Source of the DNA: a virus
Direction: 5' to 3' (one strand)
IMG/VR virus record: IMGVR_UViG_3300032213_001637
Location: 32,001 to 96,000 of that record
Length of the DNA: 64,000 nt
The notes below the pieces were generated by a model. The model searched no databases and was not told the origin of the DNA. It saw only the letters and a program-made list of their open reading frames with translations. The translations under genes were made by a program, and so were the position numbers. Of the stretch, positions 1 through 64,000 are shown piece by piece. Numbering within the stretch: position 1 is the stretch's first letter; each line of letters starts with the position of its first letter.

Positions 1-463
1 CGATAATAGATATTTCACTAATATATAAACCTAATTCTCTATTATCATTATCTGGAATCATTGGTTTGCTTTTAAACTTATAACTAGATGCATATGGTAT
101 TTCTATATCAACATGTCCATCCATATATGAAGTTTCAAATAGTATTTGATCTTGTGATGTAACCACCAATTTATTGTTTTCAACTGACGCTAAACCTATA
201 CGCATGTTTAATGAAATAAACGGAATGTTGACTGGAAATATAACTTCCAAAATAAACTCTGATTTTGACCAAAATAATCCATCTTGTTCAAGATCATACT
301 TATTATTAAAGTACAAAAACCAAGACTCCGATTTTTGATATTCGGTCTTGATAATTTCTCCAATAACACCAGATGTCACAACTTGTACACGTTTTTCGGA
401 ACGAGAAATTTTTGACTGTTTATTTACATAATCAGGTAAAAAGTTAAACTTATCTCTCGTCAT
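1..463 (-). CDS. hypothetical protein (runs off window edge)
   Basis: Manual translation from ATG at 463 (ATGA overlap with the upstream stop): MTRDKFNFLPDY...PDNDNRELGLYISEISII, open to position 1. Confidence 0.7.
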   Translation of the reverse strand, partial: MTRDKFNFLPDYVNKQSKISRSEKRVQVVTSGVIGEIIKTEYQKSESWFLYFNNKYDLEQDGLFWSKSEFILEVIFPVNIPFISLNMRIGLASVENNKLVVTSQDQILFETSYMDGHVDIEIPYASSYKFKSKPMIPDNDNRELGLYISEISII

Positions 464-1044
464 ATAGTTAATTTGCGTTCCAATTTCCAAACTTTAGCAA
501 TCAAAAATGAACCAAATTTATATATCAATCTACAGATAAATCGAATAACCTTGTTATATGGTTTGATGATTAATCTATAAAACATAGTGGATTCAACCAC
601 TTTTCGATTTTTAAGTTCTTCAATATGTTGTTTATGGAGTTCTTTTCGTTTGGTGTTATCGTTTATTTCAAACTTAATTGGTTTAATCTTGTCAATAACT
701 CCGTCAATAAATACAACTTCAAATTCAACCCAATAGTCATATACACCACCATCATTATTTTGATAATCATACATACGGATGGTTCTGGTTGTTTTTACAT
801 GAGTCCACCAATGTTTGATTTCTTTTATAATACCAAACTTTTGTGAAAATGTTTTACCATTCGGATCGCCATCGATGTGTTCTCGTTCACATTCACGTAA
901 CCACAATGTACCATCTTCACGGATTTCATAAGAATCCAATCCGCAATCTAAATCTTTGGTTTGAAAAGACTCAACGATATACCCTTTAGTATCTTCCGGC
1001 AGCGGAAGTGGATACTTACATACTATGTCATCGAACATTCCCAT
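460..1044 (-). CDS. phage hypothetical protein (MGMFD N-terminus)
   Basis: 194 aa ORF in a tightly packed minus-strand operon. Confidence 0.7.
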   Translation of the reverse strand: MGMFDDIVCKYPLPLPEDTKGYIVESFQTKDLDCGLDSYEIREDGTLWLRECEREHIDGDPNGKTFSQKFGIIKEIKHWWTHVKTTRTIRMYDYQNNDGGVYDYWVEFEVVFIDGVIDKIKPIKFEINDNTKRKELHKQHIEELKNRKVVESTMFYRLIIKPYNKVIRFICRLIYKFGSFLIAKVWKLERKLTI

Positions 1045-1047
1045 AAA

Positions 1048-1251
1048 TCATCCTTTTGGATATGTAATTTCATACTGAATTTCATGATACTTGCCCATAA
1101 AAATACGAAATTGAGGCATTTCTAATGTAGGATAATAGTTGGCTTGAATCACAATCTTGTTTGATTGTTCATTTTCATAGTTAGCATACTTGAACCACTC
1201 TTTTGCAGCCCAATTATCCCAAACATCTTTAAGAATTTGACGTTTATTCAT
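1048..1251 (-). CDS. small hypothetical protein (IxANYYP motif)
   Basis: 67 aa; resembles 1634..1822. Confidence 0.6.
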   Translation of the reverse strand: MNKRQILKDVWDNWAAKEWFKYANYENEQSNKIVIQANYYPTLEMPQFRIFMGKYHEIQYEITYPKG

Positions 1252-1615
1252 GTTTTGTTTTAGTTTCTACCATCGGTGAATTAAAAAATTTCGACTGTAA
1301 ACGGCGCTTACAGTCGAAACGGGTTAAATTAGTGTTATCAATATCTTTTCCAATTGAAACTTCTTCACTAGAACGAATTTTATCTACCAATAGGAATGTT
1401 TTACAATTTTCATCATACAGATCTCGATACTCTTGTGAAGTAATTATTTCTGTGACCTTTTCATATCCCAATTGGTGATACAATTCATCAAAGAGTTTAT
1501 TAAACCCAAGTTGTGATGCCGCAATCTTTGAGGGATCAATACAATTAGCAATCTTGACTTGAAAAATAGTCAAGATATCAAACGCATAACCTTCATCGAC
1601 ACTGATTGTAACCAT
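1244..1615 (-). CDS. hypothetical protein, possibly DUF6165-like
   Basis: 123 aa; N-terminal ISVDEGYAFDILTIFQVK pattern. Confidence 0.5.
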   Translation of the reverse strand: MVTISVDEGYAFDILTIFQVKIANCIDPSKIAASQLGFNKLFDELYHQLGYEKVTEIITSQEYRDLYDENCKTFLLVDKIRSSEEVSIGKDIDNTNLTRFDCKRRLQSKFFNSPMVETKTKHE

Positions 1616-1633
1616 AATTTGTGGGTATATATA

Positions 1634-1822
1634 TTAGATACCTAATGTACGGATACTTATTTTAATTTTATTTGATTTGGCAAAATCATAAACCTTACCG
1701 TCTTCAGTATATGGATAGTAATTTGCATAAATAATAAACTCACGTTTATTTAATCCATTTTCTATACGATTATACCAAGGACGTTTGCCAAATGTATTTG
1801 TAATTAATTCAATCGGTGTCAT
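1634..1822 (-). CDS. small hypothetical protein (IxANYYP motif)
   Basis: 62 aa; ATGA-coupled to the clamp loader stop. Confidence 0.6.
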   Translation of the reverse strand: MTPIELITNTFGKRPWYNRIENGLNKREFIIYANYYPYTEDGKVYDFAKSNKIKISIRTLGI

Positions 1823-2787
1823 TTTCGTAAATCAGTCAGAAGTTTGCTGATACATGCCATCAAAGCAATCTCCTTCAAAGGAGTAATCAACAAACTACAC
1901 TGATACATATATTCCGAAATGATTATTGTAGCAATAGCTTGTTTGCCATTTGCGTATTCATCCACCTTCTGATATAAAACCGCAAAGTAATCATCGTAGA
2001 CCTTAATACGTTGATCCGCAATAAATTGTCGAATCTCATTAAAAGTTGTAGGTTTACCAATACCATTCTTGATCATTTCAATCAACTTCTGATGGGTATC
2101 AGTCTTTAAGGATGACTCCTTATTGATCTTCAACTTACCTTCAAAAGTAGACTGTTGTGCAACATTGATAACCTTACGAATGTCAGGATAATACGTGTTA
2201 ACAATATACGCCAAGTCGTCGTTTTGATATTCAACATTCTCAGTCTTGAGAATCTTGGTCATATGAACTGCGACCGAAACCTTGGTCATTGGTGCAATCT
2301 CAAACGTCATACAACGTGAAACAATCGGAAGAATCATCTTCTCATGATAGTTACATGTCAGAATGAACCTAGTAGACATACTAAACGTCTCCATCAAGTT
2401 ACGCAAAGCCGCTTGTGCTTCTGGTGACATATAATCACATTCGTCAAGAATGATAACCTTCAAAGGTTTGATACCTACACAAGACGCAAAACTCTTGATC
2501 TTGGTTCGAACATTATCGACCTTATTTTCATCAGACGCATTAATATACAATACATCACAGCTGATCTGTTTAGTCAACAGTTTAGCCAACGTGGTCTTTC
2601 CAGTGCCAGCACCACCATACAACATCAAATGTGGAATGTTCTGTTGATCGATATACGACTTAACCGTATTGGTGATATTCTCATTACCGATGTAGTTTTC
2701 AATAGTTGTAGGTCGATACTTCTCAACCCACAAACTATGAACCTTAGTATCATCAGTATGACTGACCTCTTCAAAAAAGGCATCCAT
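1819..2787 (-). CDS. clamp loader AAA+ subunit (T4 gp44/RFC-small-like)
   Basis: LWVEKYRP, Walker A GGAGTGKT, INASDE, Walker B ILDECD, SRC motif. Confidence 0.95.
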   Translation of the reverse strand: MDAFFEEVSHTDDTKVHSLWVEKYRPTTIENYIGNENITNTVKSYIDQQNIPHLMLYGGAGTGKTTLAKLLTKQISCDVLYINASDENKVDNVRTKIKSFASCVGIKPLKVIILDECDYMSPEAQAALRNLMETFSMSTRFILTCNYHEKMILPIVSRCMTFEIAPMTKVSVAVHMTKILKTENVEYQNDDLAYIVNTYYPDIRKVINVAQQSTFEGKLKINKESSLKTDTHQKLIEMIKNGIGKPTTFNEIRQFIADQRIKVYDDYFAVLYQKVDEYANGKQAIATIIISEYMYQCSLLITPLKEIALMACISKLLTDLRK

Positions 2788-2792
2788 AAGAA

Positions 2793-3536
2793 TTATTCTC
2801 TGGCTTGAACAGGACCAAAGTGATAAGTAGCATCAAAGGTATCGGTACTGAACTGAACAGTTGCCAATCCTGACTCAGAAACCTTCAATACAGCGTTTTC
2901 ACACTCGTTGTTAGAATCCAACACACTCTTGAGAAAATCTGCATTAAAGTTCAAAGGCTTGTCAAGCTTCGCCGTTCCAGTCTTGATAGGAACATCCAAA
3001 GTTACACGATTGCTGTTGATTGAAGCGTATCCGATTACCAATTGAACCGTATTAGTCTTTTTGTTCATCAAAAGAGTAAACTTGGATTCGTCAGACAACG
3101 CATCCTTGGCACTACGATACTTAGAAATGAACTCCTTGTTGAGATCAATTTCAAAGTGATATGTAGGTTGTTTCGCAAGACGTGAAGACTTAGGAATCAC
3201 AGTCAACTCAGCCGTCATAAACTGAATCTCAGAGGTTTTATCAGAGAATGATAGAGAAGTCACACGTCCATCGTTCTGATTGATCGTCATGGTGATATCT
3301 TCACCCAGAGCCTTCAACATCTTCTGCAACTTATCAGTGTCATACACACCAATCTCATAATCGGCAGAAAGTCCTTCGACGTTCTTCCAGTTCACATCAT
3401 AAACCAAACTTTTGTCGCTGGTGATGGCACTCAGACTGATCTGATTGTCCTTGGTGGAAAGATTCCACTTAACTGCGGTTACTTCTCCGTTAAGAGAATA
3501 TTTATTAATGAATTTTTGTAGGTTTGTCTTTGTCAT
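2793..3536 (-). CDS. DNA sliding clamp (T4 gp45-like)
   Basis: About 247 aa beta-rich protein directly upstream of the clamp loader; start refined to ATG 3536, downstream of a promoter. Confidence 0.8.
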   Translation of the reverse strand: MTKTNLQKFINKYSLNGEVTAVKWNLSTKDNQISLSAITSDKSLVYDVNWKNVEGLSADYEIGVYDTDKLQKMLKALGEDITMTINQNDGRVTSLSFSDKTSEIQFMTAELTVIPKSSRLAKQPTYHFEIDLNKEFISKYRSAKDALSDESKFTLLMNKKTNTVQLVIGYASINSNRVTLDVPIKTGTAKLDKPLNFNADFLKSVLDSNNECENAVLKVSESGLATVQFSTDTFDATYHFGPVQARE

Positions 3537-3559
3537 AACTTTTTTAAGTTGTTCTTTAT

Positions 3560-3588
3560 ACTGTAGTCTAACTATCTCGATCTGTCCA
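3560..3588 (-). promoter_or_regulatory. sigma70-like promoter for clamp/clamp loader
   Basis: TGGACA-N17-TACAGT. Confidence 0.55.
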
Positions 3589-3589
3589 T

Positions 3590-4051
3590 TTAATTTATCC
3601 AATATTCGTTCTCAGACTGTTCGGGGAATTCTTTCACAAAGTCCGTACATATAGCATGGCATTTGGTACGATCTCCAATCCATCCTCTTTCTGGCAAAAC
3701 ACACACGCTTTCAGGATACAACTGTTTGCCCGGATAGGTCCAAATGTATCGTTTGCTGGTCAATACCCAATCTTCGGTGGTATGCCAAAATACGTTAACT
3801 GAATAATCCTGAAACAACATATTAAATGCGTCTCCATTTTTTGCATGAAGCCAAAACTTATGATTGGTTAGAAAATCATACTTGACTTCATACAATGGTT
3901 CATCATGTCCCAGATACCACTTGGTTTTAATATACCAGACATCAATTTCAACATCATGTCCAGCCTTTTCAGCAAATTTGATATAATCCGGATGGTTTTC
4001 CTTTTCAGGAATAGATCCATTCAAATTACCTCGGTGTGATATTAGTTTCAT
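3590..4051 (-). CDS. PLC/glycerophosphodiester phosphodiesterase-like protein
   Basis: ISHRGN, EN, VEIDVW, LGHD and WLHAKN motifs. Confidence 0.8.
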   Translation of the reverse strand: MKLISHRGNLNGSIPEKENHPDYIKFAEKAGHDVEIDVWYIKTKWYLGHDEPLYEVKYDFLTNHKFWLHAKNGDAFNMLFQDYSVNVFWHTTEDWVLTSKRYIWTYPGKQLYPESVCVLPERGWIGDRTKCHAICTDFVKEFPEQSENEYWIN

Positions 4052-5411
4052 AATACTTCAAAAAATACTCCAAATCTTCTGGTGTTCCCAATCCCCACAT
4101 CTTTTCAATGTTAAATGTACGAATACGTTTACCATCCATAATAGCTTCATTGAATACGGGACAAACATAAAACTCGTTATTAACCCGAATATTCTTTTGA
4201 ATCATCTGTTCGGCATACTTAACATAATCACTTCCACGTCTCCAATAGTATATGCCTACCGTCGCCACGTCACTTATAGGACGTTTTTCAGCAACTTCGG
4301 TAACATACCCAAATTCGTTCAGTTTTACATAACTCCACTTAGGATGTGTAGACTTAAAGGTAAGAATGTTACCGTCCAAATCCCCCGTTGTCGAGACATA
4401 AATGAACTCTTCATTGTTCCACTCCACAAACTGATCACTATTGGCAATAATAAGAGGTTCATCTTTATCGATAAATGTTTTTGCCAACAAGGTTGTACAT
4501 GCCGCGCCCTCAGTGATTCCCTCGACCTGAACAATTTCATTGTTGGGACAGAAATTATTCAATGTATCTTTTAGATTATACTTTTCAAAATGACTCTTTT
4601 GAACAATAAAGATATACTTCGATTCTACATTCAAATTGTCAACAACCCATTGAATCATAGGCTTTCCTCTTACATCAATCAAAGGTTTTGGAAATGTATA
4701 TCCCGCCTTTTCAAATCGACTTCCAGCTCCTGCCATTGGTATTAAAACATTCATTTTTCCTCCTTGCCACTTTGGTATTTTAACATTCTTATTTATACAA
4801 TCAATATGTCCAGTAATATGTTCATATGTTACATCTGATGAATTATTTACTCCAAGTAAATATGCCCCACTGTTGTTTGCCGCGTTACGTCCAATCACAC
4901 TATCTTCAATGATAAACGTTTCTTTAGGTGTTACACCAGCGGTAATCATTGATCTCAAATAAATTTCCGGGTGGGGTTTTGGATATTTAACATCTTCATT
5001 AGACAAATAAAAGTCAACATATTCCAATAATCCCAACTTCAATAAAGTAATCTTTACACTATCACGAATGCTGTTACTAGCAACTGCAATTGTATAACGA
5101 TGTTCATTTTTTAACTTTTTAAGAACTTCAATTAGTCGATTATCAGGTGATAACTCTTTCAACATTTGATAAGTATATGATTGTTTCCGTAGCCATATAC
5201 ATTGAAACTCTGTTCCAGATAATCCCTTTTCACGACCAAGTAAATCCAATTTCTTATGAGTACTCAGTCCATCATACTTGGCAAGATGTTCATCATATGA
5301 AATTTCATACTTTGGATCAACATCACGTAACGATTTGTTGAAGGCATCATAGTGAAGTTTCTTGGTTTCAACCAAAACTCCATCCAAATCAAAAACAATT
5401 AATTTAATCAT
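4026..5411 (-). CDS. fused HAD phosphatase + sugar nucleotidyltransferase
   Basis: N-terminal FDLDGVL, KPHP, IEDS; C-terminal IPMAGAGSRF, PKPLI, ANSDQ, LGTPEDL. Confidence 0.9.
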   Translation of the reverse strand: MIKLIVFDLDGVLVETKKLHYDAFNKSLRDVDPKYEISYDEHLAKYDGLSTHKKLDLLGREKGLSGTEFQCIWLRKQSYTYQMLKELSPDNRLIEVLKKLKNEHRYTIAVASNSIRDSVKITLLKLGLLEYVDFYLSNEDVKYPKPHPEIYLRSMITAGVTPKETFIIEDSVIGRNAANNSGAYLLGVNNSSDVTYEHITGHIDCINKNVKIPKWQGGKMNVLIPMAGAGSRFEKAGYTFPKPLIDVRGKPMIQWVVDNLNVESKYIFIVQKSHFEKYNLKDTLNNFCPNNEIVQVEGITEGAACTTLLAKTFIDKDEPLIIANSDQFVEWNNEEFIYVSTTGDLDGNILTFKSTHPKWSYVKLNEFGYVTEVAEKRPISDVATVGIYYWRRGSDYVKYAEQMIQKNIRVNNEFYVCPVFNEAIMDGKRIRTFNIEKMWGLGTPEDLEYFLKYYETNITPR

Positions 5412-6196
5412 ACGTACTGAGTAACATCAAAATTTGGGTATACATGTTCAAAGTAATGAAACATATATGTACCCTCAGATGTTTTACGACTCATAATTAA
5501 CGAAGAATTAGGAAGTAAAGTTTTTATATTATTCAATTCGAATTGTTTTTTAAACAACAAATGAGATATACAGTTCTGACACATATCACATAGTGACAAT
5601 ATATCATCGTATACACTACAATAGACCTCAAATGGATGTTGTTTAGCAATACAGAAATTGTCATCTATCCATCCTTCTCCACATCCATATATCTTACCAC
5701 CACAATTAACTACGTGGTCAACGTGGGTAATAATAGAATCATCCGTTAACCGATTTAAATGATCTACATTAAATGGATGTCTCAATCCAACGTCAGGTCG
5801 AATACGAACATAATAGTCATATTTCATACTATTCATACGTTCATACTGTTTAACAATTTTATATAAACGATTTAACTTATAAAGCCAATACAATGTATTT
5901 GAAACTTTATTATCAGTGCTATGTTGATACTTCTTAATACGTTCCTGATGTTCGTTAAAATTATTAACAATACCACCGGTAAAAGGTGTCAGCGTTTCAA
6001 TGTCAGTAATTTTAAAATGTGGTTGAAACGCATCAATACATGATTCAGTATCGTGTTCATCCCAGAAAGATCCAAACATATCAACATTATGACCCGAATC
6101 TAAAAGTGGTTGAATCAAATTGTTTTTATTCAAATCTAACACCAAATTAAACCGTTCGGTTCTTCCTGACATCAAAATAGCAATATTCATAATCAA
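5408..6196 (-). CDS. putative glycosyltransferase-like / glycan-associated protein
   Basis: IAILMSGR N-terminus and YDYYVRIRPD motif typical of proteins in polysaccharide loci. Confidence 0.55.
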   Translation of the reverse strand: MIMNIAILMSGRTERFNLVLDLNKNNLIQPLLDSGHNVDMFGSFWDEHDTESCIDAFQPHFKITDIETLTPFTGGIVNNFNEHQERIKKYQHSTDNKVSNTLYWLYKLNRLYKIVKQYERMNSMKYDYYVRIRPDVGLRHPFNVDHLNRLTDDSIITHVDHVVNCGGKIYGCGEGWIDDNFCIAKQHPFEVYCSVYDDILSLCDMCQNCISHLLFKKQFELNNIKTLLPNSSLIMSRKTSEGTYMFHYFEHVYPNFDVTQYV

Positions 6197-8736
6197 AACT
6201 CAAAAAACTCAGATGCAGCTTTCCAATTTGAATTAGGATACTCCCACTTCAAAACCGTGTAAAAGTCAACAAGTTTACTCTTCAACTCTTGTTCATACAT
6301 GGTATCACGATCCATATACTTGGTGATAATATCCATAATCTGATGAGGATCCGTACCATCTGCCTTCATCGCAAGACACTCAATACCATACTCATTCTGT
6401 TTTAGATACACCCACTTGATTTTCTGACCATGAAATATCGGCGGAATAATCTTTGTCAAATTGAAATGAGTCAACAAATCATTATAGTACAACGACGCTT
6501 TAACCTGTGCAGGAGTACCAGATATAATTTGAAACGGTTGACGACTCTTAGGATTATAGTCAGCCTTAGTGGCTTCACTCTTGAACTTCACACTCGTATT
6601 CTTTGCAAGTTCAATAACACCAAAATTCTTCATGTCCTCTGTGAACTGTAGAATGTTGTTATTGATCGTCTCTTTATCAACATTCTTCAACAGATCAATC
6701 AAAAACTGTTTCATGAAGGTACGAAATTTGGCAGGAAACGACGTTCTAACTACGTCAATACCTTTAACTTCCAATTCGTCACACTCAACACCACCCTTGT
6801 TAATGATGAACTGACAATACCTTTTCTTAGCCAGCCAAAACGATGACTTAGCAATCACCTCTTGTTTTGCATCAAAACGATGATTCTTAACATTAAACAA
6901 ACGAACCGCCATAATGTCAAACATCTGATTAACATACTTCTGAACTTCTTCAGTAACTTTCAGAATAGCTTCAGTCATCTGTTTTTCATCATTCACATCA
7001 ATGTCAGGCATCGTTTTCTTGATAATAGGTAACGCACTGGCAAAACAAGAATCGGTATCAACATAAATGACATAATCGTTTCCATTAGCGTCATCACCCA
7101 ATACATTCTTATAATACTGGTTGATTGCCATATTCGCCGTCTTGATAATACTGACACCACTCAATGTAACTGCTTCAGCGTTGTCCTTATCATAAAAACG
7201 AAACACAGGAAGACCCAAACAACCATAAATGGAGTTTAGCAAGATCTTCTGCACCTTTTGACGTTGATCATAGAACTCATACATTTCCCATTCCTTTGCA
7301 TCAGCGTGTTTCTTAGCCAACTTACGCATTTCTTTACGTTCATTGAACCACTTAATTAGAATACTAGGAATTGTACCTTCTTGACCTTCTCCCTTTGGAA
7401 GTTTGTATACCGCTCCATTACTAGCAACGCTGAGATTGTTTTGAACCAACATTTCGTTAAAGTCCTGAGTAGAATACTTCTGACCACTGAGAATTACTTC
7501 AGTCAACTTACCACGAACAAAATCTTCGGCATTCCAATTTTCAACCTTCGCTATCTTAGTCTCAGGACTAATGTTGAGGCTGATAATGATATTAGGATAC
7601 ATTGATGTAAGGTCCAAGTCAAAAACCCAATCATAACGGCCAGGCACAGGAGGTTTAACATACGCACCTTCAAATCCTTCTTCTCCGTCTTCCAATCGTT
7701 GTTCATATTCTTCACGTCCTTCCAAAGGTTTGTTCGGAGCCACACGACCTTGACGACGCAAATAAATCAATATTGCACCTTCAAGGTAACGTGATGAAGT
7801 TCCAAAGTGTTCATAACCAACGTGTCCGGTATGACAAATACGACGTGCCAGATCAATGAATTGGAGTTTCTTATCAAGCGCCACAACGATCTTAACGTCA
7901 TTCAAGTTATATTCGATATATGTTTGAATGTCATCACGATACAAGTCGTTAAGACTTCCAGTATAAGTGATCTTATCAATATTGACTACCTTTTTACCAA
8001 TAGCACCAAGGGTATAACTCGGTTCATTTTTGCCACTGAACTTCTTGTAGAGTTCAATGTAGTCCATACATGAAACACCTGCTACGACCATTCGTTTGGC
8101 AAAGTTGTTATAATAACACTCATGAATTGGACTCAACCTCTTGGCAAAGTTGACACCCATCACACGTTTGATACGATTGTACAAATAAGGAACGTCGAAT
8201 CCATCAATGTTCCATCCTGTGATGATTGTGGGTTGAATTTCTTCCCATTTATTCATGAAGTGACTGATTAAAGATTCTTCATTATTGAAACTCTGAATAA
8301 TTGTATCATTGGTTTCACTGTCTTGAAGTTTACCTTCCTTATCCAAAATAAACGCTGTGTACTTGGATGTAGCACCATCATACAAAGCGATAGCAGTCAG
8401 TTCCTTATCACCCTCATCAATAATTGGAAATCCACCTTCGGAACTAACTTCAATATCGAAAAACACCACACGATGTCCCTTGGAAGGTTCATCACTGTCT
8501 TCGTAAGCGTCAATCAACACTCTTGTTTCGGGAGGAACGTCTCCTTCAAAGATTGAAGGATCGTTACGGTTGAAGTTTGTAACCTTTTCTAGTTCATCAC
8601 CGTAAACGGAACGATAACGTCCACCTGACTTCTTACGATACGCATACTTAGGTTGGGGAAACGTAACGTATCCCTTTTGATCGTCCCACAGGTGGACGGT
8701 TTCAGTTTTCTTGTCGATATAAATATTTTGATACAT
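6193..8736 (-). CDS. family B DNA polymerase (T4 gp43-like)
   Basis: Exo FFDIE, GWNIDGFD, YNLND; Pol DLTSMYP, KILLNSIYG, YVDTDS, KKRY; no intein seen. Confidence 0.97.
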   Translation of the reverse strand: MYQNIYIDKKTETVHLWDDQKGYVTFPQPKYAYRKKSGGRYRSVYGDELEKVTNFNRNDPSIFEGDVPPETRVLIDAYEDSDEPSKGHRVVFFDIEVSSEGGFPIIDEGDKELTAIALYDGATSKYTAFILDKEGKLQDSETNDTIIQSFNNEESLISHFMNKWEEIQPTIITGWNIDGFDVPYLYNRIKRVMGVNFAKRLSPIHECYYNNFAKRMVVAGVSCMDYIELYKKFSGKNEPSYTLGAIGKKVVNIDKITYTGSLNDLYRDDIQTYIEYNLNDVKIVVALDKKLQFIDLARRICHTGHVGYEHFGTSSRYLEGAILIYLRRQGRVAPNKPLEGREEYEQRLEDGEEGFEGAYVKPPVPGRYDWVFDLDLTSMYPNIIISLNISPETKIAKVENWNAEDFVRGKLTEVILSGQKYSTQDFNEMLVQNNLSVASNGAVYKLPKGEGQEGTIPSILIKWFNERKEMRKLAKKHADAKEWEMYEFYDQRQKVQKILLNSIYGCLGLPVFRFYDKDNAEAVTLSGVSIIKTANMAINQYYKNVLGDDANGNDYVIYVDTDSCFASALPIIKKTMPDIDVNDEKQMTEAILKVTEEVQKYVNQMFDIMAVRLFNVKNHRFDAKQEVIAKSSFWLAKKRYCQFIINKGGVECDELEVKGIDVVRTSFPAKFRTFMKQFLIDLLKNVDKETINNNILQFTEDMKNFGVIELAKNTSVKFKSEATKADYNPKSRQPFQIISGTPAQVKASLYYNDLLTHFNLTKIIPPIFHGQKIKWVYLKQNEYGIECLAMKADGTDPHQIMDIITKYMDRDTMYEQELKSKLVDFYTVLKWEYPNSNWKAASEFFEF

Positions 8737-8739
8737 AAC

Positions 8740-8973
8740 TTATTTGATATAACCCAACTTTGACTTCAAACTTTCATAGATGGAAAGGTGTTCTTCCTTA
8801 ATAGCAGTTTGTGTTGACAATACCCGTTCTGTCAACCAATGTTTTTGAATTGAAGGAAACAGCGCGGGTTCAATTTCAATGTCTGTAATAGCGGGCTTAT
8901 AAATCTTATTGACCATAAACCACAACATGGCTGTTTCATCCTCGTTTAGAGAATGTAGTTGTTCTAATGTCAT
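8740..8973 (-). CDS. hypothetical protein
   Basis: 77 aa, first gene after a promoter, upstream of polB. Confidence 0.65.
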   Translation of the reverse strand: MTLEQLHSLNEDETAMLWFMVNKIYKPAITDIEIEPALFPSIQKHWLTERVLSTQTAIKEEHLSIYESLKSKLGYIK

Positions 8974-8979
8974 CGTATA

Positions 8980-9008
8980 ACCTTAATCTACATTCGTCAA
9001 AACGTCAA
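8980..9008 (-). promoter_or_regulatory. sigma70-like promoter, near-leaderless
   Basis: TTGACG-N17-TAAGGT, 6 nt before ATG 8973. Confidence 0.55.
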
Positions 9009-9760
9009 TTAATTTTAATCCCACGAACGTTTTTATCGATTACGCAAAATCGAACGTTCTTTGAATCTTCAACCAACGAATTGACTCCCAATAGATATGA
9101 TTCAGAGTCTCCATTTACAGTTTCTTTAATTGAGAATATATTGCCACGACGTATGGTGTCAACTCCTCTTCCTTGAAATTTGGGAGCGGGAACAATAACC
9201 ACGGTTTGGTTAACTTTGACGCTTTCTTTTCTCTTGGACGAATTATCCAAAATAACGGCTGATCCGTCAAGAACAATAACCACGGTGGTACGGTCATCGG
9301 CCTGAATGACAAATTTACCCTTGGATAAAATGATTGATGCCAATTTGGTGTTGATGGTAGCAATTGATTCGGCATTTCCTCCTTGATTAGAATAAACATC
9401 AAGTTCACCTTCAATCAGTGACAAAGATTTTGAGTAAGTTTCGTACTTAACCGTTTCTGGTAAAGCGTTTGTATTAACGAAGGTTTGATCAAAGTTGTCA
9501 ACGGTAACATGTGCCAATTCTTTAACTTTAACAAAAACATCGTCTGAAAATGCCACAGTTACTTCTGAATTGGTGGCTGTTTTGAACGCATAGTTTTGAC
9601 CGTTGACAGTATATGTTTGACCAATAACGGGAGAATTGGTGGATAAAACATTATTAACCACATTTTCTAAAACGACATCTCCGGTTGATTTTTGGATGTA
9701 AAGCACTCCGTTAGCGTAGGTGGTTAACGTGAACAATAGGGTGAATATTATATTTCGCAT
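9005..9760 (-). CDS. secreted FecR-like beta-domain protein
   Basis: Signal peptide MRNIIFTLLFTLTTYA; FecR-like pattern (FSDD..VKVKE, LIEGEL, INT, VVIVLDGSA). Confidence 0.6.
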   Translation of the reverse strand: MRNIIFTLLFTLTTYANGVLYIQKSTGDVVLENVVNNVLSTNSPVIGQTYTVNGQNYAFKTATNSEVTVAFSDDVFVKVKELAHVTVDNFDQTFVNTNALPETVKYETYSKSLSLIEGELDVYSNQGGNAESIATINTKLASIILSKGKFVIQADDRTTVVIVLDGSAVILDNSSKRKESVKVNQTVVIVPAPKFQGRGVDTIRRGNIFSIKETVNGDSESYLLGVNSLVEDSKNVRFCVIDKNVRGIKIN

Positions 9761-9774
9761 AGGATTAGAAGATC

Positions 9775-9803
9775 TGGACTTTGAATATCGTATATGATAC
9801 TGT
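9775..9803 (+). promoter_or_regulatory. sigma70-like promoter, extended -10
   Basis: TGGACT-N17-TACTGT with TG extension, 8 nt before ATG 9812. Confidence 0.55.
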
Positions 9804-9811
9804 ATATAAGT

Positions 9812-10729
9812 ATGTCTGAAATTACAGAAGAAAAAAACAAAAAGACTGTTAGCTTTTCACAATATTCGGGATGGTTTAAGTGTCCACACAGTTGGTATCT
9901 TAACTATTTGAAAGGTTTGCGTAAATATGAAGCGAGTTTAAACACGTGTTTTGGTACGGCTATTCACAACACCATTCAAGATTATATTAAGTTGCTATAT
10001 ACTGAAGGCGTTGAACAAGCAGATGAAATTGATTTGATCAAAAAGTTCCGTGAGGAATTTACAAGAATTCTTTCAGAAGAAAAGGATACTATTAAGGATC
10101 CATATACTGATGATGATGTTACTGGGTTCATGTTTGACGGTGAAGATATTTTGAAAACGTTTAGTAGTTCTGCTAATCGTATCAAGTATTTTCCAAGTCG
10201 TAAGTATGAGTTTATCGGTGTTGAAGTTCCGTTGGATGTTCCAATCAAGAATAACGTCCGATTCATTGCATATGTTGACTTGATTCTACGTGATAAAACT
10301 ACCGGTAAATACAAAATCTGGGATTTTAAAACCAGTACCATGGGATGGAACAAGTATCAGATTGCAGATGAAAGTAAGTATTCTCAATTGTTGTTGTACA
10401 AGGCTTTTTATTCCAAACAGTTTAACGTACATTTGGATGATATTGACGTTGAATTCTTTATCCTAAAACGTAAACTTTATGAGAATGCTGCGTTTCCTCA
10501 AAATCGAATTCAAATATTTGAACCATCTAACGCTAAAAACTATGTTTCAAAGTCTTTGGTGACATTTACATCTTTCATTGACGAGTGTTTTACGGCTGAA
10601 GGAACTTATAAAGAAGATGGTTATTATCCAAAGGTTCCGGGTAAGGCTAAAAAGAACTGTAAATACTGTACACATTATAAGACAAATTGTGACGGTAAAG
10701 AAACCAAAGACGATAAACAAGACAATTAA
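9812..10729 (+). CDS. PD-(D/E)XK exonuclease, Cas4/AddB-like with Fe-S cysteines
   Basis: SFSQ..KCP, FGTAIH, E..YVDL..IWDFKT, QLLLY, C-terminal CKYC..C. Confidence 0.85.
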   Translation: MSEITEEKNKKTVSFSQYSGWFKCPHSWYLNYLKGLRKYEASLNTCFGTAIHNTIQDYIKLLYTEGVEQADEIDLIKKFREEFTRILSEEKDTIKDPYTDDDVTGFMFDGEDILKTFSSSANRIKYFPSRKYEFIGVEVPLDVPIKNNVRFIAYVDLILRDKTTGKYKIWDFKTSTMGWNKYQIADESKYSQLLLYKAFYSKQFNVHLDDIDVEFFILKRKLYENAAFPQNRIQIFEPSNAKNYVSKSLVTFTSFIDECFTAEGTYKEDGYYPKVPGKAKKNCKYCTHYKTNCDGKETKDDKQDN

Positions 10730-10772
10730 AAATAACAATTTTTAATTCGTATATATACGTATATACAAAGTT

Positions 10773-11003
10773 ATGTCAAAAGTCTTAACTAGCGTCAAAG
10801 TGGAACCAGATGTATATAATCAGTTCAAGCAAAATACAACACACACAAAGTTTCATTTACAAGACCTAGTTAATAGGTCAATGCATTTATTTTTAAATGA
10901 TTCATCGTTTAGAGACACGGTATTAAACTATAATATTCCAGTGTTATCCACAGAGAGTCAACAAACAAAATTACCAAGTTTAGAAAAATCAGAAACAGTA
11001 TAA
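10773..11003 (+). CDS. small putative DNA-binding protein (ribbon-helix-helix-like)
   Basis: LTSVKV strand followed by two helices (YNQFK, LQDLVNRSMHLF). Confidence 0.5.
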   Translation: MSKVLTSVKVEPDVYNQFKQNTTHTKFHLQDLVNRSMHLFLNDSSFRDTVLNYNIPVLSTESQQTKLPSLEKSETV

Positions 11004-11009
11004 TAAGTT

Positions 11010-11561
11010 ATGAAAAAAAAGAAAATTCTCTTATTGAGTGATGATTTACGTATGCATAGTGGCATATCCACAATGAGTCGTGAATTAGTTATTGGTACCG
11101 TTCATCAGTATGATTGGGTTCAGATCGCAGGTGCGATTAACCACCCTGATCAAGGAAAGATTATCAACCTGAGCGACGAAATCAAAAAGAATACCAACAT
11201 CAACGATGCGTATGTCGTACTGTATCCTACTGCAGGATATGGTAACGAAGATATCTTGTACACGGTTATTGCACGAGAAAATCCCGATGCAATCATGCAT
11301 TTCACAGATCCTCGTTATTGGACTTGGTTGTACGCTATTGAACGTGAACTTCGTAAGAAGATTCCTATCACATATCTTAATATTTGGGATGATCTACCAT
11401 ATCCAATGTGGAATCGTCCATTTTATGAAAGCTGTGATGCGTTATTTAGCATCAGTAAACAAACATACAATATCAATAAGTGGGTACTTGGACCTGAAAA
11501 CTGTACCACTTTAGACGGTGATTTTGACAAAGAAGGTAACATTATCAAGGAGAACGTTTAA
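11010..11561 (+). CDS. GT4-like glycosyltransferase, N-terminal domain
   Basis: KKILLLSDD..SGISTM, PDAIMHFTDPR; in frame with the next ORF. Confidence 0.8.
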   Translation: MKKKKILLLSDDLRMHSGISTMSRELVIGTVHQYDWVQIAGAINHPDQGKIINLSDEIKKNTNINDAYVVLYPTAGYGNEDILYTVIARENPDAIMHFTDPRYWTWLYAIERELRKKIPITYLNIWDDLPYPMWNRPFYESCDALFSISKQTYNINKWVLGPENCTTLDGDFDKEGNIIKENV

Positions 11562-11564
11562 TAT

Positions 11565-12536
11565 ATGTCAATCAAAAGAAAAACACTTTTACATTATGTA
11601 CCCCACGGAATTAATAGTGAGGTATTTAAACCAGTTGATGCGTCTGATAAAAATCTAATCGAAGGAAAGAAGAGATTCTTTAACGGTAACGAATATGACT
11701 ATACGATCTTTTTCAATAGTCGTAACGTCAAACGTAAACAGGTTTCAAATGTAATTCTTGCATACCGAATTTTCTGTGACAGTCTTCCCAAAGAAGACGC
11801 AAAAAAGGTATGTTTGATTTTACATACTGAGGTGATTGGTCAAAACGGTCACGGTACAGATCTTCCCTCAGTGAAAGAAGCAATTTGTCGTGATTATGTT
11901 GTATACTTTTCTCAACGTAAAATTACACCGGGAGAAATGAACTTGATGTATAATTTGTCAGATGTCACAATTAACGCGTCAAGTAACGAGGGATTTGGAT
12001 TGAGTATTAACGAGTCAATTATGTCCGGCACTCCAGTTATTGTGAGTGTTACTGGTGGTTTACAAGATCAAATTGGTCAAGTGGATGACAATGGAAATCA
12101 AATTGAATTCACCAAGGAATTTGGTTCCAACAATATTGGAAAGTATAAGAACCACGGTGTATGGGCAAAACCAGTCTGGCCACGGGTGCATGATATGCAC
12201 GGCAGTAATCAAACTCCATACATTTTTGATGACATGGTTGATTCACGTGATTTGGCAGAAGCAATGATGTATTGGTACCTACTTCCAAACGAAGAACGTG
12301 TTCGTCGTGGTGAAGAAGGTCGTAGATGGGCACTCAATGAAGGTGGATTGAACGCCGTCAACATGTGTAACCAGTTTATCAAAGCAATGGATTATACGAT
12401 AAACAACTTTCAACCCAGTGAAACTTTTAGTGTCCACACCACCAAAGAATTCATTGGACAATCACAACCCGATAATTGTATGGGCATTGACTTTGGTAAA
12501 GTTGATGTTGAAAAAATCAGAAAGGAAATTGTATGA
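11565..12536 (+). CDS. GT4-like glycosyltransferase, C-terminal domain
   Basis: YVPHGIN, RNVKRK, EGFGLSINES (EX7E), TGGLQDQ. Confidence 0.85.
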   Translation: MSIKRKTLLHYVPHGINSEVFKPVDASDKNLIEGKKRFFNGNEYDYTIFFNSRNVKRKQVSNVILAYRIFCDSLPKEDAKKVCLILHTEVIGQNGHGTDLPSVKEAICRDYVVYFSQRKITPGEMNLMYNLSDVTINASSNEGFGLSINESIMSGTPVIVSVTGGLQDQIGQVDDNGNQIEFTKEFGSNNIGKYKNHGVWAKPVWPRVHDMHGSNQTPYIFDDMVDSRDLAEAMMYWYLLPNEERVRRGEEGRRWALNEGGLNAVNMCNQFIKAMDYTINNFQPSETFSVHTTKEFIGQSQPDNCMGIDFGKVDVEKIRKEIV

Positions 12537-13222
12537 AGATTCAGATACTAAAAAATGAAACATATCAATCCGTAGATAATCTTCCCAAGAAGGGTACAGA
12601 TAGAGCTACAGGTTATGATGTAATTGCAACTAGTGGTCCAGAAATTATTGGAGAGACCAATGATCGTGGTGGATATAAACGTGTTGATTATATTCAATAT
12701 CGAACCAATCTAAAACTAGCCGTTCAAAAAGACCGTGTATTTAGTAACTTTGGTTATAATGATTTTGATCATGATATTCTAGCGTTTCCACGTAGTAGTA
12801 TCAGTAAATATAATCTAGTATTGGCTAATTGTATTGGACTGATTGATGCTGATTATCGTGGCGAAGTTTTACTTCGTTTCAAGTATATCTTTCAGCCAGA
12901 AGATTATAATATCATAGACAATCAAATTATAGGTGGTGTTAACCAAACTAAGATCTATAGTATTGGAGACAAAATCTGTCAACTTAAAGTGACTAAGGTA
13001 GAAAACGTAGAGTTCACACTTGTTGATGAATTGGACGTGACTGACCGTGGTGATGGTGGTTTTGGAAGTACTGATATTCCTAAACCAACAACAACCACAT
13101 CCGCATCTACTGGAAAAAGTATTGAAGATTTAATCAAACAAAAGGAAGGATATTTTCAAGCTAACGCTCAAAAGTATTCAGATATGATCAAGGAAAGAGA
13201 CAATAAAGTTTTTGGAAATTAA
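12533..13222 (+). CDS. dut: trimeric dUTPase
   Basis: ATGYD, PRSS, GLIDADYRGE, ICQL, RGDGGFGST. Confidence 0.93.
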   Translation: MKIQILKNETYQSVDNLPKKGTDRATGYDVIATSGPEIIGETNDRGGYKRVDYIQYRTNLKLAVQKDRVFSNFGYNDFDHDILAFPRSSISKYNLVLANCIGLIDADYRGEVLLRFKYIFQPEDYNIIDNQIIGGVNQTKIYSIGDKICQLKVTKVENVEFTLVDELDVTDRGDGGFGSTDIPKPTTTTSASTGKSIEDLIKQKEGYFQANAQKYSDMIKERDNKVFGN

Positions 13223-13223
13223 T

Positions 13224-14540
13224 ATGAGTAAACCATTATGTGTTATACAAGGACCAATCTTTAGTCGAAGTGGCTATGGTGATTGGTCCAGAGAAGTCGC
13301 TAAAAGCATTCTACGTTACAATAAGTACGATCTACGTATTGCAACTACCAAGTGGGGTGCCAATCCAATTAAACGTTTTCAGGATGACTTGGATTGTAAT
13401 GATCCTCTCAATCTTGCATTGTTTGATAAAATGTTGAAGGAACCTTTAAATAGACAACCCGATTTGTTTATTCAAATCGCAATACCAAACGAGTTCAAAC
13501 CGATTGGCAAATACAACATCGGAATGACAGCTGGTATTGAAACAACAGCTGCTGCTGGAGAATGGATTGAAGGATTAAACAAGATGGACATGAACATTGT
13601 TACATCTCGTCATTCCAAAAAGGTATTTGATGAAGCAGACTATACCAAGGAGTATAAGGATGGAAGTGGACGTAAAGAGCAATTACGTAATAACAAACCT
13701 ATGGAAATATGTTTCTGGGGAGCCAATACCGAAATCTATAAGATTACCAATGAAAAAGTTGAGTCTGTAGAAAAGGTATTAAATCAAATTCCTGAAACCT
13801 TTGCGTTCTTGTTTGTTGGTCAATGGACTCACGAAAATCCATTCGCTGATCGAAAAGATATTGGTAACTTGATTAAGACGTTTCTTACTACGTTTAGAAA
13901 TCGTCCGCAAAAACCATGTTTGATTCTCAAGACAAGTGGAACTAACTACTCCAAAGTTGATAAGGATTCAATTTTGAAGAAGATTAAAGCGGCAGAATCA
14001 CAGGTTGACGGTGATAAACCCAACGTGTATTTAATCCATGGAGAACTCAATGATGTTGAAATGAACGCACTATTTAACCATGAAAAGGTTAAATGTCATG
14101 TCAGCTTTACACATGGTGAGGGTTTTGGTCACCCATTGTTGTTGGCATCACTCAGTGGAAAACCCGTTCTAGCTCCAGATTGGAGTGGACATTTGGATTT
14201 CTTGGAATCTAACAAAGAAGGTTTGTTGCAAGGAAAGGTCGATGTTATCGATTCCGCATCAGTTAACCAGTGGTTGATCAAGGAATCTGCATGGTTTACA
14301 GTATCATATAGTTTAGCAGAAGAACGATTGAAACAGTATTATTTCAGTATGAATCAAAGGACTAAAGATAACGCACTTGCATTGTCTGAACGTAATGCTG
14401 AACAATTTTCTACACATGCAATGGATAAGAAACTACATGAAATTTTAGAAAAATATGTTCCTCAATTTGCGGTAGAACAAAAGATAGTTATTCCTCAACT
14501 GAAAATGAATATACCATCTGTTCCTCAAATTAATGTATGA
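13224..14540 (+). CDS. GT4-like glycosyltransferase
   Basis: SRSGYG, RKDI, HGEGFGHPLL, WSGHLDF. Confidence 0.85.
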   Translation: MSKPLCVIQGPIFSRSGYGDWSREVAKSILRYNKYDLRIATTKWGANPIKRFQDDLDCNDPLNLALFDKMLKEPLNRQPDLFIQIAIPNEFKPIGKYNIGMTAGIETTAAAGEWIEGLNKMDMNIVTSRHSKKVFDEADYTKEYKDGSGRKEQLRNNKPMEICFWGANTEIYKITNEKVESVEKVLNQIPETFAFLFVGQWTHENPFADRKDIGNLIKTFLTTFRNRPQKPCLILKTSGTNYSKVDKDSILKKIKAAESQVDGDKPNVYLIHGELNDVEMNALFNHEKVKCHVSFTHGEGFGHPLLLASLSGKPVLAPDWSGHLDFLESNKEGLLQGKVDVIDSASVNQWLIKESAWFTVSYSLAEERLKQYYFSMNQRTKDNALALSERNAEQFSTHAMDKKLHEILEKYVPQFAVEQKIVIPQLKMNIPSVPQINV

Positions 14541-15187
14541 AACCGTTTATTTCGTATTTAGTTACTTGTCATAATGAGGGTGTGCAACTGCGTGCCCTTT
14601 TATCTCTTCTTTTAAAGTACTCAGAAGGAAATCAAATTGTAGTATTAGATGATTATTCTACAGATCCAATTACTTTAGAAGTATTACATGAATATCAATC
14701 AGTTGTTGGTGTTAAATTGGTTGCACACCATCTCAATAAAGATTATGGTACACATAAAACTTATGGCACACAACAGTGTGACGGTGAATATGTGTTTCAA
14801 ATTGACGCAGACGAATTGCCCAGCGAAATTTTGTTGGCTAACTTATACGAACTTCTCAGATCAAATCCAAAATGTGAAATGTTTTGGGTTCCACGTGTAA
14901 ATAATTTCATTGGTGTAACCCCAGAAGATATCAAAAATTATGGTTGGCAAGTAAATGAAAAAGGTCACGTCATGTGGCCAGATTATCAATCTCGTATATA
15001 CAAAAACCAACCGAATATTCGGTGGGAACGTAAACTACATGAAACCATCATAGGATTCAAAGAGTTTACACGTATTCCCGCAATGGAAGAATTGTCGTTA
15101 TATCACACCAAGACAATTGAAAAACAACGTAACGATAACAAGAGATACATGAATGAATTTTCACTAGAAGATAATGTTAGAAAGTAA
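14537..15187 (+). CDS. GT2 glycosyltransferase
   Basis: ISYLVTCHNE, DDYSTD, IDADE, WPDYQ.R, LHE. Confidence 0.9.
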   Translation: MKPFISYLVTCHNEGVQLRALLSLLLKYSEGNQIVVLDDYSTDPITLEVLHEYQSVVGVKLVAHHLNKDYGTHKTYGTQQCDGEYVFQIDADELPSEILLANLYELLRSNPKCEMFWVPRVNNFIGVTPEDIKNYGWQVNEKGHVMWPDYQSRIYKNQPNIRWERKLHETIIGFKEFTRIPAMEELSLYHTKTIEKQRNDNKRYMNEFSLEDNVRK

Positions 15188-15189
15188 TC

Positions 15190-15906
15190 ATGGAAAAGAC
15201 ACCCGTATATTGTTTATATTCATCACAGATGGACGAAATATTTCACAGACATTTCCATCCGTCTTTTATAAAGTTTAATAAATATAATTATGATCTTCGT
15301 ATCTTTGAAACCAATGTTAATGGAAACGGAGATTATAATACAGATGAATACATTGAATGTTTACACAATAAAACAAGGTTGATGTTACATACTACAAAAG
15401 AAAATCTTGGTAGAACAATAATATGGACCGACATTGATATTAAGTTTTTCTCTACTATTGATTTAACATCGTTTGATAAAACATTTACGGCGTTAAAAGA
15501 AGATGAAAATCCATCAGATACCTTTGTAAATCCAGCATTTTGTAAAATAGAATGTAACGATATAATGGTAGATTTTTTTGAAAAACTATTAATTAGTTGT
15601 AAAAATAATGATGTACATGATATGGATGTTATCAATTACTTTGCGGATACCATTCCTAGTATCGAAGTTGGTACATTTGATTTTCGATATCTTCAATACA
15701 CATCATTGTCATATAGAAATGATACAATCCAATGTAATATATGTTCAAATAACCATGGATGTTATAAATGTACACATCAATTATCAAATTTAGATACAAT
15801 TGACACGTCAAAAATAATACTTTATCATGCAAATTGTACAATTAACACCGATAGAAGTACCAGCATGGAACTAAAACTAGAACAACTAAACTATCTATCA
15901 AAATGA
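15190..15906 (+). CDS. nucleotide-diphospho-sugar transferase (GT77-like)
   Basis: IIWTDIDI DXD motif, D..VIN, YHANC. Confidence 0.65.
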   Translation: MEKTPVYCLYSSQMDEIFHRHFHPSFIKFNKYNYDLRIFETNVNGNGDYNTDEYIECLHNKTRLMLHTTKENLGRTIIWTDIDIKFFSTIDLTSFDKTFTALKEDENPSDTFVNPAFCKIECNDIMVDFFEKLLISCKNNDVHDMDVINYFADTIPSIEVGTFDFRYLQYTSLSYRNDTIQCNICSNNHGCYKCTHQLSNLDTIDTSKIILYHANCTINTDRSTSMELKLEQLNYLSK

Positions 15907-16715
15907 TTACAGTTACAATAGGATCAAATGGAAGGTTTGGCAATCAAATGTTTCAATACGCATCGTTGATGGGTATTGCAGACAAACAAAATTGTTTATA
16001 CGGCGTTGATTATTCAGGTGAAAATACAATACCGTGGAATGAATTTACAGATAATGAAATTATTAACAAACAAACGTTTGTGTTGCCAAAAGCATTTCAA
16101 CTATCTGCATTACAATGTAATGAAAAGTATCGAATGGTTCATGAAGGACAACACTTTCACTTTAACCAAGACCTTTTTAAAATTGGTGATAATGTACATC
16201 TTCATGGGTATTTTCAAACCGAAAAGTATTTTAAACACATAGAATCTAAAGTTAGGTCGGAATTTACATTTAGACCAGATATTGTCAATACAGTAAATGA
16301 CTATTTAAAAAATAAACAATCATATGAAACTGTTTCTATTCATGCTCGTAGAGGTGATTATGTACATTTGTCACATCATGGTACATGTGATTTAACATAC
16401 TATACCAATGCCTTAAGTCATTTTACGGACAAATCATATAATTTTATAGTTGTATCAGATGATATTGATTGGGCAAAATCAACATTTAGTGGATGTGATA
16501 ACTTTTTTGTGTCAGAATATCGTAACCAATTTGTTGATATGTGTATTATGACTCAATGTAATCACAATATTATTGCTAATAGTACATTTAGTTGGTGGGG
16601 AGCGTGGTTAAATGCAAATCCAAATAAAAAGGTTATTTCACCATCACGATGGTTTGGTCCAAATGTTCTCTTAGACACAAAAGATTTATATATTCCAGAT
16701 TGGATTATAATATGA
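15903..16715 (+). CDS. alpha-1,2-fucosyltransferase family GT11
   Basis: GRFGNQMFQYA, GYFQTEKYF, HARRGDY, SDDIDW, NSTFSWWGAWL. Confidence 0.93.
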   Translation: MITVTIGSNGRFGNQMFQYASLMGIADKQNCLYGVDYSGENTIPWNEFTDNEIINKQTFVLPKAFQLSALQCNEKYRMVHEGQHFHFNQDLFKIGDNVHLHGYFQTEKYFKHIESKVRSEFTFRPDIVNTVNDYLKNKQSYETVSIHARRGDYVHLSHHGTCDLTYYTNALSHFTDKSYNFIVVSDDIDWAKSTFSGCDNFFVSEYRNQFVDMCIMTQCNHNIIANSTFSWWGAWLNANPNKKVISPSRWFGPNVLLDTKDLYIPDWIII

Positions 16716-17542
16716 AAATTCCAACAGAAATTCAAACAATACAAAAAGCAAAAACAATCACGGATGGATTGATTCCATTACAAGAGTGTACGTTTATTAT
16801 ACCCGTTTGCATCGAAAGTGAAGATAGAAAGAAGAACTTTACTATTATATATGATTATCTACGTCGTAACTTTGAAACAAACATTATTGTATACGAATGT
16901 TCCAAAGAACCTATCGTTTCATCTTTGATTAAAGATGATGTAACTTATATACATCAAAACATCCCAGATGAGTCATTTCATAGAACACGGTATCTAAACC
17001 GAATGTTAGCGTTATCAAACACCACAGTTACGGTAAATTATGACGCAGATGTAATTCTACCCATCGAATCATACCTAATGGCATACAAAAAAATAACTCG
17101 TCAAAATCATGATTTGGTATATCCGTTTGCTATTGGAAAATTCCAAAAGAAAGTTGATGCATCTGGAAGAGAAAAGTTGTTAAATCAATCATCTGTTGTA
17201 GAACTTACACCTCAAGATTACTCAGAGTGTGTTGCAGAATATGGTCACTGTCAATTTTTCAAAACATCATCTTATAAAAATTATGGTTGGGAAAATGAAA
17301 ACTTTATATCGTATGGTCCAGAAGATAGAGAACGATATGACAGATTCAAGAAGTTTAATACCGTGGTTACGCACCTTGATAAAGGGTTTGTATATCACAT
17401 CGAACATAGTCGTGGATCAGACTCCAGCGAAAAAAATCCTTATTTCAAATCCAACAATGATTTATATAAAAAATTGAGTGATATGAATCAAGATCAATTA
17501 AATACCTATTATAACGGCGTTGAGTATTTGAAGAATTATTAA
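16712..17542 (+). CDS. GT2/GT7-like galactosyltransferase
   Basis: TFIIPV, NYDADV, GWENENFISYGPED, HIEH; start refined to ATG 16712. Confidence 0.8.
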   Translation: MKIPTEIQTIQKAKTITDGLIPLQECTFIIPVCIESEDRKKNFTIIYDYLRRNFETNIIVYECSKEPIVSSLIKDDVTYIHQNIPDESFHRTRYLNRMLALSNTTVTVNYDADVILPIESYLMAYKKITRQNHDLVYPFAIGKFQKKVDASGREKLLNQSSVVELTPQDYSECVAEYGHCQFFKTSSYKNYGWENENFISYGPEDRERYDRFKKFNTVVTHLDKGFVYHIEHSRGSDSSEKNPYFKSNNDLYKKLSDMNQDQLNTYYNGVEYLKNY

Positions 17543-17545
17543 GTT

Positions 17546-18256
17546 ATGAAGATTGCCATTATTACGTTAGCTACTAATAAATACAAATCGTTTTTACACC
17601 CGTTGTGGACATCGGTTAAAACACACTTTTTGCCAAGTGCACAAAAAGATTTTTACTTTTTTACGGATGAAAAGTTAGAATGGTTTGACGACTCAATTAA
17701 ATGGTGTCAAATTGACCATCAACCTTGGCCATACATTACATTAAAACGTTTTGAGTTTATATCATCGTATCTAAAAGAACTAACTCAATATGATTATGTA
17801 TTCTATGTCGATAGTGATATGGAATTTGTAGATACATTAAGTCGTTTTGATATTGGAGATAAAAAATATTACGCTGTTTGTCATCCATCTGTTGTAGCTA
17901 ATTTAAACTTCTGGCCTGTTGAAACCAATTCTAATTCAACCGCATATATTCCAGAACGTCACCGTTGTGTTTACGTTCAAGGATGTGTGTGGGGTGCAAA
18001 AGGAAGTCACATCGAATATATGGTCAGTTTGATGAAGAATAACATCAATATAGATCTTCAGAACGATATCATTGCGGTATGGCATGATGAATCTCACCTT
18101 AACAAATTCATAGTTGATCATCGAACCGAAGTAGCTATTTTGAGTCCTAGTATGGCATATCCAGAACATTGGAATTTGCCTGTAAATAAATTGATGATAC
18201 ATAAAGATAAGAATATGGTTGAGTATCCAAGATTCAAAGGAGCCTCACCAACATGA
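17546..18256 (+). CDS. GT6 family glycosyltransferase (ABO-type alpha-1,3-Gal/GalNAc transferase-like)
   Basis: IITLATNKY, YFFTD, WPYITLKRF, DSD, AVWHDESHLNK. Confidence 0.9.
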   Translation: MKIAIITLATNKYKSFLHPLWTSVKTHFLPSAQKDFYFFTDEKLEWFDDSIKWCQIDHQPWPYITLKRFEFISSYLKELTQYDYVFYVDSDMEFVDTLSRFDIGDKKYYAVCHPSVVANLNFWPVETNSNSTAYIPERHRCVYVQGCVWGAKGSHIEYMVSLMKNNINIDLQNDIIAVWHDESHLNKFIVDHRTEVAILSPSMAYPEHWNLPVNKLMIHKDKNMVEYPRFKGASPT

Positions 18257-19215
18257 AAATAGTTATTTGGGGTCATCCTCTATATTCACATACTCATTCG
18301 TATGTTCATTCTTCATACTACAAAGCATTATCTCATATGGGTCATGAAGTACATTGGTTTCATGACAAAGATTATCCCAAAGATTTTGACTATTCCGATT
18401 GTATTTTTATCACCGAAGGATTTGCGGATCAGAACATTCCTCTAAATAATACAAGTACATACTTTGTAATGTATTGTCCGTCACCAAAAAAGTATTTGGA
18501 AGCGGGTGTTAAACGTTATATTGACGTTAGATGTGTAGCAAAAGATCATAAAGATCACATACACGAATACTCAATAGATAAAACAATAACTCAAAAGGTT
18601 GGTCCATCATGTTATTATGTACCAAAAACCAACCAACAAGTACACATAAAAAACAATTATGTAGATTACATCATTGATGATTTTGATAAGTTTTACTTGA
18701 GTTGGGCAACCAATTTATTGCCTGAAGAATTTAACCTCGACGACGTTTATCTTCCCAGAGAAAACGCAATTTATTTCTGCGGAAGTCTTTCCAATTCAGG
18801 TGTATGTGAAAACATGAGCAATTGGCTTCCATTTATGCAAGAGTGTAAACGTAATAATATCACGTTTTATCACAACGATCCATGGAAAAATCCTTTGTCA
18901 GATGATAAAGTAAAAGAACTTGTTCAAAAATCATTATTGGGAATTGATATTCGTGGACCAGAACACGAAAGAACTGGCATCATTACATGTCGAATATTTA
19001 AAAACGTCAGTTATGGTCATTTGGGATTGACCAATTCCAAAGAAATATACAATGAAATGGAAGGAAATTGTTTATACAATCCAAATCCATCAGAGTTGTT
19101 TAATATTGGTATACGAAACCGAACAAACTATGATTTCATCAAAAAATCAATGTTGTATGTAAAAGAGAATCATACTTATGTGAACAGAATTAATAGTCTA
19201 TTTTCAATTTTATAA
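18253..19215 (+). CDS. putative GT-B glycosyltransferase (CgeB/YkvP-like)
   Basis: KIVIWGH, CRIFKNVSYG, HTYVNR C-terminus. Confidence 0.65.
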   Translation: MKIVIWGHPLYSHTHSYVHSSYYKALSHMGHEVHWFHDKDYPKDFDYSDCIFITEGFADQNIPLNNTSTYFVMYCPSPKKYLEAGVKRYIDVRCVAKDHKDHIHEYSIDKTITQKVGPSCYYVPKTNQQVHIKNNYVDYIIDDFDKFYLSWATNLLPEEFNLDDVYLPRENAIYFCGSLSNSGVCENMSNWLPFMQECKRNNITFYHNDPWKNPLSDDKVKELVQKSLLGIDIRGPEHERTGIITCRIFKNVSYGHLGLTNSKEIYNEMEGNCLYNPNPSELFNIGIRNRTNYDFIKKSMLYVKENHTYVNRINSLFSIL

Positions 19216-19218
19216 TTT

Positions 19219-19824
19219 ATGTTTAGATCACAAGCACATCAAGATCAATTTGCACACAAGATTCTAAATGGAAAACACAATGGTTATTTCGTAGACATTG
19301 GAAGTTGTGGTGCAGTAGATCATAACAATAGTTACTTTTTTGAATCCATCGGATGGAAAGGTATTTGCGTTGAAATCGAAAAAGGATACGCTCCTACATA
19401 TTCATCAAGGACATGTCAATTTATAAATCAAAACGCACTAACAGTTGATTATAAAAATCTATTCGAAAGTCTTTCTTATCCATCTGTGATTGACTACCTC
19501 TCACTTGATATAGACCAATTTAGTACTGACGCTCTTAAATTGTTACCACATGACTCTTATCAATTTAGCGTTATTACTATTGAACATGATGCATACATTT
19601 ATGGAGACACATTTCGTATACCACAACGTGAATATCTAAAAAATCTTGGATATCATCTATTAGGATCAAATGTACGTGTTCCAGATTTACATTTTAAATC
19701 ATTAAGTACATTAAATCATTTGAATAATAATGGGTTTGAAGATTGGTGGGTACATCCTTCTTTGAATAAAAATAATTACTATTTCGAAAGTTCATTTCCA
19801 GAAAATCTAATTGCACAATTGTGA
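19219..19824 (+). CDS. FkbM-family methyltransferase
   Basis: SQAHQD, YFVDIGS, GWKGICVE, IDYLSLDID, EDWWV. Confidence 0.85.
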   Translation: MFRSQAHQDQFAHKILNGKHNGYFVDIGSCGAVDHNNSYFFESIGWKGICVEIEKGYAPTYSSRTCQFINQNALTVDYKNLFESLSYPSVIDYLSLDIDQFSTDALKLLPHDSYQFSVITIEHDAYIYGDTFRIPQREYLKNLGYHLLGSNVRVPDLHFKSLSTLNHLNNNGFEDWWVHPSLNKNNYYFESSFPENLIAQL

Positions 19825-20759
19825 AATTATTTTTAGTTAACCATAAAGTAAAAAATTGTGGCGTGTACCAATATGGTAAACGTGTTGCATCTATTATTTC
19901 CAAGTCAAAAAACCTAATCGTTCATTATTTGGAAATGGATAACCGAGATGAATTTAAAAAAGAAGTTGATCTGCATAAACCTCAAGTGATTGTTTATAAT
20001 CATCTCACAGGTACAATGCCGTGGGTTGACGGTGAGTATGTTAACCAACTTCGTCAATTGGGAATTAAACAAGGAACTATTGTTCACAATGTTGCGTACT
20101 CTACATTCTTTGATTTTTATCTACACCAAGATCCCAATTATAAACCTAACGAAAACAATTATCGGTTATTGAGACCATTGTTTCAATATACCAACAAGAC
20201 CAATTTAAATCCAAACAAACTAAAGATTGGGTCATTTGGATTCGGATTTGCATCAAAACAATATGAAAGTCTATGTGCGTGTATACGAGACAATTTTCAT
20301 CGAACCACATTTCCAGTTGAATTAAGGTTACATCTTACACATTCACATTTCTGTGAAAATTCCAGAGACATTGAAACGATTAAGTTTGTATCAAATAGAA
20401 TACTAAACAATCCTAATATCACTTTGAATATTACCACAAATTTTATCAGTGATGACGAACTGTTGGAATTTCTTGCCGGTAATGATCTCAATATCTTCTT
20501 CTATCAAAAATATCCAAGTTACAATGGTATATCATCATCCATAGATTACGCATTGTCAGTAAAACGTCCTATTGCGATTTGTCGTAGCAACATGTTTTCA
20601 CACATTTGGAATACAACTCCATCTATTTGCGCCGAAGATTCTTCATTAAAAGAAATAATCAACAACGGTTTTGGTCCTTTAGAACACTATTATAATCAGT
20701 GGTCACATTCAAATTTCATTAAAGTATTCGAAGACAATATTAAAAATGTAGTGTTATGA
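19821..20759 (+). CDS. putative GT-B glycosyltransferase
   Basis: CGVYQY, IGSFGF, GISSSIDYALS..RP. Confidence 0.6.
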   Translation: MKLFLVNHKVKNCGVYQYGKRVASIISKSKNLIVHYLEMDNRDEFKKEVDLHKPQVIVYNHLTGTMPWVDGEYVNQLRQLGIKQGTIVHNVAYSTFFDFYLHQDPNYKPNENNYRLLRPLFQYTNKTNLNPNKLKIGSFGFGFASKQYESLCACIRDNFHRTTFPVELRLHLTHSHFCENSRDIETIKFVSNRILNNPNITLNITTNFISDDELLEFLAGNDLNIFFYQKYPSYNGISSSIDYALSVKRPIAICRSNMFSHIWNTTPSICAEDSSLKEIINNGFGPLEHYYNQWSHSNFIKVFEDNIKNVVL

Positions 20760-21502
20760 TAACGTTGGGAGTTTTAGTTACATGTTATAATGAAGTACGA
20801 GCGGTAGAATATTCCTTAACATATTTCAGGAAAATATACCGCTCTACAAATATTTACCTTACCACCGAAAGTCACGATTCAGACTACAATAGTTTATTGA
20901 ATCTAAATAACATTAGTATCAATCATGTTGACGATACAATGTATTTTATAAAAGAAGTCACAGATCAGAACTTTTTAGAGCCATATTTTCAAGAAAAAAT
21001 ACTATTTGCAACACGATCATTCTTAAATCGTGTCAAACAAGCAATTGAATACTGTCAAAGTGATTATTTGTTATTAATGGATCCTGACACCCTTGTTCGT
21101 GGACCATTATCAATTCCACAAGGAGCCAAGTTATTAGGATCTAGAATAAATTGGGGATTGCCTATGGCGTTGAGAACCATATTGACACAAACACCCGGCG
21201 CAATTGATATTAACTGTTGGGGAGCAACTCCAGCAATAATTCATTGTGATACTTTTTTGAAATCATATAAGTATGTGATGGAACAAGATCCAACCTTTTT
21301 ACCACGTATTGCAAAAACGTTTTATGCTATTTTTGCACATGACGTAATTCTCCCAATTTTATTTGCATTACAAGGAGAGCAAGAAATATTTAATAGTCAG
21401 ATTATCGAGTGTGGTCGATATCCGTATTGGCAACAAACATCACATCCAATAGTACATCAATTTAAATATTTATATGACAACAATCGTAACATCGTTTATT
21501 AA
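20756..21502 (+). CDS. putative GT2-like glycosyltransferase
   Basis: VLVTCYNE, DYLLLMDPD. Confidence 0.65.
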   Translation: MITLGVLVTCYNEVRAVEYSLTYFRKIYRSTNIYLTTESHDSDYNSLLNLNNISINHVDDTMYFIKEVTDQNFLEPYFQEKILFATRSFLNRVKQAIEYCQSDYLLLMDPDTLVRGPLSIPQGAKLLGSRINWGLPMALRTILTQTPGAIDINCWGATPAIIHCDTFLKSYKYVMEQDPTFLPRIAKTFYAIFAHDVILPILFALQGEQEIFNSQIIECGRYPYWQQTSHPIVHQFKYLYDNNRNIVY

Positions 21503-21541
21503 CGGTATACTACAAATCGGTGTAAATGTTACATAAAACTT

Positions 21542-22360
21542 ATGAGTAAATTATCTGCTGTATTTATTGGAAATTGTCAAAATTCTGGAATTGTTACTTA
21601 TCTTAAAAAGAACAAAGAATTTGCAGACAATTACGAGGTAAAAATTTACGCAAATTGGGAAATGATTAAAAATAAAGATTCTTTGCCGATCAAAGAATTA
21701 TTAACTGCTGATTTATTTGTGTATCAACCATTACCCGATATATATGGCTGTTATTCTACAGATCCAACCGTCCCCGATTCTTTAATTCACTATTTAAAGT
21801 CATCATGTATTCAAATTTCGTATCCATACGTATTTAACTCAGCATTATGGCCTATATATCAAAAAGGACATGAACAAAATTCTTGGTTTGGAGATAGTGT
21901 TATAAATAAATTGTTATTATCAAAAGCAACTCATGATGATATAATTAAACTATATCAATCAAATCAAATTGATTGGGAATATGAAAATAGGTTCAATGAA
22001 TCAATGTCAATTCTAAAAACTAAAGAAATTATAACCGACGTAAAGATTTCTAATTATATCGAATCAGAATTACAAAATCGTCTTTTGTTTTTAATTCCAC
22101 AACATCCTACAAGCATTATATTTTTAAACATGGTTAATCAAATTTTAACAAAACTAAAAATGAATCAATTAAATGAGGATGTTATATTAGACAAAAATGA
22201 AACAAAATTACCAGACTCAACATATAACAATCCCAATGGAATGTTTCCAATTCACGCATCAGTAATTAATCATTATGGATTAAAAAACTGTGATGGTTAT
22301 GTACTTGATGCAAATCAGTTTTATTTGGATAAACTTATAAAATATATAAATATGTTATAG
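21542..22360 (+). CDS. WcbI-like polysaccharide biosynthesis protein (putative acetyltransferase)
   Basis: IGNCQ, DLFVYQP, LFLIPQHPT. Confidence 0.8.
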   Translation: MSKLSAVFIGNCQNSGIVTYLKKNKEFADNYEVKIYANWEMIKNKDSLPIKELLTADLFVYQPLPDIYGCYSTDPTVPDSLIHYLKSSCIQISYPYVFNSALWPIYQKGHEQNSWFGDSVINKLLLSKATHDDIIKLYQSNQIDWEYENRFNESMSILKTKEIITDVKISNYIESELQNRLLFLIPQHPTSIIFLNMVNQILTKLKMNQLNEDVILDKNETKLPDSTYNNPNGMFPIHASVINHYGLKNCDGYVLDANQFYLDKLIKYINML

Positions 22361-22383
22361 TATTTACTATTAAAATAATAATT

Positions 22384-23133
22384 ATGACAACAATAGTTAC
22401 AGCGTTATTTGATATTAACAGAAAACAATACGGCGACGGACGGTCATTTGAAAAATATTTAGAATGGCTTCCGGAAACATTATCATTATCTTCAAATTAT
22501 GTTATCTACACTGAAGATAAAGTTGTACCATATATTCCAAAAAAAGATAACATCAAGGTTATAGTTTCATCATTGGAAGAAGTTCCACTATATCACAAAC
22601 ACGATCAAATTGAATCAATACTTAAAAATCCAGAGTATTTAAACAAAATTAAAGATCCTCACCGCGTTGAATGTGTTTTACCGTTATATAACATAATTCA
22701 ATATTCAAAGTTTGAATGGTTAAAACGAACAATCAAAGAAAATCCATTCAATTCATCATACTTTTTTTGGATGGACGCTGGGTGTAGTCGTTTTTTTGAT
22801 AACCTCCCAAACTCTTTTCCCAATCCAGATAAACTTCCACCCAAGTTTTTGATTCAAGGTAATGCCAATACTAATAGAATTGTTATTGACGATAGTTACA
22901 AATGGATGTCAGACTGTGTATTGGTAGGCACGTTCTTTGGAGGTCATTACGAATACGTAACCAAGGTTTCTGATCTCACGTTACAGTTCTTACAAGAAGA
23001 AATGTTGGATCAAAATATGATTAATAACGAACAAATTGCATTAGCTTACATTTGTAAGCGTAATCCATCATTGTTTAATGTATATATACAGTTGAACGGA
23101 CAACACTTACCCGTGTTAAAAATACTTGTATGA
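22384..23133 (+). CDS. HtrL/WlaTC-like glycosyltransferase
   Basis: TIVTALFDI, NPFNSSYFFWMDAG, GTFFGG, NEQ. Confidence 0.8.
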   Translation: MTTIVTALFDINRKQYGDGRSFEKYLEWLPETLSLSSNYVIYTEDKVVPYIPKKDNIKVIVSSLEEVPLYHKHDQIESILKNPEYLNKIKDPHRVECVLPLYNIIQYSKFEWLKRTIKENPFNSSYFFWMDAGCSRFFDNLPNSFPNPDKLPPKFLIQGNANTNRIVIDDSYKWMSDCVLVGTFFGGHYEYVTKVSDLTLQFLQEEMLDQNMINNEQIALAYICKRNPSLFNVYIQLNGQHLPVLKILV

Positions 23134-23750
23134 ACGAAACATTTTTTGCAGAACATAAAGAGGATCAATTTCTTAGATTAAAATACTTTCCTGATTATAG
23201 TTACAAAGGTACTTTGGTTGAAGTCGGTGGAGCAACTCCCGAGTTTATATCTGTATCTCGTCACTTCACATTAAACGAATGGAGAACAGTTATTGTAGAA
23301 CCAAATCCTACATTTGCTAAACAACACCGTGATATTGGAAATGAAATATACGAATATGCACTATCTGACACTGAGGAAGATGATGTTGATTTTACATTGG
23401 TACATATCACCGGAGGCAATGTCACCGATCACGCATTTTCTTCTTTAAAGATTAAAGACTCATATCAGTCAATATCAAATGGATGGGTGAATAAATTAAA
23501 TAAAACCCAAATTAAAGTTAAACAACGTCGTTTGGACACAATAATTAAAGAAGCGAACATCGAACATATAGACATTCTTTCAGTTGATACCGAAGGTTGG
23601 GAATTAGAAGTTATGAAAGGACTTAGTTTACTTAGACCCAAGGTAATCATGTTGGAAAATCTATTTAATGAAAACTCGTATCGTGAATATATGACCGAAA
23701 GAGGTTATAAGTTTGATACACGAATTAAAGACTGTGACATTTATCTATGA
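23130..23750 (+). CDS. FkbM-family methyltransferase
   Basis: VEVGG, VEPNP, RLDT, IDILSVDTEGWELEVMKG. Confidence 0.88.
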   Translation: MNETFFAEHKEDQFLRLKYFPDYSYKGTLVEVGGATPEFISVSRHFTLNEWRTVIVEPNPTFAKQHRDIGNEIYEYALSDTEEDDVDFTLVHITGGNVTDHAFSSLKIKDSYQSISNGWVNKLNKTQIKVKQRRLDTIIKEANIEHIDILSVDTEGWELEVMKGLSLLRPKVIMLENLFNENSYREYMTERGYKFDTRIKDCDIYL

Positions 23751-24694
23751 AAATTTCAATTATTGGACCCGGAATTATGCCCATACCTCCTAAAGGATGG
23801 GGTGCTGTAGAATCTCTGATATGGGATTATAATATCGAATTAACCAAACTTGGTTACGATGTGCAAATTGTCAACACACAAAATCGTCAAGAGATTATTA
23901 ATCAAGTTAATCAATATAATCCTGACTTTGTACATCTTCAATACGACGACTTGTTTGATGTGTTACCATATATCAAATGTAAACACAAAGCCGCAACTAC
24001 CCATTATGGCTACCTAGAACAACCACATCGTTACGGTGGATATGCTCGAATCTTTGAAGCATTTCTTCGTGGAGACTTTAACATCATCTGTTTATCAGAA
24101 GGTATCAAAAACGTATATAAAAAATATGGTGCCAATGAAAATAGATTGTACATAGTGTGTAACGGTGCAAGACAAGACATGTTCCGATATACCTCCACGC
24201 CATCTAAACCCGAAAAGAGCGTTTATCTCGCTAAAATCACAGATCGAAAACGTCAGTGGATGTATCAAAACATCAATGACATTGACTTTATTGGCAATAA
24301 GGACGATAATCGGTTTAATTTCTCTCGTCCAAACTATATTGGAGAATGGGATAAGCCTACATTGTATGACAATCTAACCAATTATGCCAACTTGGTATTA
24401 TTGAGTGATGGAGAAGCAGATCCACTTGTGACTAAGGAAGCGTTAATTGCGGGTCTTGGAGTGGTTATTTCAGAATGTTCTGTTGCTAATTTGGACTTGT
24501 CAAAACCATATATTAGTGTAATATCTGAAGATAAAATTTACGATTTAAACTACATTCGTGGCGTTATTGAAACCAACAGACAACAATCGTTGTTACACCG
24601 TGATGAAATTCGTCAATATGGAATTACTAATTTTGCGTGGGAAAACGTTGTGAAACAATATATTAATGTAGTAAATCAAATTATCTCAAAATAA
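23747..24694 (+). CDS. GT4-like glycosyltransferase
   Basis: IPPKGWGAVE, RKRQ, EADPLVTKEA (EX7E). Confidence 0.85.
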   Translation: MKISIIGPGIMPIPPKGWGAVESLIWDYNIELTKLGYDVQIVNTQNRQEIINQVNQYNPDFVHLQYDDLFDVLPYIKCKHKAATTHYGYLEQPHRYGGYARIFEAFLRGDFNIICLSEGIKNVYKKYGANENRLYIVCNGARQDMFRYTSTPSKPEKSVYLAKITDRKRQWMYQNINDIDFIGNKDDNRFNFSRPNYIGEWDKPTLYDNLTNYANLVLLSDGEADPLVTKEALIAGLGVVISECSVANLDLSKPYISVISEDKIYDLNYIRGVIETNRQQSLLHRDEIRQYGITNFAWENVVKQYINVVNQIISK

Positions 24695-24697
24695 GTT

Positions 24698-25783
24698 ATG
24701 TACGATTATTTAATTGTAGGCAGTGGTATGTTTGGATCAGTGTGTGCAAGAGAACTCACTGATAAAGGTTACAAGTGTTTGGTGATTGAAAAACGCAATC
24801 ATATTGGTGGCAATTGTTATACTGAAAACAAAGATGGTATTAACATTCACAAGTATGGCGCTCACATATTTCACACATCCAATAAAGAGATTTGGGATTA
24901 TATCAATAAGTTTGCGAAGTTTAATAACTTTGTAAATCATGTCAAGGTCAATTATAACGGTCAAATTTATTCTTTTCCGGTTAACATGATGACACTGCAT
25001 CAAATCTATGGAGTAACCACACCAGAACAAGCAAAAAAGAAACTAGATGAAGTTCGTATTCACAATGAAAATCCAAAGAACTTAGAAGAGTGGATACTAT
25101 CGCAAGTAGGAAAAGAAATATACGAAATATTCATCAAAGGATATACCACAAAACAATGGGGAAGACATCCCGTAGATTTACCATCTTCCATTATTAAACG
25201 TCTTCCTATTCGATTTACCTACGATGATAGTTACTATGGACTTGACTATCAAGGTGTTCCTATCGGTGGTTACACTCAAATATTTGAAAAGTTATTGGAT
25301 GGAATCGAAGTACGGTTGAATGAGGACTATCTTCAAAACAAAGAGTCACTTAACAATGTCGCTAAAAAAGTTATTTATACCGGTTCAATTGATGCATACT
25401 ATAACTACTGTTTTGGAAACTTGAACTACAGAAGTCTAAAGTTTGAAACTGAACGAATTGAAATACCGGATTATCAAGGAAACGCAGTTGTCAACTATAC
25501 AGAACTTCATGTTCCATTTACCCGAATTCTTGAACATAAACATTTTGATCCTGTTAATACAAACTTCACCTATATTACACGTGAATATCCAAGAGAATAT
25601 GGTGAAGGACTTGAACCATATTATCCTATAAATGATAAAGTTAATACACCAATATATGAGAAGTATAAAACATTAACTGAAAAAGAATCGAATGTTATAT
25701 TTGGTGGTCGGTTGGCTGAATATAGATACTATGATATGCATCAAGTGATTGGTTCCGCATTACACACCTGTAAAAAACTATGA
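24698..25783 (+). CDS. glf: UDP-galactopyranose mutase
   Basis: YLIVGSG, HIGGNCY, HKYGAHIFHT, EPYYP, GRLAEYRYYDM. Confidence 0.97.
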   Translation: MYDYLIVGSGMFGSVCARELTDKGYKCLVIEKRNHIGGNCYTENKDGINIHKYGAHIFHTSNKEIWDYINKFAKFNNFVNHVKVNYNGQIYSFPVNMMTLHQIYGVTTPEQAKKKLDEVRIHNENPKNLEEWILSQVGKEIYEIFIKGYTTKQWGRHPVDLPSSIIKRLPIRFTYDDSYYGLDYQGVPIGGYTQIFEKLLDGIEVRLNEDYLQNKESLNNVAKKVIYTGSIDAYYNYCFGNLNYRSLKFETERIEIPDYQGNAVVNYTELHVPFTRILEHKHFDPVNTNFTYITREYPREYGEGLEPYYPINDKVNTPIYEKYKTLTEKESNVIFGGRLAEYRYYDMHQVIGSALHTCKKL

Positions 25784-26685
25784 AAATACAAATTGTTACA
25801 CACCTTCTTCCCCACGAATTAGATGAATTTGAACGTCAATTGACCGTATTGAGTCAAGAAATGATTGATTGTCATGAAGTTACCTTGGATGTTACATTGA
25901 ATTTGAACACAGTTGATTGGAACAAAACAAAAATTCCAAAGGATTTCTTTATTGAGAAGTTCGAATCATTGTCAAAGTACGTTACTCATACCAGTTGGGC
26001 AAGAAACTACATCTTTGATGTAGATGACCATGGTACTTGTAGAGGGATCAACGACAAACGTCGTAATAGCATACGTAAATACGGTAAAGATGTAGACGCA
26101 TTTATATACTTGGATTCAGACTTGGTATTTCCTCCAGCAACTTTGTCATATTCGATACACTGTGCTACTCAGGTAAAGAACAAATATTATATTATTTCAC
26201 CTCAAATCACCAAAATTTGGGATCAAACATGGGACCATTTGGTAAATCATCAGTTCATTAACAACAAATATGGAAGTGAAAAGACGATCAATCCATATTT
26301 TGAAGTCAACCGTAAATCATATTTGAATCACATCAATCTTATCAAATGTGATCCTACCAAATTTGGTGGTGGATGGTTCAATTTAATTAGTTCCAACCTA
26401 TTAACATTTACAGATATACCCGATGCACTTGGACCCTATGGCGTTGATGATACCTATGTTATGTTCGCGGCTCAAATCATGAAAGTCAATAATATTGATT
26501 TCCAACAATATTTAATGGAACACATTATTGTAGCTGAGAACTATTTATTGAGACACAATTCATACAAAGATTACATAACCTATTTCGAAGACAGAAACAA
26601 CTTCAAAAGCAAGGCGGAGGCATCATTAGGCGACTGCCTAAGAGACTTTGTTAACAAAAACCAATACACATTCAAACATCTATGA
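25780..26685 (+). CDS. putative GT-A glycosyltransferase
   Basis: FIYLDSD DXD motif, YGVDD. Confidence 0.6.
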   Translation: MKIQIVTHLLPHELDEFERQLTVLSQEMIDCHEVTLDVTLNLNTVDWNKTKIPKDFFIEKFESLSKYVTHTSWARNYIFDVDDHGTCRGINDKRRNSIRKYGKDVDAFIYLDSDLVFPPATLSYSIHCATQVKNKYYIISPQITKIWDQTWDHLVNHQFINNKYGSEKTINPYFEVNRKSYLNHINLIKCDPTKFGGGWFNLISSNLLTFTDIPDALGPYGVDDTYVMFAAQIMKVNNIDFQQYLMEHIIVAENYLLRHNSYKDYITYFEDRNNFKSKAEASLGDCLRDFVNKNQYTFKHL

Positions 26686-27035
26686 TAAACCTGATAAACA
26701 TACTAAATACTACATTTATTGGAGTTGCATTTTTGGTTGTGTGGTTTCATACAGAAGCGTTTCTTGAATACAGTGGTTTGTTTAAAATGAAACGTCTTTT
26801 TAAAATAGATGAATTTGAAAAAGCACAAGAAAACGATTTCAGTTTAGAATACTTACAGTGGATAAAACAAACCTATCCAAACTTCTTCACTAAACTTGTC
26901 AATTGCCCGTGGTGTATTGGGTTTTGGTTTACCGTATTATCTTCATGGATTTTCTCCACGTTTTACATATTTCCCGTAACTTATGTGTTTACACTTGTTA
27001 TATATTTACTTATCGTAAATAAGTTTTTTAAATAA
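26682..27035 (+). CDS. membrane protein, DUF1360-like
   Basis: Hydrophobic segments and KLVNCPWCIGFW. Confidence 0.6.
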   Translation: MINLINILNTTFIGVAFLVVWFHTEAFLEYSGLFKMKRLFKIDEFEKAQENDFSLEYLQWIKQTYPNFFTKLVNCPWCIGFWFTVLSSWIFSTFYIFPVTYVFTLVIYLLIVNKFFK

Positions 27036-27036
27036 T

Positions 27037-27330
27037 ATGATACTGGTTCAAAACTTCACCGAATTTTACAACATATTAAAAACGCACAATGGAATACCCA
27101 ATTCAGTTTCTAAACTGAAAGAGTATGTATTATTGGTAGAACGTTTTAAAAATACGTGCAGTTGTAGAGGTACCGAAAAACAACGTGTAAAAAACGAGTG
27201 TGAATCCCAATACCGATTATTGGTTATAACCGAAGTTAGTAACCATATCAATCTATTCAAAAACTCTTTGGGTGATGGTAACATTAAATTTATTCAAAAT
27301 AATGTTATCATCCAAGAGTTTAATGTTTGA
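27037..27330 (+). CDS. hypothetical protein
   Basis: 97 aa, last gene of the plus-strand operon. Confidence 0.6.
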   Translation: MILVQNFTEFYNILKTHNGIPNSVSKLKEYVLLVERFKNTCSCRGTEKQRVKNECESQYRLLVITEVSNHINLFKNSLGDGNIKFIQNNVIIQEFNV

Positions 27331-28293
27331 TTATAGATAACTTTCAATAGTTGTCTTTAAAGCGTTTGAAAAGTCTGTAAGGTTCATTTGTCCAAACTTC
27401 TGTTCATAATCAAAGGTCTCAATCGAATAACGCAAGTCATGTCCCTTGCGATCTTCTACATAGTTGATATAATCATAGTCGATCTTAGTGTTAGTAACAT
27501 CTTCATAAACAGATTTAATATGTTCAATCAACTCAAGATTGGTTAATTCATTCTTTCCGCCAATCAAATACTGACTTCCTACATCCCCAGTTTCAAGAAC
27601 GTCCCAAATACAGTTAACGTGATCTTTTACATAAATCCAATCACGTACATTTTGACCAGTTCCATATACAGGAATTGGTTCACGGTTTTTCAACTTACGA
27701 ATACAAGTTGGAATTAACTTTTCACCATTTTGTCTTGGTCCAAAATTATTGCTACAATTAGTAATGATAGCAGGTAACTTATATGTCTTAACATAACTAC
27801 GTACAAGTAAGTCACTTGCAGCCTTTGTGGCAGAATATGGACTGTTGGGTCGATATGGACTATCTACAGTAAATGAAGACTCCTTTGCATTCAATGATCC
27901 ATACACTTCATCAGTGGATATATGAATAAACTTCTCTACCTTTCCATAATCATATATCGCTTTAATCAAATTAAATGTTCCCAAAACATTGGTGGTAACA
28001 AACGGATCGGGAGAATAAATTGAATTATCAACATGAGTTTCTGCGGCAAAGTTTACTACATGAGTAATCTCAAACTTATTCAACGTCTGCCACAGAATAA
28101 CACCATCGTTAATATCCGCAACATAATGTTTATATCGTGGATCAACATTAAACTGTAAATTCTTATTGGCAGCATATGTTAACTTATCAAAGTTAATGAT
28201 ATTGTCAATATCAGGATTGTTCAATAACTTCTCTACAAAATGTGATCCTATAAAACCACATCCACCTGTGACTAAAACGTTTTTCTTATTCAT
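27331..28293 (-). CDS. rfbB: dTDP-glucose 4,6-dehydratase
   Basis: TGGCGFIG, DKLTYA, FAAETHVD, STDEVYG, YSATK, RKGHDLRY. Confidence 0.95.
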   Translation of the reverse strand: MNKKNVLVTGGCGFIGSHFVEKLLNNPDIDNIINFDKLTYAANKNLQFNVDPRYKHYVADINDGVILWQTLNKFEITHVVNFAAETHVDNSIYSPDPFVTTNVLGTFNLIKAIYDYGKVEKFIHISTDEVYGSLNAKESSFTVDSPYRPNSPYSATKAASDLLVRSYVKTYKLPAIITNCSNNFGPRQNGEKLIPTCIRKLKNREPIPVYGTGQNVRDWIYVKDHVNCIWDVLETGDVGSQYLIGGKNELTNLELIEHIKSVYEDVTNTKIDYDYINYVEDRKGHDLRYSIETFDYEQKFGQMNLTDFSNALKTTIESYL

Positions 28294-29549
28294 ATAATTT
28301 CAAATGTGGGACACGGAACAATAAAATGACCACCAGCCATCAAATACGGTGCTTCTCTCCTCTTGAATTCATCAATAAAATGCCAAGGCAAAATCAAAAG
28401 ATAATCTGGTCTAGCCTTTCTCATTTCATTTTCAGAATATATAGGAATGTCAGTGCCAACTGTTCTTAGTCCAAATTTATATGGACTACGTTCAGCCGCA
28501 CCATCAATCAACCGTTTATCCAATCCAAAGTACTGTAATAATGTATTTCCCTTAGTAGATGCTCCGTATACCCAAATCTTTTTACCTTTCAACTTCTCTT
28601 GTTTGATGAAGTTATACGTTTTAATCTTCAACTCTTGAAGTTTCTTATAGAAATCCATGTAAAATTCAATAGTGTTTGCACCAATCTTGTTTTCATATTC
28701 CAAAATAGAGTTTACACGATAACGAGCGACATCACGATATGGCGCAGTAGCGAAAGAAGTAACCTTAGCGACATCTTTCTGTAGATATACTCTAAATGAT
28801 CCACCGTTAACATCATTCAACTCACAATCAACAATTTTAAACTTGGCTCTATCAGCAACATGTTTAAATGAATGTAATGAATAGTACATTAAATGTTCAT
28901 GACAAATGTTATCAAATGCCATTTGTTGAATCATCAACGGAGTATAACTCATTTGAACCACAAACATTCCTTCATCACCCAACACGTCATAAATCTCATT
29001 CATGAACGCAACTGGGTCAGGCAAGTCATAGAACATCGCAATACATGTGATTACGTCACACTTACGTCCTTTAAAAATACTTCGATCAAATGCGTCCTTA
29101 GAGAAGTAGTCTTGAATTACCTGATCAGCAAACTTAACACTCTCTTTGGTATATGAATCATCCGCTGGATCAATTCCTAGACGAGCATATGGTGTGGGAA
29201 CATAGTTCAACAACGTTCCATCGTTACACGCAATATCCAACCATAACGGAGTATCACATGGAATGTGCACATTGATACAACTATCAACCACGTTTTTAAG
29301 TTGATTACGCATGGTTTGATTAGTACCAGAACGATACCAATACTGACCATACATTTTGTTTGGATCGGCGCCCTGTTCTAACTGTACCAACTTTGATGTC
29401 GGTGAAAACATCAACTTCATTTCAGACTTATAATCGTCAGATGGTTGTTTTTTTACAAAGTTTGAAATGAACAAATTACCCAACGTAAACAACGGAGTTA
29501 ATGTATCATTTGATACCCGACAATTTGTAACTTTTTCAGTATATTTCAT
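28290..29549 (-). CDS. NDP-sugar C-methyltransferase (3-C-methyltransferase-like)
   Basis: LDIACNDG, FDNICHEH, NGGSFR, YGASTKGNTLLQ, LPWHF. Confidence 0.88.
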   Translation of the reverse strand: MKYTEKVTNCRVSNDTLTPLFTLGNLFISNFVKKQPSDDYKSEMKLMFSPTSKLVQLEQGADPNKMYGQYWYRSGTNQTMRNQLKNVVDSCINVHIPCDTPLWLDIACNDGTLLNYVPTPYARLGIDPADDSYTKESVKFADQVIQDYFSKDAFDRSIFKGRKCDVITCIAMFYDLPDPVAFMNEIYDVLGDEGMFVVQMSYTPLMIQQMAFDNICHEHLMYYSLHSFKHVADRAKFKIVDCELNDVNGGSFRVYLQKDVAKVTSFATAPYRDVARYRVNSILEYENKIGANTIEFYMDFYKKLQELKIKTYNFIKQEKLKGKKIWVYGASTKGNTLLQYFGLDKRLIDGAAERSPYKFGLRTVGTDIPIYSENEMRKARPDYLLILPWHFIDEFKRREAPYLMAGGHFIVPCPTFEII

Positions 29550-29550
29550 A

Positions 29551-30411
29551 TTATTTCCAGTTCTCTAAACAGTAATCTAATGCTTCATCTACAGTTCTCA
29601 TTTTAATTCCAGTTGATAACAATTTTTGATTGTTCATAACACAGTTGGAACGTGGTGTTTTTGCGGCTGTGGTATAAAACGATTCTTCATTATCAAAAAA
29701 TTCGAAGACTTTATCTTTAGCAATAGTCTTTTGCATTTTTTCAATAACTTGTTTTGTAGTTATAAATCCAGTATTAGTAACGTTGTAAATACCATACGGT
29801 ACATCTCGCGTAATAGTTTCAATACAAGCACGTACAAACTCTTGTTTATTAGATATAGAATTTTCAGCATCTAATAGTTTTTTATAATTCAACATTTTGG
29901 ATAGATAATTACGAGGATTGTCAATATCTTCAAATGGAATTCTCAATCGCCAAATATAATGTTTAGGAGAATTCTTTATGATGATATTTTCCGCCATAGC
30001 CTTTGTTCCACTATAAAAGCTACAATTGTTTTGTTCAAAACTGAAATTGGGAGGATCAAATTCGGTAAACGGACTTCCATCACTACGCCGTCCAGTATAA
30101 ATACACCCACTTGACACATGTGCAAACGTAATATTATTGTTTCCACAAAACGTTGACAATATAGTAGGTAGTACAACATTACCATAAATGGTGTTATGTT
30201 TATCAGTTTCACACGCATCTACATTTGGTTTGCCAGTGTATCCAGCACAATTAATGATTGCAGTTAACTTTAACGATTTGTGTAGAAGTTGTAATTGTGT
30301 GTATGTAATGTCCCTAGAAGGAATATGTGTACGAGTTGGAATTCCTTTTTGAAATAGTTGTTTATAAAACTCTTTTCCAACATAACCATTTGAACCTAAT
30401 AATAAAATCAT
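29551..30411 (-). CDS. NDP-4-keto-6-deoxyhexose reductase (RmlD-like, NRS/ER-type)
   Basis: LLGSNGYVG, NCAGYTGKPNVDACE, SSGCIY, YSGTK, WRLRIP. Confidence 0.85.
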   Translation of the reverse strand: MILLLGSNGYVGKEFYKQLFQKGIPTRTHIPSRDITYTQLQLLHKSLKLTAIINCAGYTGKPNVDACETDKHNTIYGNVVLPTILSTFCGNNNITFAHVSSGCIYTGRRSDGSPFTEFDPPNFSFEQNNCSFYSGTKAMAENIIIKNSPKHYIWRLRIPFEDIDNPRNYLSKMLNYKKLLDAENSISNKQEFVRACIETITRDVPYGIYNVTNTGFITTKQVIEKMQKTIAKDKVFEFFDNEESFYTTAAKTPRSNCVMNNQKLLSTGIKMRTVDEALDYCLENWK

Positions 30412-30426
30412 AACCGGGAATATATA

Positions 30427-37336: not shown

Positions 37337-39373
37337 TTAGATTTTACTATTACTGTTCAAAAACATGTCGTTCATTGTCTTAGCGACACTAATAACGTTG
37401 GTTACATCAATAAACCGGGAGTCTTTACCGTACATAGTTTTAAAACATGTAACGGCCGGATCAATATAATAATTTTTATGTGTATATTCACTGATAAAAT
37501 AAGACACAACCTTATATCCCTTTTCACGGATCATGCCAACCTGTTTACGAGTGTGTTTTGATCCATTATTACTTGAATACACAATATATACGTTGTTCTT
37601 TTGATAACAATACCCCGGTTCACCATCAGAGAAATTCAGGAAATAATAATCCTCGTTTTCTCCACAGTCTTTCAACTGATCCATAATTGCCTCGAAACAC
37701 AATCCTTCAGGAGTGCTTCCAGTACAAGACAAATAAGGAAACAGATTCACCACTTTGGCAAAAGAGTCCTTACTAGAATCATACACCATAGCAATATACG
37801 GATTACCACTTGTATGACTGGTTGTACGAAGACTCACACTGACACGAATATTAGAAATCATTGAAGCGGCTTTACAAATTGCCGTAACACAAGTGATAGT
37901 ATTAGTCCACTTTTTACCATCCATACTAGCACTAGCATCTACAGAAATATGAATAAACGCCTTTTTATACAGATCCGTCTCAATTCTATAGAAAACATTC
38001 TCGTTGTCAAATCCAAGATCAGACAAAACACGTCGATCAATTTTACCCATTGACTTACGCATATACTTCGTTGTGTTAATTTCACTACGAATACTCAGAC
38101 GTTTTCCAAGCAAAATGCCAAGTTGGACACCTCGTTCCACTGCCATTTTAGTGGCTGCCTTAGGGTTTTTATGTTCATCATAATCAACACAAGGACAAAT
38201 ATCGGAAAATACCAGTTCACGATTGAAGTTCTTCACAACAATACAATCAACACCGGGTGTGGGACTAGTACCATCAATAATATTAGCTCCAACATTAACA
38301 ATAGTCACTCCCGCACTTTCCAAACTGGCAAGAATCTTATTCTCAGTAGCAGAAATCTTTGACTTCTTGATATTTCCCAAAACAAAAATCTTCTGCTTCT
38401 TTAGAGCACGATCAATAGAATCACGTTTGCTCTTGGAAACTCCACTTTGTTCATTCGCCTTTTTAGTAACATCTTCAGAATTAGAAGTTGGAGAAACTAC
38501 AGACGTAGTTAAACCTCCAATGATAGATTCAGCAGAATCAGAAGATTTACCATTTGATTCATCCGAACCAATAACAAGTTTGGTATCACTTTCACCATTC
38601 TTAGAATTTCCATTCTCCATTTTCTGCTGATCAGAATCAATGTTTGTGTAAATCAACTCACAAACTTTGATAGCCAAATCAAGACGATCTTGAGGCGTTT
38701 TCAAACGATTGATTGTCGAAATACTAATCGTCTCAGCAATCTCCCTAAAATCAGGCAACGCATCCAAATCAGTATTTGGATTTGTCAAATTAATCAACCG
38801 AGATTCATAGGATTGAAGAGTAGCGGAACGATACATTTGTGACTTCAACATCACATCAATGTTTTTGTTGTTGAAAAACTTGTCATACAACGCCAAGTAA
38901 TATCCACGGTACCCCGGCGCATTTGTGTAAATAAACTGATCGATATAACGATCTTCAATGACATTCAGAATCGTTTTAAGAAACGAAGCTACATCAGTTT
39001 TAGAAAACCCCTTTGTCTCGGCAATATTGTAAAGACTACGTGGAATGTTCTGCCACAGATCAATCACCAAACGAAAGTCACTCAACAACACATGTGATCC
39101 TTCATGTAGAGCCAATCCAACAAGACTATCAAAATCCTCAGGATCTCCTATGTCAGATGAAAGATACACAACCTTACCATCAGTCATGTTGTCTCCGCTG
39201 TCATTGAACATCACCGGGATGTTCTTTCCGGTGAGGATACTAACAAAATTAGCAACAGCTCTACGGCTCATATTGAGTCGAATAAGACGAGTGGTCGAAT
39301 CAACAGCAACCGTCGAGTCGAAATCATCAAATTCGTCCAACCAGAAATCAGAATGTATAGAGGATTGTTTCAT
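37337..39373 (-). CDS. vWA-domain protein with N-terminal HExxH metallopeptidase-like motif (CobT-like)
   Basis: ALHEGSH, NVIEDRYID, MIDAS VDASASM, TPEG, FSDGEP. Confidence 0.85.
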   Translation of the reverse strand: MKQSSIHSDFWLDEFDDFDSTVAVDSTTRLIRLNMSRRAVANFVSILTGKNIPVMFNDSGDNMTDGKVVYLSSDIGDPEDFDSLVGLALHEGSHVLLSDFRLVIDLWQNIPRSLYNIAETKGFSKTDVASFLKTILNVIEDRYIDQFIYTNAPGYRGYYLALYDKFFNNKNIDVMLKSQMYRSATLQSYESRLINLTNPNTDLDALPDFREIAETISISTINRLKTPQDRLDLAIKVCELIYTNIDSDQQKMENGNSKNGESDTKLVIGSDESNGKSSDSAESIIGGLTTSVVSPTSNSEDVTKKANEQSGVSKSKRDSIDRALKKQKIFVLGNIKKSKISATENKILASLESAGVTIVNVGANIIDGTSPTPGVDCIVVKNFNRELVFSDICPCVDYDEHKNPKAATKMAVERGVQLGILLGKRLSIRSEINTTKYMRKSMGKIDRRVLSDLGFDNENVFYRIETDLYKKAFIHISVDASASMDGKKWTNTITCVTAICKAASMISNIRVSVSLRTTSHTSGNPYIAMVYDSSKDSFAKVVNLFPYLSCTGSTPEGLCFEAIMDQLKDCGENEDYYFLNFSDGEPGYCYQKNNVYIVYSSNNGSKHTRKQVGMIREKGYKVVSYFISEYTHKNYYIDPAVTCFKTMYGKDSRFIDVTNVISVAKTMNDMFLNSNSKI

Positions 39374-39382
39374 CGTGATAAT

Positions 39383-39411
39383 ATCCTACACCGGAATTAT
39401 ACAAATGTCAA
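39383..39411 (-). promoter_or_regulatory. sigma70-like promoter
   Basis: TTGACA-N17-TAGGAT, 9 nt before ATG. Confidence 0.7.
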
Positions 39412-39419
39412 TACTTTTT

Positions 39420-40370
39420 TTAGAACGGAGGTTGAGAAACACCAACTGGATCATTCATCAACGGAGTGGTGTTGGATTCTGCCGGAATATACTTCTGAAC
39501 AACCTGTTTGATATACACACGTTCACTGTCAACACCACCGTCAATAGAAAACTCAGGATAAATGACACTTTCAGCAATCTCACGAAGATTGAATCCATCA
39601 TTGGCCAATTCTGTCATCTCACACACAGCACGGGTAGACACAAAGTTGGTAATCTTACCATCTTCCTGACGATATTGATCACGGGTATGAGCCGCAATAT
39701 CACAAATTGCTGAGATCGTGTTGAAAACCTCAGTATCTTTGGTGTTAATCTTGAATCGATTAACCATAAGGTTAAATTCGGACTGTTTATCAAGAAAGTC
39801 CATTTCAATCTTAACAGTAAAACGGTCCATCAAAGCACGATCCATAACACGGGTGGCAGTATACTGATTACCAATATTGGCAGTTCCAATAAAACACACA
39901 CCCTTCGCTACGGTAATAACTTCACTGTCCTTCTTTTCATCCAAACGAAGATATCGTTGAAGGTTATCAAGAACAGTCATCATGATGTTTGCAGCATCGT
40001 GATGAGCACGGCTAATTTCATCCAAAAGAATGACAGCATTAGGAGTTTGAATCGCCCTAACAAAAGTAGACTCACTAAAAATCGTTCCCGTGTCCTTTTC
40101 AAAGTGAGTATTACCAATAAGAGCACTACGAGAATCTTGAGTAGATCCCATGTTGAAGTAAAAGAACGGACGATTGAAGACCTTGGCAACTGTCTGAGCG
40201 GCAAGAGTCTTACCACAACCAGTGGGTCCAACCATCAACACGTTCTTACCGTAAAGAACTGATCGAACGAGGTACTTCCACTTAAGATCTGAAATAATCA
40301 CATCAGATGGCTTAAGATTCACAGAAGTCTTGAGGATATCGTTGACTGAGGAGAGTTTGATGTCTGTCAT
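39420..40370 (-). CDS. MoxR/CobS/CbbQ-family AAA+ ATPase
   Basis: GPTGCGKT, LLDEISR, TANIG, MDRALMDRF, STR; start moved to ATG 40370 because the ATGs at 40388/40385 overlap or abut the -10 box. Confidence 0.9.
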   Translation of the reverse strand: MTDIKLSSVNDILKTSVNLKPSDVIISDLKWKYLVRSVLYGKNVLMVGPTGCGKTLAAQTVAKVFNRPFFYFNMGSTQDSRSALIGNTHFEKDTGTIFSESTFVRAIQTPNAVILLDEISRAHHDAANIMMTVLDNLQRYLRLDEKKDSEVITVAKGVCFIGTANIGNQYTATRVMDRALMDRFTVKIEMDFLDKQSEFNLMVNRFKINTKDTEVFNTISAICDIAAHTRDQYRQEDGKITNFVSTRAVCEMTELANDGFNLREIAESVIYPEFSIDGGVDSERVYIKQVVQKYIPAESNTTPLMNDPVGVSQPPF

Positions 40371-40386
40371 ATTTTTAATTTCCATC

Positions 40387-40414
40387 ATCCTACACCGGTT
40401 ATAGAAAAAGTCAA
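40387..40414 (-). promoter_or_regulatory. sigma70-like promoter
   Basis: TTGACT-N16-TAGGAT; shares CCGGTGTAGGAT with the promoter at 39383. Confidence 0.7.
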
Positions 40415-40416
40415 CA

Positions 40417-40445
40417 AAAAATCCGCTGTTTTTTCAGCGGATTTT
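40417..40445. terminator. intrinsic terminator, possibly bidirectional
   Basis: AAAATCCGCTG-N6-CAGCGGATTTT. Confidence 0.8.
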
Positions 40446-40472
40446 ACGAGGGTTTTAGAATGTTTGATGTTT

Positions 40473-40763
40473 TTATCGTCTACGACCATGATGGTGATGT
40501 CCGCCAACCCAAATCGTTGGAGCGGGATAATAAACCACAGGTCGTGGCATTATTACAACCGGCTGATGATACACTACCGGCTGATGATACACTACCACTT
40601 GTGGTTGATATACTACGGGAACATAAACAACTGGTTGTGGTGGATAACAATACACGGGAACGCCAAATCCAATAGAAACACCCCAACTGAAGTGACCAGC
40701 ATTAACAGAACATACACTGAGTAACGCTGCAACAAGTAATAATTTAGATATAATTCTTTTCAT
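40473..40763 (-). CDS. small secreted Pro/Val/Tyr-rich protein
   Basis: Signal peptide, PVVY repeats, His/Arg tail. Confidence 0.7.
   Translation of the reverse strand: MKRIISKLLLVAALLSVCSVNAGHFSWGVSIGFGVPVYCYPPQPVVYVPVVYQPQVVVYHQPVVYHQPVVIMPRPVVYYPAPTIWVGGHHHHGRRR
40558..40596. repeat. 18-bp tandem repeat (VVYHQP x2)
   Basis: ACCGGCTGATGATACACT twice. Confidence 0.8.
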
Positions 40764-40817
40764 AGGTTTTATCCGACAGTGGTTTGACTATGCTAGATAT
40801 ACCCGTATTCGATTAAC

Positions 40818-41489
40818 TCACTTAAATTTGACAGTCAAGTCATCATCCGATTGTTTCGGATACTTGTACTTTGGCTTTTCACCCTTCAAAGAGTGATCAG
40901 ATTGCTTTTCAACCTTTTTAAGGTTAACATCTTGCATCGGTTGGTCGGGAAGATCCTCTTTCTTTTCTACTGCATCAACTACTTTAACGTCAGTCTTTTG
41001 TGGTCCGTCTTGTTTCTTCTTCTTTTCCTTATCAAGGCTATTGTCTGCGACTTTGTTGTAAGCAGTATTGAGATAGTTTTCTTTATCGCTTGTCAAATAT
41101 GATTTGATAAAGTCTTTCACTTCATCATATGTCAAACCAATCTTTTTGGTTCGATCTGTTTTGTCTTTATAAGCCAATATTTCAAAACTGTTGTTCCAAC
41201 GTGGACGTACATGAACGTGGTATGGATCACATCCACACAATTCAAAATTACCAGCGTCATTTTTGGTGACACTATAACTCTTATTGATCTTTTTGGCCTC
41301 TTTATCCAACTCTTCTTCGATTTGTGAACAAGTTTTATCGAACTCCGCATTCTTTTCTTCAATAACCTCCATCACAATCTTCTTCAAAAGACCTGAGATC
41401 TTATTTCTTTCATCCAAACGTTTCTTTCGTTCAACAAGAACTTCTTGGATTCCTTCAGAAATGAGTGTACGTAATTGATCAATTTTCAT
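40818..41489 (-). CDS. hypothetical protein, possibly virion-internal
   Basis: Start refined to MKIDQLRTLISE, just after the ATATTTATA motif at 41498..41506. Confidence 0.65.
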   Translation of the reverse strand: MKIDQLRTLISEGIQEVLVERKKRLDERNKISGLLKKIVMEVIEEKNAEFDKTCSQIEEELDKEAKKINKSYSVTKNDAGNFELCGCDPYHVHVRPRWNNSFEILAYKDKTDRTKKIGLTYDEVKDFIKSYLTSDKENYLNTAYNKVADNSLDKEKKKKQDGPQKTDVKVVDAVEKKEDLPDQPMQDVNLKKVEKQSDHSLKGEKPKYKYPKQSDDDLTVKFK

Positions 41490-41527
41490 ATTATGACTAT
41501 AAATATATAAAAGTTGAATATAACAAC

Positions 41528-41558
41528 AAAAAAAGAACACCCAAAATAGGGTGTTCTT
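41528..41558 (-). terminator. intrinsic terminator
   Basis: AAGAACACCC-N6-GGGTGTTCTT followed by a U-tract on the minus strand. Confidence 0.8.
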
Positions 41559-41577
41559 GTGATGTTATTTAACTTTA

Positions 41578-41793
41578 TTAACGTTTATTGCCACTAGAAC
41601 CACTAGAACCACTTGATCCTGTAGGCTTTGGTGTTCCGGTTGGCTTTGGCTTAGAACCACTTGATCCGCCGGAACCACTGGATCCACTGGATCCACTTGA
41701 TCCTGTAGGCTTTGGTGTTCCAGTTGGCGTTGGCTTAGAACCGTTAGTTCCGGCTGTACCACTTGGTGTTGGCGTTGGTGTTGGATTTGACAT
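41578..41793 (-). CDS. low-complexity Pro/Thr/Gly/Ser repeat peptide
   Basis: AAGGA RBS; SKPxPTGTPKPTGSSGSSGSSG twice; followed by a terminator. Confidence 0.6.
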   Translation of the reverse strand: MSNPTPTPTPSGTAGTNGSKPTPTGTPKPTGSSGSSGSSGSGGSSGSKPKPTGTPKPTGSSGSSGSSGNKR

Positions 41794-41833
41794 AATTTAT
41801 TCCTTTATTTTATTTTATTTTGAACCGTGGTGT

Positions 41834-42892
41834 TTATAGTTTAAAACCAGCGAAAACATTTTCGTTGATTGTATTATCTACACCTTTTACATAACTGCTC
41901 AATTCAGTTTCTTGAGGAGCAACTTGTAACTTTTTACTGTCGTAAAAACTATCCAACCATCCCGATAGAGGATTGTTTTTGGCGTTAGGATAAATCTTCT
42001 TGTATCCCAAACTTGAAAGTCGGTTATTAGCCAACCATTCAACATAATGTTTGAGACTTTCAGAAGTCAATCCCACCAAATTGCCTTTACTGAACAAATA
42101 ATCGGCCCAATCCTTTTCAGCATTGACTGCCATTTCATAGGCAGCATAAACCTTGTCTTCGTTCTTCTTGACAATATCTTGAAATCCTTCATCTGGATTA
42201 TTCATCCAATTCTTCATGATATTCTGAGTAATCGCCACATGAAGGTTTTCATCACGACTAATAAACTTGATAATCTTTGAGTTACCTTCCATCTTTCCAC
42301 GGTAACCAAAGTAAAAACTACATGCAAAACTTACATAAAAGACCAGTCCCTCTGTGATCTGTGTGGCCAAAACGGCATCATACAATCGTTGACGTTCATC
42401 TTTACCACCGGTCAAAAGTTCATCGTACTTTTGTGATATTTCAGTTGCACGTTTTACAATTTCTGGATCTTCCAAAACACTATTAAAAAACTTAGTAGAG
42501 TCAGGATAGACGTTATTCAGAATATATGTATAACTGTTGCTGTGAATCGTTTCAAAAAACGACCACGTATTCATACAAATCTCCAATTCGGGATTTGTAA
42601 CGTATTTCATCAATTCATGAATACTTCGACTCAACATCGAATCAGTCATCGTTTGAAACTTAAGGTTGTTATCAAACACAAATCGTTCTTCGTCTGATAA
42701 ACTCTTGTAATCACTGATATCTTTTACCAACGAAACTTCTTGGGGTCTCCAAAAAAAGTTAAGTTGTTGATCGTAAAGATCATAAAACTTCTGATATTTG
42801 ATTTGATCATATCGTTGAAGAGACAAATCTTCACCAAAGAACATTGGGTTCGACAACTGATCAATATTTTTCTTGTTTAGTACAGTTTTCAT
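41834..42892 (-). CDS. nrdB: ribonucleotide reductase class Ia beta subunit
   Basis: FFWRPQE, FETIHSNSY, EGLVFYVSF, RDENLH, VAPQETE. Confidence 0.97.
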   Translation of the reverse strand: MKTVLNKKNIDQLSNPMFFGEDLSLQRYDQIKYQKFYDLYDQQLNFFWRPQEVSLVKDISDYKSLSDEERFVFDNNLKFQTMTDSMLSRSIHELMKYVTNPELEICMNTWSFFETIHSNSYTYILNNVYPDSTKFFNSVLEDPEIVKRATEISQKYDELLTGGKDERQRLYDAVLATQITEGLVFYVSFACSFYFGYRGKMEGNSKIIKFISRDENLHVAITQNIMKNWMNNPDEGFQDIVKKNEDKVYAAYEMAVNAEKDWADYLFSKGNLVGLTSESLKHYVEWLANNRLSSLGYKKIYPNAKNNPLSGWLDSFYDSKKLQVAPQETELSSYVKGVDNTINENVFAGFKL

Positions 42893-42904
42893 AGTTTTAT
42901 TATT

Positions 42905-45202
42905 TTACATTGCACATGCACCGCTAACACACCCAAACTGTTCTTCTTCAATCTTCGGTTCATCCTTAACAGTTTCTTTAACATCCGACATTGCAGTTTG
43001 CTTATCACCGTCATCGGTATTGGCATAATACAGATTCTTAAGTCCATACTTATATGCCAACATCATATCCATAATTACATCCTGTACAGGAACCTTATTC
43101 TGAGGATAACGTGATGGAACATAATAAGTGTTGGTACTAATACTCATGTCTGTGAACTTCTGAATAGCAGCAGCTACTCTAAGGTACCCAGTATTGTCCG
43201 GCATGTCAAACGCAAAGGTGTAATCATCCTTGTATTTTTCCACACCGGGAACAACCACCGGGAGAATATTAGTCTTGCTACCCTTGTGACTAATCAAACT
43301 ACGTGGAGGTTCAATTCCATTGGTACTACTCTGAATAACACTGCTGGATTCAACAGGCATACAAGCAGTCAACGTACTATGACGCATTCCATGTGTCTTG
43401 ATCTTTTCACGAAGAACCTCCCAATCCATATTAAGAGGTTCAGTAACAAACGTATCAATATCTTTCTTATAAGTATCGATAGGCAAAATACCTTGACTAA
43501 ACTTTGTTCGATTAAACTTCTCACACGGACCAAACTCTTTTGCCATTTCAACGCTGGCGTCGATAAGATAATAACTCATCTTCTCCATCCAACGTGCAGC
43601 AATGTTTGGTGCATCATTATCCCAATACTTAACTCCCGATCTCGCAAGAACCGCTGCCAAGTTGGTAACACCAACTCCAAGACTACGACGTTTCTTAGCA
43701 AAATTCTCAGCGGCAGGAACGAAATAATTCTGATGTTCAATCAACGAATCAAGCATTCGAACAATAACGTCACAAACACTCTTCATTTCGTCGTCTGAAG
43801 AAATCTCCAACCAATTAACCGCTGCTAAAATACACACTCCAATCTCACCGTTCGTATCGTTAACATCTTCAATTGGAATCAAAGGATGATTCACCTCAAG
43901 GCAAAGATTGCTTGTATCTACTTGATCCAGCCAACTGCCATGTTCATTAGCATGATCAACAAACATTGTATAGATACGACCGGTTTCAATACGTTCTTTT
44001 GCCAAGACCATCAACAAATCACGTGCCTTGATCTTCTTCTTGAACTTGATGTTCTTGTTAGCTTCTGCCATTTCGTACTTTTCCTTGAAATCATCATAAC
44101 CAAATCGATTCCAAAGACTCGGACACTCATGATAACTGAACAATGTAATATCCTTGTTCTCCATGAATCGTTCAAAGATCAACTTATCAAGACCAATACA
44201 ATAATCCAACTTACGAACACGGTTATCATCAGTTCCAGCGTTATTCTTCAACACCAAAATGTCCATAATGTCATAATGGAACCACGCAAAGTTAACTGTG
44301 GCACTTCCACCACGAATACCATTTTGGTGACAACTCTTGACAGTTGACTCAAATGCCTTGGCAAATGGGATTGGACCGGTGTGAATCACTTCACCGTTAC
44401 GAATTGGTGCGTTTGTAGCACGTAGACGTGACAAATTGAGACCAATACCATAACGACTTGCGGTTGCGTATCCAACAGCGCTATTGTTACTGAAAATACT
44501 CTTGAGAGTATCATCAACAGAAAACAACGAACATGAAGCGTAACTCTTCATGACAGATCGAACACCCGCCATAATTGGTGTGGGTAGATTGATCTTGTGT
44601 TTGCTGAAATAGTTGTATGCCTTCTTGACATATTCCAGACGATTCTCCTTGTAGTTCTTGAAGAACGTCATGGCAATCAACATATATGCAAACTGAGGAG
44701 TCTCATAGATCTCTTTAGTACTACGATTTTGAATCAAGTACTTATCGCACAACTGTTTAATGCCAGCATAAGCAAAATCAAGATCCCGATCATGTTTGAG
44801 ATACTCGTCCAACTTATCAAAGTCCTTCTTGGAATACCATTCCAAGATATCACCGTCATAAACAAACTTTTCGATGTTTGTCTTAACGAGATCATACAAC
44901 TTTGGTGGATTTTTGCCACCCCAAACACGTTTACGAAGTTGATAATTCAACAAACGTGATGCAACGTATTGATAATTTGGCTTTTCAATACTAATTTGTT
45001 GTGCAGCCGCTTCAATCAACGAAACATGAATGTTATCAGAAGTCATTCCATCGAAGAATGACAAATGTGCATTCATTGCAACTTCTTCAAACGAAACGTT
45101 TTTGATACCTTCAGTTGACCACTGTAGAACCTGATTGATTTTATCCGCATTGAATTTCTCCAATGCGCCACCTCTTTTTTTAATAAAGATTTCTTTGTTC
45201 AT
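42905..45202 (-). CDS. nrdA: ribonucleotide reductase class Ia alpha subunit with ATP cone
   Basis: IKKRGG cone, PTPIMAG, ASC, SNLCLE, NGIEPP, KNLYY, C-terminal CVSGAC. Confidence 0.97.
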   Translation of the reverse strand: MNKEIFIKKRGGALEKFNADKINQVLQWSTEGIKNVSFEEVAMNAHLSFFDGMTSDNIHVSLIEAAAQQISIEKPNYQYVASRLLNYQLRKRVWGGKNPPKLYDLVKTNIEKFVYDGDILEWYSKKDFDKLDEYLKHDRDLDFAYAGIKQLCDKYLIQNRSTKEIYETPQFAYMLIAMTFFKNYKENRLEYVKKAYNYFSKHKINLPTPIMAGVRSVMKSYASCSLFSVDDTLKSIFSNNSAVGYATASRYGIGLNLSRLRATNAPIRNGEVIHTGPIPFAKAFESTVKSCHQNGIRGGSATVNFAWFHYDIMDILVLKNNAGTDDNRVRKLDYCIGLDKLIFERFMENKDITLFSYHECPSLWNRFGYDDFKEKYEMAEANKNIKFKKKIKARDLLMVLAKERIETGRIYTMFVDHANEHGSWLDQVDTSNLCLEVNHPLIPIEDVNDTNGEIGVCILAAVNWLEISSDDEMKSVCDVIVRMLDSLIEHQNYFVPAAENFAKKRRSLGVGVTNLAAVLARSGVKYWDNDAPNIAARWMEKMSYYLIDASVEMAKEFGPCEKFNRTKFSQGILPIDTYKKDIDTFVTEPLNMDWEVLREKIKTHGMRHSTLTACMPVESSSVIQSSTNGIEPPRSLISHKGSKTNILPVVVPGVEKYKDDYTFAFDMPDNTGYLRVAAAIQKFTDMSISTNTYYVPSRYPQNKVPVQDVIMDMMLAYKYGLKNLYYANTDDGDKQTAMSDVKETVKDEPKIEEEQFGCVSGACAM

Positions 45203-45298
45203 ATTGACAAAAATAACTATGATTTTGTATTTTCAAATACCCTCAGTTGATATTCATTTTGATAAATTTTTTTGACGTTTTTTGATCGTAACATACTA

Positions 45299-46681
45299 TC
45301 AGTCTTTGTCATCTTCTATGTGAGCATTCCACTTATTGCTAAGTGCCTTCTTCACAAGATTCTCACTGTCACCCATTTCATTGATAACTGACATACCATC
45401 CTTGGAGTTTTCAGCATAAATCTGAATATCACCACATCCGGCATTCATTCGACTCGGAAATGTCATACCATCGGGACCAAAACGGTTCTTGATGATATGA
45501 AACCGTGCAGTATTCGATACTTTATCGGTAACTTTACGGCTCAATGACATAACAAAGTCTGCCGTCATGATCTTTCGATACGAATCGGAGATGTTATTTG
45601 CCTGAATAATGTCTTCATCCATAGCAGCACGGTTACTTTGTGAAGCACTCCATATAGGAACCTGAAGTTCGCCAGCAACACTACGAAGTTCTTCATAAAT
45701 ACCACCAGCTTCACTATAACTATTGCTGTTACGTTCACTCTGATAAGGACGTAGAATGTCAGCATAATCGACAATAATCAAATCGATCTTACTTCCCAAC
45801 ATCGCAATACGTTCCGTATGCATCTTCAAGTGATGGGCACTAACAGTTTTGATAGGAAAGTACTTGATGAACAGTTTACCGGGAACTTGTTCAATCTTCT
45901 TACGAACGATATCAATGTTATTACGAATGTTTTGAAAGTCAATTCCGGTAAAACATGCATCATAACGAAGACCCACATAGTTTTCATTCAACTCAAGAGT
46001 AAAATGAACCACGTTCTTTCCTTGCTTCATGGCTTCAGCACCAATCTTTGCCAAAACCCAACTCTTGCCACTACCAGCACAAGCAGTGATAATTCCAAGT
46101 TCACCGCCTGCCAATCCACCATCCATGATGGTATCTACTTCAGTCCAGTTGGTCTTAACAGTGTTACGTGCCATAACACTCATACGTTTATCAACATCAG
46201 TCATATAATCATGACCAATGTTACGTTCCATACCAGCCTTCATTGCACTGTCAACCAAAGACTTGACTTTTTCATAATTTCCAGTCTTGAGATGTTCAAC
46301 ACTATCAATAATAGCGTTCTTTAGCTTCTGACTCTTACAGAACTCCAAGTATTGTTCCTTGACGAACTTAAGATCACTATCAGTGATCTTTTGATATACG
46401 TTTCTTAGTTGTGAAACGATTGATTCCTTGAGTACCGAGTTTTCAATACTATCAACCTTAATCTTAAATACATTAAGGGTAGGCAAATCCTTATATTGCA
46501 TAAAGTATGCAACGGTTTGCTTTACAATCCATTGATGAGCATCAGATTCAAACGATGTGGGGTCAATGATGTCCGAAAGTCTTTCCAAAAAAGACTTATC
46601 GCTGAGAATTCCTGAGATACACTTGATCTGGAATTCTGATCCAAACTTCTTCAAATTGTCGATTACATGGTTTTCGCTCAT
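45299..46681 (-). CDS. replicative DnaB-like helicase (T4 gp41-like)
   Basis: GELG..AGSGKS, TLEL, IVDYAD, ASQSNR, KNRFG. Confidence 0.93.
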   Translation of the reverse strand: MSENHVIDNLKKFGSEFQIKCISGILSDKSFLERLSDIIDPTSFESDAHQWIVKQTVAYFMQYKDLPTLNVFKIKVDSIENSVLKESIVSQLRNVYQKITDSDLKFVKEQYLEFCKSQKLKNAIIDSVEHLKTGNYEKVKSLVDSAMKAGMERNIGHDYMTDVDKRMSVMARNTVKTNWTEVDTIMDGGLAGGELGIITACAGSGKSWVLAKIGAEAMKQGKNVVHFTLELNENYVGLRYDACFTGIDFQNIRNNIDIVRKKIEQVPGKLFIKYFPIKTVSAHHLKMHTERIAMLGSKIDLIIVDYADILRPYQSERNSNSYSEAGGIYEELRSVAGELQVPIWSASQSNRAAMDEDIIQANNISDSYRKIMTADFVMSLSRKVTDKVSNTARFHIIKNRFGPDGMTFPSRMNAGCGDIQIYAENSKDGMSVINEMGDSENLVKKALSNKWNAHIEDDKD

Positions 46682-46715
46682 AATTAGTAATTAATATTCA
46701 TCTATTACATCACCC

Positions 46716-46744
46716 AGTATAGGGTATGTATTCCGTTTAGTACA
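46716..46744 (-). promoter_or_regulatory. sigma70-like promoter
   Basis: TGTACT-N17-TATACT. Confidence 0.5.
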
Positions 46745-46757
46745 GTTATTTTATTTT

Positions 46758-47822
46758 TTATCTCACCAACGTGGTCAACTTACCAAAACACTCGTTGAGC
46801 CAAATTTGGTAGTTGGGGATGTTATTCCACATTTTGTCTTCTGTGACCAACTTGGAAAATCCAACTCTGTCCATCTTCTTTATTGGCATATCCAAGATTT
46901 CATTGATACGAAGTTGTGAGAAACTTTGAATCTCCGTATCCTTCAATTGCATCAACGTATAGTTACGTTCGACAATATCCTTGTTTTCAAGAATATTACG
47001 ATAGAGCTTATATTTGCTCTGATTGTTTTCACAATAAGTGTAAATCTCTTGCAGATCTACATGTCTACTTTCGGCAAAAAACGGAAAACACTTGATAATA
47101 GTTTTTAGTCCAGCGCCATTAATTCCATCGATGTTATCTGACACATCACCCTCCAAAACTCTATACCAAATATAATTCTGACAGCTAACACCGTATTCAT
47201 TTAGAATTTCAGCACAACCATACAGTTTCTTTTTGGTAGGACTCCATACTTTAATTTTATCACTTGCCAATTGTAGAAAATCTTTATCAGCACTCATGAT
47301 ACTTACATTACTATCTTTATAATATTGTTGAGCAACATATGCAATTGTGTCATCTGCTTCAATATGATCGATTGCCATGGTTGAAATAGGCAAACAATCC
47401 AAATAGTGAACAGAACGCATTAACTGCGATTTCATATTCTTTTCTTCCAAATCACTAGTTGAAAGTTCTGAGTATGCTCTGTTTAATCGTATTTTTGTGT
47501 GTCGTTTATGTTTGTATTGTGGGTAAATCTTACGGCGTTTCATACTTCCGCCATTACCATCAAAAATAATAACACACCTAGTAGGGTTAATTAATTTGAT
47601 TGCATAACCCACACTCTTTAAAAATCCGGCAATGCCACCCGTGTGAAGACCATCTTCATTCATGGATGGCATTACCGAATATGCGCGAATAAATGTATTT
47701 AGCCCGTCCACCAAGAGAATATCCGAATTTTGACTTCGGTTAGACAAAGTATTCTTTTCTTCTTGTGAAATATTCTCAAAAATAGAGAACAACTTCTTTT
47801 TTTCCTCTTGGTTAAAACTCAT
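46758..47822 (-). CDS. 5'-3' exonuclease / T4 RNase H-like flap nuclease
   Basis: LLVDG, FDG, YK..R, EADD, SADKDF.Q, GDVSDNI.G. Confidence 0.93.
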   Translation of the reverse strand: MSFNQEEKKKLFSIFENISQEEKNTLSNRSQNSDILLVDGLNTFIRAYSVMPSMNEDGLHTGGIAGFLKSVGYAIKLINPTRCVIIFDGNGGSMKRRKIYPQYKHKRHTKIRLNRAYSELSTSDLEEKNMKSQLMRSVHYLDCLPISTMAIDHIEADDTIAYVAQQYYKDSNVSIMSADKDFLQLASDKIKVWSPTKKKLYGCAEILNEYGVSCQNYIWYRVLEGDVSDNIDGINGAGLKTIIKCFPFFAESRHVDLQEIYTYCENNQSKYKLYRNILENKDIVERNYTLMQLKDTEIQSFSQLRINEILDMPIKKMDRVGFSKLVTEDKMWNNIPNYQIWLNECFGKLTTLVR

Positions 47823-47828
47823 ATGCTA

Positions 47829-49016
47829 TTATTCTCCGCCAACTTCTTCTGCGTCCTCGGAAGAATCAACTTCCACATCTTCTCTAATCTCACTGTCAGG
47901 TGACTTGTACTTCATGATAGTTACTTCAGAAATCTTCTGATACAACTCTTCACGAAGTTCGGCATTAACCTTTACATCCTTAGCAAATGTCTTGGTATCA
48001 ATCTTAACAACTTCACCACTGTTCTTGATGTAATTGTATGGCGACTTAGCACCAGTGATAATTGAATGTTTCTTCAACACTTCAATCCAATTGCCACAAT
48101 TATCAATACCACTATCAAAGTAAATATTGAAATCAGCGTATCTCATAGGCGGACCCATACGATTTTTAACAACCACCGCTCGAGTCTTAACGCCAATGTG
48201 AATAGGTTCACCATTTTGAGTAATCTTCAAAGCACCCATACCCTTCAGTCGAAGACGTACACTAGCATGATACTGAATTGCCTTACCACCACTGGTAATA
48301 TACTTATCGCCAAACATCGCTGCCTGAAGGTTGACACGTAGTTGATTCGTGAAAACCAATGCAATACGTTGCTTACCAATCATGTCGTTAATCTTACGCA
48401 TCGCCTTGGAAATAATGATGGCCTTTCCAGTTGCATAACCATCCTTACCGTGATCACTTTCCAACTCGGCCTTAGTAGATGCACCAGCAACACTGTCAAC
48501 TATAATTGTGACAAGTCGATCTTTATTAGATTTACGAGCTTGAGAAATCAATAGTTCGATCTTTTCAAAGATGTCTTCCACTGTATTTGCGGTAACATAC
48601 AACATCTTTGGAATATCAACACCAATTGCTGTAAGAAAATCTTCAGAAACGGACTGTTCTGTATCAATAAAGATAGCAAGTCCACCCTTCTTTTGAGTTT
48701 CAGCAAGCAAATGTGCAGCCAACAAACTCTTACCGGACGCTTCAAGTCCAGTAATTTCGATAATTCGTCCCACCGGCATACCGGCATGTGGTCGATTTGA
48801 AATTGCGAGATCCAAGATATCACAACCTGTACTAATCCAATCCGTAATTGTAGATGGATCTTCTTTTTGATCCAAGAAAAACGCACACTTACCTGCATCT
48901 TTATTGGCCTTGTTTAACGCATCAGCGATAGATTCAATTAGTTCATCTCTCTGTGATGTACTATCATGTGTAACATGAGTTGATACTTTTTTCTTTTTTG
49001 GTGTTTCGTCTGACAT
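47829..49016 (-). CDS. RecA/UvsX recombinase
   Basis: ISTG..LD, GRIIEI.GLEASGKS, IDTE, VDSVA, TNQLR, TSGGKA, KNR. Confidence 0.95.
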   Translation of the reverse strand: MSDETPKKKKVSTHVTHDSTSQRDELIESIADALNKANKDAGKCAFFLDQKEDPSTITDWISTGCDILDLAISNRPHAGMPVGRIIEITGLEASGKSLLAAHLLAETQKKGGLAIFIDTEQSVSEDFLTAIGVDIPKMLYVTANTVEDIFEKIELLISQARKSNKDRLVTIIVDSVAGASTKAELESDHGKDGYATGKAIIISKAMRKINDMIGKQRIALVFTNQLRVNLQAAMFGDKYITSGGKAIQYHASVRLRLKGMGALKITQNGEPIHIGVKTRAVVVKNRMGPPMRYADFNIYFDSGIDNCGNWIEVLKKHSIITGAKSPYNYIKNSGEVVKIDTKTFAKDVKVNAELREELYQKISEVTIMKYKSPDSEIREDVEVDSSEDAEEVGGE

Positions 49017-49032
49017 AACTTTTATTGAAATG

Positions 49033-49069
49033 AAAAAGGAGAGGTGGCAGTTTACCCACCACCTCTCCT
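49033..49069 (-). terminator. intrinsic terminator after the SSB gene
   Basis: AGGAGAGGTGG-N11-CCACCTCTCCT plus U-tract on the minus strand. Confidence 0.8.
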
Positions 49070-49080
49070 GTTAATGTTGT

Positions 49081-49923
49081 TTAACTATTGAACAAATTGT
49101 CAAACGCCTTGGTGAGGTCGTCTGTATTTGTCTTTGCCACACCAGCAGTAGGAGACTTACTAGTTGCCTTTGCCGGAGCAGCAGCTTGAATAGCTGCGGC
49201 AGCGGCGACTGGCTGAGTATCGTCTTCGTCAATAACCGCGTTGTTAACAGTCTCGGCTGGAGCGTTCTCCGGATTTAGCCAAGAGGTCATAACCTCCTTG
49301 AGTTCCTCATACTTGGGTTCGGGAAACAAATCAAGAATGTCAGTCTGATTCTTGATAGAATCAATCATCTTGTTATCCTTAGGATCAACTGCGGGTGTAG
49401 CGTTAGGCTTCACACGAATTGAAGTTTCAGGATAGTTCTTACCACTCTCCTCAGCGGTACGGAACTCAACAACGATATCACGTCCGGACGCGAGATCGGT
49501 AATATCACCGTAATCGGGATCGGCCATAACAGATAGAATTTCCTGATAGACCTGCTTTCCGAATCCCCAGAACTTCACACCTTCATGCTCTTCACCACGA
49601 ACGATGACAGGAGCGAATGTGCGCATCTTGGGTTCCATCTTACGACCAGTCTGCCAATCTTCCTTAGAACCAGTCTTCTTGAGACGGTTGCTAAATTCGA
49701 CGATAGGATCCGGACGATTAAAACTATCTGGAGACAGATAAGTCTTGTTATTGATGCCGTAATGAAACTTGAGTTCGATGAACGGAGCATCAGGTTGGAA
49801 CTTATAGGGAACGATACGAATTGTTTGCTTACCCGGCTTTGGCTTCCAAATGAGTTGGGTCTTGGAATTCGTGTTTGAAAGAGAGTTCAAACGGCTCTTA
49901 ATCTTCGACAAGTCAATTGCCAT
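49081..49923 (-). CDS. single-stranded DNA-binding protein (T4 gp32-like)
   Basis: WKP..G..IRIVP, GVKFWGFGK, DITD..GRD, low-complexity linker and acidic/aromatic tail; beside RecA. Confidence 0.85.
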   Translation of the reverse strand: MAIDLSKIKSRLNSLSNTNSKTQLIWKPKPGKQTIRIVPYKFQPDAPFIELKFHYGINNKTYLSPDSFNRPDPIVEFSNRLKKTGSKEDWQTGRKMEPKMRTFAPVIVRGEEHEGVKFWGFGKQVYQEILSVMADPDYGDITDLASGRDIVVEFRTAEESGKNYPETSIRVKPNATPAVDPKDNKMIDSIKNQTDILDLFPEPKYEELKEVMTSWLNPENAPAETVNNAVIDEDDTQPVAAAAAIQAAAPAKATSKSPTAGVAKTNTDDLTKAFDNLFNS

Positions 49924-49956
49924 AATTTTTTATTTATTAATTAATTGTTAAGTAGT

Positions 49957-50006
49957 AATTAGTTAAGCGTTTGCATCCACTCGGATACACACGGTTGTAA
50001 CTAATT
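49957..50006 (-). promoter_or_regulatory. long stem-loop in the SSB 5' leader
   Basis: AATTAGTTA/TAACTAATT stem plus CGTGTGTATCC-GAGT-GGATGCAAACG stem. Confidence 0.6.
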
Positions 50007-50039
50007 CTGGTATAACTATATCAGCGTATTCTCAAACTT

Positions 50040-50432
50040 TCAACTTATTATATCGAAAATTTTGAGGGGAATTATTTTAACGGAGATCTCATTTGTTATA
50101 ATCAATGAGTTATTATAATACTCCCAATTTAACTGATAAGTTTTATCAAAAACGCCATTATTTTCCTCGGTGATGAGTTTGTTCATGGCATTTAACGTAT
50201 ACAAAGTATTGGTTTGTTTTTTACGATGTATAGAAATAGTATTAGGCAGCTTTTTACGAGCGAACTCACTATTTAGTATATTATATGTAAGATACAATTC
50301 GTTGTTGTTTTTCTCATTATTAAACACAAAAATTTTGTTGTTTGTTAATGTATAAAACGATTTAACTTGTTCCACTAATAGTTTATAGTCCGTTGGAACA
50401 GAAAATGTACAAAGTAATTGTGTGTCTTTCAT
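50040..50432 (-). CDS. phage hypothetical protein
   Basis: QLLCTF, TISIHRKKQTNTLYTLNA. Confidence 0.75.
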   Translation of the reverse strand: MKDTQLLCTFSVPTDYKLLVEQVKSFYTLTNNKIFVFNNEKNNNELYLTYNILNSEFARKKLPNTISIHRKKQTNTLYTLNAMNKLITEENNGVFDKTYQLNWEYYNNSLIITNEISVKIIPLKIFDIIS

Positions 50433-51124
50433 CTAACAGATAATATTGTTGTTTTGTGGCTATTTACGTTATACCACTCACATCCAACCAATTGACCGTC
50501 AACATTATACCAACGGTTTTTATTACGAATCCAATTGTTGGACGTTGCTTCTTCCAACGTAAATTCCATTGTTAAGATTTTTTCGATTTCCGCTGCGTCT
50601 TTTTCTTTTTGATCGGGACTTCTGGTGGCAAGATCGTCGCTTTGACTTCCGGTTTGACTTCCGGTTTGACTTCCGGCTGAACTTCCTCCTTGCATTGGGT
50701 CTTGCCCCTGAACTTGTTGATTAGGTTGTTGAGCACCTGGCTCAATTTCGATAGGTTTTTCATTTGGTGATGTTGGTTCTTGTACTGGTTGTGCAGGAGC
50801 GTTAAAATCCAAATTGGTTTGACCCTTTGTTGGATCTTCTTCAAAATGGGTTCTACGCTTTAGCGCACGTTGTTTATATTCCGGGTTCGGAAATGTAACC
50901 AATATACCCTTGGAGTTATAAGCTTGTCTCTCTGGGTATTTACCTTCAATAACTTTATTTGCATATTCAACAACTTCTCCTTTTGGAATTCCCATTTCAG
51001 AGAATTTTTCTCTTAGGATTTCCATGTGATCGTTGTTAAAAATATCAAATATGCCGTCGTCAACTCGTCTATCAAGACAAAGTTCAGACAACAACGCAGA
51101 AACGTTCTTATAAATCTTTTTCAT
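50429..51124 (-). CDS. hypothetical protein with Q/P/G-rich linker
   Basis: 231 aa; 12-bp repeat x3 at 50641..50676 (GSQT). Confidence 0.7.
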   Translation of the reverse strand: MKKIYKNVSALLSELCLDRRVDDGIFDIFNNDHMEILREKFSEMGIPKGEVVEYANKVIEGKYPERQAYNSKGILVTFPNPEYKQRALKRRTHFEEDPTKGQTNLDFNAPAQPVQEPTSPNEKPIEIEPGAQQPNQQVQGQDPMQGGSSAGSQTGSQTGSQSDDLATRSPDQKEKDAAEIEKILTMEFTLEEATSNNWIRNKNRWYNVDGQLVGCEWYNVNSHKTTILSVR

Positions 51125-51125
51125 G

Positions 51126-52802
51126 TTATTTCTTTAAGTCTACGGATGCACTGTCTACTTTTGCTAATGGCATGGTGATCAACGAGAAGTTTAGAAACAA
51201 ATAATCATCGTTTCCGATTGTTAACGAAGCAGCCTGATCCGTGGTTCCACCTTCTCCACAAAGAGTTGGTCGATATGCAAAAATTGGATCCTTGGCATTT
51301 TTTGGAAGTGGCAAGTTAGGATTAAACCAAACATGTCCACCTTCAGTGGTTTTAATCAAAAGATGTCGTTCATTTGAAGCGTTTGGTGAATTTGATTTAA
51401 TCCAATTAATAGATCCCATTTTACTCGGATCACGTGCTGTCATATCTTCTGGATTAATTACGTTCATTTCAACGTTTGCAGTTGTATGCATTAATATACA
51501 ACAATTGTTTTCACTAAATGGTGCTTTGCCATCAATATCAAATTCGGGACCATATATTGTCTTGCCGGCAATAATTCTGGTTGCTTTTGTTCCATCCAAG
51601 AAATCAAGATGTCCTGAAAATTTGCTACCACCCATGTAATACAAATACTTTTTGCCAGTAGATGGTTTTGTTACAAATTTATAAAACGCATTACGAAAAT
51701 CTGAAGTTATGGCAATATAAAATTTAGTTCCTTGTCCAAGTGTTTCAAGTACAGACTTTCCATTAATAGTGATGGCTTTATTTTGTTCATCAAATGTAGT
51801 TGTCTTCGGATTAATCGTTAATGGTGGAACCCGATAATGCCTCTTAATTCCTTCTATGAAAGATACCTTAATACTATCCCATATCATTTTAACTTTTCCA
51901 TCGGTGAATGCCTTATCTAATCCTAACATTCCAGAATACTGTGGGAAATCTACTCTACGTACTGACTGTACTTTTACCTTTGGATTAAATTCCGCACCTT
52001 TAAAGGAAATCCAAAATACATCAGTTTCTTGATTGCACAATGCAATGTCTGCTTTAGCATCCTTACCTTTATTTAATCTTTTAGCGTAATCAACTTCAAC
52101 TCCAGTGGCAACTCGTTCATTTTGGTCCCAAAAATGCAACCGCATTGGAGTTTTTTCTGGATTATTTTCTTTAAACCACACGTTCATATGATCAACTGCA
52201 ATTTCTTCTTTTTCCTTGCCAGGCGATTTAGATACTACACCCAAAGTAAACAAATCGGGGTGTTCTTTTATCAACTTAAAAAACAACATAAGTTGTCCGA
52301 AAGCTATACCAGTATCAGTTTTAATACCATGTGTAGTGTTGATATTTGAAACTCGGGTACCTTTATTTGTAGCAATTCTTAATGAACTGTTACTATGTAA
52401 TACTTTTAATCCCCCTTCTTCTTTTCCAATTTTTACGACATCACTCATTGTTAACGACGCATCTTGTTTACGATCTTTAGGAAACAATGTTGGTGGTTGA
52501 TTTCTTGCGTTTGAAAGATCAAGTTTTCTTAAATCGTCATCGTCAAAAAATACACGTGCTTGTTCTGGTTTACCACGCCCAATTATTTTATTGATTAATG
52601 TGATATCTTCCTCGGATAATCCGTTTGATGGGGTTTTACTTTCAATTTCGTTGACCAATTTTGGTATTGAAAAATAAGAATCGTAACCACAATTTTCGAT
52701 TGCGGTAACCAACAAATCATGATCTAATTTGTCAATACCGCCAGTTTTTGAAAGTACCGAATACTCTAAAAGTATATCTTTGATGATTTTATCTTTATTC
52801 AT
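51126..52802 (-). CDS. putative PD-(D/E)XK-fold nuclease-like protein
   Basis: EEIA..KADIAL..WISFK..QYSG resembles a restriction-endonuclease-like active site. Confidence 0.5.
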   Translation of the reverse strand: MNKDKIIKDILLEYSVLSKTGGIDKLDHDLLVTAIENCGYDSYFSIPKLVNEIESKTPSNGLSEEDITLINKIIGRGKPEQARVFFDDDDLRKLDLSNARNQPPTLFPKDRKQDASLTMSDVVKIGKEEGGLKVLHSNSSLRIATNKGTRVSNINTTHGIKTDTGIAFGQLMLFFKLIKEHPDLFTLGVVSKSPGKEKEEIAVDHMNVWFKENNPEKTPMRLHFWDQNERVATGVEVDYAKRLNKGKDAKADIALCNQETDVFWISFKGAEFNPKVKVQSVRRVDFPQYSGMLGLDKAFTDGKVKMIWDSIKVSFIEGIKRHYRVPPLTINPKTTTFDEQNKAITINGKSVLETLGQGTKFYIAITSDFRNAFYKFVTKPSTGKKYLYYMGGSKFSGHLDFLDGTKATRIIAGKTIYGPEFDIDGKAPFSENNCCILMHTTANVEMNVINPEDMTARDPSKMGSINWIKSNSPNASNERHLLIKTTEGGHVWFNPNLPLPKNAKDPIFAYRPTLCGEGGTTDQAASLTIGNDDYLFLNFSLITMPLAKVDSASVDLKK

Positions 52803-52852
52803 GACGACACAATATTTAATAAATATTGCGTCTTATATGAAAACCTTTCTTT

Positions 52853-54196
52853 TTAGAAAGATACTGGAATCATGTCATGATAGTTCTTTCCTGTATAACA
52901 CTTGGTTGGAAATCCTTGGTTCTCCATCAATCGTATAATTTCAGACAAAATACCCTGTTTACCCTCACTTTTATGTACATCAAACAACATAGAATCATAA
53001 GTGTACAAAATAGGTTTGGTCTGTTTATCACTCAAATAACGATTCACATCCATCAAACTCTGCATCGAATATTCAGTTTCAGACGCTTGAAGAATATAGT
53101 TGAACAACTTGTTCGGATTGGAATCCTTCAAGTGATTTGACGTTATAGGACGTTTAAAAATGGGAGTCTCAATATATCCAAAACTCTTAAAGAAATCCCA
53201 CCGGTGCTCAATATATTCACGGATCTTCGCAAAATAAGGAATTTTAAGGTATTCATCAGAAATTGAACCATACAATTGTTGGAACGTTAACGTTTTCGCC
53301 TTCTTCAACTGATCTTCAGAAAGATCTTCGGATTTGAAGTAATATTGACCCAAATATGCATATATGTTAACATTTTTAGGAAAATCATATCGAATCAATT
53401 TTCCAATAATATGCGGATGATACGCGCTATAATCCAACATCACCAATATTCCATCATCACCAAACCTTGATACAAAACTCTTACGACATTCGTTTTCTTT
53501 GTTCAACGCGGAATAGTTGATACCGCCAAAACGATTGCTGGGACGACCCGTTGATGTAAAAATGTTATACTCGGTGTATATACGGTTGTTTACTACCAGA
53601 TGTTTCTTATCAGGGAAGTGTTTCTCAAACTCAACCATATCAACGTACAATCCATGTGATTCAATAGATTGTAGAGTTTCTATAATCGATGTATTAACGT
53701 TGTGATATGAATCATCATACGTCTTTTTAATATGAACCTCTACATCTTCACATACGTCCAAAAATCGTGATATGTGATTGTTAACAGGAATTATCTTGTT
53801 GAGTTCATTATGATGATTGTACTTGTTTCTAAAGAATAGGTGTGCCGAAGTATCATATTCGTCCTGATCAATAATCTCTCCTGATTCAATAAATGATATC
53901 AATGACAAATCATGAAGATTCTGAATCTTCAACAAATGAAGTACTTTACGTTTAGAAAAACAAAAGATACGTCCACGAATCGTATTTAACAGATTGATAA
54001 TATCATCCTTAGATACAAACTCAACCGAATCATATGTGTCAATATGAATCGAATACCATTTGTTGTTTGACACCACCTTGATCAACACCAAACACGGTTC
54101 GTCTGACGCGGAATGTCTAAAATCAGATAAAGGCACCACATCCAAAATGATGTCCTTCTTTCCAATCTCAGATATAATTTTTTTAACAAGATTCAC
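52853..54196 (-). CDS. divergent family A DNA polymerase-like protein (thumb deleted)
   Basis: E.HGL.VD, TSTGRPS, motif A LDYSAYHP, motif B AKTLTFQQLYG, NY.LQA, motif C YTYDS. Confidence 0.85.
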   Translation of the reverse strand: MNLVKKIISEIGKKDIILDVVPLSDFRHSASDEPCLVLIKVVSNNKWYSIHIDTYDSVEFVSKDDIINLLNTIRGRIFCFSKRKVLHLLKIQNLHDLSLISFIESGEIIDQDEYDTSAHLFFRNKYNHHNELNKIIPVNNHISRFLDVCEDVEVHIKKTYDDSYHNVNTSIIETLQSIESHGLYVDMVEFEKHFPDKKHLVVNNRIYTEYNIFTSTGRPSNRFGGINYSALNKENECRKSFVSRFGDDGILVMLDYSAYHPHIIGKLIRYDFPKNVNIYAYLGQYYFKSEDLSEDQLKKAKTLTFQQLYGSISDEYLKIPYFAKIREYIEHRWDFFKSFGYIETPIFKRPITSNHLKDSNPNKLFNYILQASETEYSMQSLMDVNRYLSDKQTKPILYTYDSMLFDVHKSEGKQGILSEIIRLMENQGFPTKCYTGKNYHDMIPVSF

Positions 54197-54205
54197 TCAC
54201 CTATA

Positions 54206-54234
54206 ACCATATCGTAACGATTTCAAAATGTCAA
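54206..54234 (-). promoter_or_regulatory. sigma70-like promoter
   Basis: TTGACA-N17-TATGGT, 9 nt before GTG 54196. Confidence 0.7.
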
Positions 54235-54608
54235 CCTTTAAACGCATTTAAATAATTCTCGCTAATTTTCAAGGTTATTCCAGTCATGTCTTTTTCTGCC
54301 AACTTAACTTGTTTACGATTATACTCGTAAGCACCTTCTTGAATCACCTTGCCATCTTTAATAACGTCACGTTGTATTCCAGATACTTGCCAATTGATGC
54401 TTGATTTCTTATAGATATTTTCTGGAAGATTTCTAAAATTGTCACCCTCAACTTCAATAACGTCGTTGTCGTTGATCTTTTTAACAAAATAACGACGTGT
54501 ATAAGGAATACTATAGTCAATGTCAGAAGACGAAAACAAATACGCACGTGGAAATATCGATGGTATTATATCCCCAGCTAAATTAATATATTTACTCAAT
54601 TCAATCAT
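54231..54608 (-). CDS. hypothetical protein (end of baseplate operon)
   Basis: 125 aa, RYFVKKIND motif, coupled to the upstream gene. Confidence 0.7.
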   Translation of the reverse strand: MIELSKYINLAGDIIPSIFPRAYLFSSSDIDYSIPYTRRYFVKKINDNDVIEVEGDNFRNLPENIYKKSSINWQVSGIQRDVIKDGKVIQEGAYEYNRKQVKLAEKDMTGITLKISENYLNAFKG

Positions 54609-57061
54609 AATTTAACGTTCAATCCTTTTGTTGGTCGAAGTCCTGCCGTTATTGTGGTCGTCCATGTACCATTGCTTTGTAAACTATGTTTTACATCTTC
54701 TATCTGAAATAAGATGTCTTTATCATACGGTTCAGGTAAATTGTCAATACCAAAAATTTGGAAAGTTTTTAAACCGCCAATACCAGTTAATGTAATTTCA
54801 GCTTTAATTCCCGGTTGTGGGAATGAATTAATCGAACCATTGTTTGGATCTTTATCGTTAACCAATAAAGTCAATAAATCTTTTTGAGTCAGTACCAACT
54901 TACGAATATATGTTTTTTCTTCTCCGTTTTCACGGGTTATAACACCATAAATGTATGCACCTTCCTTTACATCTCTCTCTTTTTGAAGTTGATTTTGAAA
55001 TTGATTTTGTTTATCATCTAATCTTTTACGTTCAGCCTCAACGTTTTGTTTATCTTTGAGTAAAGTTTGTGGATCTTTTGGAGATAAGTATGATGCGTCA
55101 TTGGTTAATTTGAAAAATCTATCTCTTGTTACAAATCCAAACGGATTCTTCATTGGAACAGATGTTTTGTTATCATTTGGTGAATTATATAAAACCGACA
55201 TCGTCACTTTATCACTTAATTTAACACTGAAATTTAATGCTTGAATATTATTTCGACTTGCTCTATTTTTAAAGAAATACAAATACGGACGTTTATCCGA
55301 ATTTAATTCTTGCAAGCGTTTCAAACTAAAACAATCATTATCAATAATAGATAACAACGAATTAGAGGGACCAAATTGAATAAGATTAAACTTCCACAAT
55401 CCATTTACCGCTTCAGATATTTTATTCAACACAAAGTTTAAAATATCAGTGACCGTTTCGGATTTCTCAATCGCTTTTATGACTACATCTTTATGAATAT
55501 ACAAGTTCTCCAACTTGCCTAAATTATAATCGTATTGTTTTGATGGAAATTCAACATCGATGGGATTTTTACCCCCGTTATTTATTCTAAAGTAATTAAT
55601 AATTTCATTGAGATCTTGTCTGGTTGTACTATTGAATACTGATTGTAGAGTTTTGTCCGCATAACTCATTGCAGATGGATCGGTGCCGTCCTTTTGTGTA
55701 TCCGGCGTTGTATAGTTTTTTGAGTTTCCACGATCTTCGACCGATGGTGAAATATTAGGAGCCTGAGAATTTGGTATTAACAATACTTTACCGTCGGTGC
55801 TGATCAAATTCTTGTGTCCTCCAATCCACGAAGATGATATATCAATTCTTCCGAATGTAGCTCCGTTTTTATTAGACACACTTTCACAATACTTATTGAT
55901 CAAATCTATAAACAAACCCATAGTGATCCAAAACTCATCATTTGCACCAGAGTCAAAACTGTATTTTGTTACATTATCAATCTTTGTACGTGGATCATTA
56001 GAAGTATCCAAGTTACGTGGAATGAATACCCGTGTTTCTGGTCCCGAAAGAGTTGGGAATAGTGGATTACTGCCATTTAAACCAGTTAATACGGTCTTTG
56101 GCAGCGATTTAAAATCTCCATTGATATAATCCCGTAATCCTTTGACTGGTTCTGGCGTTTTGTTTCCTTTACTATCAGCAGGAGATGTTGATGCCAAAGC
56201 GTTACTACGAGTTTGAACACCACTGTATATAAAGCTATTGCTTTTTATTTCTGTTGTACAATCATATGAACCATCTGCTTGTAAAGAATAATCAAAACTA
56301 CTTATGATACCACAAGTTAAATCATATAGACCTTTACCATCGTCAACAATCAATTGTTGTTCCAATGGATCTGTGTAAATTCCCAATAGACCAAATCCCT
56401 TGGTTTTTCTAGGATCTTGAGGATCTCCAGATGGTCCGGGAGTTTTATCGTCAGTAGACTCCTTCATTTTGGCAGGTTGGCCTAAATCGTTTAAATTCAA
56501 CAAACTCTTTGGGTTATAATGATTCCAACCCCATTCAATGAACATTGAAACGTTGGGAGACATAAAGTATGGTGACATGTAATTCAAATGATCTTTGGAA
56601 TAACACTTCCACTTGATCGTAATCTGACGATACATCGACTTTTGCATTACAGCATCAACGCTGATGATGCCTGGTGGTGGAACATGTTTGTTTATAATTC
56701 CATCTTGAGTATTTTCACCAGCAATAATATGTTCGACTCCTGAAGGAGTAAATCCCAACACCGTTTCAGTTTTGTTGTAAGTGGTTGGACCAAAGCCATA
56801 GTCTTTATAAAAACCATTTGCACCACCCATTACAAAACCTTCTTTAGAACCATATCTCGATTCACCAATACCATTGGAACATACACGAACCCAACAACGC
56901 ATTGGTCCTTTGTATGTATTCCAATTACCGTCATCGTCCCAACTAGCTACCGTATTGGAAATGAAGTTCATTCCAACATCTTTTTCACGACGTTCTAGTT
57001 CGTCACGAATAAATTTTGGAAATGGTTGAATTTCAAATGGTGCTACAAAGTTAGTGGCCAT
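54605..57061 (-). CDS. putative baseplate hub protein
   Basis: PPPGI, FIEWGW, C-terminal AEITL.GI.G..FQI..V.H..WTT; synteny. Confidence 0.6.
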   Translation of the reverse strand: MATNFVAPFEIQPFPKFIRDELERREKDVGMNFISNTVASWDDDGNWNTYKGPMRCWVRVCSNGIGESRYGSKEGFVMGGANGFYKDYGFGPTTYNKTETVLGFTPSGVEHIIAGENTQDGIINKHVPPPGIISVDAVMQKSMYRQITIKWKCYSKDHLNYMSPYFMSPNVSMFIEWGWNHYNPKSLLNLNDLGQPAKMKESTDDKTPGPSGDPQDPRKTKGFGLLGIYTDPLEQQLIVDDGKGLYDLTCGIISSFDYSLQADGSYDCTTEIKSNSFIYSGVQTRSNALASTSPADSKGNKTPEPVKGLRDYINGDFKSLPKTVLTGLNGSNPLFPTLSGPETRVFIPRNLDTSNDPRTKIDNVTKYSFDSGANDEFWITMGLFIDLINKYCESVSNKNGATFGRIDISSSWIGGHKNLISTDGKVLLIPNSQAPNISPSVEDRGNSKNYTTPDTQKDGTDPSAMSYADKTLQSVFNSTTRQDLNEIINYFRINNGGKNPIDVEFPSKQYDYNLGKLENLYIHKDVVIKAIEKSETVTDILNFVLNKISEAVNGLWKFNLIQFGPSNSLLSIIDNDCFSLKRLQELNSDKRPYLYFFKNRASRNNIQALNFSVKLSDKVTMSVLYNSPNDNKTSVPMKNPFGFVTRDRFFKLTNDASYLSPKDPQTLLKDKQNVEAERKRLDDKQNQFQNQLQKERDVKEGAYIYGVITRENGEEKTYIRKLVLTQKDLLTLLVNDKDPNNGSINSFPQPGIKAEITLTGIGGLKTFQIFGIDNLPEPYDKDILFQIEDVKHSLQSNGTWTTTITAGLRPTKGLNVKL

Positions 57062-57066
57062 AACAG

Positions 57067-57363
57067 TTAGGAATTAATCGAGGTATAATTATTGAGAATT
57101 GTGGTTATATTGATAGGTATACGTAATTGTAATCCTACAGGAACCGATAATTTTCCTTTTCCAATATTATTTGCTTGAGCAATAATCCACCACAATGAAG
57201 GATTCTTATAATATTTGAACGCTAAATTATCCAACGTGTCACTTTCGTTTGTTACAACATACATATCAGATGAAGTGACTGGAATATTTGGATACAATCG
57301 TGTACCGAAATATCTTTTACCATCCCATCTTTTCTTTATGTTGACACTTTTGTCATATCTCAT
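57067..57363 (-). CDS. LysM-like baseplate wedge protein
   Basis: DTLDNLA.KYY..LWWIIAQAN..G.QLRIP. Confidence 0.8.
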   Translation of the reverse strand: MRYDKSVNIKKRWDGKRYFGTRLYPNIPVTSSDMYVVTNESDTLDNLAFKYYKNPSLWWIIAQANNIGKGKLSVPVGLQLRIPINITTILNNYTSINS

Positions 57364-57373
57364 ATCTCAATAA

Positions 57374-60313
57374 TTATACACGATTAACCGTTAAGGCTTC
57401 TGAAAACTCATTATTAAATCCTCCAACCAATCCAATGTTCTTAAGATCTCTTGGAGCATGTCCAAAGTTTGCCATTCCAGTGACAGGTCGTTCTTTGAAC
57501 AACGGTGTCAAATCAACTGATATTTCAACTTCTCTTGGAAATTGAGCAACTTTTCCTTTTGAACCAGTCCATGTAATAATGTTATTCAAATATGACCAAT
57601 CTTGTTCCGAGTTTTCACTCACAGTTTCCCACGACGCTCCTTCTGGTATGGTGAGTCCTACTCGATTAATAATAATAGGTTGTTCTTTATATATGTCGCC
57701 TAACGTCAATAATACAAACGCAGGAATGATGAATTGATTCTCACTGCCACCACCTTGACTTGGTGCAGATGTATAATTTGCAGGCATTGTTAATCCGCAC
57801 AAATAATTTACACGTGTCCACATCGGCAACAACTCTTTGATACTGTTGGCAATTACCTTGAAACTGAAACTCAACTGACGAGTTACACCATCATACACAT
57901 ATAGTTTGTCAGCACGACCAATATATTTGTAATTTACCCAGTCGGCTTGAAAACTGTCACTGATTCCAGTTACCGATGCTCTAAACGGTATATACTTTTC
58001 ATTGATCATGTCATAAAAGTAAAACGCAATTAGATCATCGTTGTATGGTTCGTATGTAGACCAACCAGAAATTCCGGTGTCATCTTTGATCTTTTTATCT
58101 TTTTCAATAATAGTCAATCGATTCAATCCATCACTTGTATTAGATGTTGCCATTTTACGACTATTAATACGTGCGTGTTTGCCCATACCGTCCAACAATT
58201 GTGTATTGTCTTTATAATCGTCAACCAACATTTTATCGTTGATATTTGACTGTTTGAGTTTATCTATTCCAAATAATGTCGTGTTTGGACTTGTAAATAC
58301 ACGTGTATCGGCATTAGTAAACGCTACCGAATAACCGGCTTTCTTAATATTTTCAACCAATTTGTTAAGATTATCGATTTGTTTTTTATTAACAGGATCT
58401 TCTTTTTTGGACTGAAGAGTTGAGTTAATACGATCACCAACATCATTGGTTTCAGTGTCTAAATTTTTTGATTTGTCGTCTTCTACCTTGGTCAAAATTT
58501 CAGCAAGAACTCCATTTTCGTTATCGTTTAGAATAAAATTCTGACGGTTCTTTGAGTATGTACCATCAACGGTATAAGCAGGTCTTGTTGGATCCGATCC
58601 ACGTTTTGGAATTTGATCAATTGTCTTTAACTTAGCTGTATCAGGTGTATCATTTAATCCAAGATTGGTGTAGATCTTTTTCTTGTTGTCAGTAATATCC
58701 GTGACAATACGATCTTCTTGCTTTTGTTGAAGAGTTGCGTTGATTGGTTCTCCAATATCGTTAACCGCTGATGGTACGTTTACGAATTTACTGTCTTCAA
58801 GATTCTTCTTGAATTCAGACAACACACCGTTTCCACCTTCATCTTTTCTATTCTTAGAATAAGTACCGTCAACATTGTATGCTGCACGTTTTTCGTCGCC
58901 GGATCCTTGACGAGTTGGTATAGATGTAAATGGCTTTACTTCAAATACGGTAGGAACAGATTCAAATCCGTACTTTTTGTAAAATGATTCTTGTGGTCTT
59001 AGAATAATTGGATCATCTGCGTTGGTTAAATCAACAGGTGCAACATCCATCTTAGTCTGAAACGTACTTGTCTTGTCGAGAAACTTTTTATAGTTCATCA
59101 ACATCACAGAAAACTTGAAATTGTTAGCAGAATCTTTACGATATGCTTCAATTCCTACTGATTTTCCATACTTTTCAACGTTATCTACATCTTTTTGAAA
59201 AGTAAATCCCGTGGATCCTCCATTGATTGATGGTCCAGACACGTCTGTTCCAGAAATCTTTTGATCACTACCATCAATAAACTTGATTTTTCTGTTTTGT
59301 GGTACTTCATTTCCGTTTTTACGAATGTTTTTTGGTCCTCCATCAGAACTTCCCGCAATCCACAACTGTGTTAGTTGAATTTCAGCACCAGTAATTACAT
59401 GGTTTTTGGTAAACTTGCCCTTAAGATCCGAGATCATCATTCCATACGCACCTTCATCCGCTCTATATCCTGTGTTAACAGGCTGTTTACTATTGATTAG
59501 TGATGGAAACACTGATGCGGCCATTGACTTGAGAAAATCCTTTTTTGCATTACCACCCCAACGAGATGCAAGTGAAGTGTAACCAGAGGATGCAGTTTTT
59601 CCTCTGATCAAACCCTTGCCACCCCCCACCGATTGTTTTGATAGTGGCGAATTATCAGCACTATCGTTGATTCCATCTCCTACAGTACCCTTAGGCGATG
59701 ATTTGCCGTTGTTTACACTGAATCCTACCACACTTGCCAATGCGCCTAAAATACCGCCACTCAAATCAATATGTCTAGTTGGTCTAGGAAGTAATCCTAA
59801 TGAACCCGGACGTGTTGCAGCAAGGATAGGCATCAACGGGTTGTACAAATTGGTTTCATTGAACGGTTGTAGGTTTTGTAACAATGACTGTTTCAACAAA
59901 AATATAACACCGTTTCCAGATACACTGTATTTAGAAATACGTACTACGTCTTGTAATGTTGATCCAATTGGAAATGCGCGACTGTCATATTTCTTTATTG
60001 CATTTGTTCCACTGTTTCCTTCATTTGGATTATACCAAACAAATGGTTGACGTGGTCCAAATCGCAACAAACTATTCGCATAATCAGTTTTTGCAGTAAA
60101 TCTGGTTAGAATCTTCTGATTATTGGCAGTATACAACTTCTCAATCTTACCCGGAACAGATGTTGTCGGATAGTCAAGTGGTACCGTATTGATCGGCGGT
60201 ACCATATTACGTGGGTTGTTTGGATCACTTCCCGGCGTTGGAGAACTAGAAGCGTTATTATAACGTATTTCTAGTGGAAACGCTATTGAGTTTCTTTGAA
60301 TTTGATCAGCCAT
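57374..60313 (-). CDS. putative baseplate / tail-tube initiator protein
   Basis: C-terminal FRA..ISDS..W..Y.GRAD..Y..R.LSFSF..LTLGD; lies between the tape measure and LysM genes. Confidence 0.6.
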   Translation of the reverse strand: MADQIQRNSIAFPLEIRYNNASSSPTPGSDPNNPRNMVPPINTVPLDYPTTSVPGKIEKLYTANNQKILTRFTAKTDYANSLLRFGPRQPFVWYNPNEGNSGTNAIKKYDSRAFPIGSTLQDVVRISKYSVSGNGVIFLLKQSLLQNLQPFNETNLYNPLMPILAATRPGSLGLLPRPTRHIDLSGGILGALASVVGFSVNNGKSSPKGTVGDGINDSADNSPLSKQSVGGGKGLIRGKTASSGYTSLASRWGGNAKKDFLKSMAASVFPSLINSKQPVNTGYRADEGAYGMMISDLKGKFTKNHVITGAEIQLTQLWIAGSSDGGPKNIRKNGNEVPQNRKIKFIDGSDQKISGTDVSGPSINGGSTGFTFQKDVDNVEKYGKSVGIEAYRKDSANNFKFSVMLMNYKKFLDKTSTFQTKMDVAPVDLTNADDPIILRPQESFYKKYGFESVPTVFEVKPFTSIPTRQGSGDEKRAAYNVDGTYSKNRKDEGGNGVLSEFKKNLEDSKFVNVPSAVNDIGEPINATLQQKQEDRIVTDITDNKKKIYTNLGLNDTPDTAKLKTIDQIPKRGSDPTRPAYTVDGTYSKNRQNFILNDNENGVLAEILTKVEDDKSKNLDTETNDVGDRINSTLQSKKEDPVNKKQIDNLNKLVENIKKAGYSVAFTNADTRVFTSPNTTLFGIDKLKQSNINDKMLVDDYKDNTQLLDGMGKHARINSRKMATSNTSDGLNRLTIIEKDKKIKDDTGISGWSTYEPYNDDLIAFYFYDMINEKYIPFRASVTGISDSFQADWVNYKYIGRADKLYVYDGVTRQLSFSFKVIANSIKELLPMWTRVNYLCGLTMPANYTSAPSQGGGSENQFIIPAFVLLTLGDIYKEQPIIINRVGLTIPEGASWETVSENSEQDWSYLNNIITWTGSKGKVAQFPREVEISVDLTPLFKERPVTGMANFGHAPRDLKNIGLVGGFNNEFSEALTVNRV

Positions 60314-60322
60314 ATTCTATAA

Positions 60323-63300
60323 TTATGAACTTGCGATAGCAAGTTGTTCACTTACTTTTCTACCATCAAGATTTACAGCAATACCACCACTCATCATTAA
60401 ACCAATAAGGGTATCCAATTTCTGATTGGTTTCTTGGATTGCGGAAATCATACCTTCTTGGTTTTGAGCAGACGACTCAGCTCCAGCACCAATACCACCA
60501 GTGTCTACACCAATTAATTTACCAACAATCTTAAAGGGAATACTAAGAGCAGTTTGTATAAACGTAGCAATTGAGGTAAACCCTGTCATAATAATCTGAA
60601 AAATAGTTTCAAACGGACTTGTGAAAATCTTAAGAATTGCTGACCCAACTCCAATCAATCCTTTGATTATACCATCACCCAAAGTTGAATTGCTCTTTCC
60701 AACAAATAAATCTGAAATGAAGGTCCACGCATCTACCCATGGTTGAATAAAAACAGTATACAATATAGATCCAAAACCCTTGAGTACACTCAAGAGCATT
60801 GGTCCAATTCCCATAAAAGATTTAACAATCAGTATCGGTATAAAGAATAAACCAGACACTACAGATTTTAGATTTTCAATAGTGAACAATGATTTTAATG
60901 TATCCATCACTTTTGGGAACATGGACATTAGAGACTTGAACAAAATAATAGGCACCAAATACATACCATTCAACACAGATTGTCCGATGTTTAGTAAATT
61001 TTTAACAATGTCTTTTCCCGAGAACAATTCTTTGATCGATTCCCATCCAGTTTGAAAGATGTTAAATACACTTGCGATTGTCGATTTAATTACGGGAAAT
61101 ATAGTTAATAGTGGTTTAAACAAATCACCGATAATCGGTATCTTGGTTAACAGTTCTACCAACATTTCAATTGGTCCAATAAATACATCATATAATGTTT
61201 CACCTAACGCATCAAAAAATCCCATTCCACTCATTAGACGAGTAATCATTCCGTACGCGGCTTGTAATACCATTATTACTTCTCCTATAATTGGTATTGC
61301 CTTGCCAGCCGTACCAAGTATTCCAACAATACGTCCAACCTTTCCAAACCCACTGGCAAACTTTCCGACTACGCCGCTTGCACTTCCAAGTCCAGTTACA
61401 AATCCTCTAATAGGACCAAGAAGACCACTAGCATATCTAGAAATCTTTCCGAATACTTTCATGGTAGTAGTAAAAATAGGAGTTAATACACTACCGGTTG
61501 CACCTAATAATGACATTTTAGTACTCATTGATACAATCAAACCACCCATCTTACCAATCAAACCACCAACCTTACCAATCACAACACCAACCTTTCCGAA
61601 TCCAGATGCAATCCTACTAATCGCACCACCAATAGTTTGGAGTTTAGTTCCAATCGTACCAACAGTCGGCGACAACATTCTAAATATTCTAAACATAAAA
61701 TCAATTGGAGCAGCAATCTTTAATAGTATAACTCCAAGCGGAATCGAAAATTGAACAGCTTCTTCAATTTTACTATTGATACCATCAAACGCATCACTGA
61801 TGCTTTGTACTACCGGTTCCAACGGTTCAAACAGTTTATATAATGCGTTAGCAAGAACTTTAACAGGAATCAATATTAAGTTAAAAACCAATAATGCTAA
61901 CTTTAATGCTGGAATCAATAACTTGACCGCAACATTTACTACAGGAGTTAATATATCAGCAAGAATCTGTTTGAATGCCGCAAACGTGTTGTTCAATTGT
62001 GCCATAGCACTTTGCATTTGAGTCTTCATCAACAGATCTTTACCCGTCTCTTCGTTCTGTTCTTTCATTGCTTCAAGTGCTTTTTCATATGAAGCCTTTT
62101 CTTTGTCAGACAACTGTGCAAGTTTTTCTTCGTTCTTCAACATCTTGGTCAACTCAACCGCACTATATCCAGTTGCCTTAGCTAGTGCCTCTTGTTGAAA
62201 GACATTCATCTTATTGAAATCTCCCATCTGACGTACTTGATTCAATATTTCTTTTTGTGCACCAGCTACGTCTCCTTGAAATGATAGTTGACGTGCAGAA
62301 TTGAGATTCAAGTTCTTACCCAATAGTACGCTTGCTTCCATTTCATCAGATACGCTCTGAGTAAAGTTCAATAACCCCTTTGCAGAACTTGCAGATTTAT
62401 CAAGACTTACACCCATTTGTTTTGCTTGAATTGCAGCCATGGTCATTTGTTTGACATTGCCTCTCATCATGGTGACCGTCTCGTCAGATGCGTTTGCCAC
62501 ATCATTCATCACTTCATCCAAATTAACTCCTGCTGCATTTGCAAGGTTGGCAGTAAATCCAGCCATTGCACTGGCTTGTTTATCTGTCATTCCTCCAATT
62601 GCAGACATCTTTTGTAAGAATCCAGCTGCGGTTTTCTCATTTACACCATAATTAGCTGCCAATAAAGCAGTAGTTTGTGCTAATTCTTTATTGATCAATA
62701 AAGATGTACCTAACACCTGACCGATAGCAACAAGTGATTTATACGCACCTTCAATCGTTACCCCCAATGTAACAAACTGTTGATTTAGTTGAAGAGCTAC
62801 TTGTTCTAACGATCTTGCGTTATCACGTCCCAATCCCAATTCTTTTCTAAAATTTGCCGCTGCTTTATCTAATTCAACAAAACGATCAAATGCATCAGCA
62901 AAATGTGAAATCATTTTTTTTGCTAATTCAGCTTGTGACTTTAATTTATACACCATAGCTTGAGCTTTATCAACAACATCTTGTTGTTTTTTACGTTGTG
63001 CATTAATAAGACCGTTTTGATTATCGAGAAGAGGAGGTGTCTTTTTTGCAATATCCAATTTTTCTTGTTCTTTTTTCAACTGATCAGCCAAAGAATCCAT
63101 TTTAGACTCATCACACTTGGTGATTTTATCACAGAGTTCTTTTTCGTTCTTTAACTTTTCTTCCAACTGTTTGACCGCATCTTCTCCACTTTTAATTTCG
63201 TCTTCACGGATTTTTGGAAGACCATCCAGTATTTTTTTTTGTTTTTCTAACTCCTCATTTGCCTTTTTGATTGGTTCATTGAACATTAATCCAGCAATTG

Positions 63301-63586
63301 CACCAAACGTTTTCAATAAATCATTTCCATCCGACACCCCTCTTTGAAGAATGTCATGAAACGTATCTGATGGTGCGTCAAACGCTTCTGTGACAGTTGC
63401 TAATTCCTTACCAAGTTCTCTGAAACTTTTTGTTGCAGTCGATGCAGTTGATCTTGCTTCATCAAGTGCCCTATTATAAATCCTAACTTGATCCGCTGAT
63501 AATGAAACTTCCTTGGCACCTTTTTTGACGCTTTCAGTCAACTGTTCTTGAATTTTTCTTGCTTTATCCTGTGTATCGGGATCCAT
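60323..63586 (-). CDS. tail tape measure protein
   Basis: 1087 aa, helical Ala/Gln-rich then Gly/hydrophobic repeats, C-terminal VNLDGRKV. Confidence 0.85.
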   Translation of the reverse strand: MDPDTQDKARKIQEQLTESVKKGAKEVSLSADQVRIYNRALDEARSTASTATKSFRELGKELATVTEAFDAPSDTFHDILQRGVSDGNDLLKTFGAIAGLMFNEPIKKANEELEKQKKILDGLPKIREDEIKSGEDAVKQLEEKLKNEKELCDKITKCDESKMDSLADQLKKEQEKLDIAKKTPPLLDNQNGLINAQRKKQQDVVDKAQAMVYKLKSQAELAKKMISHFADAFDRFVELDKAAANFRKELGLGRDNARSLEQVALQLNQQFVTLGVTIEGAYKSLVAIGQVLGTSLLINKELAQTTALLAANYGVNEKTAAGFLQKMSAIGGMTDKQASAMAGFTANLANAAGVNLDEVMNDVANASDETVTMMRGNVKQMTMAAIQAKQMGVSLDKSASSAKGLLNFTQSVSDEMEASVLLGKNLNLNSARQLSFQGDVAGAQKEILNQVRQMGDFNKMNVFQQEALAKATGYSAVELTKMLKNEEKLAQLSDKEKASYEKALEAMKEQNEETGKDLLMKTQMQSAMAQLNNTFAAFKQILADILTPVVNVAVKLLIPALKLALLVFNLILIPVKVLANALYKLFEPLEPVVQSISDAFDGINSKIEEAVQFSIPLGVILLKIAAPIDFMFRIFRMLSPTVGTIGTKLQTIGGAISRIASGFGKVGVVIGKVGGLIGKMGGLIVSMSTKMSLLGATGSVLTPIFTTTMKVFGKISRYASGLLGPIRGFVTGLGSASGVVGKFASGFGKVGRIVGILGTAGKAIPIIGEVIMVLQAAYGMITRLMSGMGFFDALGETLYDVFIGPIEMLVELLTKIPIIGDLFKPLLTIFPVIKSTIASVFNIFQTGWESIKELFSGKDIVKNLLNIGQSVLNGMYLVPIILFKSLMSMFPKVMDTLKSLFTIENLKSVVSGLFFIPILIVKSFMGIGPMLLSVLKGFGSILYTVFIQPWVDAWTFISDLFVGKSNSTLGDGIIKGLIGVGSAILKIFTSPFETIFQIIMTGFTSIATFIQTALSIPFKIVGKLIGVDTGGIGAGAESSAQNQEGMISAIQETNQKLDTLIGLMMSGGIAVNLDGRKVSEQLAIASS

Positions 63587-63603
63587 AAAAATCTATTGTG
63601 CCC

Positions 63604-63612
63604 TATAAATAT
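63604..63612 (-). promoter_or_regulatory. putative phage late promoter ATATTTATA
   Basis: 17 nt upstream of the tape measure ATG; recurrent motif. Confidence 0.45.
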
Positions 63613-63645
63613 AAAATTCAAGGGTTATTGTTCAATTTTTAATGG

Positions 63646-63846
63646 TTATTTACCCTTTGATTTTGTAGCATTTTCCATTTGTTCGTTTTCTTTTTTACGA
63701 ACTTCTGCTAATTTTCTAAGGTAAAAGACACGTAGATGTGTTGGAAGGTTATACGCAATTTCTTGAGTAAATGCTCCTTCCGAGTAATACGCTAGATCAA
63801 AGATCTGGGTATGTAGTGATATCTTATCTTCCGGCGTCAGGCCAAA
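63646..63846 (-). CDS. start-less ORF, probable frameshift extension of the tail assembly chaperone (lambda gpT analogue)
   Basis: FGLTPEDKISLHTQIFDLAYYSEGAFTQEIAYNLPTHLRVFYLRKLAEVRKKENEQMENATKSKGK; no ATG/GTG/TTG in the first 56 codons. Confidence 0.7.
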   Translation of the reverse strand, partial: FGLTPEDKISLHTQIFDLAYYSEGAFTQEIAYNLPTHLRVFYLRKLAEVRKKENEQMENATKSKGK

Positions 63847-64000
63847 AGAACTGGGCCGTCATAGGCACCGACATCCTTTCTTCATTTCCACATTCATCAC
63901 ATGAAAAGTTAAAGTTCATATCCAAATCCGGAGTTTGTTCCCTAACGTGTGTTCTGAACGCTAAACTATCTCTGGATGGAAGTTCTTGACTCACAAACTT
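63824..64000 (-). CDS. tail assembly chaperone / baseplate hub assembly protein, C-terminal part (truncated by window)
   Basis: Manual translation KFVSQELPSRDSLAFR..PDLDMNF..CDECG..PMTAQFFWPDAGR*. Confidence 0.75.
   Translation of the reverse strand, partial: KFVSQELPSRDSLAFRTHVREQTPDLDMNFNFSCDECGNEERMSVPMTAQFFWPDAGR

Follow-up and report, generated by a model that had tools for sequence, protein, structure and literature searches.

A freshwater phage with a T4-type replication set carries, beside its regular family-B replicase, a second DNA polymerase gene whose product we read as an accessory, distributive enzyme for short-patch synthesis, serving Okazaki maturation and/or recombination and repair; we put the probability of this reading at roughly 0.55. 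By homology, the gene is a member of divPolA1, a published family (Yutin et al. 2024, Virol J 21:200, PMC11348598), and its product appears to be a compact, catalytically competent family-A DNA polymerase that combines a dead exonuclease domain, palm, and fingers with an 18-residue thumb stub. The truncated thumb, the dead exonuclease, and the coexistence with a regular polymerase are already known for the family (PMC11348598). What we add are the fixed substitutions at the positions of E710, R754, H881, and E883, a conserved promoter, the co-occurrence with a small protein (p130), a check for primases, and a wider spread of the family. All positions refer to the window, the whole 64,000-nt stretch analyzed here, which lies inside a 109-kb IMG/VR virus record with an estimated completeness of only 35%. 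The stretch recurs in metagenomes of freshwater and lakes, contributed by about ten studies.

Results

A Predicted Klenow-Like Polymerase with a Truncated Thumb

The 447-aa ORF matches the Pfam family DNA_pol_A at 1.9e-10, above the curated cut-off, as well as a PHROG described as "DNA polymerase." The window also holds a full PolB at 6193-8736, so that both polymerases described in an earlier, sequence-only reading of this DNA are borne out. The gene and its parts are as follows.

52853..54196, minus strand: divPolA1 gene, 447 aa, GTG start (stop codon included)
53717..54196, minus strand: N-terminal 3'-5' exonuclease fold, about residues 1-160, catalytic acidic residues replaced (structure alignment and hhalign)
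53585..53638, minus strand: thumb stub, residues 187-204
53411..53434, minus strand: motif A, DYSAYHPH, with catalytic D255 and with H260 at the Klenow E710 steric-gate position
53267..53308, minus strand: motif B/O-helix, with K301, F305, Y309, and G310 kept and L297 at the R754 position
52991..53005, minus strand: motif C, YTYDS, with Y400 at H881, catalytic D401 at D882, and S402 at E883

An AlphaFold model of the protein built on 34 relatives (pLDDT 90.6, pTM 0.88) superimposes over about 410 residues on the large fragments of Pol I from M. smegmatis, Bacillus, and Thermus, with Z 26-27 and an rmsd of 3.5-3.8 A, and Foldseek places it against Klenow at E 4e-19. All of the top structure matches are family-A DNA polymerases (DNA polymerases I). 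As the alignment with the large fragments runs over residues 1-444, the protein is predicted to have the complete build of a "Klenow-like" enzyme, with both the exonuclease fold and the polymerase. A difference lies in the thumb: while 105 residues (549-653) separate ..VKID from RVHTSY in E. coli Pol I, only 18 residues (187-204) separate ..YVD from RIYTEY in divPolA1, 87 fewer. HMMER and hhalign alignments to Klenow place this gap identically, and the model has only two short helices at the site (187-193 and 195-200). The near-absent thumb, previously estimated at about 17 aa, is thus 18 aa by our count, and the structure prediction shows no intact thumb in its place. The lack of clear exonuclease motifs is likewise borne out by the hhalign comparison with Klenow, in which D355, E357, and D424 correspond to V20, P22, and S81 and the stretch holding Y497/D501 (Exo III) is gapped, although at this divergence the palm can be aligned with more certainty than the exonuclease domain. 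The exonuclease domains of Bst and Taq are inactive as well.

To map the active site, we used two profile alignments to Klenow that agree with each other, one by HMMER and one by hhalign (252 relatives, probability 98.7%). Shared with the Pol I large fragments (Klenow, Bst, KlenTaq) are the catalytic aspartates D705 (D255) and D882 (D401) and the motif B residues K758 (K301), F762 (F305), and Y766 (Y309), and R668 and Q849 are kept likewise. Five positions differ: E710 is His (H260), R754 is Leu (L297), H734 is Tyr (Y279), H881 is Tyr (Y400), and E883 is Ser (S402). The mapping confirms what had been seen by eye in the motifs, that is, a His at E710 in DYSAYHPH, YDS in place of HDE in motif C, and retention of both catalytic Asp and of the K/F/Y of motif B. 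Set against a Klenow-type enzyme, divPolA1 is missing the full thumb (helices H-I), the gate Glu, the HDE motif, and the O-helix Arg.

The residue E710 has been called universally conserved among family-A enzymes; in Klenow it positions the sugar and gates rNTPs, its replacement by Ala or Gln produces mutators, and E710A eases the accommodation of rNTPs about two-fold (PMC3715850). Given this universal conservation and the mutator phenotypes, the nucleotide and sugar selectivity and the fidelity of divPolA1 probably differ from those of Pol I. Another possibility, and a point against the reading given at the outset, is that without R754 and E883 the enzyme polymerizes only very weakly. Removing no more than the tip of the thumb is cited as making Klenow bind DNA less well and as reducing its processivity and frameshift fidelity (Minnick et al. 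1996, cited in PMC2441791), and by analogy, as the thumb is missing, it is reasonable to expect that divPolA1 is non-processive; its synthesis would also proceed without proofreading.

The Substitutions Are Conserved across a Large Family

A single search at E<=1e-5 retrieved 2490 divPolA1 relatives of 245-783 aa. Our representative library comprises 1013 clusters at 50% identity, and IMG/VR contains at least 594 divPolA1 loci. Carriers include complete genomes of 296-369 kb and one genome of 484 kb. For conservation, we considered 252 full-length relatives, reaching down to about 30% identity. D255, D401, K301, R218, N227, and the family-specific E373 are invariant in this set, and Y400 is found in 250 of the sequences. 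The His at the gate, H260, recurs in 249 of the 252, so the altered gate noted in the single sequence extends across the aligned homologues. The position of S402 (E883) is Ser, Ala, or Gly throughout, and that of R754 is Arg in only 4 sequences and hydrophobic in the divPolA1 studied here. The thumb stub measures 11-32 aa in every one of the 252, and none of them is intermediate in having a full thumb or a Glu at the gate. Because the catalytic residues, the gate His, Y400, and the short stub are kept across these relatives, the gene is under strong purifying selection. Decay to a pseudogene was considered and rejected, the conservation being too strong.

The assignment to divPolA1 follows from a comparison with the prototype, gene 1 of Flavobacterium phage vB_FspM_immuto (28.4% identity, E 4e-44, 93% query coverage, tblastn), which is annotated as "DNA polymerase family A," and from the presence of the palm Asp, the truncated thumb, the replaced exonuclease aspartates, an extra regular polymerase, and downstream replication genes. 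The paper that named the family with immuto as prototype lists 14 phages of 155-190 kb, reports a truncated thumb, replaced exonuclease aspartates, a conserved palm, and conserved downstream genes, notes that the regular polymerase encoded alongside may belong to family A, B, or C, and concludes that divPolA1 is probably an active polymerase involved in replication (PMC11348598). The words "steric" and "ribonucleotide" are absent from its text. A literature search for the name divPolA1 returned only that paper and its preprint, and the 19 subfamilies into which family A was reclassified in 2023 include no divPolA1-like group (PMC10201439). Outside the family, our search had its nearest matches in PolAs of SPO1/K-type phages, at 22-25% identity.

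A Conserved Promoter and Gene Order

The surroundings of the gene are those of a replication module, with the following features.

54206..54234, minus strand: sigma70-type promoter-like site, TTGACA-17 nt-TATGGT
51126..52802, minus strand: 558-aa ORF (p558), filling the variable slot that separates divPolA1 from the next conserved gene
50429..51124, minus strand: 231-aa conserved operon gene (p231)
50040..50432, minus strand: 130-aa conserved small protein (p130), always between divPolA1 and gp32
49081..49923, minus strand: gp32-like ssDNA-binding protein
47829..49016, minus strand: UvsX/RecA recombinase
46758..47822, minus strand: stand-alone 5'-3' exonuclease (FEN/RNase H type; homologue of the Pol I N-terminal domain)
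45299..46681, minus strand: DnaB/gp41-like replicative helicase
33317-34243: UvdE UV endonuclease, 19 kb from divPolA1
6193..8736, minus strand: regular family-B replicase (T4 gp43-like PolB; Pfam DNA_pol_B and its exo domain; phrog_262, 1.4e-168)
1819-2787: gp44-like clamp loader, 3.4 kb from PolB

The genes for the helicase, ribonucleotide reductase, FEN, UvsX, and gp32 all fall within 41.8-49.9 kb of the window. The phage also encodes sugar-nucleotide and nucleotide-metabolism genes; for the sugar genes, no link to the divPolA1 operon was found.

The promoter-like site is the sole match to TTGACA-17-TATGGT on the minus strand between 45 and 64 kb. A plain promoter scan of the region gave no overall enrichment (38 sites versus 36.5 expected), and it is the conservation of its position in relatives that gives the site its weight: in 44 of 61 distinct upstream regions from relatives, the pattern TTGAC(A/T)-N16-18-TAnnnT begins at a distance of 27-38 nt ahead of the start codon, compared with 1% of background windows. 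This supports the proposal that the gene has a sigma70 promoter of its own, and a promoter held at a fixed distance from the start codon points to divPolA1 as the first gene of a transcription unit read by the host RNA polymerase. The -10 element comes so close to the GTG, with its end only 10 nt away, that the mRNA would be almost leaderless; we would expect an early transcript that starts 0-4 nt ahead of the start codon. Pieces of divPolA1 occur in contigs from two metatranscriptome libraries, a weak hint of expression given that DNA carry-over is possible. One such contig, from a relative of about 95% similarity, spans 53574-54226 and so reaches about 30 nt upstream of the start codon; as contigs define no 5' end, it weighs neither for nor against a leaderless mRNA, and parts of the gene not covered by such contigs carry no meaning.

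We analyzed synteny in 79 IMG/VR loci. As far as each of them reaches, the genes lie on one strand and share a single order: three large tail-like genes, (p125), divPolA1, the variable slot, p231, p130, gp32, UvsX, FEN, DnaB, and ribonucleotide reductase. The order in immuto, Mel-JY01, and LR756508 is divPolA1, p130, gp32, UvsX, FEN, and DnaB, and p231 was not detected in these three records. Identity drops to 40% in the p558 slot, compared with 75-90% in its flanks, and p558 is missing from many relatives, which places it outside the conserved core. Searches of Pfam, PHROGs, NCBIfam, and PADLOC gave no match for p558, p231, or p125, and searches of Pfam, PHROGs, and NCBIfam gave none for p130 or p818. 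In the ESM Atlas, p558 had only a sub-threshold lead (0.89) to restriction-endonuclease clusters. The upstream 125-aa gene, p125, was rejected as a partner of divPolA1, as it belongs with the tail-like block that precedes divPolA1 and is upstream of the conserved promoter.

The small protein p130 is more highly conserved than divPolA1 itself. It was found in 6 of 50,697 phage records, exactly those that hold a whole gene of the short, divPolA1 type. Its predicted structure (pLDDT 91.6) has a beta-alpha-beta, ferredoxin-like alpha/beta fold, for which fold searches returned only generic ferredoxin/RRM/ACT-like matches (best PDB Z 5.3) and no OB-fold match. Foldseek found nothing at E<=0.001, and profile searches of PDB sequences and the ESM Atlas were also empty. 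A complex prediction for divPolA1 and p130 scored 0.00, under the mark, a value that weighs neither for nor against binding.

Replicase and Primase in the Phage and Its Relatives

Each of the eight genomes that we checked, that of this phage among them, encodes a full-size polymerase. PolB is found in this phage, Mel-JY01, LR756508, and three complete genomes of 296-369 kb; immuto has no PolB, and its full-size polymerase is a canonical PolA of 778 aa. The retention of divPolA1 beside either PolB or PolA supports its being an accessory enzyme that is kept whatever the replicase, and the replicase of this phage would be PolB together with its clamp loader. The comparison is also in favor of the earlier judgment that the enzyme is not the replicase: the same gene heads the operon with either type of polymerase, and here PolB is found beside the clamp loader.

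The observation that no primase gene is visible in the window holds, and we found none in the rest of the 109-kb record either. This absence says little, since the record is 35% complete and relatives carry a primase. In all six large or complete relatives checked, we identified an orthologous protein of 306-327 aa with a Toprim match (33-46% mutual identity), three of the six also matching a CxxC..CxxC zinc-ribbon signature; by these features, it is classified as a gp61/DnaG-type primase. The lineage is not primase-deficient.

Discussion

All of the observations in the sequence-only reading hold, while its interpretation, that of a non-processive enzyme possibly accepting rNTPs or modified nucleotides for primer synthesis, gap filling, or base modification, is supported only in part. 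Primer synthesis is weakened by the Toprim primase orthologue of the large or complete relatives, and base modification is without support. The reading that we prefer is that divPolA1 carries out short, distributive DNA synthesis on intermediates prepared by its gp32, UvsX, FEN, and helicase partners. The transcription unit would continue from divPolA1 via two conserved genes, p231 and p130, to gp32, UvsX, FEN, and the DnaB-like helicase, and it is because a nuclease, an ssDNA-binding protein, a recombinase, and a helicase appear to be co-transcribed with the polymerase that short-patch synthesis suggests itself. The enzyme may fill gaps after primer removal by FEN, and it may also, or instead, extend or fill recombination and repair intermediates. 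In the former role, it would amount to a Pol I split into a polymerase gene and a nuclease gene; unlike in Pol I, the 5'-3' nuclease of this phage is encoded separately, 5 kb downstream. The rewired pocket (E710 to His, R754 to a hydrophobic residue, H881 to Tyr, and E883 to Ser) is held fixed by selection. Counting against short-patch synthesis, T4 and the phages close to it complete Okazaki maturation and replicate in a recombination-dependent manner, yet they are not known to use such an enzyme. Also, plain gap filling needs no change at the near-universal residues E710, R754, and E883, and their replacement hints at a more specialized substrate.

That hint can be taken further, to a specialized polymerase whose substitutions at E710, E883, and R754 allow ribonucleotides or modified nucleotides, for instance, in a Pol alpha-like short RNA/DNA extension of primase-made primers before hand-off to the replicase, or in non-canonical insertion. 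The near-fixation of the gate His, the small residue at E883 in all relatives, and the rarity of Arg at R754 all agree with this, and the "universally conserved" E710 is the steric gate of Klenow, its replacement by Ala easing rNTP entry (PMC3715850). The phage has sugar-nucleotide and nucleotide-metabolism genes, but for the sugar genes no link to the operon was found; a bulky His could be as good a gate against the 2'-OH as Glu; and F762 and Y766 are kept and the best structural matches are DNA polymerases I. In single-subunit RNA polymerases of the T7 type, motif C reads HDS, which speaks for a special substrate. T7 RNA polymerase has a length of about 880 aa, and divPolA1, at 447 aa, is far shorter. 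On balance, we consider such a specialized polymerase unlikely, and the more specific version, an rNTP- or non-canonical-nucleotide-using enzyme that extends or makes primers at the head of the replication operon, slightly more doubtful still. A damage-tolerance enzyme of UV-exposed aquatic phages, exonuclease-free and distributive with a relaxed site and working in translesion synthesis or repair with UvdE, FEN, and UvsX, strikes us as unlikely, too. Its features would include the lost exonuclease residues and the missing thumb, E710 substitutions in Klenow are mutators (PMC3715850), the phage encodes UvdE and the locus occurs in freshwater and lake metagenomes, and APEX, accessory family-A subfamilies with sealed exonuclease sites, have been linked to UV tolerance (PMC10201439). 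Yet divPolA1 heads a core replication and recombination operon and not a repair cluster, UvdE being 19 kb away. The family-A translesion enzymes Pol theta and Pol nu retain the gate Glu, and their thumbs have inserts, not deletions, which is a further argument against a translesion role.

Two more readings concern the start and the bulk of replication. A family-A polymerase turned into a primase by a small partner has a precedent in CCPol-MP of SCCmec (PMC7581432, PMC10061031), and divPolA1 resembles CCPol-MP and the Pol-SSB pairs in being an accessory, trimmed family-A polymerase of a mobile genome, near small conserved proteins and an SSB gene. Within the phage collection, p130 goes strictly together with the short gene of divPolA1 type; this and the lack of a primase in this window and record would fit de novo chain initiation with such a partner, but the record is largely incomplete and the relatives encode a gp61-type Toprim primase. 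Furthermore, in CCPol the exonuclease domain is absent and both E710 and F762 are retained (PMC7581432), and its partner has an OB fold (PMC10061031), whereas divPolA1 retains a complete exonuclease fold of about 160 aa and has a His gate, a p130 modeled with a fold other than OB, and a classical primase in its relatives. We therefore regard a primase-polymerase of this kind as very improbable. Still harder to credit is that divPolA1 itself is the replicase of this lineage, with other factors lending it processivity and the full-size polymerase serving another purpose. The idea draws on the conserved replication module around divPolA1 and the variable context of the regular polymerase among carriers; Yutin et al. 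interpret the context as pointing to involvement in replication proper and find it less obvious what the "regular" polymerases do (PMC11348598). Against it stand the lack of proofreading and of a thumb in divPolA1, the close match of PolB to T4 gp43 and its location 3.4 kb from the clamp loader, and the presence of a full-size polymerase in every genome checked. A second divergent family-A polymerase without a canonical thumb is also found beside PolB in barbaviruses; this divPolA2 differs in having a novel N-terminal globular domain and a variable context and in resembling RNA polymerases, too (PMC11348598), while divPolA1 has an exonuclease fold, a fixed replication context, and DNA polymerases I as its top structural matches.

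The family is large, with thousands of sequences mainly from freshwater and marine phages of up to jumbo size, and it departs from several near-universal rules of family A in its thumb, E710, R754, and HDE motif. This makes divPolA1 a cheap and promising target for enzymology, regarding both how DNA is gripped without a thumb and how the gate His handles the sugar, and a polymerase that is small, free of exonuclease activity, and unusual in its sugar gate could serve as a tool enzyme. If the enzyme did turn out to use ribonucleotides or non-canonical nucleotides in extending or making primers, it would represent a third, hitherto unrecognized polymerase role in T4-type replisomes. More generally, divPolA1 may reveal why large phages retain a second polymerase whatever their replicase.

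The variable slot and its conserved neighbors

Between divPolA1, the small family-A polymerase gene, and p231, the 231-aa operon gene, the window carries a long open reading frame.

51126-52802, minus strand: 558-aa ORF filling the slot that separates divPolA1 from p231

This slot is variable: in the same relatives, the 558-aa ORF retains approximately 40% identity, in comparison with 75-90% for the flanking genes. In other clades, the slot holds an unrelated insert or is empty, and where it is empty, p231 starts approximately 1.35 kb past the start of the polymerase. Searches of Pfam, PHROGs, NCBIfam and PADLOC found no family match for the ORF, and restriction-endonuclease clusters in the ESM Atlas provide a sub-threshold lead only. 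Variation is also found within p231 itself, as contigs of other strains (two runs) are missing 24 nt in its Gly/Ser/Gln/Thr-rich repeat (50638-50665, minus strand); the repeat is thus a low-complexity linker of variable length.

50040-50432, minus strand: p130, a 130-aa protein

The p130 gene is located directly upstream of gp32, the ssDNA-binding protein gene, without exception. It is more conserved than the polymerase, with the motifs QLLCTF..LTYN..HRKK..LYTLNAMN, and is confined to six of 50,697 phage records, those with a whole divPolA1-type (short) gene. The predicted model of p130 shows, with confidence, a ferredoxin-like fold without a clear relative.

Promoter and mRNA leader

54206-54234, minus strand: predicted sigma70-type promoter

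The promoter is conserved and also found in the upstream regions of relatives (loci L023-L097). Because its -10 element ends approximately 5-10 nt ahead of the start codon, its position implies that early mRNA would be leaderless, or nearly so, in many members of the phage lineage.

PolB and other regions of the window

4026-5411, minus strand: HAD-type phosphatase and nucleotidyltransferase fusion, second gene downstream of PolB, the family-B replicase
9794-26685, plus strand: long block of about 17 ORFs, each 200-440 aa, all on one strand
27331-31266, minus strand: sugar-nucleotide pathway genes, beside the ORF block
33317-34243, minus strand: UvdE-type UV damage endonuclease (Pfam 5e-40)
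35110-36291, minus strand: phage-encoded homologue of DruA, the Druantia defence protein (DUF4338; Pfam 8e-22, PADLOC 2e-20)

In LR756508.1, a 484-kb uncultured phage carrying divPolA1, the match to the window PolB is broken into four pieces (259363-267281, loci L013-L016) across approximately 8 kb with two long frames, which suggests that the gene is interrupted by inteins or introns, or is split. The sugar-nucleotide pathway comprises an RmlA-like nucleotidyltransferase, an RmlD-like reductase, a 4,6-dehydratase/epimerase and a C-methyltransferase, and together with the ORF block may form a glycan or DNA-modification island. The phage UvdE may bear on a repair role for the small polymerase and FEN, the stand-alone 5'-3' exonuclease.
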